Positions 1 through 64,000 are shown, counted from the stretch's first letter. The stretch is DNA of 64,000 nucleotides from a bacterium (GCA_043802525.1 JAZDKY010000082.1:15389-79388), one strand, 5' to 3'. A program made the numbers and translations. The notes: generated by a model not told the origin, from the letters alone.

Positions 1-301
1 GTTTCGCGGCTTCGACGGTTTCGTTCACCGCGGCGTGATCGGCCATGCCCTGCGCGACGATAAGCTGGTAGACGCCGACAAGCAGGAAGCCCTCCACCTC
101 GGCGCGCGGCTTCCGCTGCACGAGGGCGCCGCAGACAAATTCCAGCAGGCGGATCCAGCGCACCACGCCCAGCGAAAGGTCCATGACCATCGCATGGTCG
201 GCGCGCACGCGGTCGACCATCCTGTCGGGGAAGTCGCCGGTCTCCCGCCAGGCAGTGACAATACGGGCGGCGACGGCGCGGGGGCTGGGAGAAGAATCCA
301 T
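1..301 (-). CDS. rsmB: N-terminal part of RsmB/Sun-type rRNA m5C methyltransferase (NusB-like domain); continues past the left edge
   Basis: Own minus-strand translation from the ATG at 301: MDSSPSPRAVAARIVTAWRETGDFPDRMVDRVRADHAMVMDLSLGVVRWIRLLEFVCGALVQRKPRAEVEGFLLVGVYQLIVAQGMADHAAVNETVEAAK. The frame stays open to the window edge, so it is absent from the ORF track. The block VEGFLLVGVYQL...HAAVNETVEAA parallels the NusB-like N-domain of RsmB. Track ORFs 25..342(-) and 35..307(+) are other frames. Confidence 0.55.
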   Translation of the reverse strand, partial: MDSSPSPRAVAARIVTAWRETGDFPDRMVDRVRADHAMVMDLSLGVVRWIRLLEFVCGALVQRKPRAEVEGFLLVGVYQLIVAQGMADHAAVNETVEAAK

Positions 302-434
302 GCGTAAAAGGTATTAGCCCGGATATTGCGAAGTCGATGCAATATCCGGCAGGGCGTCGCTTTTGTTCATTCGATAAAACATGCGGGTTAGATGCGGACA
401 GGGACAGGAATACGAACGTGCGGCCGGCCTGTGC

Positions 435-638
435 TCATTCCACGGCGTCGCCGTGGACGCGGCGGGGAAATCCGTGTTTCCGGGCAGGGACGTGGTAGAT
501 ATCCGTAACCACGCCGGAAGGCGGTTTCTCGCGCCGGGGCTTGGCCGTCTTGATATTCCGAACCTGCTTCAGCCTTTTCACGCCGGGCGCGGTCTGGTTG
601 GATTTGGAATCGCCCGGTTCGCTCTGTGCTGCGCTCAT
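435..638 (-). CDS. small basic hypothetical protein (67 aa)
   Basis: GC3-rich codon usage like the real genes here. Lys/Arg/Pro-rich, same strand and just upstream of the rsmB-like gene. No recognisable domain and a weak SD. Confidence 0.3.
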   Translation of the reverse strand: MSAAQSEPGDSKSNQTAPGVKRLKQVRNIKTAKPRREKPPSGVVTDIYHVPARKHGFPRRVHGDAVE

Positions 639-771
639 AAGATAGTCACTTAGTTAGAAGGGATCATAGCGACTGAATACCCTCTGATGCAAGAACGGTA
701 TAGTCGCGGTGCCGCTCAGCCCGGATTGTTCATGAAGACCTGAGCAATCCGCCCGTTCGGCTGAGCTCAGG

Positions 772-1090
772 GCTGATGTGAAACTTCAAGCAGGGCTTGG
801 TGGATCAGCCGCCAGGCCGTGTGTCGGTTTGCCGCGGGATTGCAGCGTTCGTCTTTCACCGAAGAATCCGCCTGTGGCGGAACCCCGGAGCTGCGCCGGG
901 GAAACAAAGACGTGCGCGGCACTTCTCGGTTTCCCCCGATCGCGAAGCGCATCGGGGGGAAACCGACGCTACATCAGCGTCAAGATGTAGCGTTCGTTTA
1001 CCCCGGCGCCGCCGGGGAAACGAATAGGCGCGAACGTCTCGGCTTCCCCGCTCAGCTTCTCACCTGAACGATCCGGCCGCGGCCGGGGGC
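772..1090. repeat. composite of nested intergenic hairpin repeats
   Basis: The ends (ctgatgtgaaacttcaagc at 772, ctgaacgatccgg at 1064) match, in reverse orientation, the two ends of the ~50-nt element found intact at 8938-8987 and 18410-18458. The interior carries the 40-nt hairpin element 985-1024 (atgtagcgttcgtttaccccggcgccgccggggaaacgaa). Confidence 0.6.
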
Positions 1091-1103
1091 ACGGCCTGTC
1101 GGG

Positions 1104-3893
1104 TTAGCGGCCGCCGTCAAGATCAGCGCGCATCGGCTCCCCGAAAGGGCCTGAGCCAGAGAGGAATGGACGCAACTGCCACACGCCGGGGTCTGTACCG
1201 GCCCACTTCACCCATGTGCGCCCGCCCGGTGCGACCGCGGGAAGTTGGAGAAGCTCCCTTCGCGAACCGGCACCCGTGACTTCCACCCACACCGTGCCAT
1301 CCGTACGAGCCGCTGAGGCCGACCACGTGGCGTCACCCGTGTTGATCAACTCGAGCCGGATCTCCTGCCGGACCACCGCGCGCACGGTTTCGCCCGATTT
1401 GCCGCGCACTTCGCGCCCGTCGATCTGAATGCGGCCCCATTCCGCGTTGATGCCGGCCATCGGCGCGGGCGCAGAATAGGCGACATCGCCCACGGACCGG
1501 ACCTCGATGTCCCTCGTTTCACGCGCATAGCTGACGGGCCGCACTTCCTCCATGCGATTCTGCAAGAACTCCTCGCGGTATGCGTCGCGCCAGTGATCCC
1601 ACAAGCCGGACAACCCGCGCGCATTCGCGTCGCGGTCCACCTCGCGGCCCCGCCACGGCGGTGCGTTCTTGTTCGACTGGCGCAGTTTGTAGGTCAGGTC
1701 GCTGAAGGCATCGACGACGGGCCGCCAGGTCCCGTCCGGGTTCACAATGCCGTAGTCGCTGTTATCGTCAACGCGCAGCCCGCCCGGGTACCACCACGCG
1801 AAGCACGCGGAACTCCGACTGCGGATCATGAGGTCGAAGAGACGTTTGTACGCCGTCGCCTGCTTGCGAAGATCCATCAGCGTGGGCCGCTCGCCGACCA
1901 ACGACCCGAATTCGAGCCAGGCCACCGGTTTGCCGCCGGCCGCGCCGCGGCAATACGCGACCAGGAAAGACGCCTCCTGCACCGCTCGCTCGTCGTCACC
2001 CAGGCCCCAGCCTTCCGGAGAAATGAAGTCGAAGTGTGTGGCGCCCGTCGCGGGATCGATGGGGAAATGCGGTTCGGACCACGTACTCCCCGTGCCGCCG
2101 TAGCCGCTGCGCGCGCTGATCAGCTGACGCAGCCCGAGCCCGCGCAGAAACCGCGCGACCTCGCCATACTGTCGCCCCATGTGGTCGTCGACAAACCGGC
2201 GGTATACCGCGATCGCAACGCGGTGGCCGCCGTCGGCCGTCAATTCACCGTCCGGCGGCCCGGTGAGCTGCCCGTCGCGACGCCACAGCGGACGGCCGAT
2301 GACGCTCTCCGCGTGCGCGGCGCTGCCGTATTGCTCGTCGATCCACGCGGCCCACGCCGCGTCCAACCGGCAGCGGTCGTCGTATTGACCGAGGTGCGGT
2401 TCCCGGGCGATGTCGATCGCGAAGACGCGCGGCAGGTTGGCGAGGTCGGCCGCCTTGATCAAACGTTCCGCCTTCGCAAAATCATGGTCCGGGGGCTGCA
2501 GATGGGAAACGAAAAGATGCACCCACATCCTGTGCATCCGAGCCTCCTCGATGACATACCTGAGTTGCGGGGCTTCCCCCTCATGGAGGTACTGGATCGA
2601 CAGCGCGTTCACGCCCGCCTCGCGCAGCCTTTCGAAGTCGCGCACGACCTGGCCGGGATCGAACAGCGCAGGGTCGAGCCAGTGCGGGTGAAACTCGCCG
2701 GGCGCGAAACCGGTCGAGTTCAGCGGCCAGTAATGCACGCCGAGAAAGGAGAGCGGCCTTCCGGCAATCGCGAAAAGCGGGCCGCTGGTCGTGACCCAAT
2801 CCTCGTTGATCCGTGCGAGCGGCGGAAGGATGCGAACGGGCTGGTCGACGCTGTCGTAAACGCGGTTGCCCGTACGGTCGATGAGCGAGATGCGAACGAT
2901 GTAGTTGCGCGTGTCGTGTGCGACATCCGGGGCGAGGCCCAGGTTGAGCTGTTCAAATTCCTGCCCACGCGCCAACGGCTCCGTGCGCGGCGCGGAGACC
3001 ACGCGGCGCAGCGTTGTTCCGCCGCGGTCGATGAGCTCCGCCTGCACCCGCGAGCCCATCTCCGCGCTCAGGCCGCTGATCCAGCGCGCCGAGACGTTCA
3101 TGGATTCGCCCGGTTGGAATGTGAACGGTACGCTTCCCGCGTGGTGCAGGAACTGGCCCGCCAGGAGCCTGCGCACCACGGTGCGCAGGCATTCCCCAAC
3201 GATCTTCCTGTTCTGCGCGTCGGGATCGATGCCCACCCACGCCCACTGGCGCGGCGGCGCTTTGCCGCGCGGCTCGATATAAATCGACACCGGCGACCCC
3301 CGGTCCTCGCGCATCTCGCCCAGCCCCTTCGCCAGGGGGATCCACCGGTACGGCGCAGCCTGTTCGCCTCCCATCCCAAGCGCCCGCCGAACCGGGCACT
3401 GGACGGTCAAGGGTCCCGCCGTAGCGATGGCATTGGATGCGCCCGCGAGTTGGATCGCTGTGATCGTCGTCGCGTAGTGACGGTACGTGGGCGAAAGCAT
3501 CGGCAGATCCGGCGACTCCTTCTCCGTACCGTCGCCTTCCAGCGGATGCATGCCCCAGAACACCGCCACACCGCCCGCGTCGAGGAACTTGAGGAGCGGG
3601 GCCCGGGCCGCGGCGGGCAGGTTGCGCACGTCGGGAATGAGAACCACCATCCGGAAGGTGAGGCTGTCCGCCAGCGCGGACTCGATATCGCGCAGCGCGA
3701 TGACCGGGGCATCCGGACAAAGCTCGGCCAGCAGGGCCCGCGATGCCGCCGTGAATGCGTTACTTGCGGACGGCTGGATCACGCACACCGACCCGCGCGG
3801 CAGCGTGTTCGACCGGTCCGGCGCCGGCGCTTTCGAACAAGCAGCGAAGGCCAACGCCACAACCAGCATCAGACTGTTTGATAAGCGCCTCAC
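1104..3893 (-). CDS. large secreted/lipoprotein-like putative glycoside hydrolase (clan GH-A-like TIM barrel)
   Basis: 953-aa ORF 1104..3965. The probable start is GTG 3893 ([19 protein letters not shown], lipobox-like Cys) or ATG 3950. The blocks [25 protein letters not shown] and FISPEGWG resemble the strand-end motifs of (beta/alpha)8 glycosidases. The function is inference only. Confidence 0.7.
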
Positions 3894-3953
3894 GAAGAGA
3901 CCGTTTGCCACGACGACGCGGTTTGGCGTATGTTCAATCGACCGGAACATAAC

Positions 3954-4658
3954 ATGAACCTGCACCGTGCCGATAGGGATTCTGCAGCGCGACGAATCGG
4001 ATTCACCCTGGTGGAAATGCTGGTCGTCATCACGATCATCGCCATCCTCATCGCCATCCTCCTGCCGATGATGACCTCGTCCAGGGAATCTGCCCGGGTG
4101 GCCTACTGCGCGAACAACCTGAGCCAGATCGGCAAGGCCCTGTTCATGTTCACGGATGACAACAACGACACGCTGCCCTCCGTCTGGTACCAGAACGTCT
4201 CGTGGGATACACAGCTACGCCCCTACCTCGCGGACTCGAAGGCCGTATTCGCGTGCCCTAGCGATCCGTATCGGACTGCGTCGAATCGCACCTACTCGGC
4301 CAATGCCGCGCCCTCTCCTTCGGGTGATTTCCCCATCAACAACAAGTATCCCTTCGGCCGCTACGACAACAATCCGCAGGGACCGCTGCGGCTCGGCGAC
4401 ATGGACAACCGGAATTACCAGACCGGGGACATCATTTACATCGGCGAGCGACCATATGATATCGGGGACGACCCGACCGTCGACCGCGGCTATCTTGGGG
4501 GGTTTTCATACTCCGGAATGAACCAGGAGCCGGGTTGGATCCACAAGAAGAACACGGGCGGAAACTATTTCATGGGCAGTGGCGCGGTCCGGTATTTCAC
4601 GATCGAAGAGGCCAGGCTGGCCGGAACGACGAACTACTGGCTCGCCAGCGAGCAGTAG
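3954..4658 (+). CDS. prepilin-type N-terminal cleavage/methylation domain protein (PVC pseudopilin-like, H-X9-DG-like C-terminus)
   Basis: [23 protein letters not shown] is the classic prepilin cleavage/methylation motif. C-terminal [12 protein letters not shown] resembles the H-X9-DG motif. ATG 3954 is preferred over 3930. Confidence 0.85.
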
Positions 4659-4736
4659 CCCCAGGAATTCCTGCCGCTTTGAGATGAGCGCGTTGGCGTC
4701 GTCTTTCCCAGAAGATCCATATCGTCGGCGCACACC

Positions 4737-4776
4737 TTCGTTTCCCCGGCGCTGCCGGGGTAAACGAACGCTACAT
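4737..4776. repeat. 40-nt hairpin repeat, inverted copy of 985-1024
   Basis: ttcgtttccccggcgctgccggggtaaacgaacgctacat equals the reverse complement of 985-1024 at 38 of 40 positions. Confidence 0.8.
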
Positions 4777-4814
4777 CCTGACTTAGTTGCAACGTCGGTT
4801 TACTCGCGCTCCAC

Positions 4815-6122
4815 CTATTTCGCAAGCGCGTCCTTCAGGCCGCGCTCCAGCCGGCCAAGGCGCCAACCCATCAGGAACCGCGCGCCGTCGACGAAGTCGC
4901 TCGCGTAATCGTTCAGGCGCGCGTTCCAGTCCTGTTTTCGCCCGCCGGCAAGTTGTCCAACGAGCTTCCGCATCTTGTAGATGCGCCACGGCCATGTGTT
5001 GTCGTCCGTGTCGACCCTGCGCCCCGTGAGGCGGCCCACGTATTTCTCGGTCAGGTCCACAAAGGTGAACTTGTATTCCTCGGTCGGCTCGATGGTCGTG
5101 CCTTCCTCGAAATCGTTCCAGGTCACAATCTGCACGCCGTCGGGCTTGAATTTCAGGTTGTCGCCCCACGTATCGTCATATTCCTGCGTCCCGCGCCGGT
5201 CCGCGATGCGCGGACCGGCGCCCCACCCGTTCACGCCCGAGTCGTTAAACCCCGGGTTCGCCATGCCGAGCCAGTAGTCGATGCGCCCCTCCGCCTTCGC
5301 CGACTGCACGGTCGGGTAGTACCATGCGCGGTATTTTGGATCAAAACTGCACCATGCGTAATTGCCGCGCGCGATGCCGGCAAAAGGCGCGTCGAAATGC
5401 GCGCGCATCAGGAGCACCTTCTCCTTGGGCACGCGGGCGAGCACCTCCGCGACTTCCTGCGTCGAAAGCTGGTTCGACCCGAGCGGACCCTCGCCCCAGA
5501 AGGGGAACACCAGGAACACGGGATCACCGTTGCGCCGCAGGTAGGCCTCCGAGCGTCCGTGCGTGGCGAGCGCGTGTGTGATGTGGCGCAGCATCACGTC
5601 CTTCAGGTCGCCACGCGATTTCGCCTGCGAGTACGGGGGGGGGAACGCCTTTTCCTCGAGGCAGATCGCGACCTTCATCCCGCACCGCGACGCGGCTTTG
5701 ACCAGTTCGCCAAAGACCGTGTCCGAATAGGTCCCAGGCCCGTACCAGTCCGCAATGAACCCGTCGATCCCCGCCGCCTTCGCGGTCAGCAGGTGGTATT
5801 CGAGCACCGCCGGATCGCGCCCGTCGTAGGGTCCGATCAGCGGATAGCTGACGGCCGCGATATCGCGGCGCCCGTTCTCGAGGATCTCGTCCGGATCGTG
5901 CTTCGTCCCCTTGCCATACCACTGCCAGTGCTCCCAGATCATCTGCCCGTCCGCCGTCTTCTCCGCACGGAACCACGGCATGTAATGCGCGAATACCTGC
6001 GGCTCGCGCGGCGCGTCACCGCCACCGTACGGGAACCACGCAGCCAGCGTCACAATCGCAACGCAGATTGGGGGGAAGAAAAAAGATTTCACAACGACAG
6101 AGTACTTAATAGACGTGCTCAT
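4815..6122 (-). CDS. GH99-like (endo-alpha-mannosidase-like) glycoside hydrolase with N-terminal signal/anchor
   Basis: ORF 4815..6383. ATG 6122 gives MSTSIKYSVVVKSFFFPPICVAIVTLAAWF. VFAHYMPWF, IAAVSYPLIGPYDGRDPAVLEYHLLTAKAAGIDGFIADWYG and VQIVTWNDFEEGTTIEP match the hallmark GH99 blocks. Confidence 0.75.
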   Translation of the reverse strand: MSTSIKYSVVVKSFFFPPICVAIVTLAAWFPYGGGDAPREPQVFAHYMPWFRAEKTADGQMIWEHWQWYGKGTKHDPDEILENGRRDIAAVSYPLIGPYDGRDPAVLEYHLLTAKAAGIDGFIADWYGPGTYSDTVFGELVKAASRCGMKVAICLEEKAFPPPYSQAKSRGDLKDVMLRHITHALATHGRSEAYLRRNGDPVFLVFPFWGEGPLGSNQLSTQEVAEVLARVPKEKVLLMRAHFDAPFAGIARGNYAWCSFDPKYRAWYYPTVQSAKAEGRIDYWLGMANPGFNDSGVNGWGAGPRIADRRGTQEYDDTWGDNLKFKPDGVQIVTWNDFEEGTTIEPTEEYKFTFVDLTEKYVGRLTGRRVDTDDNTWPWRIYKMRKLVGQLAGGRKQDWNARLNDYASDFVDGARFLMGWRLGRLERGLKDALAK

Positions 6123-6228
6123 GCAATTGATAAGGGTAATCAAGCCCTGTCTGATGCGATATTCTAGCGGGGGGGGTCGCTGTTGTCTCGCTTGAGTTCG
6201 CGTTCTCTGGTAGGAAAGGAAACGTTTC

Positions 6229-7374
6229 ATGAATTTCCACGCACCGGCCAGCAATAACCGACCGCTGGAACTGCCGCTGATGTTCGGCCATTTCGTCCCG
6301 TGGTACACCATCCACGGTTCGGACTTCCCGGCGCACCCGGACGACGCGGCGACCATCGCGCACCTCCCGCCTATCGAGGACATGCGCCACTGGAACGACC
6401 CGCGCGCAGGCTACCTCCGTACGCATCACCACACGCCCACCATCGGCGTTTACGACTCGCGCAGCCCCGCCGTCATCACGTGGCAGATCGAGACCGCCCT
6501 CGAGTTCGGCCTCACCGGGTTCAGTATCAACTGGTACGGCCGCAACTCCGTCGAAAACGTCATCACGCTCCACTGGCTCCGTGGGCTCCGCGACTGGAAC
6601 GTGCAGAACCCCGACCGGCCCTTCCATTACTTCCTGTCCTTCGATTCGCAGGCCCACCAGGCCGGCGAGGGCCGCATCCCCTGCACCATGCAGGAGGACT
6701 TTCAATATATTAAGGACCATCTCGTCAACGACGCCTACCTGCACCGCGACGGGCGGCCCGTCTTCAGCACCTTCGCCTACCAGGACAACTGCGCCGAAGG
6801 GCGCGCCGCGATGGATGCCGTGTTCGGACCCGGCGGCGCGGACCTGATCTGGATGAACCATCCCCGCAACGCCGGCGAGAACGCCTGCTTCGCGTGGGTC
6901 CGCCCCGACGACGAGGTCCTGGACGACTCGTCCATCTACCCGTGGAAGGATCCCAACAATCCGGGCGACGGCTTCCTCAGGAAGTTCTATCGCGCGCCGA
7001 ACACCGCGGAAAAGGGCGTCGAGTACCTGATGGCCGGCGTCTGGCCCGGCTTCAACGACGAGCTTGTGGCATGGGCGTGGAAGCCCGACCCCAACGACCC
7101 GCGCATCCGCCCGCGCGTCATCGTCCGCGAAAGCCGCCGCGGCAACACGCTTGGCCTCACGTGGCAGGCCTACATTGATTACCTGCGCGACTGGGTCGCG
7201 GGCTCCAACGAGGCCCGCATACCCGCGCCGCTGATCCAACTCGTCACGTGGAACGACTACGCGGAAACGACGACCGTCGAACCGACGCGCGACTACGGCA
7301 CCGCGCCGCTCGATCTTTGCCGTCAGCGGATCAAGGAAGCGCGCAACCTCTGGCGCCAGCGATTGTTGTCGTAA
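6229..7374 (+). CDS. GH99-like glycoside hydrolase paralogue (no obvious signal peptide)
   Basis: HFVPWY, PTIGVYDSRSPAVITWQIETALEFGLTGFSINWYG and IQLVTWNDYAETTTVEP. SD-like aggaaagga lies upstream of ATG 6229. Divergent from the 4815..6122 gene. Confidence 0.75.
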   Translation: MNFHAPASNNRPLELPLMFGHFVPWYTIHGSDFPAHPDDAATIAHLPPIEDMRHWNDPRAGYLRTHHHTPTIGVYDSRSPAVITWQIETALEFGLTGFSINWYGRNSVENVITLHWLRGLRDWNVQNPDRPFHYFLSFDSQAHQAGEGRIPCTMQEDFQYIKDHLVNDAYLHRDGRPVFSTFAYQDNCAEGRAAMDAVFGPGGADLIWMNHPRNAGENACFAWVRPDDEVLDDSSIYPWKDPNNPGDGFLRKFYRAPNTAEKGVEYLMAGVWPGFNDELVAWAWKPDPNDPRIRPRVIVRESRRGNTLGLTWQAYIDYLRDWVAGSNEARIPAPLIQLVTWNDYAETTTVEPTRDYGTAPLDLCRQRIKEARNLWRQRLLS

Positions 7375-7376
7375 GA

Positions 7377-7481
7377 AGTGTCGGGTGTCGAGTGACGGCT
7401 ATTTCCAGTCATTGGAAGATATGAGGTCGCGAAATCCAATGATTGGAAAAGGTACCCACCCGACACTCGACACCCGACACT
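7377..7481. terminator. long two-tier hairpin between convergent genes (candidate bidirectional terminator)
   Basis: The outer arms agtgtcgggtgtcgagtg (7377-7394) and cactcgacacccgacact (7464-7481) are perfect reverse complements (18 bp). The inner arms are ttccagtcattggaa (7403-7417) and atccaatgattggaa (7434-7448). Confidence 0.55.
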
Positions 7482-7496
7482 CGCCGCCATGCGGCG

Positions 7497-8642
7497 CTAC
7501 CCCTGCTCCACCTTGAACCCGAGCGCCGCAGCCTTGATGGCGAGGCGGGCGCTGGCATGGGCGAGGCGCACATGGACGCTCGGGAATTCGCGCCGCGTTG
7601 GATACTGCGCGCGCAGGCGCTCGAAGTGCGCCGCGCGTCCTTCCTCCCGCCCGCGCATGCCGGCGCGCAAGGCGAAGTCGTCGCTCTCGATGTCATACGC
7701 GTGCTGGACCATCTCCCATAACACGTCCACGTCCGACTGCTCGCGCGCATCGATACGGATGTCCTGCGGAGCGATGTCGGGTTCCGGTGCCCACGTCGAT
7801 TGCACCTCGAAGAAGTTGCAGGCCTCGCGGTAGACCCGGGCCGTGCCGTTCAGCTTGCCCTCGTACGAGTAACCCGCGATGTGCGGCGTGCCGATATCCA
7901 TGCGGTTCAACAAGTCGGCCGAAATGGACGGCTCGCCGTCCCACACGTCAAGAAGGCCGTGCATCACCACGCCGTGGTCGTAGGCATGAAGGAGGGCGGG
8001 CTCGTCGACCACCTCCCCGCGTGATGCGTTGACGAAGACGCAGCCCGGTTTCACCTTCGCAAAGAAACGCGAATCCACCATCTTCTTTGTCGCATGGGGT
8101 CCCTGCTCCGTCAGTGGCAGGTGCAACGTGACGATATCGGCCTGCGGCAGCACCTCGTCGAGCGGCCGGAACACCGGGTCGTTTGTCGCGGCAAAAAGCG
8201 GCGGATCGTTCTGCAGCACGTTCAGCCCCAGCCCCCGTCCGATTTCCACCACGCGCCGGCCGACGTGGCCGACGCCGATCACCGCGAGCGTCTTTTCGGC
8301 CAGCGGCATGCCGTACCGGCTCGCAAGGCTCAACAATGCGGCGACAAGATATTCAGCGACGCTGTTCGCGTTGCAGCCCGGCGCGGAACACCAGTGGATC
8401 TGATGTTCTTCCAGATAAGGAATGTCGAGGTGGTCCGTGCCCGCCGTGGCGGTGCCGACGAAACTGACATGGCTGTCCTTCATCAGCTCGCCGTCGACGC
8501 GTACTTTCGAGCGCGTGATCAGCGCGTCCGCGTCACGCACGACCTCGCGCGTGATCGCCTTCTCCGGCACAACAATGACTTCGCCAAGCGTACTGAACGC
8601 TTCCTTGCCGAGGAGAACACTGGAGGCACAGATAATCTTCAC
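7497..8642 (-). CDS. pdxB: 4-phosphoerythronate dehydrogenase
   Basis: D-2-hydroxyacid dehydrogenase fold (AVIGVGHVGRRV NAD motif) with a PdxB-type C-terminal extension. GTG 8642 gives VKIICASSVLLGKEAF and 381 aa. The upstream part of ORF 7497..8837 runs through repeat DNA. Confidence 0.85.
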   Translation of the reverse strand: MKIICASSVLLGKEAFSTLGEVIVVPEKAITREVVRDADALITRSKVRVDGELMKDSHVSFVGTATAGTDHLDIPYLEEHQIHWCSAPGCNANSVAEYLVAALLSLASRYGMPLAEKTLAVIGVGHVGRRVVEIGRGLGLNVLQNDPPLFAATNDPVFRPLDEVLPQADIVTLHLPLTEQGPHATKKMVDSRFFAKVKPGCVFVNASRGEVVDEPALLHAYDHGVVMHGLLDVWDGEPSISADLLNRMDIGTPHIAGYSYEGKLNGTARVYREACNFFEVQSTWAPEPDIAPQDIRIDAREQSDVDVLWEMVQHAYDIESDDFALRAGMRGREEGRAAHFERLRAQYPTRREFPSVHVRLAHASARLAIKAAALGFKVEQG

Positions 8643-8937
8643 GCATGGATACTGGTGCGGACGACCTGAAGCGAACAAGCACGAAGTGAACCGCAAGATG
8701 CACAAGAAGAGGTGGAGTTTTATTCCGCATTTTCTTGCGCTCTTTGCGCCTTTTTTTGCGGTTAATGATCGGGGCGGTGTGACACCGCGTTGCAAACGTG
8801 GCAGCCCCGTTTCGGCCTGCCGTAGCAGGCCGATCACCGCGTGAGGCCACGTTGCTGCGGCCTACGCGACTCGCACGCGGCGGGCGGATTATTCGCGTTT
8901 CGCGAATAATCCGGGTTAGTCCGGCCCCCGGCCGCTG

Positions 8938-8987
8938 CCGGATCGTTCAGGGAGAAACATCAATCCCAGCTTGAAGTTTCACATCAG
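8938..8987. repeat. ~50-nt intergenic repeat (ccggatcgttcag...caatcccagcttga.gtttca family)
   Basis: Near-identical copy at 18410-18458, a partial copy at 53257-53282 and a split inverted copy at 772/1064. Confidence 0.7.
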
Positions 8988-9295
8988 TGCTCGGAACGTT
9001 TGATGATGATCTTGCGCTGGGGCGTGGGTGGCACACCCAGGTTCGGCGGGAGGTTGAGGGGAATCGTCGAACTCTTTTCGTTCTCGGTCGCTTTCGCCTG
9101 CGGCGTCGGTTCGGGACGCGGAGGTTGTTTTCGCTGCGGTAACGCGGACGCCTTCTGCTGCGCAGAAGGACTCGGCACTTTGATGATTTTCTCGCACCCC
9201 GGACATTCAATGAAGAGTCCGATCATGTCATCGGGAGCGTCCAGATTCTGTCCGCACAGCGGGCAATCGAAGTTAATGTCAGTCGTGTCGGCCAT
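8984..9295 (-). CDS. small zinc-ribbon protein with Pro-rich tail
   Basis: MADTTDINFDCPLCGQNLDAPDDMIGLFIECPGCEKIIKV carries two CxxC pairs. A good promoter-like motif lies upstream. Confidence 0.7.
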   Translation of the reverse strand: MADTTDINFDCPLCGQNLDAPDDMIGLFIECPGCEKIIKVPSPSAQQKASALPQRKQPPRPEPTPQAKATENEKSSTIPLNLPPNLGVPPTPQRKIIIKRSEH

Positions 9296-9318
9296 GTTCA
9301 GTACCGGGTTTTGACAGC

Positions 9319-9348
9319 ATCATACCGTATTTGCCACTGTCATGTTAA
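9319..9348 (-). promoter_or_regulatory. sigma70-like promoter candidate for the Zn-ribbon gene
   Basis: Minus strand reads TTAACA - 18 nt - TATGAT in a local AT-rich patch about 25 nt upstream of ATG 9295. Confidence 0.4.
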
Positions 9349-9513
9349 ATATATGTCATCACACGGGTTGCGTACACGAAATAAATGGCCGCAGGCTGAA
9401 GAACGGCGCGTTCGGCGAACGCGCCCTACCCGTCGATCTGCGGGGCATCGAGGTACTGAAGCATGCCGTCCAACGACAGCGCCGCGTTGCCGATAACCGT
9501 CCAAATTTGCAGG

Positions 9514-9644
9514 CCGGTGTAGGCCCGGTCACCTGACCGGGCGTCGTCTCCATGTCCTGTCGGTGTAGGCCCGGTCACCCGACCGGGCGTCGTCTCAATG
9601 TCCTGCCGGTGTAGGCCCGGTCACCAGACCGGGCGCAGTCGACC
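9514..9644. repeat. about 2.8 tandem copies of a ~46-bp unit, each with an internal hairpin
   Basis: The unit cggtgtaggcccggtcacc[t/c/a]gaccgggcgtcgtctc[c/a]atgtcctg[t/c] repeats head to tail; gcccggtca and tgaccgggc are complementary. Confidence 0.8.
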
Positions 9645-9772
9645 GGCTCGAACTGCGGAGCAGTTGAGCGTCGAGGCACTTTGGGCCGCAATACGGACAA
9701 TCGAGCCCTGCTGGAGGAATTGCCCACGAAATGCAAGACATCCGAATTTTATCGGCGTACTTGTCCGCATTC

Positions 9773-9832
9773 ATCCGCGACTTCTTTTTGTGCCTTTTCG
9801 TGCCTCTTCGTGGCCAATCCGTCTGCATCGTT
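9773..9832. repeat. 60-nt element immediately 3' of giant gene 1 (copy 1)
   Basis: atccgcgacttctttttgtgccttttcgtgcctcttcgtggccaatccgtctgcatcgtt is nearly identical to 18766-18825. Confidence 0.8.
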
Positions 9833-9843
9833 CCGTCTGAGCC

Positions 9844-12800
9844 TTATCGCGGTCCTCCCTGGATCCACGTCGGCCGGAGAACCGGCACGGTTTCGTTCCA
9901 GCCCCACTTCTGGAGCTGATACCGTGCCGTGCTGCGTTGAAGGTACCAGTCGCCCGTGGCCGCGTCATACACGGCCAGGTCCATGCGCCCGTCCCCATCG
10001 TAGTCCGCCGGCACGGCTTCGGCGCCGGACCACCCGAACTGTTGCTTCCTCAACGTCGAACCCACGCTCTCCAGGATGTACCACCAGCCGCCCGACTGAT
10101 GGTAAACGGCCAGGTCCGCCACACGATCGCCGTCGTAATCGCCCTGCACCGGGAACGCCTCAATCCAGCCGAAATTCTGCACACGCATGGCGCCGTTCGA
10201 ACTCTCCAGCACGTACCAGTTGCCCGCATCCGGGTGGTAGACGGCCACGTCATCCTTGTGGTCACCGTCAAAATCGGCCGGTACGGGCCGTACCTCACTC
10301 CAGCCCCAGTTGCGAAGCCACAACTGGCCGTCACTGCTCTTCAGGATGTACCAATTCCCGCCTCCAGGGTGGTAAACCGCAATGTCCGTCTGCCCATCGC
10401 CGTCGTAGTCACCAGGCACGGGCACCGCTTCCTGCCAGCCCCAGTTCTGCAACCGGAACGAACGGTCGCTGCTCCGCAGGATGTACCAGTTGCCGCTCCC
10501 CGGATGATAAACGGCAATATCCGTTGTGCCGTCACCGTCGTAGTCGCCGGGAACCGGCGCCGCCTCCGACCAGCCCCAATGCTCCTGCCACGCCGCGCCG
10601 CTGCCGGGCAGCCGGATGTACCACGCGCCGCCCTCCGGATGGTACACGGCGACATCGCTGATGCCGTCGCCCGTGAAATCCGCGATCGCGCGCGGGAAGG
10701 AAGCAGGCTCGAACGGATCGGTCCCCTGCATGACTTCCACGAAATCGTTCCGCCCGTCATGATCCCAGTCCGGGTCCGCAAGCGCCGTGCCGGTATTCGT
10801 GCGGCTCACGTAGACGCCCGTGCCCGTCTCCACCCAGTCGGGCAACCCGTCCCCATCCGTGTCGCTCTCCGGATCCTCGGGGTCCGGTCCAGGTCCGCCC
10901 AGCGGGGTCAGATACGTCGCACCCAGATCGATCGTCGTGTTCGGCGTCGGGTTCACCAGGGCATCGTCTTCGACGAGGGTCTCGTAGCCGGACTTGCTCA
11001 AGACCAGATGCAACGTCTCGGCCGGCAGCCACACGTTCGCCGGGAACGCCCCGTCGTTCTCGGTCGACCAACTGTTCTTCCAATTGCAGTAGAACGGATC
11101 CCCGTTCATCACGAAGTTGGTCAGGTACCCACCCGCCGCCTTGAACAGAATCTCCGCGCCGGGCACCTTTTCGTGCGTGTACACGTTCTGCGCCTCTCCC
11201 TCCGCACGGACTCTCCCGATGAACGAGAACAACACCGTTCCCGCGATCTCCTCGACCTGTAACCGCTGTGCATGGACATACCTCGGGTTGCCGAACAACG
11301 CGTTCCGCGGGTTGGCCACCTGGCCCGGCCGGTTCGGATCCTCCGCAGGCACATACCCCGGGTCCGACGAGTACACCGCCACCAGATGCGTCCCCGCCGA
11401 CACCTCCGGATAACCCACCGCCACGCTCCCGTTGAAGTACTTCACGTCCCCGTCCAGGCTCGCGAACGATCCTGCCGGCAACGCATTCGTCGTCGGCCAC
11501 TCCCCCCCATACACGATCAGCATCCCGTCCCCCGCGGGAATATCCACGATCAGTTCGTAGCTGCCCGGCCCCGAGCCGTTGGTCACGTACTGGCTCACCT
11601 GCACGAAGTACATCCCCTCGGCGGGGAAGTTCAACCCTGTCAATTCTCCCTCATCAAACCCGAAGTCATCGATGTGGTCGACCAGGTTCAGTTGTCCATC
11701 CCCGCCGAGATAGTACACGTCCAGTACCGTATCCACGTTCGTGCTCAAATGAATCGTCTCGATGTCGTACGCGTAGTTGGTCTGCGCGTAGAACCAGACC
11801 CAGTCCTGGTCGTTGAGCGTGTGGAGCGTGTGCTGCTCGAACGTCCCCACGTTGAACGGATGGGCCTGGATATGCTCGTCATCCACCTCGTACTGGTCCG
11901 GTCTCACGACCTCGCTCTGCACGGCAGGCGACACATCGCCCACGTTGTCTTCCGCGTAGAACGTGAGCGTGTAACTGCCCGCGTTGGTGAAGTCAGAGTA
12001 CAGGGCCTCGTGGCGGTTGCTCGCGGCATTGTAGGTCAGATCGACTCGCACCAAGTCCCCCGTCTCCTCGTACTCCGGCGGCGTGATGACGCACCACACA
12101 TTCGAGAGCCCGTCCGCGTCCGTGATCTGAGCCGCCCAGATGGTCAGGCTCGTCTCATTGGTTAGCGCCATCGATGGAATCACTTCGCCGATGTTCGGCG
12201 CTTCGCCACCCGTCGCGAACGCCGCACCGAGGTATCGCGTGCCGGCGATCAGCCCGTCCTGATTCTTCTCGTTCAAAATCCCGTCGCCGTCATCGTCGAG
12301 TCCGGAACGCTGACGCAAAAGTCCTGAAGCTCTCCGAATAGCTTTCCGGGCCTTGGTCTCTGCCTGCCCGATCGTCTTGCCTCCGAAGATTTCCGTCAGG
12401 AAATATTCGGAGAAGCTCACCAGCCCGTTCGCCTCCATCAGACACGGATACCCCGACCGCGTGCCCGCCACCACGATCCGCTCCCACGCCACCGGTGGAG
12501 CGAGGTACGGAACAAACGCCCCCGAGCCCGCAAAGTCCAGCACCACGTTCACAGGCCCATTGCTGCTCTGGTAATCGTTGAGCCACGCTGATAGCTGTGA
12601 TGCCGACAGCGATTCCACGTCGTTCATCCGGAATAGCTCGTTACTCCCTTCGCCCACCAGGTACACCGTCAGCTTCGCGGAATTGGTGGCCCAGTTTGTG
12701 ATCGCATATGCGAGGTTCGGCAGCGTGGATGCTGCGTTCACATGGGTTTCCGCCGTCTCGCTTAAGTAGTAGATCCGATCGGTCGCAATACCTCGCGCCC

Positions 12801-15800
12801 TCACCGTCCGGTACGCCAGGTCCGCCAGATGCTCGATCGCCACACGCTTCACCGACTGTGTCGGCCCCCCCGCCACCACGATCACCCGTTCGTCATACCC
12901 CACCTGCTCCACGTAGCTCTGCTTCGGCAGCGATACGCTGTTCCACACGTCCTGCGCGTAGTAGATGATCTTGTACGCGCCTTCCTCCGCGAACCCAGCG
13001 TGGCTCCCCTCATACCGCCCGTTCTCCGCCGAGTACGTCAGCTCGATCGCCGGTATGTTCTGCACCGGGTCCGCCCCGTTCGTCGGGTTGTGCCCCGGCG
13101 GCACCACCAGGCACCACACCCGCTCGATCGGATACGCCGACACGACATCCCGCGCCCACAACTCCGCCGTCGTCCCTCCGATCAGCGCCTGCCGCCCGCA
13201 CACCAGCCCAATCTGCGGAAGATCCTTGCCCGCCACGAAGCTCGACCCCAGCAGCACATTCGTCCCTTCCTCCCCGCTCCCGTTGTCCGCGTATCCCGCC
13301 TGCTGGTACGTCCCCATCGCCTCCTGCGCCTGCCCGTAGGCCGTGTACACATCCTGGCCCATCAGCACCCCGCCGAAGAACGCATCCGAGAAGCTCACCA
13401 GCCCGTTCGCCAGAAAATACGCCGGCTCGTTCGTCCCCGACGACGCGATCACGATCCGTTGGGCTATCCCGGTATACGTCAGTTCATTCGCCAGCACCTG
13501 CGCGTTGCAGAAGTCCAGCACCACCGTCACTTCCGTCGTGTACGCGTTCTGGATCGCGTCCAGCCAGCCGTCCAGCACCGGCCCCGTCAACGTTTCCCCA
13601 CCGTTCAGCCGGAAGTATCCGTTCGTCTCCGCGTCCCCGCCGTGGTCCACCAGGTACACGAACAACTTGTTCGCGTTGCCCACCCAGTTCGTGAACGTCG
13701 TCTGCGCATTCGCCATTGTCGCAGTCAGGTCGATGTCATCGGCAGCGCCGTCCCCGTCGATGTCGCGGGACGGGTCCTGGCTCAGGTACTGCACGTTCTC
13801 CTTCCCGTAGCCGCGGTAGAGAAGAATGTTGTACGCGTTATTGGCGAGGTAATCGGTGGAGGGCCACAGCGGATCTTCGCCTCCCTTCGTCCCTGCGATC
13901 ATCACGGCCTTGCCCGCTTTCGCGATCTCCGCCGGACTGATCACGTTCATGTACGCCCGTCCGAACCGCGCATCGCCGTCCCATGCCTCCATTACGTCCA
14001 CGCAGTCCGACGTCGTCCCCGCCTGGTACAGCACCGACGTGGCGTTGAGCGTCGTCGAGGTCGCTCCGCTCGGAATCTCCAGTTCCAGCCATGTGATCGT
14101 GTTGGTCGATCCGGAAGCGCCCAAGGTCACCGTGTTCTCCGCCACTACCGTCTTCCGCGACGGCCTCACCACCAGTTGCGGGCACAGCGCCACAGCGCCG
14201 TTTGTCGCGGCGGTCACGCGCCCCAGCCGATTCGTCACCAGCGCTTCATCGTTCGTGTCGACCGTTCCATCGAGGTTCATGTCCCCGGGCAGGTAGTTGG
14301 TCCGACCACTCTGCTGCTGCACGATCGTGACATCGGCGTTTTTGACGCGCCCATCCCCGTCCGCGTCACCGGCCGGGAGCCCCCACACGCCGGGTTCCAG
14401 TTCCACCGCTCCATTCGTCCCGCCCTGGTACTGAGTCGAGTCCGTCGTGAAGTCATAGGTGACCACCGTGTCCGCATAGGCCACCGGCGCCGCCGACATC
14501 GCCGAGAGGTGGTTCCGGTGTTTGACCACCACGTAGTAGGAATGGTTGGGTGTGCACTCCAGGCGCACGCCCGGCATTCCTTCATCGGTCAGAAGTATGC
14601 CGTCTTCGCGAACGAATACGCTGCGTGAGGCCGCCACGGCCAGACCGTTGGTCTCCAGGAGCTGGGCCAGGACCCAGTCCACCGCGTTGGTCGGAATCGC
14701 CGAAGCCAGCCGTGAATCCTCGCAGTAGGGAGACAGGCTCGGGATGGACAGCGCCGATCTCATCGCATTGCTCGCCGTATCGTACGGTCCTTCGAGCAAC
14801 GCGCGCGCCTCCGTGGACATGGTGAATTCGTACGCCCCCATGTCCACGCGGCCGTTGAAGATGCGCGGATTGCCGTCCAGGTCCGACGCCCCCGTCATCC
14901 ACGCCTCATTGCGCCCGGCATCGATGCACGGCGAGTTGGCCCGCAGCCGCAGGTTCGTCGACGTCAAATCCACGAACGACGGCGCGTTGGTGATGTTGCC
15001 CGCCCCGCCCGGATCGGGGGTGGTGCAGGAGTTTGTGAATGTTCCGCCGTCGTAATTCGGTCCACTGGGCGCCGTGTTGTAATAGACGATGCAATTGAAC
15101 TGCTCACCGTCAATGACTCCGCCGACGAAGCCGTCGGCGCTGTTGCGAACTACGGTGCAATCAAAGAGCTTGCCTCCGTAGACGCCGCCGCCAACCTGAT
15201 CCGATGAGTTGTCGACCACAAGACAGTTGTACAAGATGCTGCCGAAGGCTCCTCCCCCGCCGACGCATGCCCAGTTGGCTTGGAGAGTGCAATGGTACAA
15301 CTTGCCACCGAACGCGCCGCCGCCGTCGGACCACGCCGAGTTCCGCGCGATAACGCAATTGGAAACCATCGCATTGATCCCCTGGCACAAGACGCCACCA
15401 CCATCGCTGTCCTCGTAGACCCAGCCGGCGGTTCTTGTCTTGCCGTCAGTAAGCAGAAATCCAATCAGCGATGCGCCGTCTATCATGTAAACGCAACGTA
15501 CGGCAGCATCACCAAATGGACCTTGCCCTTCGATTACCGTTACCTCCGGGCCGTTGACGCTACGCACTGTGATCAACTTGTGGATCGCCACGCGGTTCGT
15601 CAGCAGATTCTCCGAGGCCGGATAACCCGCCACACCGCCGGTCCGGTACACCCCGTTGCTTACCCACACCGTGTCGCCGTCCGAGGACACATCAACCGCC
15701 GACTGGATGTCGCTCGCTGCGGTTAACCAATTCGTGAACGGCGCCACATGTCCGCCCCCTGGTGCCACGTAGTGCGCCGGGGATTCCAACGGCGCCACCC

Positions 15801-17349
15801 GCACCGTTACCGTTGCCGCAACACGGCCCGTGTAGTTTGAAACCTCCAGGACGATCTCATACACCCCCGCGGTCGTAAACGTATGCTGCACCAGACAATT
15901 ATTCGCCTCATACGCCCCGTCGCCAAATGCCCATGTATATCCCCGAGCCCGCCCTCCAATACTCGCCAGAAACTCCAGCGCTTGGCCTACGACAACATTG
16001 GTAAAGCTCGCTGTCATCGCCGCGGTCAAAATCCCCGTGACTCCCGATGACCAGTACTCGTCGCTACCGATGTCTACCGCCACGCCGTTGGTGCGCGGCT
16101 CGCCATCCCAGTCCAAGGCCCACGACACCGAAGCATTGTTCCCCGCGTTCCGACAGACGGATGCCTCCGTGAGACGTGGATTTCCTATGCTTACGATGCC
16201 CGGCTGATTCGTTATGTTTCCCGGACCACCCGGATGTGGAACGGTGCAAGAATCGGCAAACGAACCATTCCAGTAATTTGGGCCTGTGTTCTGCGCGACG
16301 TTGTAGTACACAGGACAGTTATACATGGAGCAGATAGCCGCCCCACCACCGAAGTAGTCCGACGAGTTGCCGGTGAGTGTGCAATGGTACAAGGTGCCAT
16401 AGAACGCCCCACCGCCATATCCACCCGTCCGGTTTCCGGATAGCGTGCAGCTGTACAACGTGCTGTGACTAGCCCCTCCGCCAGCCGAAAGCGTCGCGTT
16501 GGAGGACAGCATGCACTCGTACAGCGTGGCATAGGACGCCCCACCGCCATTGTCCGCCGAGTTGCCGCAAATCGTGCAATTGTACAGCGTGCCGTTGTAC
16601 GCCCCGCCGCCAAAGTCCACAGACGAGTTGCCCGAGATGATGCACTGGTACAGTGTGCTTTCAGACGCTCCGCCGCCGCAGTGACCCGCCGAGTTGCCGA
16701 TGAGCGTGCAATTTTGCAGTGTGCCGCCATACGCTCCGCCACCAAAGTCCACAGACGAGTTGCCCGAGATGATGCAGTTGGACACCGCGGCATTTGTGCT
16801 CTCGCACCACATCCCCCCGCCGCTGCGTTCTCGATTAGAATCCCCTGACGAGCGCGTCGCACCATTCGTGAGTGTGAACCCGATCAGGCTGGCGCCGTTC
16901 GCCATGTAGACACAGCGCACCGCCGCATTGCCGTTGGTCGTGGCCGGATCCCATGACCCCTTGATCACCGTGAAATCCGGACCATTAACACTCCTCACCG
17001 TGATCGGCTTGTGGATCGCGACCCGGTTCGTCAGCAGATCCGTGACCGTCGGATACCCCGCCACGCCACCCGTGTCGTACACGCCGTTGGTCACCCACAC
17101 CGTGTCACCGTCCGACGACACATCGATCGCCGCCTGGATGTTCGTCGCCGCCGTCACCCAGTTCGTATACGGCGCCGCATGGCCGCCCGAAAGGGAGACA
17201 TATCTCATTTCCGCCGACGCCGTGGCAGCGCCGAGCACAATGCAGGAACAGCACGATAGAACCGCGCGATGAAACAAGGAGCGACAACCGCCACGCTGAT
17301 CACGATGCGTCAACATGCTCCTCCACCTTTCTGAAAGACCCCGCGTCAT
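9844..17349 (-). CDS. giant secreted multidomain protein (beta-helix x2, PKD, dockerin-like, C13/caspase-fold x2, PPC-like, TSP3-like, FG-GAP-like propeller)
   Basis: 2508-aa ORF whose listed start 17370 is GTG; the first ATG is at 17349. Signal peptide [24 protein letters not shown]. Two beta-helix modules end in SPCIDAG..W..GA.DLDG.PRI..G.VDMGAYE. PKD block WAFGDGAYE...VYEIVLEV. Dockerin-like [13 protein letters not shown]...[13 protein letters not shown]. Six C-terminal [20 protein letters not shown] repeats. Confidence 0.9.
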
Positions 17350-17678
17350 TCCGCTCTTTTCGCACTTCACATATTGGATTTCTTGTTTTCCTGAGAAGAT
17401 TCTTCGGAATGGCCATGAAGAGGCATAAGAGGGATGGCCACAAGAAACACCATAGCCTCAACCCCTATAGCCCTTCGGAATCGGGAGTATAGGGGGTGGA
17501 GCGATTTCGTGTTTTTCGTGGCCATCACGTCTTTCACTTCTGCGGTCGACTCCGATTTGCCCGCGGGCTTGCCACACTGCGTAATGTCCCGCTCGGCCAT
17601 ACACATTCTCGTACCGGTCGTTCACGCAACCCGTTCATGCCTCCGCGTCTCCCATGAAACCCCGGCTGTGGCCGGCGG

Positions 17679-18134
17679 TCAAATAACGTCAAGCTGTTCG
17701 TACGAAAAGCGCCGCGCATCCTGCGCGGCACAAGGGCTTCGACGCCCGAAGCTGTCTCCAGCAAGCCTGGTCACGAGGTCGAGCAACTCGCGCGTGGCAT
17801 AGGGCTTTGCAATGAACGCATCCGCGCCCAAGGCAAGAAAAGAGTCGCGGTCCACGGAAAGAAAGGAACCCGTCATCACCACCATGCGCACGTCTGGATC
17901 GAGCTTCCGTATTTCCCGCAGGCCCTGGATTCCGTTCTTCCCGGGCATATCGACGTCCATCAGGATGACATCCGGCTTGAAAACCCCGAGACGGCTCAAG
18001 CCGTCGTCCACGCCGCACGCACACGACACCTCAAAATCCCGCGAGAGCAGTTGGGTGAGCAGAAAACGGATCGACGCCTGATCATCGATGACCAACACCC
18101 GCGGCTTTGTAGGGTTGTCGTGCATGTCTCCCAT
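17679..18134 (-). CDS. single-domain CheY-like response regulator
   Basis: MGDMHDNPTKPRVLVIDDQASIRFLL...PDVILMDVDMPGKNG...FIAKP is a receiver domain only. Start at ATG 18134 (or 18125). Confidence 0.85.
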   Translation of the reverse strand: MGDMHDNPTKPRVLVIDDQASIRFLLTQLLSRDFEVSCACGVDDGLSRLGVFKPDVILMDVDMPGKNGIQGLREIRKLDPDVRMVVMTGSFLSVDRDSFLALGADAFIAKPYATRELLDLVTRLAGDSFGRRSPCAAQDARRFSYEQLDVI

Positions 18135-18409
18135 TTTAGTTAAGTCGTACCCGGAAGAATAAATCTTCCCGAAAAAGCGCATGTTTCGGGCGAACCCTAC
18201 CAGCCACGACCGGCTTGAGCTTCTTGCTGAAAGAACTTTGCCGTAACCATGCAGAAGAGAACCACGAATAAACACGCATTCGCACGAATAACAAGGGAAC
18301 CCTTAGCGCGGCTGTGCGTGATCTTTTTTGCGCATCTTGCGCTTTTTGCGGTTTCCTCTTCCGTGCCTCCCGTGGTTGAGAATCAGGCTAGTACGGCCCC
18401 CGGCGGTAG

Positions 18410-18458
18410 CCGGATCGTTCAGGAATGAAACCTCAATCCCAGCTTGATGTTTCAGGTC
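18410..18458. repeat. ~50-nt intergenic repeat, copy of 8938-8987
   Basis: ccggatcgttcaggaatgaaacctcaatcccagcttgatgtttcaggtc. Confidence 0.7.
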
Positions 18459-18765
18459 CGCGAAGATTTCCGGATTGACCGCAAAAAGGAATCACGCAAA
18501 GAACGCCGAGGCGCCGGATCAGCCATGACTATTCAACCTGAAAAGAGCAGTTGAAACCGCAGATTCCGCCGGAGGCCATTGGCATCAACCCAAGCCGTAT
18601 CCATGCCGCTGCAATAGCCAGGAAAACGCACCCGCCTTCGTCCCGCCTCGAAGGCGGGACTTCGGCGCGGCAGGCAAGATGCACAAAGAAACCAGGTTGC
18701 GGAACGACCCCATCGAGAAAGATATTCACCGATCAGCGCTCCAAACCCGGCGCGCCTGATTATTG

Positions 18766-18825
18766 ATCCGCGATTCCTTCTTGTGCCTTTTCGTGCCTCT
18801 TCGTGGCCAATCCGTCTGCATCGTT
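18766..18825. repeat. 60-nt element downstream of giant gene 2 (copy 2)
   Basis: atccgcgattccttcttgtgccttttcgtgcctcttcgtggccaatccgtctgcatcgtt. Confidence 0.8.
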
Positions 18826-18987
18826 AAGGCTTTCGAACTGCCGGATTCAGAATTGACGCTGTGGAAAACAAGGTTGCAACCGCAACAGGTCGCGGGCCTC
18901 GCCCGGCCCGCGACCTGCGGATGACACCTGAACGCGCACTCCACGGGCCGGACATCTTTTCCGGCCGGTACCGTCCCGGTTCCGGCC

Positions 18988-21900
18988 CTACTCAGACCCG
19001 ATGGTTATTCTTTCCGCGCTTTGCAATCCGTAATTACCCTCAAGGACTTTCACGGCCCCGGTGACGGCGACATCCCAGACCGCCGTCAACCGCGTCGGGG
19101 AATCGACCGTAAAGGTTGGCTGAAATATCGGCTGCTCTGGTGTGCTGACAAAATAGGGCGTCCCATTATAGCTGTAGAACATGCCTCCTATTGCAACACC
19201 GCGCACGTTGAATAGATTCGCGCCCCGAATCGTGATGGGCGCCCCCACCGGCGCCTGAACCGGCGAGACGCTGGTCACCATCGGCAACGGCGCGATGGAG
19301 AAGGTGCCCAGATTGACTCCATAGCTGATTCCGTACCAAGTCCCCACCGACTTGACCCACAAGCGCACGGTGTGATGGCCGGCGCTCAGATAGCCCATGT
19401 TGATGTAACCCACCCCGCCGAACGTGCTCCAGTTCTGCGAACCATTGTTGCCCGGTGTCGTATCCCATGTTTGGAATTCGGCCCTGTAATCGCCATCGAC
19501 ATCGATGGCGATTACGTTACCGCCTACATCGTCGGCATAGGTGAAATAGATACCCGCATTGACTATGGACCTATCGAAATCCATCTCATAGTAGAGTGCT
19601 CCAGAATAACCCACATGCACGGCGCCATATTCGAGGTAGTAGCCGCCACTGTAGGCGTTGAAGCTAGTGCAGCTCCGGGAGACTTCATAGTAGTTCGTGC
19701 ATTCCTTCTCGATGTAATCGATGAACGCATCCTTGATTTCGAGAGGCCGCAGCGCCCGGTTGACGATCTTCAACTCGTCCAGGGTCCCGCGTCCGCAATG
19801 GCCATAGATATCTTGCCCGAAACGTAGCGGCGCATTGCCGCGGGTTAGATTTCCCGTGACATTCGTCGATGCCTTCTCGTCTCCAAACAGGAATATCTTC
19901 GCCGTCGCGCCGTCATAGGCCGCGACGATATGGTACCATTGGCTCGTCGACAGCACGCTGTTCGCGGGGGTCCCGAAGTCGCCCATGTCCGTTCCATAGA
20001 CCTTGAAGCAGATCCGCTTGTCCACGCCGTCGAAGTACAACTCGAAATCGTCCTGCCCGGTCCCATCGCCCTTGGACGCGATGTACAGATCGTCGTCAAC
20101 CACCTTGATCCATGCCTGTATGGCAATCTCGTTCTCGTAGGCCAGGCCGGTCCCCACGGTGCCGTAGTCGTCGCCGTCGAACGTAAGCGCTTTGCCGGCT
20201 TTCCCATTTACCCACGCAGGCGCGTTCACCAGGGTGGCGTGGGCCGCGAGGGCCGAGGCATCGTGGGCAATGGTCCCCGAGCCTTCATCAAAGGCCCAGT
20301 GATACGTCCGGGTCACCGTGGCCGTGTTGTCCTGCTCGTACGCGCCCATATCCATCATCCCGTTCCAAGCCAGGACGCGCGGTCTGCCGTCCAGGTCGAG
20401 GCTCCCGACCATCCAGTCCATGTCCATGCCGGCATCGACACACGGAGAGCCATCCACCCCGTACGTTCGCTTCGACACGAGGTGGAAATCGCCGGCGTTT
20501 GGATTCGCGAAACGGGGGTCGGCGACGATGTTGCCCTCTCCCGCCAAGCCGAGCGTGCTGCAACTGAAACTGAATTCGCCGGAGTAGAGTCTGCAGTTGG
20601 AGTCCGGAGGTCCGCCAGAGGTGGCATTCCCGTAGATGATCGAGTTCTGTACCTTGCCACCGCCACAGTACACGCCGCCACCACCCCCGTAGTACGTGCC
20701 GCCACTGCTGGTGTATGCGCTGGCGGAGTTGCCGACGACCGTGCAATTCTGGACGGCGCCGCCCCCACAATAGATTCCCCCGCCGTCGCTATAGCCATAG
20801 TACGCAGTGCCAACGGCGACATTGCCCCGGATCAAACAGCTCCGAAGGATTCCGCCGCCTATGGTGACTCCGCCACCTCTGCTCGATCCGTAATACTGCG
20901 CACTTTGCGAGATATTGCTCACAATGACACATCGGTCCACCAACCCTTGCGAAAGCAGCACACCGCCGCCGTCGGCAAGTCCCTCCGACGCTCGCCCCCG
21001 CGTAATCGTGAAGCCTTCGACGACCGCGTTGCTGTGGTTCACCCAGAAGCAGCGAACAGACTGGTTGCCGTCGACCATCGTGGCGGACGATCCACCGGCC
21101 CCGCGAACCGTGACGCCCTTGGCGATCTCGATCTGCGAAGCAAGGACATACCGGCCCTGCGCCACCAGAACAACGCCACCGTCCACGGCCACGGCGATCG
21201 CCTCCTGGATCGTGTTGTACGGATGCGCCGCACTGCCGTCTTCGATGCCGCTCGTGTTCGCGACATTCACGTAGAGTGCGGACGATCCCGCCTCCACCGT
21301 GATCGATACGGTGGCCGCGACGCTGAGCGCCACACCGTCAGAAACCCGGAAGGTGAAGCTGTCGGCGCCGGAGTAGCCGTTCGCCGGCGTGTACGTCACG
21401 TTCGGCAGCGTGCCGCTCAACGCGCCGTGCGACGGACTGACAACGATGCTGTACGTCAGCGGACTGTTCTCGACATCCGACGCCGTGAGCGTAATCGATT
21501 TGGCCGTGTTCTGAGGGGTCATCACGCTCTGGCTGTTCGCCACAGGCGCGTCGTTCACCGCGGTGATCGTGATCGACACCGTCGCCGCCGCGCTCGCCAG
21601 CAGTCCGTCGGAGACGCGGAACGTGAAGCTGTCCGCTCCGTTCACGTTCAGATTCGGCGTGTACGTCAGGTTCGGGGCCGTCCCGCTCAGCGTCCCCTTC
21701 GTCGGACTCGTCACGACCGTGTACGTCAGCGCGTTCATCTCCGGGTCGCTGCCCGTCAGCGTGATCGCCTTCGCCACGTCTTCCGTCACCGTCACCGACT
21801 GGTTCGACGCCACCGGTGCGTTGTTTAGCGGCGCTTGGTTGCCGGTGTGGAACTGCCACACCCCGCCGGTGCTGGAGGCCCCGTGGTTGTCCGAGGCAGC

Positions 21901-23282
21901 GACTTGCCACGTGTACAGAGTATTCTCATTCAGGATCCCCGGATCGTAGGTTGTGGTCGTCTGATTGTCGGACACAAGAACCAGTTGGCCTCCGACCACA
22001 GAGGCTGCCACGCCGGAGACGCGAACAGGGCTGTATCGAGTGGACCTTGTCCCATCCCCCAGTTGACCGTAGCTATTGTACCCCCAGGCCCATACGCTGC
22101 CGTCCGACTTCACCGCCATCGAGTAATTCTCGCCGCAGGCGATGGCCACCACGTCCACCAGGTTCGACACCTGCATGGGCATGTTCGTATTCTTCAGGTT
22201 GCCGAACCCCAACTGCCCGTAGTTGTTGCGGCCCCACGCCCACACCGTTCCATCCGATTTCAGAGCCAGCGAGTGGTAGTAACCGCCCGCCACGCTCACA
22301 GCACTCACCAGGTTCGACACCTGGTACGCTGCGTTCGTGTTCTTGGTCGTTCGATTCCCCAACTGCCCGTAGTTGTTGTATCCCCACGCCCAGACCGTTC
22401 CGTCCGCCTTCACCGCCAGCGAGTGGTAGTAGCCCGCGCCCACGCTCGCGACACCCGTCAGGTTGGAGACCAGTACCGGTACATAGCGGCTCAACACGGT
22501 CTTGTCGCCGAGTTGCCCATAGTTGTTGCGACCCCACGCCCACGCCGTCCCGTCCGACTTCACCGCCAACGAGTGGTACATGCCGCCCGCCACGCTCGCG
22601 ACGCCCGCCAGGTTTGACACCTGCGTCGGCACGTTCGTGTTCGTGGTCCGCCCGTTCCCCAACTGCCCGTAGTAGTTGTATCCCCAGCCCCATACGGTTC
22701 CATTCGCCCTCACCGCCAGCGAGTGGTAGTAGCCGGCGCTCACACTCACGGCATCCACCAGGTTCGACGTGCGCACCGGCTTGGTGCGCGTTGTGGTTGA
22801 GCGGTCGCCCACTTGGCCGTAGTTGTTGCGACCCCAACCCCACACGGTCCCGTCCGCCTTCACCGCCAGGGAGTGCAAATAACCGCCGGCCATCGACACC
22901 ACCGCGGCCCCGTTCGACACCTGAACCGGCAGATACCTGGTCGACGTCGTCCCGTCGCCGAGCTGTCCGTAATTGTTGTATCCCCACGCAGCGGCCTTGT
23001 CGTCGCTCTTCAGCACCATCGAGTGATTGCCACCGGCCGCCAGCGAAACCCGCGGGACCGGGGCGCGCCCAGGTACACATCGTAGGTCACCGTGTCGCCG
23101 GGGGCCGGAGTCACGCCAACCCAGGACAGATTCACGTCCACCGGCTGGTTGGTCGCCCCGTTCGCAGGCGAAGGCGACGACGGCGAATTCGTGAGCGAGA
23201 CCGCGTGTCCGGGCGCGGCAGCGAACAGCAGGATGGAAGAACAACACACTACGAGTCGGCAAACGAGTTGGAACGTACGCAT
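18988..23282 (-). CDS. giant secreted protein (split FN3-like domain, 7 RCC1 blades, cadherin-like Ig x2, beta-helix, LamG, IPT/TIG); reading frame broken near 23060
   Basis: The signal peptide and FN3-like start (MRTFQLVCRLVVCCSSILLFAAAPGHA...GDTVTYDVYLG) are in the frame of ORF 23010..23363, starting at ATG 23282. The rest (VSLAAGGNHSMVLK...) is in the frame of ORF 18988..23262. The repeat WG.NNYGQLG occurs 7 times. Cadherin-like block SNQSVTVTEDVAKAITLTGSDPE..LTYTVV...SFTFRVSDG. LamG-like block HWAFDEGSGT...ALTFDGDDY. C-terminal TIG block VSPVQAPVGAPITIRGANL. Confidence 0.8.
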
Positions 23283-23810
23283 GGAATATTTCCTTTCCGG
23301 GCTATTTCCTCGATGAACACATCCTTGGAGTACACAGTGCACAACTTCCCGCAACAACATCATGAGCGCCTGTGCTATTCAGTGCGTGTTAGATGACACA
23401 TCGCTCATTGACAAAGAAAAGGTCGACGGAACGTTCCTCTTTCTTCCCGGAACACTTCAGCAGGCGCGGAAAATGTTTCAGTTGAGCGCCCGACTGCGGA
23501 GAATAAGGTTGCCGCGAGCGAGCCAGACTGGGATACATCAGCAGAGTCAAAAGGGTTGTCATGTCGGCCGACACGCCGTCGGTGGCCGGCAACAGGCGTT
23601 TCGCTTCCGTGGCATGCTCGATGCCCGGCTCGTTTGACGCACGAGCAGGTCACCCCTGCCACCCTCGCCCCGGGGACACCCGGCAACAACGCCATCCATA
23701 ACCAGAAGTCCATGCCACCCCCACCGTGAAACCCCTGACTGTAACCGCTTACATCACTATCGCCACGTTAGTACGGTGCGCGCCATCGGTCAGGCAAAAG
23801 ATGCAGGGCC
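23283..23810 (-). promoter_or_regulatory. long conserved 5' leader/promoter region of giant gene 2 (paralogous to 31491-32150)
   Basis: Blocks conserved with the second copy, without a conserved reading frame: ggaata.ttcctttc.gggcta.ttcctcgatgaacacatccttgga; gacaaag.aa..gtcgacgga.cg.tcctctttcttccc; cgactgcggagaataaggttgccgcg; tcggccgacacgccgtcgg; acacccggcaacaac; gttagta.gg.gc.cgccatcggtca.gcaaaa. That last block reads TTGCYT-18-TACTAA on the minus strand, a possible promoter at 23768-23797. Confidence 0.5.
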
Positions 23811-23872
23811 GACGCATCTTAACCCTCCCTGTACCCGCCCCGCTCAGCTTGCCGCGCCGAAGCCGGCGAAGG

Positions 23873-24142
23873 CCATGTGCGTCAACCTAAGGCGGAAGCA
23901 GCCCCTTAGGCGCGAGGCCCTACGGATATCCAGGTCCATCTTGCGGTAGGGCGCTTTCGATGAAAGCGCCGCCGTCAAAACGTATTTGGCGGCTTCATCG
24001 AAGCCGCCCTACCTATGAAGGCCCATGGTCATCTCGCTGTTGGACGCTGCATTCTGGCGGCTTCCCGCCACGAGCCAACGCACGTTGCGTTGGCAAAGAT
24101 CGCCATAATACGCCGTATTTCGAGCCGATCATGCTTAGGTTG
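23873..24142. mobile_element. MITE-like 270-bp element with 19-bp perfect terminal inverted repeats
   Basis: ccatgtgcgtcaacctaag (23873-23891) and cttaggttgacgcacatgg (24124-24142) are exact reverse complements. The interior has no credible ORF and contains a gtagggcg...cgccctac palindromic repeat (23947-24015). Confidence 0.4.
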
Positions 24143-24428
24143 ACGCACATGGGCGAGCGGGTCGGGGCGCCTCCAAGAAGCGGCGACAGACCTGCCCGCA
24201 ATGCTACGCGCATAGCATTGCAGGCGTGGGCGCCGCTGCTACAGCAAGACAATACAGCGTGGCGGGCCGATTTAGATGCGTCTGCCCTGCAAAAAGATGT
24301 GGCGGGCCGGGTTGCGCTCAACCATGAGTCTCCAAATCACGAGGGTCGCGCTCCGCCCGCCAACGTGTAGCGCGGCGAAGACTGGTCGCGACCGTTCTTT
24401 TCCGAACTCTTGTTAGAGCCCCGTAGGT

Positions 24429-27400
24429 CTAATAATTGCCGCCGTAGACCCCCATGTCATTCCGGCTCCCGTCCGCGTCGTTGTAGAACGGGTCGGGATG
24501 GCCCGCATCGATGCACGGCGAGTTGGTCTGCAGGCGCAGGTCCAGCACGTCCAGATTCACGAAGAGCGGGTCGCTGGTGATATTGCCCGTTCCCTCCGGC
24601 GTGTTGTAGTTGCCCCAGTAGTAGGGATACTTGTCGTTGTAATCGTACTGCACCGCATCCGATACCGACAGGTTGTAGACGGCGTAGTAGGACGCGGCGA
24701 CGATGTTGTTCGCGAAATACACCTTGCCCGTGTTCACATAGATCGCGCATTGTGGGCCCCACGCGGACACCGGGTTGTAGAATGTGTTGTTCACGATCTG
24801 GATCGCCTGCGTCGCGGCCCCCTGATACCACCACACCCTGATCGCCCCGCCGTAGTTGTAGTCCGATCCGCTGTGGTAGATCGTGTTGTGATCCAGCACC
24901 GTATTTTCGTGCCCGTACCCGGTAACCTCGATCGCGCTAAAGTCGGACACGCATGACTCGATGTAGTTGTTCTTCACCCGGTTTGTGTAGCCCGCGCCGC
25001 TGGTATAGAGCCGGATCGCTGCACCGCTATTCCAAGCGCTGCAACCGATGAAGTCGTTGCTCTCGACCATGCAACTACAGTTGGCCAGACCCAATGCACC
25101 GAGTTGTCCACCCACGATCGATCGGAAGACGTTATCTATGATCCTGACGGTCGTGGCGACGACCCACATGGGCTGGGCCCAGTCGTTCAGGTCGTTCGTG
25201 ATCCCCGTCATCGTATTACGAGTAAACGTGACATCCTTCGAGTTCCTGATGGACACGCCCCTCGTGCCGCCGGTGAACGTGAAGCCCTCTATCCAACAGT
25301 TTTCACTGTTGTCCACGTAGAGCTTCATGCCGGGATAGGTCAGTGTCGCCTGCTCGCTTGCGCCCTTGAGCGTGATGTCGGTCCTGTTCGTCAGGACCAC
25401 GGCCTCGTCATAGATGCCCGCATTGACCATGATCGTGTCGCCCGGCAGGGCAACGTTCACGCCCTCCATGATCGTGTTGTACGGATTGGCCTGCGACCCA
25501 TCCCCGGGGCCCGCATTGGAGTCGTCGACGTAGATCGTCACTGCCGAATTGGTCACCGTGATCGTCACCGTTGCCACGCCACTCGTCGCGAACCCGTCGC
25601 TCGCCAGGAACGTGAAACTGTCGCTACCGTAATAGTTGTTCGACGGCGTGTAAGTCATGTAGGGCGGCGTACCCGAGAGCTCGCCCCGGAGCGGACTGGA
25701 AACGACCGTGAAAGTCAGCGAAGCGCCGTCCGAGGCGCTTGCCGTCAACGTGATAGCCACAGGCGTATCCTCGGCCGTGGTCACGACTTGATCGTACGCC
25801 ACCGGCACGGCGGCCGACGCCTCGTAGGCGCCCATGTCCACGACCCCGCCGATAATCCGGGCGCGGCCATCCAAGTCGACGGCCGCGGCCATCCAGTCCT
25901 GGTTCTCGCCGGCGTTGATACAGGGCGACCCATCCGGCCCTCCGGTCAGACGGTAGTTTTCGTTGCCGGAATCGATAAACAGGGGGTCATTGGTCGTATT
26001 GCCGACCCCCGGCAACGCCACCGCAGCACACGTGTGCGAGTACTCCATCCCGTTGCCCGAGTTCTCGAACTCAACGCCGTCGTTGAAGTAGACGATCGTG
26101 TTTCGCACGCGGCCTCCGCTCATGGAAGAGATTCCGCTGCCGGCGTAGTAAAGTCCGGCCGAGTTATAGGCAATGGTACAGTTCTCCACCGTTCCACCCA
26201 TATCGCACATCACACCACCGCCATAGCCTTCGCACGTGTTGTGCGTGATCAGGCAATTCCGCGCGCATCCGGCGAACTCGAAATATACGCCGCCGCCAGA
26301 GCTTGCCGAGTTGCTGTAGATGATGCAGTTCTGCACGGTTCCGCCGAAGTTGCAGAACACCCCCGCGCCGGCCTGGGCACGTCCGCGCGTGATCGTGAAC
26401 CCGTCCACCACGGCGGCGGCGTTATCGAGGAAAAAGCAGCGCACCGCCTCATTGCCGTCCACGATCGTTACCGCGGGTCCGTTCACGCTGCGGACCGTCA
26501 CGCCGCGGCTGAGCACCGTCTGCGAGGACAGCCCATACGTTCCGTTGGTCACAAGGACCACCGTTCCATTCACGCCGGCATCCGCGGCGGCCTGGATGTT
26601 CGTCGCGGCCATGGCCCAATTCGTGTACGGATACGTGTGTGACCCCGCCTGCGAGACGTAGACCGTCGCGTGGCCCACATTGATGTAGCCGGTCCGTGTC
26701 GCCGTCGCGACCTCTCCACCGGTATTGCTTACGGTGAGCGAGACCGAGTATGAACCCACCGTGGAGTAGATGTTCGTCACCACGCTCAACCCCCAGCCGG
26801 ACAAGTCCACGATCCCATCGTTGTCGAGATCCCATCGGTAATACAGGCTCGGGGGTTGCGCGTTCGTGCCCGCGACAAGGGCGGTGAAAACGGCGGTCAG
26901 CGGAGACACGCCCTCCGCCTTGTCCGCCGAAGGAGCGCACGTCAAAACGTCGGCGTCGAACTCGTAGGCGCCCCTATCCACGACCCCACCGATGATCCGA
27001 TCGCGGCCATCGAGGTCGGGAGCCGACGCCATCCATGCGAGATTCGTGCCCGTATTCATGCATGGCGAGCTGATATCGAGACGATAGTCACCGCCGGCTT
27101 CGTCCAGGAACAATGGGTCGGCGGAAAAGTTGCCCTCGCCGGGAGGGAGCGGATAGGTGTCGCAGTGCGAAAAAACGACATTTCCGTCCACCAGCCAATT
27201 CGGATAGGAAGGTGCCGTGTTCGACCAGACAATCGTGTTACGCACGGTCGTGCCATAGGCGCAAATCCCTCCTCCGCCACGATAGTACCCGTTAAGGTCG
27301 CCGAAGCCTATGTTGCCGACGATCGTGCAGTTCTCCACGACACTGCCCGCGCCGCAAAATACGCCACCGCCCAGACCTTCGCTATAGTGCCCAGTGCCAG

Positions 27401-30400
27401 CTGCCGTGTTTCCCCGCACCAGACAGTTCTGCAATACGCCGTTTCCGGTGAAATAGACCCCACCCCCATAGCTCGGCCCCCAACCCTGCGTATACCGCGC
27501 GAGGTTGTTGGAGGCCATGTTGCTCGCGATAATGCAGTTCCGGATCGTACCCCCCACCACGCTGTATACGCCGCCCCCAAAGCCGTTCGTCGCCAATCCA
27601 TGCGTGATGGTGAACCCATCGACCACCGCGTTCGACCCGCTGAGGTACAGACACCGAACGGCCCCGTTGCCGTCCACGACGGTCTGCTCCGGCCCGTTCA
27701 CGCTTTGAAGCGTGATCGTCTTCGAAATCGTCAGTTGCGCTCCCAGCCGGTAGGTCCCGTTCGTCACCAGCACCACGGCTCCACCCCTCCCGACATCAAT
27801 GGCATTCTGGATGTTCGTGGCCGCCGTCGCCCACGTTGCAAACGGGTAGGTGTGCGAACCTAGCGGCGACACGTAGACGGTCATCTTCGTCGAAACGTAG
27901 TCATCCTTGCGGATCGAGGCGGTTTCACCAGCCGCGTTGGTGACGGATAAGACCACGGAATACAACCCGTCAGGCGCGTAGCCATTCGTAACGACGAGCA
28001 GGTCGTAGCCTTCCCGATCCGTTGTTCCGTCGCCGTCCAGATCCCAGCGACAATACAACCCGGCCATGTTCGTTCCGGCCACATGCGCCGTGAGCCCAAT
28101 ATTCGTCAGGCTCGTGTCGGAAGCGTAAGCGGCGGTGAAATCGCAGACCAGATCACCCGCGACATACTCGTACGCGCCCCGGTCCACAGTCCCGTTCAGG
28201 ATTCGTTCCCGGCCGTCCAAATCGACAGCGCCGGCCATCCAGCCCTGATTCGTGCCGGCGTTCACGCATGAGAACCCATCCATGAGATAGGGCCGGTCGA
28301 TCGACAGGTGGAAATCGCCTGCCGCAAGGTCTACGAAGAGGGGGGCTTCGGCCCGGTTCCCCTCACCCGACAAGAGGGGTGTGGCAGTGCAGTAACTGAA
28401 GCTGCCGACATAATCACGAACATTGGGGTCGGTAACTCCCCCGGATGTGACGTTGTAGAAGATGATCGAGTTGCGTACCTGGCCGCCTTGGGCGTACACC
28501 CCTCCTCCACCTCCGTAGATAGAACCCGTAACGTAGCTCGCGCTGGCGTAGTTGCCGATGATCGTGCAATTCTCGACGATACCGATACTGCCGTATCCGC
28601 ACTCGACGCCCCCGCCGTAGCTCTCGCCATACATCGATGTGGGGTCGGCGACATTGCCGCGGATCAAGCAGCTCCGAAGGATTCCACCGCTTATGTAGAC
28701 TCCGCCACCGCCGCTCCCAATGTAATACTGCGCACAGTGCGCGACATTGCTGACAATGACGCATCGGTCCACCAATCCCTGCGAAAGCAGCACACCGCCG
28801 CCGATTCCCTCGGACGATCGGCCTCGCGTAATCGTGAAGCCTTCGACGACCGCGTTGCTGTGGTTCAGCGAGAAGCAGCGAACGGACTGGTTGCCGTCGA
28901 CGATCGTGGCGGATGGTCCATCGACCCCGCGGACCGCGACACCGTTGGTGATCTCGATCTGGAAAGCAAGGACGTACCGGCCCTGCGCCACCAGAACAAC
29001 GCCCCCGTCCCCGGCCACGGCGATCGCCTCCTGGATCGTGTTGTACGGATGCGCCGGACTGCCGTCTTCGATGCCACTCGTGTTCGCCACATCCACGTAG
29101 AGCGTGGAAGGTCTCGCCTCCACCGTGATCGATACGGTCGCCACGGCGCTGGCCGCCTCACCGTCAGAAACCAGGAAGGCGAAGACGTCGGGACCGGAGT
29201 AGCCGTTCACCGGCATGTACGTCACATTCGGCGCCGTGCCGCTCAACGCGCCGTGCGACGGCTGCACCACAATGTAGTACATCAGCGGATTGTTATCCGC
29301 ATCCGACGCCGTGAGTGTAATCGATTTGGCCGTGTCCTGCAGGGTCGTCACGCTCTGGTTGTTCGCCACCGGTGCATCGTTTACCGCGGTGACCGTTATC
29401 GACACCGTCGCGGAGGCGCTCGCCGTCAAGCCGTCGTTGGCCTGAAACGTAAAACTGTCCGAACCAAAGTAGTTCGCGTTCGGCGTGTACGTCACGTTCG
29501 GCGGCGTACCGCTCAGGACACCATTCGCGGGTGCCGTCATGATCGTGTAGGCCATCGCGTCGGCTTCAATATCCTCGGCCGTCAGCACGATGGCTTTTGC
29601 CGTGTCTTCCGCCGTGGTCACGCTCTGATCGTTCGCCACAGGCGCATCATTCACCGGCGTAACCGTGATCGAAACCGGTGCGACGTTGCCATTGGTCAAG
29701 CCATCGTTGACCCGGAACGTGAAGGTGTCCGAACCAAAGTAGTTCGCGTTCGGCGTGTACGTCACGTTCGGCGGCATACCGCTCAGGACGCCGTTCGCCG
29801 GTTCCGTCATGATCGTGTAGGCCAGCGCGTCGGCGTCAATGTCCGTGGCCGTCAGCACGATGTCTTTTGCCGTGTCTTCCGGCGTGGTCAAGCTCTGGTC
29901 GTTCGCCACAGGCGCATCGTTCACCGGCGCAACCGTGATCGAAACCGTTGCGACGTTGCCGTTGGTCAAGCCGTCGTTGGCCCGGAACGTGAAGCTATCC
30001 GCGCCGTTGTAGTTCGGGTCTGGCATATACGTCACATTCGGCGGCGTGCCGGACAAGGTCCCTTTCGTCGGATTGGTCTCGATGCTGTACGTCAGCGCAT
30101 TGGTTTCGATATCTCGGGCCGTCAGGGTGATGGCCTTCGCAGTGTCTTCCGCTGTAGTTACCGTCTGGTTGCTCGCCACCGGCGGATCGTTCACCGCCGA
30201 CACCGTCATGGTCACGGTGGCTGTGGCGCTGTTGACGATGCCGTCGCTGACGCAGAATTTGAAGGTATCCGTGCCGAAGGTGTTCGCCATAGGCGTGTAG
30301 GTAACGTTCGGCGCCGTTCCGCTCAACGTTCCCTTGGCCGGATTGGCCGTAATCGTGTAGGTCAGCGTATCGCCATCCGGATCGGATGCCATAAGCGCGA

Positions 30401-31490
30401 TCGCCGTGGGCGTGTCTTCCGGCGTCGCGACGCTCTGGTTATCGGCAACCGGTACGCCTGACAGCCAGGATACGGTCGCCGCGCTCACGACGGTGTCGAA
30501 CAGGCGCACCTCATCAATCCGGCCACGGAGCGCGTAGCCCGTGTAGCCCAAAGCGATGCAGAGGTCGTTCGTGCTCTTCGACGGCTGTTGCTTCGCCTTG
30601 GTCGGATAGGTCGCCGAGCTCTTCAGCGAGCCGTTGAGGTAGCAGCGCATGGCGCGCGTCCCCGTGTCGCGGGTAATGGTCACGTGCGCCCAGGCGCCGT
30701 TCGTCAGCGACCCGGCGGGCAGCGCCGTCCAGCTCCAGTAGGAGCCGCTTGATCGAGCGGCCCCGTGGTAGTACGACAGCCCCCGATTGGCCTCGATCGT
30801 CAGAGCGAACTCGCCGCCGTAGTTCTTGTCCAGCGGGTTGAACCGCTGCGCGCCGAGGTTCTCCGGGCGAATCCAGAACGAGATCGTCAGGTCCGACGCC
30901 ATCGAGATGCTGGATTTGTTCGGTATCCGGACATAGTCGTTGATCCCGTCGAAATAACCGCACCGGCCGGCCCGGCCATTGGTCACGGTGTTGGCCCCGT
31001 TGAGGCCGCGGCCGTTCATGTTCCAAGCCGCGCTGTCCTTGACCTCGCCCGCCGTGCCGTTCCACGAAGTCTCGTCCATCTTCCAGTACGCCATCGGCTC
31101 TTCGCTCGCGTCGTCTCGCGTTACCGTGATCGACACCGTCGCCACGTTGCTGTTGGTCTGACCGTCGGCGGCCTGGAATGTAAAGGAGTCCGGACCGCTG
31201 TAGTCGGTGCTCGGCGTGTACGTCACGCTCGGCGGCGTACCGCTCAGGGATCCCTTCGTCGGATTGGAGACGATGCTGTACGTCAGCACCCTGGTCTCCG
31301 AATCCGTGGCCACCAGCGTGATCGCCTTGGGCGTGTTTACCGCCGTGGTCACCGCTTGGTCTCTCGCCACAGGCTGAGTGTTGCCCCGCGGCGATCTTTT
31401 GGACGGGGCCGCGTGTCCGGGCGCAGCGGCGAACAGCACGATGGACGAACAACACACGACGAGTCCGCAAACGCGATGGAACGTACGCAT
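24429..31490 (-). CDS. giant secreted protein (cadherin-like Ig x~7, LamG, four beta-helix modules with PKD-like spacers, terminal NosD-like beta-helix)
   Basis: ATG 31490 gives MRTFHRVCGLVVCCSSIVLFAAAPGHA. Repeated ~95-aa units match VA.DQSVTT.EDTAKAI.LTA.D...D.L.YTI...P..G.LSGT.PNVTYTP...Y.G.DSFTF...DG. LamG block MAYWKMDETSWNG...GYFDGINDYVRIP. Four modules end in DLDGR.RI..G.VD.GAYE. Confidence 0.9.
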   Translation of the reverse strand: MRTFHRVCGLVVCCSSIVLFAAAPGHAAPSKRSPRGNTQPVARDQAVTTAVNTPKAITLVATDSETRVLTYSIVSNPTKGSLSGTPPSVTYTPSTDYSGPDSFTFQAADGQTNSNVATVSITVTRDDASEEPMAYWKMDETSWNGTAGEVKDSAAWNMNGRGLNGANTVTNGRAGRCGYFDGINDYVRIPNKSSISMASDLTISFWIRPENLGAQRFNPLDKNYGGEFALTIEANRGLSYYHGAARSSGSYWSWTALPAGSLTNGAWAHVTITRDTGTRAMRCYLNGSLKSSATYPTKAKQQPSKSTNDLCIALGYTGYALRGRIDEVRLFDTVVSAATVSWLSGVPVADNQSVATPEDTPTAIALMASDPDGDTLTYTITANPAKGTLSGTAPNVTYTPMANTFGTDTFKFCVSDGIVNSATATVTMTVSAVNDPPVASNQTVTTAEDTAKAITLTARDIETNALTYSIETNPTKGTLSGTPPNVTYMPDPNYNGADSFTFRANDGLTNGNVATVSITVAPVNDAPVANDQSLTTPEDTAKDIVLTATDIDADALAYTIMTEPANGVLSGMPPNVTYTPNANYFGSDTFTFRVNDGLTNGNVAPVSITVTPVNDAPVANDQSVTTAEDTAKAIVLTAEDIEADAMAYTIMTAPANGVLSGTPPNVTYTPNANYFGSDSFTFQANDGLTASASATVSITVTAVNDAPVANNQSVTTLQDTAKSITLTASDADNNPLMYYIVVQPSHGALSGTAPNVTYMPVNGYSGPDVFAFLVSDGEAASAVATVSITVEARPSTLYVDVANTSGIEDGSPAHPYNTIQEAIAVAGDGGVVLVAQGRYVLAFQIEITNGVAVRGVDGPSATIVDGNQSVRCFSLNHSNAVVEGFTITRGRSSEGIGGGVLLSQGLVDRCVIVSNVAHCAQYYIGSGGGGVYISGGILRSCLIRGNVADPTSMYGESYGGGVECGYGSIGIVENCTIIGNYASASYVTGSIYGGGGGVYAQGGQVRNSIIFYNVTSGGVTDPNVRDYVGSFSYCTATPLLSGEGNRAEAPLFVDLAAGDFHLSIDRPYLMDGFSCVNAGTNQGWMAGAVDLDGRERILNGTVDRGAYEYVAGDLVCDFTAAYASDTSLTNIGLTAHVAGTNMAGLYCRWDLDGDGTTDREGYDLLVVTNGYAPDGLYSVVLSVTNAAGETASIRKDDYVSTKMTVYVSPLGSHTYPFATWATAATNIQNAIDVGRGGAVVLVTNGTYRLGAQLTISKTITLQSVNGPEQTVVDGNGAVRCLYLSGSNAVVDGFTITHGLATNGFGGGVYSVVGGTIRNCIIASNMASNNLARYTQGWGPSYGGGVYFTGNGVLQNCLVRGNTAAGTGHYSEGLGGGVFCGAGSVVENCTIVGNIGFGDLNGYYRGGGGICAYGTTVRNTIVWSNTAPSYPNWLVDGNVVFSHCDTYPLPPGEGNFSADPLFLDEAGGDYRLDISSPCMNTGTNLAWMASAPDLDGRDRIIGGVVDRGAYEFDADVLTCAPSADKAEGVSPLTAVFTALVAGTNAQPPSLYYRWDLDNDGIVDLSGWGLSVVTNIYSTVGSYSVSLTVSNTGGEVATATRTGYINVGHATVYVSQAGSHTYPYTNWAMAATNIQAAADAGVNGTVVLVTNGTYGLSSQTVLSRGVTVRSVNGPAVTIVDGNEAVRCFFLDNAAAVVDGFTITRGRAQAGAGVFCNFGGTVQNCIIYSNSASSGGGVYFEFAGCARNCLITHNTCEGYGGGVMCDMGGTVENCTIAYNSAGLYYAGSGISSMSGGRVRNTIVYFNDGVEFENSGNGMEYSHTCAAVALPGVGNTTNDPLFIDSGNENYRLTGGPDGSPCINAGENQDWMAAAVDLDGRARIIGGVVDMGAYEASAAVPVAYDQVVTTAEDTPVAITLTASASDGASLTFTVVSSPLRGELSGTPPYMTYTPSNNYYGSDSFTFLASDGFATSGVATVTITVTNSAVTIYVDDSNAGPGDGSQANPYNTIMEGVNVALPGDTIMVNAGIYDEAVVLTNRTDITLKGASEQATLTYPGMKLYVDNSENCWIEGFTFTGGTRGVSIRNSKDVTFTRNTMTGITNDLNDWAQPMWVVATTVRIIDNVFRSIVGGQLGALGLANCSCMVESNDFIGCSAWNSGAAIRLYTSGAGYTNRVKNNYIESCVSDFSAIEVTGYGHENTVLDHNTIYHSGSDYNYGGAIRVWWYQGAATQAIQIVNNTFYNPVSAWGPQCAIYVNTGKVYFANNIVAASYYAVYNLSVSDAVQYDYNDKYPYYWGNYNTPEGTGNITSDPLFVNLDVLDLRLQTNSPCIDAGHPDPFYNDADGSRNDMGVYGGNY

Positions 31491-32150
31491 GGAATACTTC
31501 CTTTCGGGGCTACTTCCTCGATGAACACATCCTTGGACTACTATGAAGTTCACAACTTGCTGCAATAACGTCCGGGGGCACCCCGCCTATTCAGGGCGCG
31601 TCACATGACACATGACTCATCGACAAAGCAAGTAGTCGACGGAGCGCTCCTCTTTCTTCCCAAAGAACTTCGACAGCGCGGATGATGTTTCCGTCGAGCG
31701 CTCGACTGCGGAGAATAAGGTTGCCGCGCATGCGCGAGACGGGGCCGGCCCGGAGCATGTCCGGCAGCTTCCGGACGCGTCGAAGCCCGGAGCCCCTGGC
31801 CCAACGGGCGCATAGTGCATCGACTACGATGCACTATCAGGGCTAAACGAGAAGACTCCAAAGCGCTGTCACATCGGCCGGCACGCCGTCGGGGGCCAGC
31901 AGGAGGCGCACCACCTGGGTGGCGCGGCCAGCGCCGAGCGCGTTTGACAACCGAGCCGGTCGTACATTCCGCACTCGTCCCGGGAACACCCGGCAACAAC
32001 ACCCTCCATCGCCAGAATTTCATGGCACCCCTACCAAGAAACGAACCGCACGCGCGTGAAACACATGAACATAATGTAATCGGTTACATTAATGCTTTAA
32101 CGATTTATGTTAGTATGGGGCCCGCCATCGGTCAAGCAAAAAACAAATGT
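31491..32150 (-). promoter_or_regulatory. long conserved 5' leader/promoter region of giant gene 3 (paralogous to 23283-23810); a partial third copy lies at 32160-32290
   Basis: Same conserved blocks as 23283-23810. The TTGCTT-18-TACTAA candidate lies at 32110-32139 (minus strand). The segment ccaaag.gctgtc....tcgg.cgacacgccgtcggggcc.gcag...gcgcgtttgaca is duplicated again at 32176-32275. Confidence 0.5.
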
Positions 32151-32541
32151 GGCGGGGCCAGATTGCGCTAGACCATGAGGTTCCAAAGGGCTGTCCTGTC
32201 GGTCGACACGCCGTCGGGGGCCGGCAGCAGACGCTCCACCTGCGTGGCCCGGTCGGTGCCGAGCGCGTTTGACACGTTCGCGTTTCACGACTAATCCGGG
32301 CTAGAGACCCCCGCCAGCTTATCTGGCGCGGGTCTTCGGAAAATCGCGCTTCGCTTAGACGCATCTTGGAAAACTCCTACGGACGCGACGGAGCGCGTCC
32401 CTCCAGTTTGAAGAACGGCTCCTTTCCCTCATCTTTGGAGGGTCGCGCTACGCTTGCCGCGGCGTAGCCCAGCGAAGACTGGTCGCGAGCGATTGTTTCT
32501 GGAGTTTTGCAAGAGCCTCTCGTTCTTGCGTCTCTTTGCGG

Positions 32542-33942
32542 TTAGAAGTGGGTTGGCTCTCTTCTTAGAAGTTGCCCCCGGCCGATCTTCCCGACGAAGT
32601 TCCCGTCCTGCGCCGCGATCTCGCCGCGCACCGTCACCACACTCGGCCGGCCCTTGATCTCCCAGCCCTCGAACGGGTTGTAGTCGAGGTTCATGTGCTG
32701 GTTCTTCTGCGTGATCGTTCCCCTGTAATTCGGATCGAACACGACCAGGTCCGCATCGCTCCCGACCGCGATCGTGCCCTTGCGCGGGAACAGGCCAAAC
32801 AGCTTCGCCGCCGCCGTGCTCGCCGTGTCGACAAACCGGTGCAGGTCGATACGCCCCGCGGCCACGCCGTGCGTGTAGTAGATGGTGATCCGGTCCTCGA
32901 GCGACGGGATCCCGTTCGGGATCTTCGTGAAGTCCCCACGGCCCATTTCCTTCTGCCCCCTGAAATCGAACGGCGCGTGGTCCGTCGCCAGCGTGCTGAC
33001 AAAACCCTGCCGCAATGCGTTCCAGAACACGGTCTGGTTCTTCTTGTCCCGCAGAGGCGGCGACATGATGAACTTCGACCCTTCGAAGTCCGGCAGCTCC
33101 GCGTGGGTCATGTCGAGCGTCAGATACTGGATCAGCGTCTCGACCCAGATCTTCACGCCTCGTTCCTTCGCGCGAAGTGCGGCACGGAGCGATTCCTCAC
33201 AGCTCGTGTGGACGACATACACGTGCGCGTCGTGCAGTTGCGCGAACGTCGCCAGATGGTGCACCCCCTCGGCCTCGACCATCGGCGGCCGGCTCCAGTA
33301 GTGCCATTTCGGATCGGTTTTCTTCTCAGCCAGGAGTTCCTGCTGCCGCTGCGCGACAAGGTCCGCGTTCTCGCAGTGCGCGGTCGTGATGACACCGAGC
33401 GACTTCGCAAGCTTGAGCACCTGGTATAGCTCCTCGTCGGTCACACCGAAGAAATTCTTGTACGCCAGGAATATCTTGAAGCTGCTGATCCCGGCCTTGA
33501 CGATCTCGCGCAGCTCGCCTTCCGCCTTCGCGTCGTAGCGCGGCACGCCCATGTGGAAGGTGAAGTCGCACGCGCTTTTGCCCTCGGCCTTGCCGAGCCA
33601 CAACTCGTAGGACTTGAGCAGCTCATCGCTCCGCGACGGGCAGCACATCTCGATCAGGGTCGTCGTCCCGCCGACCAGCGCCGCCTTGCTCGCACTCTCA
33701 TACGTGTCCTTCGCGTACGTGCCCATGAACGGCAGGTAGATGTGGACGTGCGGGTCAATGAAGCCCGGGAACACATACTTTCCCTTCGCATCGATCACCG
33801 TCGCGCCTGCCCCGCTCCCATCGGGGCCCGGCACCTCTAAATTCACGCCGATTTTCGTGATCTGCTCGCCCTCGCAGAGAAGGTCCGCCTTGCAGCGCGC
33901 GTCGGCGGTAATGATCTCACCGTTCCTGATAAGTAGGGCCAT
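32542..33942 (-). CDS. hydA: dihydropyrimidinase / D-hydantoinase
   Basis: MALLIRNGEIITAD...VFPGFIDPHVHIYLPFMGTYAKDTYESASKAALVGGTTTLIEM is the cyclic amidohydrolase signature. Start at ATG 33942. Confidence 0.9.
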   Translation of the reverse strand: MALLIRNGEIITADARCKADLLCEGEQITKIGVNLEVPGPDGSGAGATVIDAKGKYVFPGFIDPHVHIYLPFMGTYAKDTYESASKAALVGGTTTLIEMCCPSRSDELLKSYELWLGKAEGKSACDFTFHMGVPRYDAKAEGELREIVKAGISSFKIFLAYKNFFGVTDEELYQVLKLAKSLGVITTAHCENADLVAQRQQELLAEKKTDPKWHYWSRPPMVEAEGVHHLATFAQLHDAHVYVVHTSCEESLRAALRAKERGVKIWVETLIQYLTLDMTHAELPDFEGSKFIMSPPLRDKKNQTVFWNALRQGFVSTLATDHAPFDFRGQKEMGRGDFTKIPNGIPSLEDRITIYYTHGVAAGRIDLHRFVDTASTAAAKLFGLFPRKGTIAVGSDADLVVFDPNYRGTITQKNQHMNLDYNPFEGWEIKGRPSVVTVRGEIAAQDGNFVGKIGRGQLLRREPTHF

Positions 33943-33954
33943 GACGCCTCCTTG

Positions 33955-34077
33955 CGAATAACCAAGAACCAATAATCAATAACCAAACCGGGCGGAACGA
34001 CTACTGGTTATTGATGTTTGGTTATTGGTGTTTGGTTATTGGTTATTGGTGTTTGGTGTTTGGTGTTTGGTGTTTGG
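33955..34077. repeat. intercistronic oligo-repeat hairpin (aaccaata units facing ttggttat/ttggtgtt octamer array)
   Basis: The left side cgaataaccaagaaccaataatcaataaccaaacc faces ggttattgatgtttggttattggtgtttggttattggttattggtgtttggtgtttggtgtttgg. The array ends 1 nt before the mmsA stop codon (34078). Confidence 0.75.
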
Positions 34078-35574
34078 CTATTTCTCTTTATGCCAGATAT
34101 CCCCCTCGCCAAATTGGAACCACCGCGTCGTGGTCACTTTCTGGCGCGTGTAAAACATCACACCCTCACGGCCTTGCAGATGCAAGTCGCCAAAAAACGA
34201 ATAGTCCCAGCCGCTGAACGGGAACTGCGCGAGCGGCGCGGGCACGCCGACGTTGATCCCGACCATGCCGGACGTGATGCGGTGCCGGAACTCGCGCGCG
34301 ATCTTGCCCGACTGCGTGTAAATGCACGCGCCGTTCCCGAAGATCGTCTTGTTCGCCATTGCCAGCGCGGCCTCGAAGTCCTCGAACCGCATGACGTTCA
34401 GCACCGGCCCGAACACTTCCTCCTGCGCGATCTTCATCCGTGGCTCCACCCGGTCGACGATCGTGGGACCCAGGTAAAAACCGCCCGGGTGCGACGCCAC
34501 GTTCACGCCGCGACCGTCGACGACGACCTCCGCGCCCTCCTTCGCGGCGCTCTCGACGAGTCCCGCAACCTTGTCGCGGTGCTGCGAACTGATGACCGCG
34601 CCCATCTTCGCTTCGGGATCGCGGTCCGTCGCGCCCACCTTGATGGCCCTGACCGCGTCGGCCAGCGGCGGGATGAGCAGGTTCGCCGCCGTGCCGACCG
34701 TCACCACCGTCGATCCGGCCATGCACCGCTGGCCCGCGCAGCCGAACGCCGCGTCGACCAGGCCCGTGATGGAGTTCGTGATGTCGGCGTCCGGCATGAC
34801 GAACACATAGTTCTTCGCGCCGCCGGCGGCCTGGACCCGCTTGCCGTGCTGGGTCCCGGTCTCGAAGATGTACTTCGCGATCGGCGACGAGCCGACGAAC
34901 GATATCGCGCGGATCTTCGGGTGCTTCAGGATCGCGTCGACGCAGTCCTTGCCGCCGTGCACAACGTTCATGACACCCTTCGGCAGCCCCGCCTCCATGA
35001 AAAGCTCCATCAGCCGGATCGAGGTGAGCGGCACCTTCTCGCTCGGTTTGAGGATAAACGTGTTGCCGCACGCGACCGCCAGCGGGTACATCCACATGGG
35101 GACCAGCGCGGGAAAGTTGTACGGACAAATGCCTGCACACACGCCCAGCGGCTGCTTGATGACGTCACAGTCGATCCCGCGCGCGATGTTCTCGAGGATC
35201 TCGCCTTTCAACAGCTCGGGGATCCCGCACGCGTATTCGACAACTTCAATCCCGCGCCGCACGTCGCCGCGGGCCTCGGTCAGCGTCTTCCCGTGCTCGC
35301 GCGTAACGCTTTTCGCCAGTTCCTCGAAGTGGTCCTCGAGCAGGATCTTGTAACGGAACAGGACGCGACACCGCTCGGCCGGCGGCGTCTCCGACCAGTC
35401 GGCGTACGCCATTGCCGCGGCCTGGGCCGCCGCATCGACGATATCCGCCCCGCACATCGGCGTCTCGGCAATCACTTCGCCGGTGGAAGGATTGTGGACC
35501 TTGGTGGTCGTCGCCGTCTTCGGCGTCGACCATTCACCACCGATGAGAACTGGACAGGGTTGCAGATGACTCAT
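34078..35574 (-). CDS. mmsA: CoA-acylating (methyl)malonate-semialdehyde dehydrogenase
   Basis: MSHLQPCPVLIGGEW...; ALDH fold with AFGCAGQRCMA at the catalytic Cys. Start at ATG 35574. Confidence 0.9.
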   Translation of the reverse strand: MSHLQPCPVLIGGEWSTPKTATTTKVHNPSTGEVIAETPMCGADIVDAAAQAAAMAYADWSETPPAERCRVLFRYKILLEDHFEELAKSVTREHGKTLTEARGDVRRGIEVVEYACGIPELLKGEILENIARGIDCDVIKQPLGVCAGICPYNFPALVPMWMYPLAVACGNTFILKPSEKVPLTSIRLMELFMEAGLPKGVMNVVHGGKDCVDAILKHPKIRAISFVGSSPIAKYIFETGTQHGKRVQAAGGAKNYVFVMPDADITNSITGLVDAAFGCAGQRCMAGSTVVTVGTAANLLIPPLADAVRAIKVGATDRDPEAKMGAVISSQHRDKVAGLVESAAKEGAEVVVDGRGVNVASHPGGFYLGPTIVDRVEPRMKIAQEEVFGPVLNVMRFEDFEAALAMANKTIFGNGACIYTQSGKIAREFRHRITSGMVGINVGVPAPLAQFPFSGWDYSFFGDLHLQGREGVMFYTRQKVTTTRWFQFGEGDIWHKEK

Positions 35575-35591
35575 GCGTTTTCTCTTCAAAT

Positions 35592-35721
35592 CGAATAACC
35601 AATCACCAAACACCAATAACCAAATCCACAACCCAAGCCTTTTGGTTATTGGTTATTGGATATTGGTTATTGGATATTGGTTATTGGTTATTGGATATTG
35701 GTTATTGGTTATTGGTTATTT
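35592..35721. repeat. intercistronic oligo-repeat hairpin (ttggttat/ttggatat octamer array)
   Basis: cgaataaccaatcaccaaacaccaataaccaaatcc faces about 10 tandem ttggttat/ttggatat units. The array ends 1 nt before the preA stop codon (35722). Confidence 0.75.
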
Positions 35722-37032
35722 CTAAGGATGCGCCGGGATCGGCTTCATCTCGCCCTTCGCCATGCGCTCCTGGTATTGCTTCCACGACATCGGCATCTCG
35801 CCCGTCTTCACATCGACCATCGAGATACAGTGGTCGACCGGGCAGACGATCGCGCACAGGTTGCAGCCGACACAGTGCTCCACGTTGACCTGCGGGACAG
35901 GCTTGCCCGGCATGCGTCCGGGGCCCAGGCCCTTGTCGTCCGGGCTGACGAGTTCGATGGCCTGGTGCGCGCCGTCTTCGCAGGCGATATAGCACAGGTT
36001 GCAGCCGATGCATTTCTCGTAGTTGATGTCCGCGACGCATTTGTAGTTGAGGTCGAGGTTCTCCCACTTCTCCACCGACTGTACGGCCTTGCCGGTCCAT
36101 TCCGCCATCGTCCTGTAACCCTTCTCGTCCATAAACAAGTTCATGCCGTCGATCATGTCCTCCACGATCCGAAACCCAAAGTGCATGATCGCCGTGCAGA
36201 CCTGGACGCTCCCCGCGCCGAGCGCGATGAATTCTGCCGCGTCCTTCCACGTCGCGATGCCGCCGATGCCCGAGATCGGGATTCCCACCTCCGGGTCCTC
36301 CGCGCAGGCATGCACCATGTGGAGCGCGATCGGCTTCACCGCCGGCCCGCAGTACCCGCCATGCGTGCTCTTGCCCGCAACGCAGGGCTCGGGGCACATG
36401 CGGTCCAGGTTCACCTGCGTGATGCTGTTGATCGTGTTGATGAGCGAGATCGCGTTCGCGCCCGCCTTCTTCGCCGCCCGCGCGGGCTCCGTTATGTCGG
36501 TGACGTTCGGGGTCAGCTTCACGATGACCGGAATCTCCGCGACCTCCATGACCCAGCCGACGATGGTCTCGATCACGCGCGGGTTCTGGCCGACGGCGGA
36601 ACCCATCCCTCGCTCGCACATGCCGTGCGGGCAGCCGAAGTTCAGCTCGACCCCGTCCGCGCCGCAATCGCGCGAACGCTTCATGTAGTCGTGCCAGTTT
36701 TCGCGCGTGTCCGTCATGAGCGATGCGATGATCGCCCTGTCCGGCCACGCTTTCTTGCACTCGGCAAGCTCGCGGAAGTTCGTCTCGGGCGAGCGGTCAC
36801 TGATCAGTTCAATGTTGTTGAACCCGACCATGCGCTGGCCACCCGCGCCGAGCGCAGAGTACCGCGAGCTCACGTTGACGATGGGATCGCCGATCGTCTT
36901 CCAGACCACACCGCCCCATCCCGCCTCAAACGCGCGGTGGCACTGGTACGCCGTGTTCGACGGCGGCCCGGACGCGACCCAGAACGGATTCGGCGATTTG
37001 ATGCCCGCGAAATTGATCGATAAATCAGCCAT
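35722..37032 (-). CDS. preA: NAD-dependent dihydropyrimidine dehydrogenase, PreA subunit (DHODH-like plus 2x[4Fe-4S])
   Basis: MADLSINFAGIKSPNPFWVASGPP...; C-terminal CIGCNLCYIACEDG and CVGCNLCAIVCPVD ferredoxin motifs. Confidence 0.9.
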   Translation of the reverse strand: MADLSINFAGIKSPNPFWVASGPPSNTAYQCHRAFEAGWGGVVWKTIGDPIVNVSSRYSALGAGGQRMVGFNNIELISDRSPETNFRELAECKKAWPDRAIIASLMTDTRENWHDYMKRSRDCGADGVELNFGCPHGMCERGMGSAVGQNPRVIETIVGWVMEVAEIPVIVKLTPNVTDITEPARAAKKAGANAISLINTINSITQVNLDRMCPEPCVAGKSTHGGYCGPAVKPIALHMVHACAEDPEVGIPISGIGGIATWKDAAEFIALGAGSVQVCTAIMHFGFRIVEDMIDGMNLFMDEKGYRTMAEWTGKAVQSVEKWENLDLNYKCVADINYEKCIGCNLCYIACEDGAHQAIELVSPDDKGLGPGRMPGKPVPQVNVEHCVGCNLCAIVCPVDHCISMVDVKTGEMPMSWKQYQERMAKGEMKPIPAHP

Positions 37033-37043
37033 GTCTCTCTCCC

Positions 37044-37117
37044 ATCGTAATCGTAATCCTAATCGTAATCGTAATCCCCTTTTCGATTACGATTAGGATT
37101 ACGATTAAGATTACGAT
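37044..37117. repeat. intercistronic hairpin built of taatcg/taatcc hexamers
   Basis: The left arm atcgtaatcgtaatcctaatcgtaatcgtaatc faces the right arm gattacgattaggattacgattaagattacg. cgtaatcctaatcgtaatc pairs perfectly (19 bp) with gattacgattaggattacg. The right arm covers the preT stop codon (37111-37113). Confidence 0.8.
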
Positions 37118-38571
37118 TTTTGCTTCTCATAATACTCCGCTTCCAGTTCCGGCACCCTGATCGGATGATCAAACCCTGAGCCCGTCGTCTTCTTCCCCGG
37201 AACGCCGAGCCGCGTCGACTGGACCGGCCCGACCACATCCTCGCCCGTCAGCATCTTGTGAATGCCCCGCGCGGCGCGTTTGCCCTCGGCGACGGCGTTG
37301 ACGACTTCGCGCCCGCCGTTGCATGCGTCGCCGCCGGCGTACACCTTCTCCAGGCTCGTCTTGCCCGTGGCGAAGTCGCGCGCGACTACCCCGTCCGTGC
37401 CGATGTCGAGGCCGGGGAACAGCGCCTGGATCTGCTTCGCCCGCGGCTCCTGCCCGAGCGCCTTGATCACCATGTCGAACGGCTCGACAAACTGGGACCT
37501 CTCGACGACTTCGACACGACCCTGTGCGTCGATCCTTGTCTTCGCGAGCGTCAGGCCCGTGACGTGACGCTTGCCCTCGATCATAACCGGAACGGTGCGG
37601 AACATGAATTCGCACCCGTCCTTCTTCGCGATCTCGTACTCGTACGGATACGCGGGCATGTCCTTCTCCCCGCGACGGTAGATGATCACCGCGCGCTCCG
37701 CGCCGAGCCGCTTCGCCTGCGTCACCGCGTCAATCGCCGTGTTACCGCACCCGATGACGGCAACCTTGGCGCCCACGGGAACCTGGTCGAGCGCCTTCGT
37801 GTGGATCAGCTCGATGAAATCCAGCGCCTCGACCACTTCGGGCAGTTCCTCGCCCGGAATACCCAGCTTGTACGTCCGGCCCAGGCCGACGCCTATGAAG
37901 ACCGCGTCAAAGTCCCTCATGAGCTGCTGCGCGTCCACGTCCTTGCCGACTTCCACGCCGGTCTTGATCTCGACGCCGAGGCTCTTCACCAATTCCACTT
38001 CCTCAAGACTCGCCTGCGGCGTGAGCTTGTAGTAGGCGATACCGTACGTGTTGAGCCCGCCCGCCTGCGGCTTCTTCTCGAAAATCACGGCCTGGTGCCC
38101 GAGCTGCGCCAGCTCGGCCGCGCAGCCGAGGCCGGCCGGGCCGCCACCGATGATGGCAATCTTCTTCCCGGACTTCTCCGCCGGGACGCGCAGCACCTTG
38201 AGCTTGTTTTCAAAAACATGGTCCGTCGCGTACCGCTGGAGCCGCCCGATCTTGATCGGTTTCCGGTCGCGGTCCAGCATCACGCACGCGCCTTCGCACA
38301 GGGCCGATGTCGGACAGACGCGGGCGCAGCTCGCGCCGAGCGGGTTGGCTTTGAGGATGGTCCGGCCCGCGCCGGTCAGGTTGCCGGTCGCGATCTTCTT
38401 GATGAAGGCGGGGATATCGATGCCCGTGGGGCACGCCATGATGCACGGCGCGTCGAAGCAGTACAGGCAGCGGTCCGCCTCGACCTGCGCCTCCTGCGGC
38501 CGGTACTTCGGCTCCATCTCGGCCATGTTGGCGGCGGCCGTCTTCGCATCCAGACGGGGCTTAAGACTCAT
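37111..38571 (-). CDS. preT: NAD-dependent dihydropyrimidine dehydrogenase, PreT subunit (GltD-like)
   Basis: CLYCFDAPCIMACPTGIDIP, CARVCPTSALCEGAC and KKIAIIGGGPAGLGCAAEL match the GltD/PreT architecture. Confidence 0.9.
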   Translation of the reverse strand: MSLKPRLDAKTAAANMAEMEPKYRPQEAQVEADRCLYCFDAPCIMACPTGIDIPAFIKKIATGNLTGAGRTILKANPLGASCARVCPTSALCEGACVMLDRDRKPIKIGRLQRYATDHVFENKLKVLRVPAEKSGKKIAIIGGGPAGLGCAAELAQLGHQAVIFEKKPQAGGLNTYGIAYYKLTPQASLEEVELVKSLGVEIKTGVEVGKDVDAQQLMRDFDAVFIGVGLGRTYKLGIPGEELPEVVEALDFIELIHTKALDQVPVGAKVAVIGCGNTAIDAVTQAKRLGAERAVIIYRRGEKDMPAYPYEYEIAKKDGCEFMFRTVPVMIEGKRHVTGLTLAKTRIDAQGRVEVVERSQFVEPFDMVIKALGQEPRAKQIQALFPGLDIGTDGVVARDFATGKTSLEKVYAGGDACNGGREVVNAVAEGKRAARGIHKMLTGEDVVGPVQSTRLGVPGKKTTGSGFDHPIRVPELEAEYYEKQKS

Positions 38572-38585
38572 ACTCGGTTCCTTTA

Positions 38586-38659
38586 TTAACCACGGAGGAC
38601 ACGGAGGAACACGGAGGGAATTCCGGATTCAGAAATCCTCCGTGAACCTCCGCGGTTAA
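38586..38659. repeat. intercistronic palindromic repeat of the cacggagg family
   Basis: ttaaccacggaggacacggaggaacacggagggaattccggattcagaaatcctccgtgaacctccgcggttaa. The terminal ttaa includes the ald stop codon (38656-38658). Relatives lie at 43261-43372, 46618-46713 and 49327-49359. Confidence 0.8.
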
Positions 38660-39756
38660 AATTTCTGCTCCGAAAAAGGCATCCCATGCGCCTCCGCTAC
38701 TGCTTTATAGGTGACGTGCCCGTTGTGCGTGTTCAGGCCCGGGCGCAGTTCCGGGACCTGTTGAAGCGCGCCTTCGAATCCGAGGTTCGCGAGCTTCAAC
38801 GCGTACGGGATCGTCGCGTTGGTCAACGCCTGCGTCGCAGTCCGCGCATACGCGCCGGGCATGTTGGTCACGCAGTAATGGATCGTGTCCTCTTCGACGT
38901 AGATCGGGGTTTCGTGCGTCGTCGGCCGCGACGTCTCGGCGCAGCCGCCCTGGTCGATCGCGATGTCGACGAAGACCGTGCCGGGCTTCGTCACGCGCAG
39001 CATCTCGCGTTTGATCAACTTCGGCGCCCTGGCCCCGGGCACCAGTACCGCCCCGATCAGCAGGTCGACATTCGGGAGCATGTCCATCAGGTTCTGCTCG
39101 TTCGAGTACAGCGTATGCGCCGCGCCGTGCAGGCTGATGTCAAGGAACCGCATCTGCTCGAGATCGACCTCAAGGATCGTCACCTCCGCGCCCATGCCCG
39201 CCGCGACCCGTCCGGCGTTAATGCCCGCCGTGCCCCCTCCTATGATAAGGACATGGCCCGGCAGCACGCCCGGCACGCCGCCGAGCAACACGCCCTTCCC
39301 ACCCTGCGCCTTGCTCAGATAGTACGCGCCAACAATGGCACTCATGCGGCCCGCGATCTCGCTCATCGGCTCGAGGAGCGGCAAACGACGCCCTATCTGC
39401 ACGGTCTCGTACGCGATGCCCGTCGTCTTCGACGCCACCAGCGTCTCGGTCAGCTCTTTCGCCGCCGCGAGGTGGAGATAGGTGAAAAGGAGCAGTCCGG
39501 GACGGAGGAACGAGTACTCCGCCTCCATCGGTTCCTTGACCTTGAGCACCATGTCCGCACCCCACGCATCGGCCGCCGCCGGCACGATCCGCGCGCCCGA
39601 CTGCTCGAACTGCTCGTCGTGAAATCCGCTGCCTTCCCCCGCACCCTTCTGCACCAGCACCTCGTGCCCACCGTGGACCAGCATCCTCGCCCCGGCCGGG
39701 GTACACGCGACGCGGTTCTCTTTGACCTTGATCTCTTTGGGGACGCCGATTTTCAT
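38656..39756 (-). CDS. ald: alanine dehydrogenase
   Basis: [45 protein letters not shown]...[28 protein letters not shown]. Start at ATG 39756. Confidence 0.92.
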
Positions 39757-39769
39757 ATGGGGAGGAGAA

Positions 39770-39838
39770 ATGGAGTGTTGGAGTATTGGAGTGATGGGAA
39801 GATTCCCCACAACACTCCATCACTCCACCGCTCCATCA
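39770..39838. repeat. intercistronic hairpin built of ggagtg-type units
   Basis: atggagtgttggagtattggagtgatgg faces ccacaacactccatcactccaccgctccatcac. The right arm covers the transaminase stop codon (39836-39838). Confidence 0.7.
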
Positions 39839-41182
39839 CCCCGCTTCTCCTAATGCCGCATCCAACACATCCAACGCAAACTCCACATCCGCCTCCGTGA
39901 AACACATCGGCGGCGTGCAGCGCAGCACGTTGCCGAACAACCCGCCTTTGCCGATGAGCAACCCGAGGTCCTTCGTCTTTTCGAAAATCGCTGCACACGC
40001 TTCCTTCGCGGGCTCTTTGGTCTTCCGGTCCTTCACCAGTTCCAGCGCCACCATCAGCCCTTTGCCTCGAACATCTCCAACGATTGGAAATTTATCTCTC
40101 AATTTTTCCAATCCTTGGAAAAATTGTGCGCCGAGGTCGAGGCACCGCTTCTGGTAGCCGTCGCGGTCGATGATCTTGAGCACCTCATGCCCAATCGCGC
40201 AGGACACCGGGTTGCCGCCGAAGGTGTTGAAGTGGATTTTCTGCGTGAGCGTCGCCGCGATCTTCGGCGTCGTCACGACCGCGGCCAGCGGCGCGCCGTT
40301 GCCGATGCTCTTCGCCATCGTCACGATGTCCGGGATCACGCCCTGCGTCTCAAAGCCCCAGTAGTGCGTGCCTGTACGGCCGAACCCGGTCTGCACCTCG
40401 TCAGCAATGCAGAGCCCGCCCGCGTCGTGCACGTGTTTATACGCCTCCTGCAGGTAGCCGTCCGGGAACACGATCACGCCGCCGACACCCTGGATCGACT
40501 CGGCGAAAAAGCCCGCAATCTTGCCCGGCGTCGCGAACCGGATCAGGTCCTGGACGTCCCACGCGTAGTTCTTCCCCGCGTCCCCGTCGTCGTACCCGTG
40601 CGGGCCACGGTAGCGGTCCGGCGCCAGCGCGTGGTGGACGCCGAAGCTGTGCGGGACGTTGAATTTCCACGTGTTGTGCGCGGTCAGGCCCATGGTCGAC
40701 GCGATCCCGCCGTGGTACGCGTTGCGGAGCGCGATCACGTCGTAGTTTCCCGTGTAGAGCCGCGCCATCAGGATCGCGAGGTCGTTCGCCTCCGACCCGG
40801 AATTGACGAAGTAACAGACCTTGAGATCGCCCGGCATCTTCGCCGCCAGCGCCTTCGCGTAGTCCGTAATGACCGGGTTCAGGTAGATCGTCGTCGTGTG
40901 CGAAATCTTGTTGATCTGCTCCGTCGCCGCGCGGACCGTGTCCGGGTGCGCGTGGCCCACGCTGACCGTGACGATGCCACCAAAGCCGTCGACGTAACGC
41001 CGCCCGTTCTGGTCCCACACGTACTGCATCGACCCCTCCACGATCATGATCGGGTTCTTGTAGTAGAGGAACAGCCCCGGGTTCAGGAACTGCTTCCGCA
41101 TCGCGAGCACCTCGTCGATCGAGGGCCCTTTGTACGGCGCGGGTTTGTGATCACAAGGTGGAAGTGTCGGTGTCCTGCTCAT
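39836..41182 (-). CDS. class-III aminotransferase, AGXT2-like (beta-alanine/beta-aminoisobutyrate:pyruvate type)
   Basis: [40 protein letters not shown]...[11 protein letters not shown]...[14 protein letters not shown]...TMAKSIGNG. Context is the pyrimidine catabolism cluster. Confidence 0.88.
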
Positions 41183-41183
41183 A

Positions 41184-41260
41184 AATCCTAATCGTAATCC
41201 TAATCGTAATCGTAATCCTAATCGTAATCGTAATCCTAATCGTAATCGTAATCGTAATCG
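41184..41260. repeat. tandem array of about 12 taatcg/taatcc hexamers in the operon 5' region
   Basis: aatcctaatcgtaatcctaatcgtaatcgtaatcctaatcgtaatcgtaatcctaatcgtaatcgtaatcgtaatcg uses the same hexamers as the hairpin at 37044-37117. I saw no inverted partner here. Confidence 0.8.
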
Positions 41261-41946
41261 AACGGGCCCTTGCCCGGCGGCGGTTTCGTCGAAACCGCCC
41301 TACCTCATTTGCGATGGGTATCCACCTATTAACATGTACTACGCGACGACGAATCCGGTGAACCAGGCGCATTCGTCAGCGACGTTTGACTTTCGTCACG
41401 AACTGGTAGGGCGTGCGGTCCCCGCCCCAGGCGGGCAAGCCCCGCGCGCCGCAGAGACGACATTCAAAACCGACCCCTACCGAAGGGCCGCGTCCATGGT
41501 GCAACCGACACGGCAAAAGTATACACAACAGGGGCTTACGGCGGTTGAGAAATGTGAGCCCAAAATTCAGGGATCTCAGGAGTTGCCCACAGATTTCACA
41601 GATGAACACGGATGAAGGGTCGAGGTCACGACGATGTCCGCGATTTCCCCCGCCTCCGCCATCCATCCGAATCTGTGAAATCTGTGGGCAACTCTTTCTT
41701 TGCCTGACCTGCGTAGCCTTGGCGAAGCGGGTTGCCTCTTGTGCCTCTTCGTGGCTATCCCATCGGCCCTGATGTTCGCCACAAAGACGCACAAGAAAGC
41801 TCCGCCCCTATGGCACTTCCGAGGCGGGTTTTAGGGGCGGCGGGATTTTGGTGCTTCTCGTGGCCAACTCTTCCTTCTTCGCCTGACCTGCGTAGCCTCG
41901 GCGAAGCGGGTTGCCTCTTGTGCCTCTTCGTGGCTATCCTTTCGGT

Positions 41947-43212
41947 ATGACCGCTCCCGATCCTTCCCTGGAAGCAAGCGCGGCCCGCGTCATCGCCGAC
42001 CTGCGCGAACTGGCCGCCCTTACCTCCGACGAAAACGGCGCCCAGCGCGTAGCCTGGGGCCCGGTCTGGCGCAAAGCCCGGCAATGGTTCGCGGGCAAGG
42101 TCAAATCCGACCTCGGCCTGACCGTCGAAACCGACTCCGCCGGCAACAACTGGGTGACCCTCCCCGGCACGTCCGATGCGACGGTCATCGTCGGCAGCCA
42201 CCTTGATTCCGTCCCGAACGGCGGCTGGCTCGACGGCTGCCTCGGCGTCCTCGCCGGACTCGAAGCCCTGCGGCGGTACAGCGAACAGAAGGACAAACCC
42301 GTCACGATGAAGCTCTGCGACTGGGCCGACGAAGAAGGCGCGCGCTTCGGCCGCAGCCTGATGGGCTCATCCGCCGCCGCCGGCAGCCTGAAACTCGACG
42401 ACATCCGGAACCTCGTCGATCGACAAGGCGTGAAGCTCCCCGACGCACTGAAGGAAAACGGCGTCGACATCGACACCATGCTGAACGCGCACAAGGAATT
42501 GAAGAAGATCAACGCCAAGGCGTACCTCGAGCTGCACATCGAACAGGGCCCGGTGCTCGAAGCGATGAACAAACCGACCGGCGTTGTGCTCGGCACCTTC
42601 GGTGTCGAACGCCACATGGTGAAATTCACCGGCCAGGCCGCCCACTCCGGATCGACCCCGATCCCGATGCGGAAAGACGCGTTCCTCGCCGCCGCGCAAT
42701 TCGCGTTGGAAGTGCGTCAAATCGGCCTGAAACACAGCAAGCCCGGCGCGAATGTCGTCTGCACGTGTGGTGTGGTGAAAGTAGAACCCTGCATCGTGAC
42801 GGCGGTGCCCGGCGTCTGCGAAATCAGCATCGACCAGCGTGCCCTACGCGCCGAGGTTCTGGCCTCGATGTTGGCAGACGCCAAAGAAGCCGCCCTACGC
42901 GCCGGGATGGACAACAACGTCAAAATGGAGTGGAAGAAAATCTGGACCATCGAGCCAAGGCCCTTCGACCCGAAGCTGATCAAACTCTGCGAAGAAGCGG
43001 TGCGGGAGATAACCGGCGACGCCCCCAAACTCCCCAGTGGTCCGCTGCACGACTCAGCGGAGATGGTGCCGGACATGCCGGTCGTGATGATGTTCGCGTA
43101 TTCAGCGAGAGGCCTGAGCCACTGCAAAGAGGAAGACACCCCGGAAAGCCATCTCAGCCTGACCACCCAAGCATTCCTCCGCCTCGCCGAAAAAACCACC
43201 TCAGCCTCCTGA
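41947..43212 (+). CDS. M20-family Zn amidohydrolase (N-carbamoyl-beta-alanine/beta-ureidopropionase-type, AmaB/allantoate amidohydrolase family)
   Basis: VIVGSHLDSVPNGGWLDGCLGVLAGLEALR, WADEEGARFG and FTGQAAHSGSTP. Start at ATG 41947 (MTAPDPSLEAS). The upstream part of ORF 41911.. is repeat DNA. Confidence 0.85.
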   Translation: MTAPDPSLEASAARVIADLRELAALTSDENGAQRVAWGPVWRKARQWFAGKVKSDLGLTVETDSAGNNWVTLPGTSDATVIVGSHLDSVPNGGWLDGCLGVLAGLEALRRYSEQKDKPVTMKLCDWADEEGARFGRSLMGSSAAAGSLKLDDIRNLVDRQGVKLPDALKENGVDIDTMLNAHKELKKINAKAYLELHIEQGPVLEAMNKPTGVVLGTFGVERHMVKFTGQAAHSGSTPIPMRKDAFLAAAQFALEVRQIGLKHSKPGANVVCTCGVVKVEPCIVTAVPGVCEISIDQRALRAEVLASMLADAKEAALRAGMDNNVKMEWKKIWTIEPRPFDPKLIKLCEEAVREITGDAPKLPSGPLHDSAEMVPDMPVVMMFAYSARGLSHCKEEDTPESHLSLTTQAFLRLAEKTTSAS

Positions 43213-43260
43213 TTATCAGGCGTTCGGTCCCGAAAATCGTGGGCAAGCAGGACGGGGGGC

Positions 43261-43372
43261 GGAATTCTAACCACGGAGGGCACGGAGGTTCGGAGGAGGT
43301 ACGCGGAGGTTTTGCCGAATTCTCCTTTCCCACCCTCCGTGAACCTCCGCGTCCTCCGTGGTTCAAAATCGG
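43261..43372. repeat. ~110-nt imperfect palindrome of the cacggagg family; left boundary of the low-GC islet
   Basis: ggaattctaaccacggagggcacggaggttcggaggaggtacgcggagg...ccctccgtgaacctccgcgtcctccgtggttcaaaatc. Confidence 0.75.
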
Positions 43373-43521
43373 AAGTCGGCGAGCCGTCCCTTCCTTCCGT
43401 GCATTCCATGCTTGCCGCGGCATGGCCTTGGGCGAAGCTGGATTTTCCGCGGTTGAATTTCCGAAACGGACATGAACGCGCCGCTATGGTCAACCCGCAC
43501 CGCATGTGTTAGCGTCCAAGC

Positions 43522-43878
43522 ATGATCCGCGATCCGAATGACGAGGAAGTTCCCTGGAAGGTGACCGAGGAGAAGGTCGCCGAAGCGGTAAAGACGATCG
43601 CGCACGCTGCAAATCCCGTTAAGATTTTTGTATTCGGGTCATATGTCCGCGGGTCTCACGGACGCAGCAGCGATCTCGACATGCTGGTTGTCCTTCGTGA
43701 AGAGCCTGGAAGTCCACGCGCCGAAAGCATTCGCCTTCGTGACGCGGTGAGCCATGTTCGGATGCCGATGGACATATTCGTTGTGTCGGATAACCGTCTG
43801 CGAGAGCTGTCTGAGCGTCCCGGCCTGATCTATCGCGAAATTCTCAGGAGCGGAAGGGTCGTTTATGCCGCCGGATAG
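43522..43878 (+). CDS. MNT-type nucleotidyltransferase (antitoxin-like partner of HEPN)
   Basis: IFVFGSYVRGSHGRSSDLDMLVV is the GS..RG...SD.D Pol-beta-fold NTase motif. 118 aa. Confidence 0.85.
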   Translation: MIRDPNDEEVPWKVTEEKVAEAVKTIAHAANPVKIFVFGSYVRGSHGRSSDLDMLVVLREEPGSPRAESIRLRDAVSHVRMPMDIFVVSDNRLRELSERPGLIYREILRSGRVVYAAG

Positions 43879-44020
43879 GCCCGATCCCGATTCAGCCAAA
43901 GAGTGGCTCGCCTATGCGGAGGGCGATCTTGCACTGGCTAAAGCCGGACGCGGACACAGAGAAAGCCTTGGCCACAGCCACCCGCGTCATTTCATGGGCT
44001 CGGAACAACACCAAGAGTGA
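43865..44020 (+). pseudogene. truncated HEPN-domain gene (51 codons)
   Basis: Own translation: MPPDRPDPDSAKEWLAYAEGDLALAKAGRGHRESLGHSHPRHFMGSEQHQE*. The start overlaps the MNT stop by 14 nt, as in MNT-HEPN operons. The helix AKEWLAYAEGDLALAKA is HEPN-like, but the ORF stops long before any R..H motif. It is below the ORF-track length cut-off. Confidence 0.45.
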
Positions 44021-44283
44021 AAAGTAAAAGTGCGACCCCCTACGACCCGGGGAGCACATCTCCCGCTTGGTGATCTTCGGAACCTTGCCCGACACCCGCC
44101 GCCGCAAGCCCTTGTCCATGCGAGTTTTAGGGCTTAACTAAGCGCCATTCAGACCTGACCCGAATAGCGTACGGCCTGCAAGCGGTCGGAATTGGTTGTT
44201 TCTCAGTGCAACTTTTTGGTGCTACGATGCGCTCACGGTCCGACCCGAATGATGCTAACGTTCGGCACACGAAGGCACAGAAT

Positions 44284-44865
44284 ATGTCAAAGATAATTCA
44301 CTTGTGGACTACTCTTCTTTTGCATTTGCCTGTGTTCCTGAGCAGCGATGTGAAAGCGGATGAATATTTGTGTCAAACAACCACTCCAATCTACGATACG
44401 AACAATCGAATCGTTGGCTCAATCGAGTCTGGAGCTGTCATAAGAGCCACGCGCAACCGATCAATGCCGGGCAAATGGCTGTTACTTGATGATGCTGAGA
44501 GCGCAACGTATGTAGATGGTGAGCGTTTTATCACAACCGAGCAAATGGAGGCACAACTCCAGAAACAATTGATCATACCTCACGTGAGATCTTGGGACCC
44601 AATTCACGGGAAAAAGTTCAGCGCGAAATTGATTGGCACAGCATACGGGCAAGTCCTCTTGCAGGATAAAGGAGGAGACTACCGGATGATGTCCTTCGGG
44701 AAGTTTCGAAAATGGGACCAGGACTACATCAACCGGTACCAAGAGCAGCTTTCCGAAGAGCAGCAAGCCGAAGTGATTAACCACATTGTTTTTCTGGAGC
44801 AGAAGCGAAAGAATCAAGAACTAGAGGCGCTTCGCGGTGAAGTCGACCGACTCAAACGCCCATAA
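44284..44865 (+). CDS. secreted SHD1-domain protein with C-terminal coiled coil
   Basis: ATG 44284 gives MSKIIHLWTTLLLHLPVFLSSDVKA (signal peptide). RSWDPIHGKKFSAKLIGTAYGQVLLQDKGGDYRMMSFGKFRKWDQDYINRY fits the SLA1-homology-domain-1 pattern (R.W.D..G..f.A.l.g...g.V.L...). Confidence 0.6.
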   Translation: MSKIIHLWTTLLLHLPVFLSSDVKADEYLCQTTTPIYDTNNRIVGSIESGAVIRATRNRSMPGKWLLLDDAESATYVDGERFITTEQMEAQLQKQLIIPHVRSWDPIHGKKFSAKLIGTAYGQVLLQDKGGDYRMMSFGKFRKWDQDYINRYQEQLSEEQQAEVINHIVFLEQKRKNQELEALRGEVDRLKRP

Positions 44866-45000
44866 ATACCATGCCACGATAGAACCGACTTGGGAGCATC
44901 GTGTGCCGAACAACCATGAGATTGCAGTACGGCGTATCTGGCTCGGTTTCAGACATGAACATCAGACGCCGCCTGTGAAGCTGGTCGTGCGGCCTACAAG

Positions 45001-45717
45001 ATGAAGAATGATGTCATAAAATCTCTGGCTTACTACATAGAGGCAGTACAGACATTTGCCTCGTATGAGCGCGATATCCTCTTTCGCGGACAGAACGTAG
45101 ACAAGCCTCTTCTGCCAAGAATAGCGCGATACAGACGCCCTCAATATTCGCTCAAAGGCGAAAGACGTTTGATCGAGGAGTTTTCTCGAAAAAGCGTTGG
45201 ATTAGTGGAACCAATGGTGCGCGACAAATGGGACTGGTTGGCACTGGCACAGCATCACGGATTACCCACACGGCTCCTCGACTGGACACAAAATGCTTTG
45301 GCAGCTCTCTGGTTCGCAATCCAACGCCCGATAGATACTGGCTTTTCACCCGTCGTTTGGATGTTCATGCCTCGACCTGATGCCTGTGTCGACCTGAGCA
45401 CGGTGCCAGACCCTTTCTTGGGCAACCGGACGATGATATACAGACCACGCCACTCGACACGAAGAATAACGGCTCAAGCGGGGCTGTTCACTGTTCACAA
45501 ATACATTGAAGACGAAAAACGATTCATCGTTCTTGAGAATCAAAAGCGATACAGGGGTCGGCTAAAGCGACACAGGATTGACAAAGCATACGCGAGGGGC
45601 CCGCTTCCAATGGAGCTCGACAGATGTGGGATAAACGCATCGATGCTGTTTCCTGATCTCGATGGATTAAGCTCATACCTGGAGTGGGAGTACACGCAGG
45701 TAGACAAGTACAGGTAG
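45001..45717 (+). CDS. FRG-domain protein (function unknown)
   Basis: ILFRGQNVDKPLLPRI plus WDWLALAQHHGLPTRLLDWTQNALAALWFA plus RITAQAGLFTV plus GINASMLFPDLDGL are the signature blocks of the FRG domain (PF08867). Confidence 0.8.
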   Translation: MKNDVIKSLAYYIEAVQTFASYERDILFRGQNVDKPLLPRIARYRRPQYSLKGERRLIEEFSRKSVGLVEPMVRDKWDWLALAQHHGLPTRLLDWTQNALAALWFAIQRPIDTGFSPVVWMFMPRPDACVDLSTVPDPFLGNRTMIYRPRHSTRRITAQAGLFTVHKYIEDEKRFIVLENQKRYRGRLKRHRIDKAYARGPLPMELDRCGINASMLFPDLDGLSSYLEWEYTQVDKYR

Positions 45718-45812
45718 GCCGAGCTTGCAGAGGACTGGGTCACTCGGGCAGGCTTCCCACACATGGTCGAAACCCCAGCTTCTGAAGCTCGGCGTCGGTC
45801 GCGGAGCAATTA

Positions 45813-46331
45813 ATGATTCATATAATCGGTCTCAATCATCGATATCAGTTTGAAGGCCCCGGAAATGATTGGGAGACGTTTTACGCTTTCCTTACACAGC
45901 ACGCCCTCACCCTTCACCCTGACCTACTTGCTGAGGAGCTCGACGAGGAATGCATTCTTAATGACGGTGCGCGAAACTCTGTGGCGCGAAGAGTGGCAAC
46001 AGAACAGGCCGCTCGGCATCTGTTTGTCGATCCTGACACGGAGGAAAGACGCCGTTGCGGCATCAAGGGATATCGGGAAATAGCTCTCGATCTAGGATAT
46101 GGATGTGTCTTGACTCGCGAACAGGACGCGCATGTAAAGAAAATTGAAAAACGCCACTGGGACAAACGCGAACGAATCTGGCTAGCAAGGCTTGCACTTG
46201 TCCGCCATGACCGATGCATCATGATCATAGGCGCAAATCATGTTGCCAGGTTCAGTCGCAAGTTGAGCCGACTCAGTATCGCCTCATTGATACTGGAGTC
46301 TGATTTTGGCACATCGCCGCTCAAGTCATGA
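45813..46331 (+). CDS. TraB/PrgY/TIKI-like (EreA/ChaN superfamily) protein, minimal 172-aa form
   Basis: N-terminal HIIGLNH (GxxH-like), LLAEELDEE (acidic strand), WDKRERIWLARL (RE(R/D)..M..L-like) and IMIIGANHVARF (second GxxH) follow the motif order of the TraB/TIKI fold. Assignment by motif only. Confidence 0.55.
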   Translation: MIHIIGLNHRYQFEGPGNDWETFYAFLTQHALTLHPDLLAEELDEECILNDGARNSVARRVATEQAARHLFVDPDTEERRRCGIKGYREIALDLGYGCVLTREQDAHVKKIEKRHWDKRERIWLARLALVRHDRCIMIIGANHVARFSRKLSRLSIASLILESDFGTSPLKS

Positions 46332-46396
46332 ACTTTGTCCGTCCGCGTGTCCGTCCGGGGTCTCCGTCCGGGGTCGGACCTCGCTAAGTCACTGAA

Positions 46397-46615
46397 GTGC
46401 AATCGATAAGGCTCTGTTTCGGCGCCGAAAATGCGGACATGGGTCGATTTCCGGGGCCGAAAAAGAGGTGTAACGGCCGGCGGCAGGACAGGAAGGAGCG
46501 CGATGCGTTCGTGGACGAGGTCATGCAGGCGTCCGGCATCCCCATCCTCCACTTCCCCGCCAGCCGCGCGTACACCGTCGAGATCGCTCGTAAGGCGCTG
46601 TTCGCGGAATCCTGA
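46397..46615 (+). pseudogene. C-terminal fragment of a DUF2726-like (restriction-endonuclease-fold) gene
   Basis: ...RRQDRKERDAFVDEVMQASGIPILHFPASRAYTVEIARKALF resembles the conserved DUF2726 C-terminus (RD.FV...L..AGIPLLRF). No upstream catalytic part is present. Confidence 0.35.
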
Positions 46616-46617
46616 GG

Positions 46618-46713
46618 GGAATTCTAACCGCAGAGGTCGCCGAGGTACGCAGAGGTTCTGTCCTGATTCCATCCCACCCTCCGCGTACCTCCGCGACCTC
46701 CGTGGTTCGAATC
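46618..46713. repeat. ~95-nt imperfect palindrome of the cacggagg family; right boundary of the low-GC islet, same orientation as 43261-43372
   Basis: ggaattctaaccgcagaggtcgccgaggtacgcagagg...ccctccgcgtacctccgcgacctccgtggttcgaatc. Confidence 0.75.
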
Positions 46714-46733
46714 CGCTCTTTCTGCATCCGGGC

Positions 46734-46764
46734 ACAAAAAATGCGCCCCGATTTCTCGGGGCGC
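46734..46764 (-). terminator. rho-independent terminator of RRM gene 1
   Basis: 9-bp stem gcgccccga/tcggggcgc with a 4-nt loop, followed on the minus strand by a T6 run (plus-strand A-run 46736-46741). It lies 27 nt after the stop codon. Confidence 0.8.
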
Positions 46765-46790
46765 AGATCCTTTACAGCTGCAGGGTCGGT

Positions 46791-47129
46791 CTAGTACCGA
46801 TCGCGCTTGCCGCCGCCGTAACCGCCACCGCCGCCACCACCACCACCACCACCGAAGCCGCCACCGCTGCGGGGGCGCTCTTCACGGGGTTTGGCTTCGT
46901 TGACCGTCAGGGCGCGACCGTCGAGGTCCTTGCCGTGCAGATCCGCGATCGCCTTCGTCGCGTCTTCCTGGCTCGTCATTTCCACGAACGCGAAGCCGCG
47001 GGAGTTACCCGTCATCTTGTCCGTGATCAGACTGCAACTGCCGACGGGACCGAGTCCCTCGAACAGCTTGCGGACGTCGCCTTCGGTCGTGTTGAACGAC
47101 AGATTGCCTACATATAGTTTCGTTGCCAT
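46791..47129 (-). CDS. glycine-rich RNA-binding protein (single RRM)
   Basis: MATKLYVGNLSFNTTEGDV...RGFAFVEM carries RNP-2 (LYVGNL) and RNP-1 (RGFAFVEM). The tail is GGGFGGGGGGGGGGGYGGG. Confidence 0.92.
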   Translation of the reverse strand: MATKLYVGNLSFNTTEGDVRKLFEGLGPVGSCSLITDKMTGNSRGFAFVEMTSQEDATKAIADLHGKDLDGRALTVNEAKPREERPRSGGGFGGGGGGGGGGGYGGGKRDRY

Positions 47130-47265
47130 GGTTTTTCTTCTTCTTTCGCGCTGCGGGGGAGGTTTCGGTGACTGTTCCCGAGATATTCGGGTTTAGAATC
47201 GTCACCGATCCACAGAGGCGGACCACTGACAATCTTCCATCTCACTATCTGCACTCACTCGTCTA
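47130..47265 (-). promoter_or_regulatory. conserved structured 5' leader of RRM gene 1
   Basis: Aligns with 50468-50605: gctgcggggg.agg; ggtgactgt.cccga....ttcggg..tag.atc.tcacc (nested stems ggtga/tcacc and cccga/tcggg); ccactgacaatc.tccatctcac; ctcactcgt.tagca. Confidence 0.55.
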
Positions 47266-47613
47266 GCAGGTGGCGAAGGTAGCAGGATGCCGGGAAATAG
47301 CAACAAGCCTTTCGCGGGGCGGAAACCGCGCCATCTTTCTGCCAAGGCCCACGGGCAGGGCAGTGGCGCCTTTTGAAATTGCTGCTCCAACTTGGTAGGG
47401 CGCGACGCCCGCCTGCAACGCTATACCCGCTCGCAACGCATGCGCGTAGCGCTTCGGGCGAGCGTAGCATTGAGGGCAGATCCCGGTCGCGCCGCGGCAG
47501 GGCGGGACGCCCAGCCCTACCCTTGGGAGAGGCCATTTCAAAAGGGACCACTGCCCCAGTTCCCCGAAGGAATTGAGTCGTCGCGGCGGCGCATTGCGGC
47601 TACACCATGCGGG

Positions 47614-49359
47614 ATGAGTACGTTTTCTGAATTTGGGTTGGCGCCGGCGTTGTTGAAGGGCGTGGTGGAATTGGGGTTTGCGACGCCGACGCCGGTGCAG
47701 GCGAAGGTGATTCCGCTCCTTCTCAAGGGCGCGCGGGACGTGGTCGCACTGGCGCAGACGGGGACGGGGAAGACCGCGGCGTTCGGGTTGCCGCTCCTGC
47801 AATTGACCGACCCGCACAAGGCGGAGATCCAGGCGTTGATCCTTTGTCCGACGCGTGAGCTGTGCCTGCAGATTTCCAAGGACCTGTCGGACTACGGAAG
47901 ATTCGCGCCGCATCTCCGCATCCTCGCCGTGTACGGCGGCACGCCGATCCATTCCCAGATGCATGAGCTGCGGCGCGGCGTCCACATCCTCGTGGCCACG
48001 CCGGGGCGGTTGAACGATTTGCTCCGGCGCAACAGCGCCAGGCTCGACCGGGTGCAGCGCGTGGTGCTCGACGAGGCCGACGAAATGCTGAACATGGGGT
48101 TCCAAGAGGAACTGGAATCCATCTTGAAGGTGGTGCCCGAACAGGCGTGCACGCTGCTTTTCTCAGCGACCATGCCCACGCAAGTGGCGGCGATGGCCGG
48201 CAAGTACCTGCACGATCCGGAGGAGATCATCCTCGGCACGCGCAACGCCGTGGCAGATAACGTGGCACACGAGTGCTACACCGTCCACGCGCGCGACCGC
48301 TACCAGGCCCTCAAGCGCATCATCGATGCACAGCCCGGTTTCTACGGCATCGTGTTCTGCCGCACGCGCGCGGAGACACAGGAGGTGGCCCAGCGGCTGT
48401 CCGGGGACGGCTACAACTCGGATACGTTGCACGGCGACCTCTCGCAGGACCAGCGCGACCGTGTGATGAAACGGTTCCGCGTACGGAACATCCAGATCCT
48501 CGTGGCCACCGATGTGGCCGCGCGCGGGCTGGACGTCGACGACCTGACACACGTGGTGAACTACGACCTGCCCGGCGATCCCGACGTCTACACGCACCGC
48601 AGCGGCCGCACCGGCCGCGCCGGCAAAGCGGGCGTTTCCATCGTGCTCGTGCACATGCGCGAGGATTACAAGGTCCGCGCTATCGAGCGGATCATGAACA
48701 AGCGTTTCGTCCACAAGGAAGTGCCGAGCGGCGACCAGGTCTGCGAAGCGCAATTGGTGGCCCTGCTGGAGCGCATCAAGAAGATGGACGTACCGGACAA
48801 GCAGCTCGACGCCTTCCTGCCGAAGATCCACGAAGTGCTGGCCGACCTGTCGCGCGAAGACATCATCAAGCGCATCGCGCTGCGCGAACTGGCCCCGTTC
48901 CTCGCCTACTACAAGAAGGCGCCCGACTTGAATGTGCCGCACCAGTCCGACCGGCCCGAGCAACAGCCCCAGAAAAGACGAGACCGGTCCGCGGCACACC
49001 GGGAACAGACACGCCCGGTGGGCGAACCGCTGGCGGGATCCGCGGTCAGATTGCGCGTCAACCTCGGCACGAAAAACGCACTCACTCCGCCGCTGCTTAT
49101 CTCTCTAATCAATCGCGCGACGCCCGGCCCCATGCTGCGCCTTGGCCGCATTCGCATCCTGGAGCGGGACAGTGTGTTCGAAGTGGCGCCCGAAGCTGCG
49201 GAGATCCTTCTGCCGAACCTCAACAACGCCGAGTTCCACGGCCGGAAGGTTCAGGCGGTGATCGAGCAAGACAGCACCCACGGCATGGGTCGCGGTCATG
49301 GCCGTCCGCCGGACAGACGGAGTTTTCACCGCGGAGGCCACAGAGGTTCGCAGAGGTAA
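47614..49359 (+). CDS. DEAD-box RNA helicase with DbpA-type C-terminal RNA-binding domain (DeaD/CsdA-like)
   Basis: ATG 47614 gives MSTFSEFGLAPALLKGV. Motifs AQTGTGKT, PTRELC, VLDEADEML, SAT and HRSGRTGRAG. C-terminal VRLRVNLGTKNALTPPLLISLI...RILERDSVFEV. Confidence 0.92.
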   Translation: MSTFSEFGLAPALLKGVVELGFATPTPVQAKVIPLLLKGARDVVALAQTGTGKTAAFGLPLLQLTDPHKAEIQALILCPTRELCLQISKDLSDYGRFAPHLRILAVYGGTPIHSQMHELRRGVHILVATPGRLNDLLRRNSARLDRVQRVVLDEADEMLNMGFQEELESILKVVPEQACTLLFSATMPTQVAAMAGKYLHDPEEIILGTRNAVADNVAHECYTVHARDRYQALKRIIDAQPGFYGIVFCRTRAETQEVAQRLSGDGYNSDTLHGDLSQDQRDRVMKRFRVRNIQILVATDVAARGLDVDDLTHVVNYDLPGDPDVYTHRSGRTGRAGKAGVSIVLVHMREDYKVRAIERIMNKRFVHKEVPSGDQVCEAQLVALLERIKKMDVPDKQLDAFLPKIHEVLADLSREDIIKRIALRELAPFLAYYKKAPDLNVPHQSDRPEQQPQKRRDRSAAHREQTRPVGEPLAGSAVRLRVNLGTKNALTPPLLISLINRATPGPMLRLGRIRILERDSVFEVAPEAAEILLPNLNNAEFHGRKVQAVIEQDSTHGMGRGHGRPPDRRSFHRGGHRGSQR

Positions 49360-49370
49360 GAGGGCCGACG

Positions 49371-49721
49371 TCACGTTTCCGCGTCTTCCGACAGGTGAAA
49401 CCGGTGAAGGAATCGGTGCACGACGGGTGCGAATGTCACGCCCGCGACGAAGAGGAACACCAAGCCGGAAAACAGGGCGTAGAACGTGGCAAACACCTTG
49501 CCGGCCGTCGTTTGCAGCGGGCCGAGCGGACCCATCCCCGTGAGAATCATCGCCGCGTTCGGCATGGCGTCGATCCACGGCATGTTTTCACAATAGTGGT
49601 ACCCGAGTATGCCGACCAGCAACGAGAAGAGGATAAGGAAGCCCGCGGCGAGGACGTGTTGAATCACTCGCGCACGGAAATGGCGGATAGGGATCAGGGG
49701 TTGTCTTCGGTGCTCATACAT
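49371..49721 (-). CDS. small membrane protein with pore-loop-like motif (2-TM ion-channel-like)
   Basis: MYEHRRQPLIPIRHF..VIQHVLAAGFLILFSLLVGILGYH..WIDAMPNAAMILTGMGPLGP..VFATFYALFSGLVFLFVAGV has two or three hydrophobic helices flanking a TGMGP loop. Family assignment is weak. Confidence 0.45.
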   Translation of the reverse strand: MYEHRRQPLIPIRHFRARVIQHVLAAGFLILFSLLVGILGYHYCENMPWIDAMPNAAMILTGMGPLGPLQTTAGKVFATFYALFSGLVFLFVAGVTFAPVVHRFLHRFHLSEDAET

Positions 49722-50086
49722 GACGGCTCCTCCTTCTTTCCACGCCGAAACGCAAGATGCAAGATCCACACGTGGTGATGGCCACTTCCAGCGTCATGAA
49801 CAACGAATAGCGGTTTGGCCGCCACAAAGCCACCTGGCAATGGGGCCGGCAGTGGCCGGTTTTGAATTTCGTCACGAACTGGTAGGGCGTGCGGTCCCCG
49901 CGCGCCGCGGCGGACCGGCTTGCCCGCCATGCTACGCGCAGCGTTGTGGGCGGGGACGGTCCGCCCTACCTGGAGACGAAATTCAAAACCGGCCACTGCA
50001 ATGGGGCCATGGGCAAGGAAGGTGATCGAGAATCAGATCCCTGCGCGGTTCAGATTCGGAGGAGTTCGCGAGGGCCGGGGTCTTGG

Positions 50087-50123
50087 GCAAAAAAAGTGCG
50101 CCCCGACCGGATGATCGGGACGC
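50087..50123 (-). terminator. rho-independent terminator of RRM gene 2
   Basis: The minus-strand RNA gcgucccgauc-aucc-ggucggggcgc forms an 11-bp stem that includes two G-U pairs, so it pairs fully only on this strand. A U7 run follows (plus-strand A-run 50089-50095). Confidence 0.75.
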
Positions 50124-50149
50124 ATCTTCATTTCAGCTGCGGGATCGGT

Positions 50150-50467
50150 CTAGTACCGATCACGTCCGCCGCCGCCGTAGCCGCCGCCACCGCCGCCGCC
50201 ACCACCGCGGGGGCGCTCTTCACGGGGCTTGGCTTCGTTCACGGTCAGGGCGCGTCCGTCGCAATCCTTGCCGTGGAGATCGGAGATCGCCTTGGTGGCG
50301 TCCGCCTGGGACGTCATTTCCACGAACGCAAATCCGCGGGAGTTACCCGTCATTTTGTCCGTGATCAGACTGCAACTGCCGACAGGACCAATGCCTTCGA
50401 ACAGTTTGCGTACGTCGCTCTCGGTCGTGTTGAACGACAGGTTACCGACATATAGTTTAGTGGCCAT
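50150..50467 (-). CDS. glycine-rich RNA-binding protein (single RRM), paralogue of 46791..47129
   Basis: MATKLYVGNLSFNTTESDV...RGFAFVEM...GGGGGGGGYGGGG. Confidence 0.92.
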   Translation of the reverse strand: MATKLYVGNLSFNTTESDVRKLFEGIGPVGSCSLITDKMTGNSRGFAFVEMTSQADATKAISDLHGKDCDGRALTVNEAKPREERPRGGGGGGGGGYGGGGRDRY

Positions 50468-50605
50468 GATTACTACTCTTCCTTGTGCTGCGGGGGGAGG
50501 CTATGGTGACTGTCCCCGAATCGTTCGGGCCTAGTATCATCACCAACCCGGCAGTTGCCGGGCCACTGACAATCGTCCATCTCACGTCGCTTCTCACTCG
50601 TTTAG
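50468..50605 (-). promoter_or_regulatory. conserved structured 5' leader of RRM gene 2
   Basis: See 47130-47265. Compensatory differences keep both stems (ggtgactgtccccgaatcgttcgggcctagtatcatcacc). Confidence 0.55.
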
Positions 50606-50667
50606 CACGGCAGAGTCTCGCAGAATCTCGGAAGATTGCAATAGCAACGTTTTACAAACTTTCAGGA

Positions 50668-50717
50668 CCCGAATCCTTGGCGAACCGGCTGACGCGGCCG
50701 GTTCGCCAAGGATTCGG
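50668..50717. promoter_or_regulatory. perfect 21-bp inverted repeat with 8-nt spacer in a divergent intergenic region
   Basis: cccgaatccttggcgaaccgg - ctgacgcg - ccggttcgccaaggattcggg, about 80 nt upstream of the AI-2E-family gene start. Confidence 0.4.
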
Positions 50718-50796
50718 GAGCACACGACCCGCGCGTTTGGACGTTTATTCCCGGAGGCCACCTGTGCTACGTTCATGACGCAGGTTGGAGCCATTC

Positions 50797-51948
50797 ATGG
50801 TTGAAGTGACAGGCATCAGGAAATTCTTCTACAGCCACTGGGAGAAGATGGTCCTCTGGACCATCCTCATCGGACTGTTTTACCTCCTCCGACCGTTTTT
50901 TCTCCTGATCTTCGAGACGTTTCTCATCACGTTCATCACGAAATCCACGGTCGATGAACTCGGCCGGCGCTTTGACATGAACCACCGTCTCGCAACGGTG
51001 CTGGTCTTTCTAGTGTTCGTGAGCGTGCTCGGGCTGGCCTGCGCGTGGATCGGGCCCCGGCTGATCGAGGAGTCCAACCAGATCATCGCCGATCTCGCGG
51101 TCGATGGCGACCAGCCGTCGCGCGAAAAAACAAACCGATTCGTCGAGAGCATCGTCGTCCGGCTGGCGGGCACCGACAAGGGCCAGGCCTTTATCGGCTC
51201 GGCGCGGTTCGCGACGATCATGGAGGCACTCACGAAGGAGACCACTGACTTTGTGAAGTCAGCCCTGCCCAATCTGCTCCAGAATCTCATCCACATCATC
51301 AAGCTGGGCTGGGAGGTCATGATCTCGCTGGTCATGGCCATTATTTTCTCGTTCATGCTGGTGATGGACTGGCAACGCATTGTCCGCAACATCCGCTCGC
51401 TCGAAGCCAGCCGCATCCAGACGTTCTATGTCGGCGTCGCGCCGCACCTGCAGGCCTTTGCCGACGTGCTGGGCAAGGCCCTCCGTGCGCAGGCGATGAT
51501 CGCAGCCGCGAATACGGTGCTCACGGCCGCGGGGTTGTGGCTCTTCAACGTGCCGAACGTCGCGCTGCTTTCCACGATCGTGTTCGTCTGCGGTTTTATC
51601 CCGATCCTCGGGACGTTCCTGAGTTCCATCCCGATCCTGCTGTTCGCGATCCAGGCCGGCGGCCTCGCCCTCATGGGCAAGCTCATCATCCTGATCGGAC
51701 TGGTCCACACGTTTGAGGCGTACGTGCTGAATCCGCGGATCACCGGCAGCGTCCTGCACATGCACCCGCTCATGGTCCTGATCCTGCTGCTCATCGGCGA
51801 GCGGTTCTTCGGCATCTGGGGCATGGTGGTCGGCGTGCCGATCGGTTACTACATCATCACGGTCCTCACGATGCCGGACGACTCGTCCGACAAGGAACCC
51901 GGCACCGGGTCCGTTTCAATGCATGAATGCGTCGACGTTCATGAATAA
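50797..51948 (+). CDS. AI-2E family transporter (PerM/UPF0118)
   Basis: Multi-TM protein. [23 protein letters not shown] and [45 protein letters not shown] are typical of the family. ATG 50797 is preferred over TTG 50785. Confidence 0.85.
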
Positions 51949-52016
51949 ACCGGGCTAAAGGCAGGAAATCCGCGCAAGGAGGTGTAAGGTATTCCCAGCA
52001 ACCACGACATGGGGAT

Positions 52017-52595
52017 ATGCCAACACAACGCACCTTCATCGCAGCATCGCTGATCGCCCTGGCCGCCATCGCTGCCGTGCACGGGGCAAAGGGATCCGAG
52101 TCCATGAAAACAGGCGCCAAGACGGTCACGGTCCGGCTGCCGGACAAGGACGGCAAACTCACGGCGCCGCAGGCGGTGCCGAAGGTCGTCAAGACGGACG
52201 ACGAGTGGCGCAAGCAGCTCACGCCCGAGCAGTACGAGGTCGCCCGCGACCGGGGCACGGAGCGGGCGTTCTGCGGCGTCTTCCACGACAACCACAAGAC
52301 CGGCACCTATGCGTGCGTCTGCTGCGACCTGCCGCTGTTCAAGTCCGGCTCCACGTTCGATTCCGGAACCGGCTGGCCCAGTTTCTTCGAGCCCATCGCG
52401 AAAGAGAATGTCATCGAGAAGCGGGACCTCAGCAACGGCATGATCCGCACGGAAATCCTGTGCGCCCGCTGCGACGCCCATCTCGGGCACGTGTTCGACG
52501 ACGGCCCGGCGCCGACCGGCCTCCGCTATTGCCTGAATTCCGCGGCGATGTCCTTCACGGAAACGAGGTGGGGCGCGGCGCGCGCCTTGCAGTAG
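52017..52595 (+). CDS. msrB: peptide-methionine (R)-S-oxide reductase with signal peptide
   Basis: [11 protein letters not shown]...[10 protein letters not shown]...[18 protein letters not shown]...GLRYCLNS is the SelR/MsrB domain. N-terminal [24 protein letters not shown]. Confidence 0.92.
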
Positions 52596-52740
52596 CTGCT
52601 GAGCGAAGGCAGATCCCTGCCGCGCCGCCTTCTTAACAAGATGAGGCGGGAACGGAAAGGGGGCCCTGCCTTTCAGCGTTCTTGACGATGGCGGGATTCG
52701 GAGGATGATCCATAGACGATCCCCGGCGTGACGTGTCGCC

Positions 52741-53226
52741 GTGAAACTGGAGTATGTCATTCTGGCCGTACTGATGGCCGCGGCGGCGGTTACAGCTGTC
52801 GTTTATTTCGGGCAAACCCTCAACCAGCAGACGGCCATCGCCGCGCAGGCGACCGCGGGCCGGAGTACGCGAGCGACCGCGATCGCACAGGCCGCGTCCC
52901 GTGAAACCACTTCATCGCGCAAGATCCTCGGCGCCCGCGACGAGGATGACCATCCCGACCGCACCGCGGCCGCAGCATCCGAATCCGCGCGGGAATCCAT
53001 GCGAAGCCACGAGCCCGATGCGGCGAGGGAGCGCGACGCCGAATCGATGCTCGCGAAACGGCGCACGACCCTTCATGCGAACGAAGCTGCGCAGGCCAGG
53101 AAGGCTTCGCAAGACGACCCCTCACATACAAACGCCACAAGCGGCAACCTGCTCTGGATCATTCTCGTGGTCCTGATCGCGGGAGGCGGTCTCGTATACA
53201 TGCTCTCGTCCCGGCTGCGAACATAG
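52741..53226 (+). CDS. hypothetical membrane-anchored protein (TM at both ends, charged middle)
   Basis: GTG start. N-terminal LEYVILAVLMAAAAVTAVVYF, C-terminal LLWIILVVLIAGGGLVYML. No domain recognised. Confidence 0.45.
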   Translation: MKLEYVILAVLMAAAAVTAVVYFGQTLNQQTAIAAQATAGRSTRATAIAQAASRETTSSRKILGARDEDDHPDRTAAAASESARESMRSHEPDAARERDAESMLAKRRTTLHANEAAQARKASQDDPSHTNATSGNLLWIILVVLIAGGGLVYMLSSRLRT

Positions 53227-53526
53227 TTGCAGGGTAGTCCCGCCCCCGGCCTTCGGCCGGATCGTTCAGAGGGGAAACCTCCGTGACCGCAGATTACAAA
53301 TCAAACGAACCGGATCAACCGCAAAGAGGCGCAAGCCACGCCAAACAAAACACACTCACGGGACCGCGCGTCGCGATGAAGCTCGAGTCGCGCTGCGCAG
53401 CGAAGCTGCTTCGCAGAGTGGCCTGCGCCGCGGCTGCACGCTTGTCCTTGGATGATCCATGCCCTTGCATCGGGAGACTTGACCAAAATCCATTCGTGTG
53501 TATTCGTGTCCGTGCGTGCTTGAACC

Positions 53527-54513
53527 ATGAAGAACGACTTCACCTTGCCCATCCGCCCGCGACGCAACCGGAAATCGGATGCGATCCGGCGCCTGGTCCG
53601 TGAGACGGAGCTCTCGCCGTCGCATTTCATCTGGCCGCTGTTTGTCTGCGAAGGCAAAAACCGGCGTGAGCCCATCACGTCCATGCCGGACGTGTTCCGG
53701 CTGACCCGCGACCTCGTCGTCAAGGAAGCACGCGAGGCGTACAAGCTGGGCATCCCGGCCGTTGCCCTTTTTCCCGCTCTTCCCGATAGGCTCAAGGACA
53801 AGACGGCGACGGAATCCGTCAACCCGGACGGCCTGCTCCAGCAGACTGTGCGCGCGCTCAAGGACGCCGTGCCGGAACTCGCGGTCGTGACCGACATCGC
53901 GATGGACCCGTACTCGAGCGACGGGCACGACGGCTACGTGGAGCATGGGAAGATCGACAACGACCGCACGCTGGAGATCCTCGCCGTGATGGCGGTCGCC
54001 CAGGCGCAGGCCAGCGCGGACCTCGTTGCCCCGTCCGACATGATGGACGGCCGCGTCGGCGCAATCCGCCGCGCGCTCGACGGCGCGGGCTTCACCGACA
54101 CCGGCATCCTCGCCTACTCCGCGAAATATTGCTCCGCGTTTTACGGTCCGTTCCGCGACGCGCTCGATTCTGCGCCGCGCGCCGGGGACAAGAAGACCTA
54201 CCAGATGGATCCCGCGAACGTCCGCGAGGCGATTCGCGAAGTGCAGCTCGACGTGGCCGAGGGCGCGGACCTCGTGATGGTCAAACCGGCGCTGCCCTAC
54301 CTTGACGTCATCCGCGCCGTGCGCGAGGCCGTGAACGTCCCCGTTGCGGCGTACAACGTCAGCGGCGAATACGCGATGGTCAAGGCGGCGGCCAGGGCGG
54401 GCTGGTTGAACGAAGACGCCTGCATGATCGAGTCGCTCGTGGCGATCCGCCGCGCCGGCGCGGACCTCATTCTCACCTACTTCGCGAAGCAGGCCGCGCA
54501 GTTGCTCGGTTGA
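53527..54513 (+). CDS. hemB: porphobilinogen synthase (delta-aminolevulinate dehydratase)
   Basis: RPRRNRKSDAIRRLVRETELSPSHFIWPLFV..., VAPSDMMDGRVGAIR, YSAKYCSAFYGPFRDA and MVKPALPYLDVI. Confidence 0.93.
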   Translation: MKNDFTLPIRPRRNRKSDAIRRLVRETELSPSHFIWPLFVCEGKNRREPITSMPDVFRLTRDLVVKEAREAYKLGIPAVALFPALPDRLKDKTATESVNPDGLLQQTVRALKDAVPELAVVTDIAMDPYSSDGHDGYVEHGKIDNDRTLEILAVMAVAQAQASADLVAPSDMMDGRVGAIRRALDGAGFTDTGILAYSAKYCSAFYGPFRDALDSAPRAGDKKTYQMDPANVREAIREVQLDVAEGADLVMVKPALPYLDVIRAVREAVNVPVAAYNVSGEYAMVKAAARAGWLNEDACMIESLVAIRRAGADLILTYFAKQAAQLLG

Positions 54514-54673
54514 GGCCGCGACCCGGGCATCGGACAGCCGGCCGCCTCCGTCCCGCCTCGGAGGCGGGACTACGGCGAGCCACGCCGTGGTTGAGATCCC
54601 GCGGCGGGATTGAAACGAAAACGGGAAGCTGTTCCTCCAGACGTGGATGTCGGCCAAGGGGGGACGTCGTACG

Positions 54674-57600
54674 CTACAGCAATCCCCCGTCGCGGATCAG
54701 CGCGCGCATGAGGCTCACGTCGATGTTCCCGCCTTCGAAGGGTTGCAATAACTCGATAAAGGCGTCTTGCGCCCTCTGCGTGGCGCCTTGGGCGAGGAGC
54801 GCCCGGCACAGGAGCACGCCGCATTCGATCTGGCGGCCGCGCGAATGAGGTTGCCCTTTCAGGGCCGCAATCGCGGCGTGCAGGCTGGTCACCGCGTCGT
54901 CGTAAAGCCCCAGGTCGTATTGCAACTGGCCGCGCCAGTGCAGCATGTCGCCGTCGACGTGGTCCGGGAACCGGTCCGACACCCAGACCATGGCCGCGAG
55001 CGTGTCGGCGGCAGTGGTGTCCCGCAGGTAGCTGCGCCCCATGAGATAGTCCGCGTAGAGCCCGGAGCAGCGCAGTTTCTGCACGGAATAGTCCAGCGCG
55101 GCAATCGCCGCGTCGTCCTGTGGAATGAATCCAACGGACACTCCAAACGTCATGCCGATCAGCGTGCTGCAGGCGGCCCGGGCCTCCGGATCGCCGGGGT
55201 AGCGAGCGAGCCACTCGCTCGCCCACGTGAAGCCGCAGCGGTCGAACATGCTTCCGTTCCGCTGGATATACGTGAAGAGGTCGCGCAGTTCATCGCGCGA
55301 CGGCTCGTAGGTTTTCAGGTAGTCCGTGATCCAGAGGCGGGAGCGGGCGCGCGACTGGGACCGCTCGTCGAGCCACTTGACCCCGCTCGCGACGCCGCCG
55401 ATGAAAAAGCCGCGGGGAGCGATGTACTCGAGCACCGGGAAGAAATCGGAGTGGATCGCCCCGGTCCACTTCACGTGCGAGGGGCGCCCCGCGCTGTTGC
55501 GGAGCTGGATCGCCAGCACGGGCAGCAGGGTGCGGATACCGATGCGCTGCAGGTCGCCGTTGACCGCCGGCTTGCGGATGCGTTCCTCCATCCTTGCGAA
55601 ATCGGGCGTGTACGGGCCCACCGCGCCCAGGATCATCGTGTCGGTCGATTGCGCGTTCCACAGCGAGTAGCAGGGGAACACGCCCGTGAACGTTTCCAGG
55701 ATCATGAAGAAGGCCGCGTTCTCCAGCTCGTAGGAGTGTGTCCACTGGAGGAACAGGCCGGCGGGAGCGAGGTGGTCCCTGCAGATCTCGAAATACTCGC
55801 GGGAGAACACGCCGGCAACGCCGGCGATCCAGGGATTGGACGGCTCGCTGACGATGACGTCGTACATGCGGTCCGTCACTTGGAAGAAGGTCTTGGCGTC
55901 CTCGATGTAGACATGGACACGGGGGTCCTCCCAGTAGCGCGCGTTGACGGCTTCGAAATACCGGCTGGCATCCACGACATCGCGCGAGATTTCCACGACA
56001 TCGACGCGCTCGACGTTGTCGTGCGCGAGCACGGCGCCGATCGTCGCGCCGGACCCGATCCCGATCACCAGCACGCGTTTCGGACCGGGGTGCAGGAGCA
56101 ACGGAAGATGGCCCAGTATTTTCTGCGTCGGCAGGTCGCCGATCAGCGACGCGTCCACCTTGCCGTTGATGGCCAGGTAGCGCTCGCCGGTGTCGGGCGT
56201 TTCCATGACCGCGACCGTGGCATCGATGCCGTCGCGATAGAAGAGCTGGCGGTGGGCGGTCGTGCCGTCGATAAACGAGGCGAAGCTCGGCATCCTGTTC
56301 CGTTCGCGGTACGCCCCGAGGGCAAGGACGTTCTGGTCCCAGTGCCGAATGGCGGTGACATACCAGGTCCACACCGTGGCGAGGGCCAGCGTGGCGCAGA
56401 CGATGGAGATGGTCCGGCTCCGTCCGGGACGCACAGCCGCCAGCGAAAGAAGACCTAGGACGCTGTTCAGCGCAATGGCCAGTTCGAGCGTGCCTTTCAG
56501 CCCAAGCCAGGGCAGCCCGATGAACCCCGCGAACACGCTGCCGGCGAGCGTGCCGAGCGTGTTGACGGCGAAAACGAGCCCCACCCTTCCGCCCACCGAT
56601 CGCGGATCGCTCATCAGCGCCTTCGTGGCCGCGGGCAGCGTGATGCCCTGCAGGATCGTCGGCACGATCATAACCGTCGCGCAGAGGATGAGCTGGCAGC
56701 CCTGGTACAGGGGAAACGTCGCGGGCTCACGGATGAGCGAGGCCGCGATCAGGTTGAAAAAGTACGGAAGCCGTTCGTAGAAGGGCAGCGCCAGGAGCAC
56801 GGACAGCCCAACACCCGCGGAGCTGAGGCCGAAGACCAGGGTGTAACCCTCCGGCCGCCGCTTGAAGGACAGCAGCAGCCCCCCCAGGCTGAGGCCGAAG
56901 ATGAACGTCGCGAGCATCAGCGAGAACGCGTAGGTCGACGAGCCGAGCACCAGCGCCAACAGCCGGATCCAAGCGACCTCGTACATCATCGAAATCCCGC
57001 CGGAGACGCCGACGCACGTGAGCAGCACGCCGAAGACCCACCCCGGCAGCGGCAGGTCCCGGGCGACCTCCGGCCTCGACGCGGGTCGCGCGGGCAGAGC
57101 TTCTTCCGCCTCACGGGACGCGGCGACCCACGCGACCAACCCCGCAAGGATGTTGAGGACCGCGCCCAACACCATTGTGAACTGGAGGCCCATCACGCGA
57201 ATCGTGTAAAAACCCGCCGCGAGGCAGCCCACCACGGCGCCGATGCTGTTGAGGAAATACAGGCGCGAGATCGTTGGACCGGCCGTCTTCACCGAGCGCA
57301 CCAGGCAGCGCGCCATCGCGGGCATCGTGCCGCCCATCAGGATCGTGGGCAGCAGGACGCTGAGCACGCACGACAGGATCTTGCCCGCGAACAGCGTTCC
57401 CGACTGCGGCTCGTCCGTCTTCGCCAGTGCGATGAACACCACACGGCCCAGCTCGAAGATGCGGTCGAAGAGCAGCGCATAGACGCCGATACCGAACTCG
57501 AGGAAAGCGTAGAGTTTCAGCGGGTTCGCGACGCGGTCCGCGAACGACCCGAAGATCCAGCTGCCGAGCGCGAGGCCACCCATGAATGTCGCCAGCACGA

Positions 57601-57769
57601 TCACCTGCGCGAGGCCCGTGCCGCCGACGTAGAGCGCCAGGTATTTGGACCAGATGACCTCGTAGCCCAGCCCGGCGATGCCGGATATGAAGAAACAGAC
57701 GTACAGCGCGATCCGCAGGGCGGGTTCGAGCGTGGTTCCTGCCTGGTGCCTGCTTTCCGTATGCGCCAT
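54674..57769 (-). CDS. fused polytopic-membrane / spermidine-synthase-like methyltransferase-fold / TPR-like protein
   Basis: ATG 57769 (MAHTESRHQ...). About 12 TM helices, then RVLVIGIGSGATIGAVLAHDNVERVDVVEISRDVV...YDVIVSEPSNPWIAGVAGVFSREYF (spermidine synthase fold), then a helical repeat tail. Confidence 0.8.
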   Translation of the reverse strand: MAHTESRHQAGTTLEPALRIALYVCFFISGIAGLGYEVIWSKYLALYVGGTGLAQVIVLATFMGGLALGSWIFGSFADRVANPLKLYAFLEFGIGVYALLFDRIFELGRVVFIALAKTDEPQSGTLFAGKILSCVLSVLLPTILMGGTMPAMARCLVRSVKTAGPTISRLYFLNSIGAVVGCLAAGFYTIRVMGLQFTMVLGAVLNILAGLVAWVAASREAEEALPARPASRPEVARDLPLPGWVFGVLLTCVGVSGGISMMYEVAWIRLLALVLGSSTYAFSLMLATFIFGLSLGGLLLSFKRRPEGYTLVFGLSSAGVGLSVLLALPFYERLPYFFNLIAASLIREPATFPLYQGCQLILCATVMIVPTILQGITLPAATKALMSDPRSVGGRVGLVFAVNTLGTLAGSVFAGFIGLPWLGLKGTLELAIALNSVLGLLSLAAVRPGRSRTISIVCATLALATVWTWYVTAIRHWDQNVLALGAYRERNRMPSFASFIDGTTAHRQLFYRDGIDATVAVMETPDTGERYLAINGKVDASLIGDLPTQKILGHLPLLLHPGPKRVLVIGIGSGATIGAVLAHDNVERVDVVEISRDVVDASRYFEAVNARYWEDPRVHVYIEDAKTFFQVTDRMYDVIVSEPSNPWIAGVAGVFSREYFEICRDHLAPAGLFLQWTHSYELENAAFFMILETFTGVFPCYSLWNAQSTDTMILGAVGPYTPDFARMEERIRKPAVNGDLQRIGIRTLLPVLAIQLRNSAGRPSHVKWTGAIHSDFFPVLEYIAPRGFFIGGVASGVKWLDERSQSRARSRLWITDYLKTYEPSRDELRDLFTYIQRNGSMFDRCGFTWASEWLARYPGDPEARAACSTLIGMTFGVSVGFIPQDDAAIAALDYSVQKLRCSGLYADYLMGRSYLRDTTAADTLAAMVWVSDRFPDHVDGDMLHWRGQLQYDLGLYDDAVTSLHAAIAALKGQPHSRGRQIECGVLLCRALLAQGATQRAQDAFIELLQPFEGGNIDVSLMRALIRDGGLL

Positions 57770-58071
57770 GGTACCTCGCGACTGGGCGGGATCGTATCCG
57801 AAATCATCCTTCGCGGGTACCAAAAGTAGGTCGCCTCCCCTCAACTGTAACGATTCAGTTCTCCGCCGAAGGCCATGGGCATCAACCCAGGGCAGCAACA
57901 GTTCATCCGCAAAACCTGCGAGTTCAACTGCTTTTCCCAGGTTCACCGATCACGCACGCGAAGAACGGCGTGGGTCAGCCTGGAAAGCCGGACTGGCCGA
58001 ACGACCCGAAAAAGTCCTTCATTTCCTTAACGTGCGGGGTAGGTAAGAAGGAGGATTTGTTACACCACCCC

Positions 58072-59748
58072 ATGAAAAGCATCCGTCTCCTCATGGCCGG
58101 CTTGGCTGACACCGAACGCGCGACGCTCTCGGACGCGCTCCGGCGGCTGGGCTACGACGCGGTGTTCGAACCCGCCGGGACGGTGATCGAGGCGGAGAGC
58201 AAATTGCGCGTGATCCTGGAGTCCGCGCTCGACGCGGTGATCCTTACAGACCGCGACGGCCGCATCACAAACGGTAACGGCACCGCGGAGGAAATGTTCC
58301 GTTGCCGGGCGCACGACCTCATCGGCAGGCCCATCTCCTCGCTCCTATCCGACCGCCACGGCAAGGAGGGCAGCGAGGACCTCCTCCACACGCTGTCAGG
58401 ACAGCCGTTGCCGCTTCCCGGCCAGCGCGCCGAGAGCGAGGGTCTCCGCAGCGATGGGTCCCCCTTCCCCGCCGAACTCCGCATCGGCGAATGGACCAGC
58501 GAAAGCGACGCGGGCTACTGCCTCTTCGTCCGGGACATGTCCGAGAAGAAGAAGCGCGAGCAGGCGCGGGGCGAACTGGAATCGCAGTTGATGCGGGCGC
58601 AGAAGGTCGAGGCCATCGCGGCCCTGGCGGCCGGCATCGCCCACGATTTCAACAACATGCTGACCGTGATCCTCGGCAACGCCGACCTCGCGATGGCGCT
58701 GATGGAAAAGGAGCACCCGGCAGCCGACGCGATCGAAGAAATCCACAACGCCGCGGGCCGCGCGGCCAGCCTGACGCGCCAGCTCCTGCTCTTCAGCCAC
58801 AAGCAGCCGATGCAGCGGAAGGTCGTCGACATTCACGAAATCCTCGACGACCTCGCCAAGATGCTGCAACGCCTGATGATCGAGGGTATCCGCGTCAGCG
58901 TCGACACGAACAAGAGCCTCTGGCCGGTGCTGGCCGACGCGGCGCTGCTCCAACAGGCGGTGGTGAATCTCGTCGTAAATGCGAGGGATGCGCTGCCGCG
59001 CGGCGGGTCGATCGCGATCCGCGCGGAGAACAAGACCTTCACCGAGCGGCCCGCGGGCACCATCGGTGAACCGCGCCCGGGCCGCTTTGCCTGCATCTCC
59101 GTGGCGGACACCGGCACGGGCATCGATCCGGAGCTGCGCGCGAAAATCTTCGAGCCGTTTTTCACGACGAAACCACCGGGCAAGGGTGCAGGCATCGGGC
59201 TCTCCGTTGTGGCGCGGGTGATCAGGGACCACGAAGGCTGGATCCACGTGCGGAGCGAGCCGGATCGCGAGACGTCGTTCGACCTCTACCTGCCGGCGCA
59301 CGGGCCGGACCGCACGACCGGCGCCGCCGCGGTGACGGCCGGCGGCGAAGAGACGACGGAACGCAGCGGCCGCATTCTGCTCGCGGAAGACGAGACAAGC
59401 GTACGGAATTTCGCGCTGCGCGCGCTCCGATCGCAAGGCTATGAGGTGGTACAGGCGCCGACGATCCGCGAGGCACTGGAGATTTTCGAGAAGGATAAGG
59501 GCTGTTTCCAGCTCGTCTTTAGTGACGCGGTCCTGCCGGATGGACTTGGCATCACCCTTGCCGAGAAAGTACTGCAGCACCAGCCGCCTCCCGCCGTGTT
59601 GCTGACGAGCGGCTACACGGGGAAAACATCGCAACTGGACCCGGTCTTCGCGCGCGGCATTCCGTTCCTGCCCAAGCCGTACACCATGGCGGTGTTGCTG
59701 GAGACGGTGAAGGAAGTCATGCTGCAGGGTCCGCCGCCCGGGCGGTGA
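58072..59748 (+). CDS. hybrid sensor histidine kinase (PAS, HisKA, HATPase_c, C-terminal receiver)
   Basis: H-box GIAHDFNNMLTVILG, N/G boxes VVNARDALP and DTGTGI..FEPFFTTK..GAGIGLSV, receiver ILLAEDETSVRN...LVFSDAVLPDG. Start at ATG 58072. Confidence 0.88.
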   Translation: MKSIRLLMAGLADTERATLSDALRRLGYDAVFEPAGTVIEAESKLRVILESALDAVILTDRDGRITNGNGTAEEMFRCRAHDLIGRPISSLLSDRHGKEGSEDLLHTLSGQPLPLPGQRAESEGLRSDGSPFPAELRIGEWTSESDAGYCLFVRDMSEKKKREQARGELESQLMRAQKVEAIAALAAGIAHDFNNMLTVILGNADLAMALMEKEHPAADAIEEIHNAAGRAASLTRQLLLFSHKQPMQRKVVDIHEILDDLAKMLQRLMIEGIRVSVDTNKSLWPVLADAALLQQAVVNLVVNARDALPRGGSIAIRAENKTFTERPAGTIGEPRPGRFACISVADTGTGIDPELRAKIFEPFFTTKPPGKGAGIGLSVVARVIRDHEGWIHVRSEPDRETSFDLYLPAHGPDRTTGAAAVTAGGEETTERSGRILLAEDETSVRNFALRALRSQGYEVVQAPTIREALEIFEKDKGCFQLVFSDAVLPDGLGITLAEKVLQHQPPPAVLLTSGYTGKTSQLDPVFARGIPFLPKPYTMAVLLETVKEVMLQGPPPGR

Positions 59749-59766
59749 TTGAGGCAGGGACTCGTT

Positions 59767-59827
59767 GTAGCCGCGCCTCTGCGAGGCGCGCAGGTCTGGG
59801 ACGCACGCCTCGCAGAGGCGTGGCTAC
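59767..59827. terminator. 22-bp-arm hairpin between convergent transcription units
   Basis: gtagccgcgcctctgcgaggcg (59767-59788) pairs with cgcctcgcagaggcgtggctac (59806-59827) with one mismatch. Confidence 0.5.
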
Positions 59828-59833
59828 ACTTCC

Positions 59834-59962
59834 TCACTGCAGGAACGTGACGAATGCGCGCCCGGCCAGCAGCACGACCACGACGGTCCACACCACGCAG
59901 AAGCACCGGAACAACCACAACACGACGCCCCAAGTGATTTCGGTGATATGGTCCCATTTCAT
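59834..59962 (-). CDS. possible 42-aa hydrophobic peptide at the 3' end of the HK-RR operon
   Basis: Own translation: MKWDHITEITWGVVLWLFRCFCVVWTVVVVLLAGRAFVTFLQ*. SD-like gggga lies 6 nt upstream. The hairpin 59767-59827 follows. It is below the ORF-track cut-off. Confidence 0.25.
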   Translation of the reverse strand: MKWDHITEITWGVVLWLFRCFCVVWTVVVVLLAGRAFVTFLQ

Positions 59963-60038
59963 AAGAGTCCCCATGTTCAAGGGAAGTCTAACGGGGCGCG
60001 AGGGAGCGTGCATGTAGGATTGCGCCTACACGGGGCGG

Positions 60039-60671
60039 TCAGTCGATCAGCAGCGCGTCCAGCGCGTACCGCACGATTTCCGCGTTGTTGGCGAGATTGA
60101 GTTTCTCCATGAGACGCGTGCGGTAGGTCGTAACGGTCTTCTGGCTCACCCCGATCTGCTTGGCGACTTCCTTGACGGACAGGCCGCTGGCGATGTGGGT
60201 CAGCACCTCGAACTCCCGGTGCGAGAGCGAGCCGAGGGCCCCTTTGCGACAGCCCTCCTTCATGACGCCTTCAAGCTTATCGGCCATGACCGGTGAGATG
60301 AATCGCCGGCCCTCAACGACCGCACGGATGGCGCTCATCAGTTCCTCAACGGGCGCACCCTTGACCACGTAGCCGTGCGCCCCTTTCTTCAGCGCTTGGA
60401 TCGCGTATTGGGGGTGGTCATACATGGTCAGCATGATGATGCGGAGCTTCGGCTGAAGCCTCCGGATTTTCCGGATGATGCTCATCCCGCTGCCGTCGGC
60501 CAGCTTGATGTCGAGAAGAATGACGTGGAACTTCGCAGCCCGAAGGAATTTCAAGATATCGCGGGTGCTGCCCGCTTCCGCCGCGATCCGGATGTCCGGG
60601 GAGGATTCGAACCGCGCGCAGATGCCCTCACGCAGCATCACGTGATCGTCCGCTAGCAGCACATCTATCAT
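60039..60671 (-). CDS. NarL/LuxR-family response regulator
   Basis: MIDVLLADDHVMLREG...VILLDIKLADGSG receiver plus LSHREFEVLTHIASGLSVKEVAKQIGVSQKTVTTYRTRLMEKL HTH. Confidence 0.92.
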   Translation of the reverse strand: MIDVLLADDHVMLREGICARFESSPDIRIAAEAGSTRDILKFLRAAKFHVILLDIKLADGSGMSIIRKIRRLQPKLRIIMLTMYDHPQYAIQALKKGAHGYVVKGAPVEELMSAIRAVVEGRRFISPVMADKLEGVMKEGCRKGALGSLSHREFEVLTHIASGLSVKEVAKQIGVSQKTVTTYRTRLMEKLNLANNAEIVRYALDALLID

Positions 60672-60705
60672 GTGGCCGTATCGTACCAGCGGCCATGGGG
60701 CGGTG

Positions 60706-63597
60706 TTACCGCTTTCTATGTAGGATTGTGCCTACACGGCGCGGGCGCGTCGACGCGCGCAACGGCACCGTCGCCCGAATGCGCGTCCCCGTGCCCGGGG
60801 ACGACCGGATGTCGAGCAGGCCTCCACATCCCGTGAGCCGTTCTTTCATGCCGATGAGCCCGATACCACGCCGCCGCGTGAGACTACCGACATTGAACCC
60901 GTGCCCGTTGTCCTGGATTTCCAACACGGCCTTGGTCTTGTTCGTCGTGAACGACACCTTCACCCGCGTCGCGCGCGCGTGGCGAGCGGCGTTGGTCAGC
61001 GCCTCCTGCAGCACGCGGTACAGGCAGGTTCGCAGCGCATCGCAGAACACATTCCCGTCCGACTCGACGGAGCAGACCACCTTCAGGCCGGCACGCCGGT
61101 TGTATTCCCGGCACAAGGCTTTCAACCCGGCCGCGATTCCGAATTCGTCCAGCGTCGGCGGGCGCAGCGACCCGGCCAGGCCGCGCACAACATCCAGCGC
61201 CGACTGGGCCCGCTTTGCCGCGCGGCGGACAATGGCGGCGGATTTCCGGTCCGACGTCTTCACCGCGCCGAGTTCCATCGCGGTCAGTGTGAGGATCTGT
61301 CCCACATCGTCGTGCAACACGTCGCTGAGCTTCTTGCGCTCTTCTTCCTGGAACTCGAGGATCTTGTTGGCGAGGCGGGCATGCTCCTCCTCGAGGCGAT
61401 TGCGGTAGAGGGCATCAAACAGAATCTCGCCCATCAGCGTCAGAAGACCGCTGTTCTCGGGGTTCCACCGGCACGTCCGGCGGGTGCATCCGAACAACAA
61501 GCAGCCCGTGACACGGCCACGCCCCACGACCGGAACGACCACAAAGGAGAAGACGCCTGCGCCCTCGGCGACCTTTCGCTCGAAATCCGCATCCGCGGGC
61601 AGATCGGCGACGCGCTCCACCTTGACAATCTCGCCCGCCAGCACCCGCGGCGCAATATACCGGGCATGGTCGATCCGCATTTCGTGCAAAAGGCCCTTGA
61701 CCGACGGCACACCCCGGGCCCGCCATTCGTGAACCTCGGTGACGATCGTCATATCGTCCGAGAACAGGAGCAGGTTCGAGGTCTGCGCGCCGAGCAACCC
61801 GGCGATTCTCGACAGGGCATTGCGGACACGCTTTTCCATCGTGCCCCCCACGAGGCTGCCGAGATCCGTCGCCACGAGCATCGTGATGCGCTCTGATTCC
61901 ACACGCCGGAACAATTGCTCCTCCGCCCGCTTGCGCTTCGTAATGTCGAACGCCACGCCGAGCACGGCGGGCCGCCCGTCGGAATCGACCGTGTTGCTGC
62001 TGAAGTCCACCCAGCGGTCCTCGCCCTGCTTCGTGCGGATCTTAAGCTCGTACCGCGACAGAACCTTCTCGCCGCGCTGGCGCGCCATGCCACGCTCCCT
62101 GACCAGCTCCTGGTAGTCGGGGTGGATGAGATCCCAGAAATTCATGCGCATCAATTCTTCCTGTGAGTAACCGCTTATCCGCGATGCGGCCGGATTCACG
62201 TAGGTCAACGCCGACGCCTGGAACAGGAAGATCGATGCGTTCACCGTCTCCGCCAGCGAGCGGAATTTCTTTTCGCTCTCGCGGAGCACCGTCTCGGCGC
62301 GCCGGCGCTGCAGCACATTCGCCATCATGGAGCACAGCACGGCCACCAGGTCCTGTCTCAGCGGATCGAAGGCTGACCCGGAGATGGCCGCGTCGTTGCA
62401 GAAAAGCGCCATCGGCTTCCGGCCGGGCTGGGCAATCGGCGTGCACGCCACCCACCCGCGGCCCACGACGGACCTGCCCGCGCCGTTCCATGCGTAGATC
62501 GGCGCGTCCGGAAGAAGACGCCAAAGGTCACGGGTGTCCTTTGGCCGGAGGGCATCGCGCCAGCCTTCATCGCCCGGGAATCGCAGAGTCCGCTCGTCCG
62601 TCGTCCGCCCTTCAAGGTCGGTGCCGTACGTTCCCTGGAATAGGTCGCCGTCCTCGACGAACACGGCCGCGCGTTCGATGCCCAGCCGCGCCCGGACCAG
62701 TTCCACCATGCGCCGGTAGGTGGTATCCACGTCCGGGCATGCGATCAACTCGTCCGCAATGTCGATAACCGCGCGCAGCCCGCGCGCCATGGCCTGCAGG
62801 CGGGACTCCTCGGCCTTGCGCTCGGTGATGTCCTGCGCGAACACGACCACACCGATGGATGTGCCGTCGTCCGCGAAATAGGGAACCTTGTCCGTCTGTA
62901 TCCAGCGCCTCTCACCATCCGTTGTCGTGAACTCCTCCACGATGCCCAGCTTCGGCTTGCCCGACCGGATGACCTCGAGGTCGTTCTTGTGGTAGCTCGC
63001 CGCCTCGCGCGGATGCAGATCGTACGCCGACTTGTTCTCGATTTCCTCGAGACGACGCCCTACGGCCTCGGCGGCGCGGCGGTTGGCGCGGACAATCACG
63101 TTGTGGGAGTCCTTGATCCAGACCATCGCCGGAATCGTATCGAGCAGGACCTGCTGTTCGATGGCGTGTTTGCGAAGCTCGACGTGGGCGTCCCGGCGCG
63201 CGTTTGCGGCGGTGCGGCGGTCCGTGATGTCCTCGACAATACCCATGACCCGCTGGACTTTCCCATCGCGGTCACGCAACCGGATGCCGCGGTCGCCCAC
63301 CCAGCGAATGGTCCCGTCGGGACGGATGACGCGGTACTCGAGGTTGAAGCGATCCCCTTTTCTCTCATCGAACCCCGCCGTGACGGACGCCTTGTCGTCC
63401 GGATGAATGGCATCGAACCACGAGCGGGTCATGGCCATGACGCTTTCGCGGGAACGGCCCCAGATATCCTCGTAGGCCTTGCTGGCAAACAAGGTCTTCT
63501 CATCGGCCGTCGCGACATAAACGCACTGGCTGATGCTGTCGATCAATTCACGGAAAAGCGCTTCGCGCTCCAGCGCCTGCACGGCTTCGTCGGTCAT
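60706..63597 (-). CDS. multi-PAS/GAF sensor histidine kinase (HisKA_3 type)
   Basis: ATG 63597 has a ggagg SD 6 nt upstream. About four PAS modules and a GAF-like module. H-box LHDDVGQILT, HATPase LQEALTNAARHA...DNGHGF...GIGLIGMKERL. The stop lies 34 nt upstream of the RR start. Confidence 0.88.
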   Translation of the reverse strand: MTDEAVQALEREALFRELIDSISQCVYVATADEKTLFASKAYEDIWGRSRESVMAMTRSWFDAIHPDDKASVTAGFDERKGDRFNLEYRVIRPDGTIRWVGDRGIRLRDRDGKVQRVMGIVEDITDRRTAANARRDAHVELRKHAIEQQVLLDTIPAMVWIKDSHNVIVRANRRAAEAVGRRLEEIENKSAYDLHPREAASYHKNDLEVIRSGKPKLGIVEEFTTTDGERRWIQTDKVPYFADDGTSIGVVVFAQDITERKAEESRLQAMARGLRAVIDIADELIACPDVDTTYRRMVELVRARLGIERAAVFVEDGDLFQGTYGTDLEGRTTDERTLRFPGDEGWRDALRPKDTRDLWRLLPDAPIYAWNGAGRSVVGRGWVACTPIAQPGRKPMALFCNDAAISGSAFDPLRQDLVAVLCSMMANVLQRRRAETVLRESEKKFRSLAETVNASIFLFQASALTYVNPAASRISGYSQEELMRMNFWDLIHPDYQELVRERGMARQRGEKVLSRYELKIRTKQGEDRWVDFSSNTVDSDGRPAVLGVAFDITKRKRAEEQLFRRVESERITMLVATDLGSLVGGTMEKRVRNALSRIAGLLGAQTSNLLLFSDDMTIVTEVHEWRARGVPSVKGLLHEMRIDHARYIAPRVLAGEIVKVERVADLPADADFERKVAEGAGVFSFVVVPVVGRGRVTGCLLFGCTRRTCRWNPENSGLLTLMGEILFDALYRNRLEEEHARLANKILEFQEEERKKLSDVLHDDVGQILTLTAMELGAVKTSDRKSAAIVRRAAKRAQSALDVVRGLAGSLRPPTLDEFGIAAGLKALCREYNRRAGLKVVCSVESDGNVFCDALRTCLYRVLQEALTNAARHARATRVKVSFTTNKTKAVLEIQDNGHGFNVGSLTRRRGIGLIGMKERLTGCGGLLDIRSSPGTGTRIRATVPLRASTRPRRVGTILHRKR

Positions 63598-63905
63598 AAA
63601 AACCTCCGTTCCCGGGGTCTTGGCCAAGTTTTCAATCCTTGGACAGTGTCCCAAATTCTTGAGTTTTGTGAAGCAGAGTCCGCGATGTCCGGGGAGCGCA
63701 CGCGTCTCGCGTGCTGCCATCGGCGTCTCGCCGATGGCAGCACCTCGAAAAATCATCGAATCTCCCGAACTCAAGAAGTTGGGACGCCGCCAATCCTTGG
63801 AAATTTCTTTCTAAATCCATCCAATCGTTGGAAAGTGTCGGAACTTATGGAGTGCGGCGGCCCGGCGGTGCGCGGGGCCGCCGCACTCCAAATGTAAAAA
63901 CCATC

Positions 63906-64000
63906 GTGGCTGAAGGCTTCCAGACCGGGATCGATACGCTGCTGGCGGACCGCGAGGACCTGCTCGCCAGACGCCGCGTCGGCCTGCTCGCCCATCCGGC
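63906..64000 (+). CDS. 5' end of a DUF1343 (NamZ-like exo-muramidase family) gene; continues past the right edge
   Basis: Own translation from GTG 63906: VAEGFQTGIDTLLADREDLLARRRVGLLAHP... matches the characteristic DUF1343 N-terminus (tGiD.L......l.g.rvGLltn). Only 31 codons are visible. Confidence 0.4.
   Translation, partial: MAEGFQTGIDTLLADREDLLARRRVGLLAHP

Follow-up and report, generated by a model that had tools for sequence, protein, structure and literature searches.

Why does the gene for a conserved enzyme switch to rare, A/T-ending codons over one short internal stretch, and why does that stretch carry a pair of palindromes that recurs elsewhere in the same DNA? We address this question in a bacterial window of 64,000 nucleotides, meaning the whole stretch of DNA that was analysed; coverage of the source genome is these 64 kb. 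The host gene (39836..41182, minus strand) encodes a class-III aminotransferase of the beta-alanine / 3-aminoisobutyrate:pyruvate type. It heads a reductive pyrimidine-catabolism operon, with ald, preT, preA, an aldehyde dehydrogenase gene and a dihydropyrimidinase gene downstream. An exact look-up of this transaminase returned no record.

Paired palindromes and the transaminase patch

Exact matches to CCAANNNTTGG occur five times in the window against 0.66 expected, a count that none of 100 shuffles reached. Every match falls in one of three loci (A, B and C), with none outside them, and the window density is 0.47 arrays per 10 kb. An earlier note had described paired CCAA-N3-TTGG palindromes at these three loci with a 31-bp spacing, and all six are indeed found where it placed them, at a frequency above chance. 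The centre-to-centre distance is 31 bp in all three pairs, and the extended motif of the window sites is TCCAANNNTTGGAAA.

Array B lies within the transaminase gene. Its first palindrome, B1 (tcTCCAACGATTGGAAA, 40074..40090, centre 40082, with the core CCAACGATTGG at 40077-40087), reads on the minus strand as ttt cca atc gtt gga ga, or F P I V G D. The second, B2 (40100..40126, centre 40113), is a perfect 12+3+12 palindrome, CAATTTTTCCAA-TCC-TTGGAAAAATTG, with the core CCAATCCTTGG at 40108-40118 and the minus-strand reading caa ttt ttc caa gga ttg gaa aaa ttg (Q F F Q G L E K L). The central part of the spacer between them (40091..40099) is non-palindromic and unusually AT-rich; here the minus strand uses the rare codons aaa gat aga. 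Since the 31-bp spacing shifts the frame by one, the two related sites are translated differently, as FQGLEK and then FPIVGD.

The other two arrays are intergenic. Array A consists of A1 (TTTCCAGTCATTGGAAG, 7402..7418, centre 7410, core CCAGTCATTGG at 7405-7415), which is degenerate with one core mismatch (CCAG), and A2 (AATCCAATGATTGGAAA, 7433..7449, centre 7441, core CCAATGATTGG at 7436-7446). It is not a promoter region but sits between two convergent genes, a GH71-like gene (6229-7374, plus strand) and pdxB (7497-8642, minus strand). A 22-nt inverted repeat (7377..7481, arms 7377-7398 and 7460-7481) surrounds this array as a local feature. Array C, which precedes a minus-strand PAS/GAF histidine-kinase gene (60706-63627) by about 160 bp, comprises C1 (ccGCCAATCCTTGGAAA, 63787..63803, centre 63795, core CCAATCCTTGG at 63790-63800) and C2 (CATCCAATCGTTGGAAA, 63818..63834, centre 63826, core CCAATCGTTGG at 63821-63831). 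A weak single site (TTTTCAATCCTTGGACA, 63629..63645) has its centre 158 bp, or about 15 helical turns, from C1, and it adjoins an 18-nt inverted repeat (63648-63665 / 63768-63785).

The A/T-ending patch around array B spans 23 codons (40061..40129, minus strand), of which five end in G or C, so that GC3 is 0.22 against 0.85-0.86 for the whole gene. The codon switch reported earlier is thus confirmed in its count, while its borders are slightly offset from the proposed 40072-40135. The peptide had also been called typical of the family, which holds for GDVRGK, a conserved segment, but not for FFQ, R, D and F, which are derived relative to close relatives (LLQGLEKLKAKYPIVGD). Three replacements in the window, L>F, L>F and Y>F, supply the missing palindrome positions, and two more, K>R (aga) and A>D (gat), raise the AT content of the spacer. 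The proposed constraint on synonymous sites is borne out by A/T-ending codons enriched at the same place in orthologues, as detailed below, with the qualification that amino acids have changed too. The comparison therefore supports a nucleic-acid-level signal that constrains the transaminase patch, and it indicates that array B has been sharpened in the window lineage at the cost of codon usage and five amino acids.

In 80 metagenomic orthologues (66-74% identity) the patch is equally long, at 23 amino acids, but is written in ordinary codons and lacks the motif. The absence of any length difference shows that the patch is not an insertion, and a mobile element inserted into the transaminase gene is thereby ruled out. 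Closer relatives retain the array to different degrees. At 90-92% identity (depending on the measure), L201 and L203 read ctt tta cag gga ttg gaa aaa ... aaa tat cca atc gtt gga gac, with both sites present 31 bp apart but degraded by two mismatches each. At 76% identity, L204 reads ctc caa ggg ttg gaa ... tat cca atc att gga gac and has two perfect CCAAnnnTTGG cores, CCAAGGGTTGG and CCAATCATTGG, again 31 bp apart and in the same codons as in the window. The Kiritimatiellia sequences L205 and L206 (75% and 73% identity) have GC-rich codons and no site.

Codon usage follows the same division. The patch of L201 has an excess of A/T-ending codons (11 of 19 against 39 of 429; p = 4e-7), as does that of L204 (9 of 19 against 50 of 428; p = 2e-4), and no such enrichment is found in L205 or L206. 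At synonymous codons the window and L204 have an identity of 0.62, close to the codon-bias baseline of 0.58-0.59, and the retained rare codons are therefore not explained by simple shared ancestry. Array B is moreover the sole array in the 10-21 kb loci of relatives down to 76% identity. The nucleotide-level alignment that the earlier note had proposed thus finds the patch and its codon choice kept to that distance and absent from Kiritimatiellia orthologues at 73-75%. Because the copies occupy the same codon positions and differ by point substitutions, the array must be old in the window's clade. These patterns indicate that array B has long been kept by DNA-level selection, evolving by point substitution at homologous positions.

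Positional conservation was examined at two window sites, array B and array A. For the latter, the same convergent intergenic region of L229, a relative with 85% identity in PdxB, contains TTCCAATGATTGGAA and TTCCAATCATTGGAA as a perfect pair spaced by 31 bp. Its flanks are unrelated to those of the window site, and the spacer shares only TTTCGCG. No array is present in the matching region of a 69% relative, L231. Among the pattern loci themselves, syntenic pairs were too few for an orthologous comparison.

A family of phased arrays in Kiritimatiellia

We scanned a genome collection of 596 Gb for CCAANNNTTGGAA-N15-19-CCAANNNTTGGAA, for which we estimate about five chance matches, and found at least 120 further loci. 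The genome-wide search suggested earlier thus returned the motif pair far above expectation, with a taxonomic range that is a lower bound. Titles among the matches listed are Kiritimatiellia, Kiritimatiellales or Tichowtungia, or generic Lentisphaerae, Verrucomicrobiota or uncultured MAGs (GC 49-75%), the taxon labels being those of the records. The best named homologues of the window are likewise from Kiritimatiellia, at 70-75% identity. By contrast, 498 kb of orthologous transaminase loci from other lineages, used as a control, contain 13 single near-sites and no pairs. A chance or codon-bias artefact is ruled out by this control together with the shuffles and the orthologue codon tests.

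The consensus is a palindrome of 17-19 bp, (T)TTTCCAA-tSa-TTGGAAA(A), and the logo of 98 pairs reads a-TTTT-CCAA-t-S-a-TTGG-AAAA-t. Positions -6/-7 are 97% T and were not imposed by the search pattern, which shows the palindrome to be genuine. At the central position the logo shows only C or G (0.44 / 0.56), with A and T absent. The sequence of the spacer carries almost no information, while its length is conserved. Arrays contain two palindromes in 120 cases, three in 29, four in 11 and five to seven in seven. Spacings between sites in related loci are 31 bp (120), 32 bp (103), 42 bp (4) and 21-22 bp (9). Among distances that the pattern did not impose, we count 21-22 bp (9), 31-33 bp (40), 42 bp (4), 52 bp (1), 61-62 bp (3) and 72 bp (1), with only four others up to 75 bp. 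These distances are multiples of about 10.5 bp, and the sites thus lie on one face of B-DNA. Some arrays, such as L045 and L092, have near-identical spacers; tandem duplication thus contributes to the growth of some arrays and could by itself fix a period.

Arrays are distributed very unevenly, with an ascertainment-corrected density between MAGs from about 0 to 1.5 per 10 kb. Two Kiritimatiellia-labelled MAGs and the cultured Pontiella desulfatans were array-free in samples of about 21 kb each. True arrays also occur on about nine GC-rich contigs of IMG/VR, and matches in AT-rich viral contigs were rejected as coding repeats or chance. PHROG and Pfam annotation of the small genes beside viral arrays gave no clue. 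Full-text literature searches with the motif strings, or with Kiritimatiell* and binding-site terms, returned no description. The phased palindrome arrays thus seem to represent a DNA element of Kiritimatiellia that is apparently undescribed.

Gene contexts, taken from a home-made, self-trained codon-usage gene caller, place 66 arrays in tandem, 18 in convergent and 18 in divergent intergenic regions, 24 inside genes and 19 at gene edges. Arrays occupy 16% of tandem, 21% of convergent and 29% of divergent intergenic regions, without an orientation preference. About 14% of arrays are inside called genes, several of them confirmed as Pfam-covered, for example in NadE (in the interdomain linker), MnmE (two arrays), AroB, SufB, a radical-SAM enzyme and others. 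Depending on the frame, these arrays encode FQxLEK, FPx[ILV]GK or S[NK]xWK, and the local GC3 always drops. A Pfam census of 99 genes downstream of arrays, of 84 that flank arrays with at least three sites, and of the neighbours in low-density genomes revealed no enriched family. A specific regulon was rejected, as the neighbouring genes have no common theme. The same Pfam censuses of neighbours found no candidate binder gene recurring beside arrays.

A putative dimeric binding protein

We consider it fairly probable, from the sequence comparisons above, that the Kiritimatiellia family of phased palindrome arrays, to which the transaminase patch belongs, serves as docking sites for a dimeric DNA-binding protein. 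The earlier note had allowed for either a dimeric protein on one DNA face or an RNA hairpin. The former is favored by spacing in helical turns, by the true palindrome, and by conservation that concerns sequence rather than pairing. Indeed, the 89 deviating stem pairs in 406 sites comprise 4 compensatory, 29 G-U compatible and 56 non-pairing changes, and the ratio of 4 compensatory to 56 disruptive changes indicates that it is the sequence that is conserved. The motif, its phasing and distribution, and its conservation in position and sequence are observed; protein binding, the oligomeric state and the role are inferred.

Each palindrome would be the site of a homodimer of a sequence-specific protein, its half-sites being centred about 11 bp from each other in neighbouring major grooves. 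Neighbouring dimers would sit on the same helix face three turns apart (31-32 bp; rarely two or four turns), where contacts between them could build a tetramer or, on arrays of three to seven sites, a longer oligomer. The central T-S-A, which always includes a flexible TG/CA step, is a probable place for a DNA kink. Such a binder would act genome-wide and not on a single pathway. As array placement follows neither the orientation nor the function of genes, the binder would more probably be a global or nucleoid-associated factor than a pathway regulator, and its roles might include architecture, or insulation of supercoils or transcription. The range of array densities is unusual for an essential architectural system, and counts against this reading.

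The closest geometrical parallel is NrdR, a tetrameric protein that kinks the DNA at each of its 16-bp boxes, which are separated by a linker of 15-16 bp (centres 31-32 bp apart, with 25-26 bp linkers tolerated; PMC12051234, PMC13584703, PMC9110341). Both systems have two AT-rich palindromic boxes three turns apart with a non-conserved linker, both tolerate four turns, and NrdR boxes too sometimes number three or four. The half-sites have a similar flavour, C-w-A-t in NrdR and C-A-A-t here. However, the NrdR box has an even centre (A8 T9) and conserved C4, A6, A8, T9, T11 and G13, whereas the Kiritimatiellia palindrome has a single C/G centre, half-sites 1 bp closer together and conserved outer TTT/AAA. 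NrdR boxes are found in nrd operon promoters, while Kiritimatiellia arrays occur anywhere, in tens to hundreds per genome. None of the three window arrays is near a ribonucleotide-reductase gene. In the Kiritimatiellia loci examined we found no canonical NrdR-box pair and, with an approximate E. coli NrdR sequence as the tblastn query, no nrdR, a result confined to these loci. We therefore do not assign the arrays to the NrdR boxes, as they share the spacing but neither the box structure nor the promoter context.

Other global regulators offer compatible geometries as functional analogies. Lrp/AsnC proteins bind as dimers to palindromes of 13-17 bp with an AT-rich centre, cooperatively at about 30-32 bp, and the DNA wraps an octamer. 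NtrC recognises 7-N3-7 palindromes spaced by 32 bp, and arrays of Lrp/AsnC, Fis and NtrC sites have global or nucleoid-associated roles, with many sites, some of them inside genes. These systems were compared by geometry only; their consensus sequences are different and much more degenerate, and no Lrp-type gene is linked to the Kiritimatiellia arrays. Other genome-wide DNA motifs that are tolerated in coding sequence and shape it are the Rickettsia palindromic elements and the uptake sequences DUS/USS. The former are insertions of 100-150 bp that add residues, whereas the transaminase patch adds none, and the latter are non-palindromic, unphased single sites.

A bolder picture is possible, although we would lean against it in its full form. 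The arrays may constitute a sequence-specific chromatin or insulator system peculiar to the Kiritimatiellia lineage, in which a protein, possibly an NrdR- or Lrp-like oligomer turned to genome-wide use, would polymerise on arrays in the chromosome and in phages. Selection would then be sufficiently strong to write arrays into essential genes, altering the encoded protein.

Alternative origins of the arrays

It is unlikely that the arrays are a REP/BIME-like repeat, selfish or domesticated, whose unit of 31-32 bp is spread by a transposase or gene conversion and multiplied by tandem duplication. As in REP/BIMEs, the palindromic units are interspersed, clustered with linkers of fixed length and mostly intergenic in every orientation class (some just after stop codons). 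REP/BIMEs are also bound by host proteins, namely gyrase and IHF. The uneven density across genomes, the copies in GC-rich viral contigs and the near-identical spacers of some arrays would fit as well, and where tandem duplication is clear a selfish component is possible. On the other hand, most spacers are unrelated while the palindromes are near-invariant, and spacings of 21-22 and 42 bp suit helical turns and not a fixed unit. The copy in the transaminase gene involved no insertion and differs by point changes from orthologous copies at homologous positions.

The anatomy is different too. REPs are GC-rich imperfect hairpins (20-40 bp) with GTAG/CGTC tags, conserved linkers and a RAYT transposase, and are strictly extragenic (PMC3733652). 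Kiritimatiellia arrays, by contrast, are AT-rich near-perfect palindromes, helically phased, with unconserved linkers and some copies within coding sequence. No Y1-transposase family is among the top 25 neighbour families of the arrays. A classification as REP/BIME was rejected on the missing GTAG/CGTC-type tag, the AT-richness and the fraction of arrays in genes. Similarly, no terminal or enclosing repeats surround the arrays; with the exception of window site A, flanks form inverted repeats no better than shuffled sequence. A MITE with terminal repeats was rejected in the general absence of flank-to-flank repeats and of a conserved spacer body.

We consider it very unlikely that the palindrome or the pair acts as an RNA element, folding as a transcript hairpin that serves as terminator, attenuator, processing site or stabiliser. 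Many arrays do lie 2-30 nt past a stop codon or in the short gaps of co-directional runs, including phage late genes, and some copies (L016) have A-tract / T-tract flanks. Sites A and B also fold better than shuffles (z = -8.6 and -4.1), but the value for site A is due to its local 22-nt flanking inverted repeat, and site C folds like shuffled sequence (z = -0.6 and -0.2). Besides the scarcity of compensatory changes, centre triplets of neighbouring palindromes are not biased toward complementarity (same in 70, reverse-complementary in 52, different in 87). Moreover, the arrays are found in a larger share of divergent than of tandem or convergent regions, and also inside genes. The stems are weak and AT-rich, and the 10.5-bp quantisation has no RNA rationale.

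Scans for known RNA signals point in the same direction. Rfam gave no match in the window at the gathering threshold, and only spurious sub-threshold matches at E <= 1 on array-rich loci. A terminator scan of 39600-40400 returned one hit (40128-40145, minus strand) against 0.8 expected from shuffles, which adjoins array B but lies off the palindromes. A known RNA family or intrinsic terminator was thus rejected on the lack of an Rfam match, the near absence of compensation and the position of this hit. The hairpin option of the earlier note loses its ground accordingly.

Slightly less probable again is an operator local to the transaminase gene, through which a pathway regulator would control an internal ald-preTA promoter or attenuate the pyrimidine-catabolism operon. 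This would agree with the position of array B about 320 bp upstream of ald, and with its retention at the same place in the same operon, as the sole array of these loci, in relatives down to 76% identity. However, elsewhere the motif adjoins unrelated genes (in the window it lies between the convergent GH71-like gene and pdxB), and Kiritimatiellia orthologous operons at 73-75% identity do without the site. A consensus scan of 39600-40400 detected no sigma-70-like promoter. A local role thus gives way to an interspersed, class-wide family without a regulon theme. Least credible is a promoter-like origin, in which TTGGAA and TCCAAT, 17-18 bp apart, mimic -35/-10 elements of bidirectional promoters or RNA-polymerase sinks: the TTGGAA-N17/18-TCCAAT geometry follows from the sequence with four of six matches per hexamer. 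However, the A that is critical at position 2 is missing from the -10-like hexamer, and no promoter emerged from the consensus scan. Arrays are also found between convergent genes and within genes, and the 21-22 and 42 bp spacings are incompatible with a promoter.

Docking sites for a dimeric protein thus remain our preferred reading of the arrays. Kiritimatiellia are widespread degraders of sulfated polysaccharides whose gene regulation and chromosome organisation are almost undescribed. The near-invariant palindrome of 17-19 bp could be used as bait to isolate the putative binder, and the roughly hundred-fold variation of array density between lineages provides a marker suited to phylogenetic profiling. 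For annotators, AT-rich patches of rare codons in these genomes need not be foreign DNA or sequencing errors. The transaminase patch itself clearly exemplifies how DNA-level selection overrides both codon usage and amino-acid choice in a conserved enzyme.

The pyrimidine-catabolism cluster and its upstream spacer

The window carries a complete reductive pyrimidine-catabolism cluster (32542-43212), in which genes for the aminotransferase, alanine dehydrogenase, PreT, PreA, aldehyde dehydrogenase and dihydropyrimidinase follow one another in that order on the minus strand, and an M20 amidohydrolase gene on the plus strand diverges from the transaminase gene. This gene order is the same in the relatives L201 and L204-L206. 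The relatives have a cytosine/purine/uracil permease gene between the transaminase gene and the divergent M20 amidohydrolase gene (permease-containing intervals L201 8405-9880, L204 1511-2989, L205 8486-9991 and L206 8499-10004). The window lacks a permease gene between these two genes, and tblastn detected no remnant of one. Its place is taken by a repeat-rich spacer of 764 bp (41183-41946). The spacer includes a 74-nt direct repeat (93%; 41693-41766 / 41872-41945) and a 48-nt inverted repeat (41567-41614 / 41660-41707). In addition, a hexameric unit (AATCGT/AATCCT), repeated 12.8 times in tandem with a super-period of 18 bp (41184-41260), directly precedes the start codon of the transaminase gene.

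An inverted repeat around array A

The palindrome pair at ~7.4 kb, array A, lies between convergent genes and is flanked on both sides by the arms of a 22-nt inverted repeat (95%; GTGTCGGGTGTCGAGTG...; 7377-7398 / 7460-7481), for which a hairpin of -60 kcal/mol is predicted (z = -8.6). In L229, the relative with an 85% identical PdxB, another hairpin lies beside the array, not around it.

A low-GC island and three giant ORFs

The region at 43213-46790 has a GC content of 0.51 versus about 0.62, and was passed over by the codon-usage gene caller. This island contains three plus-strand ORFs (44206-44865, 45001-45717 and 45813-46331), the middle one with an FRG domain, and was possibly acquired horizontally.

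Three giant minus-strand ORFs of 2464, 1343 and 2307 aa (9844-17238, 18988-23019 and 24429-31352, respectively) show weak similarity (28-47%) to large proteins of the Kiritimatiellia loci L012, L040, L093 and L102. Scanning array-rich loci revealed, at 3894-4101 of L040 (a Kiritimatiellia-type MAG locus), a riboswitch of the cobalamin family (RF00174 in Rfam, 69 bits).

Arrays and look-alike repeats in viral contigs

The AT-rich viral contigs matched by the pattern contain CCAATGnTTGGAAA repeats with a period of 15 or 30 bp (L208 5271-5317; L210 8507-8552; L218 10617-10647). These look like coding repeats (e.g. NPMFGK) that have no relation to the Kiritimatiellia arrays. Genuine arrays of 3-4 sites are present in GC-rich IMG/VR viral contigs (L224 657-760 and 14365-14459; L220 3436-3498; L222 6062-6093 and 10398-10429), some of them in tiny intergenic gaps inside co-directional phage gene runs. 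Either these GC-rich contigs represent phages of these bacteria that have the host motif in common, or they are themselves host DNA.
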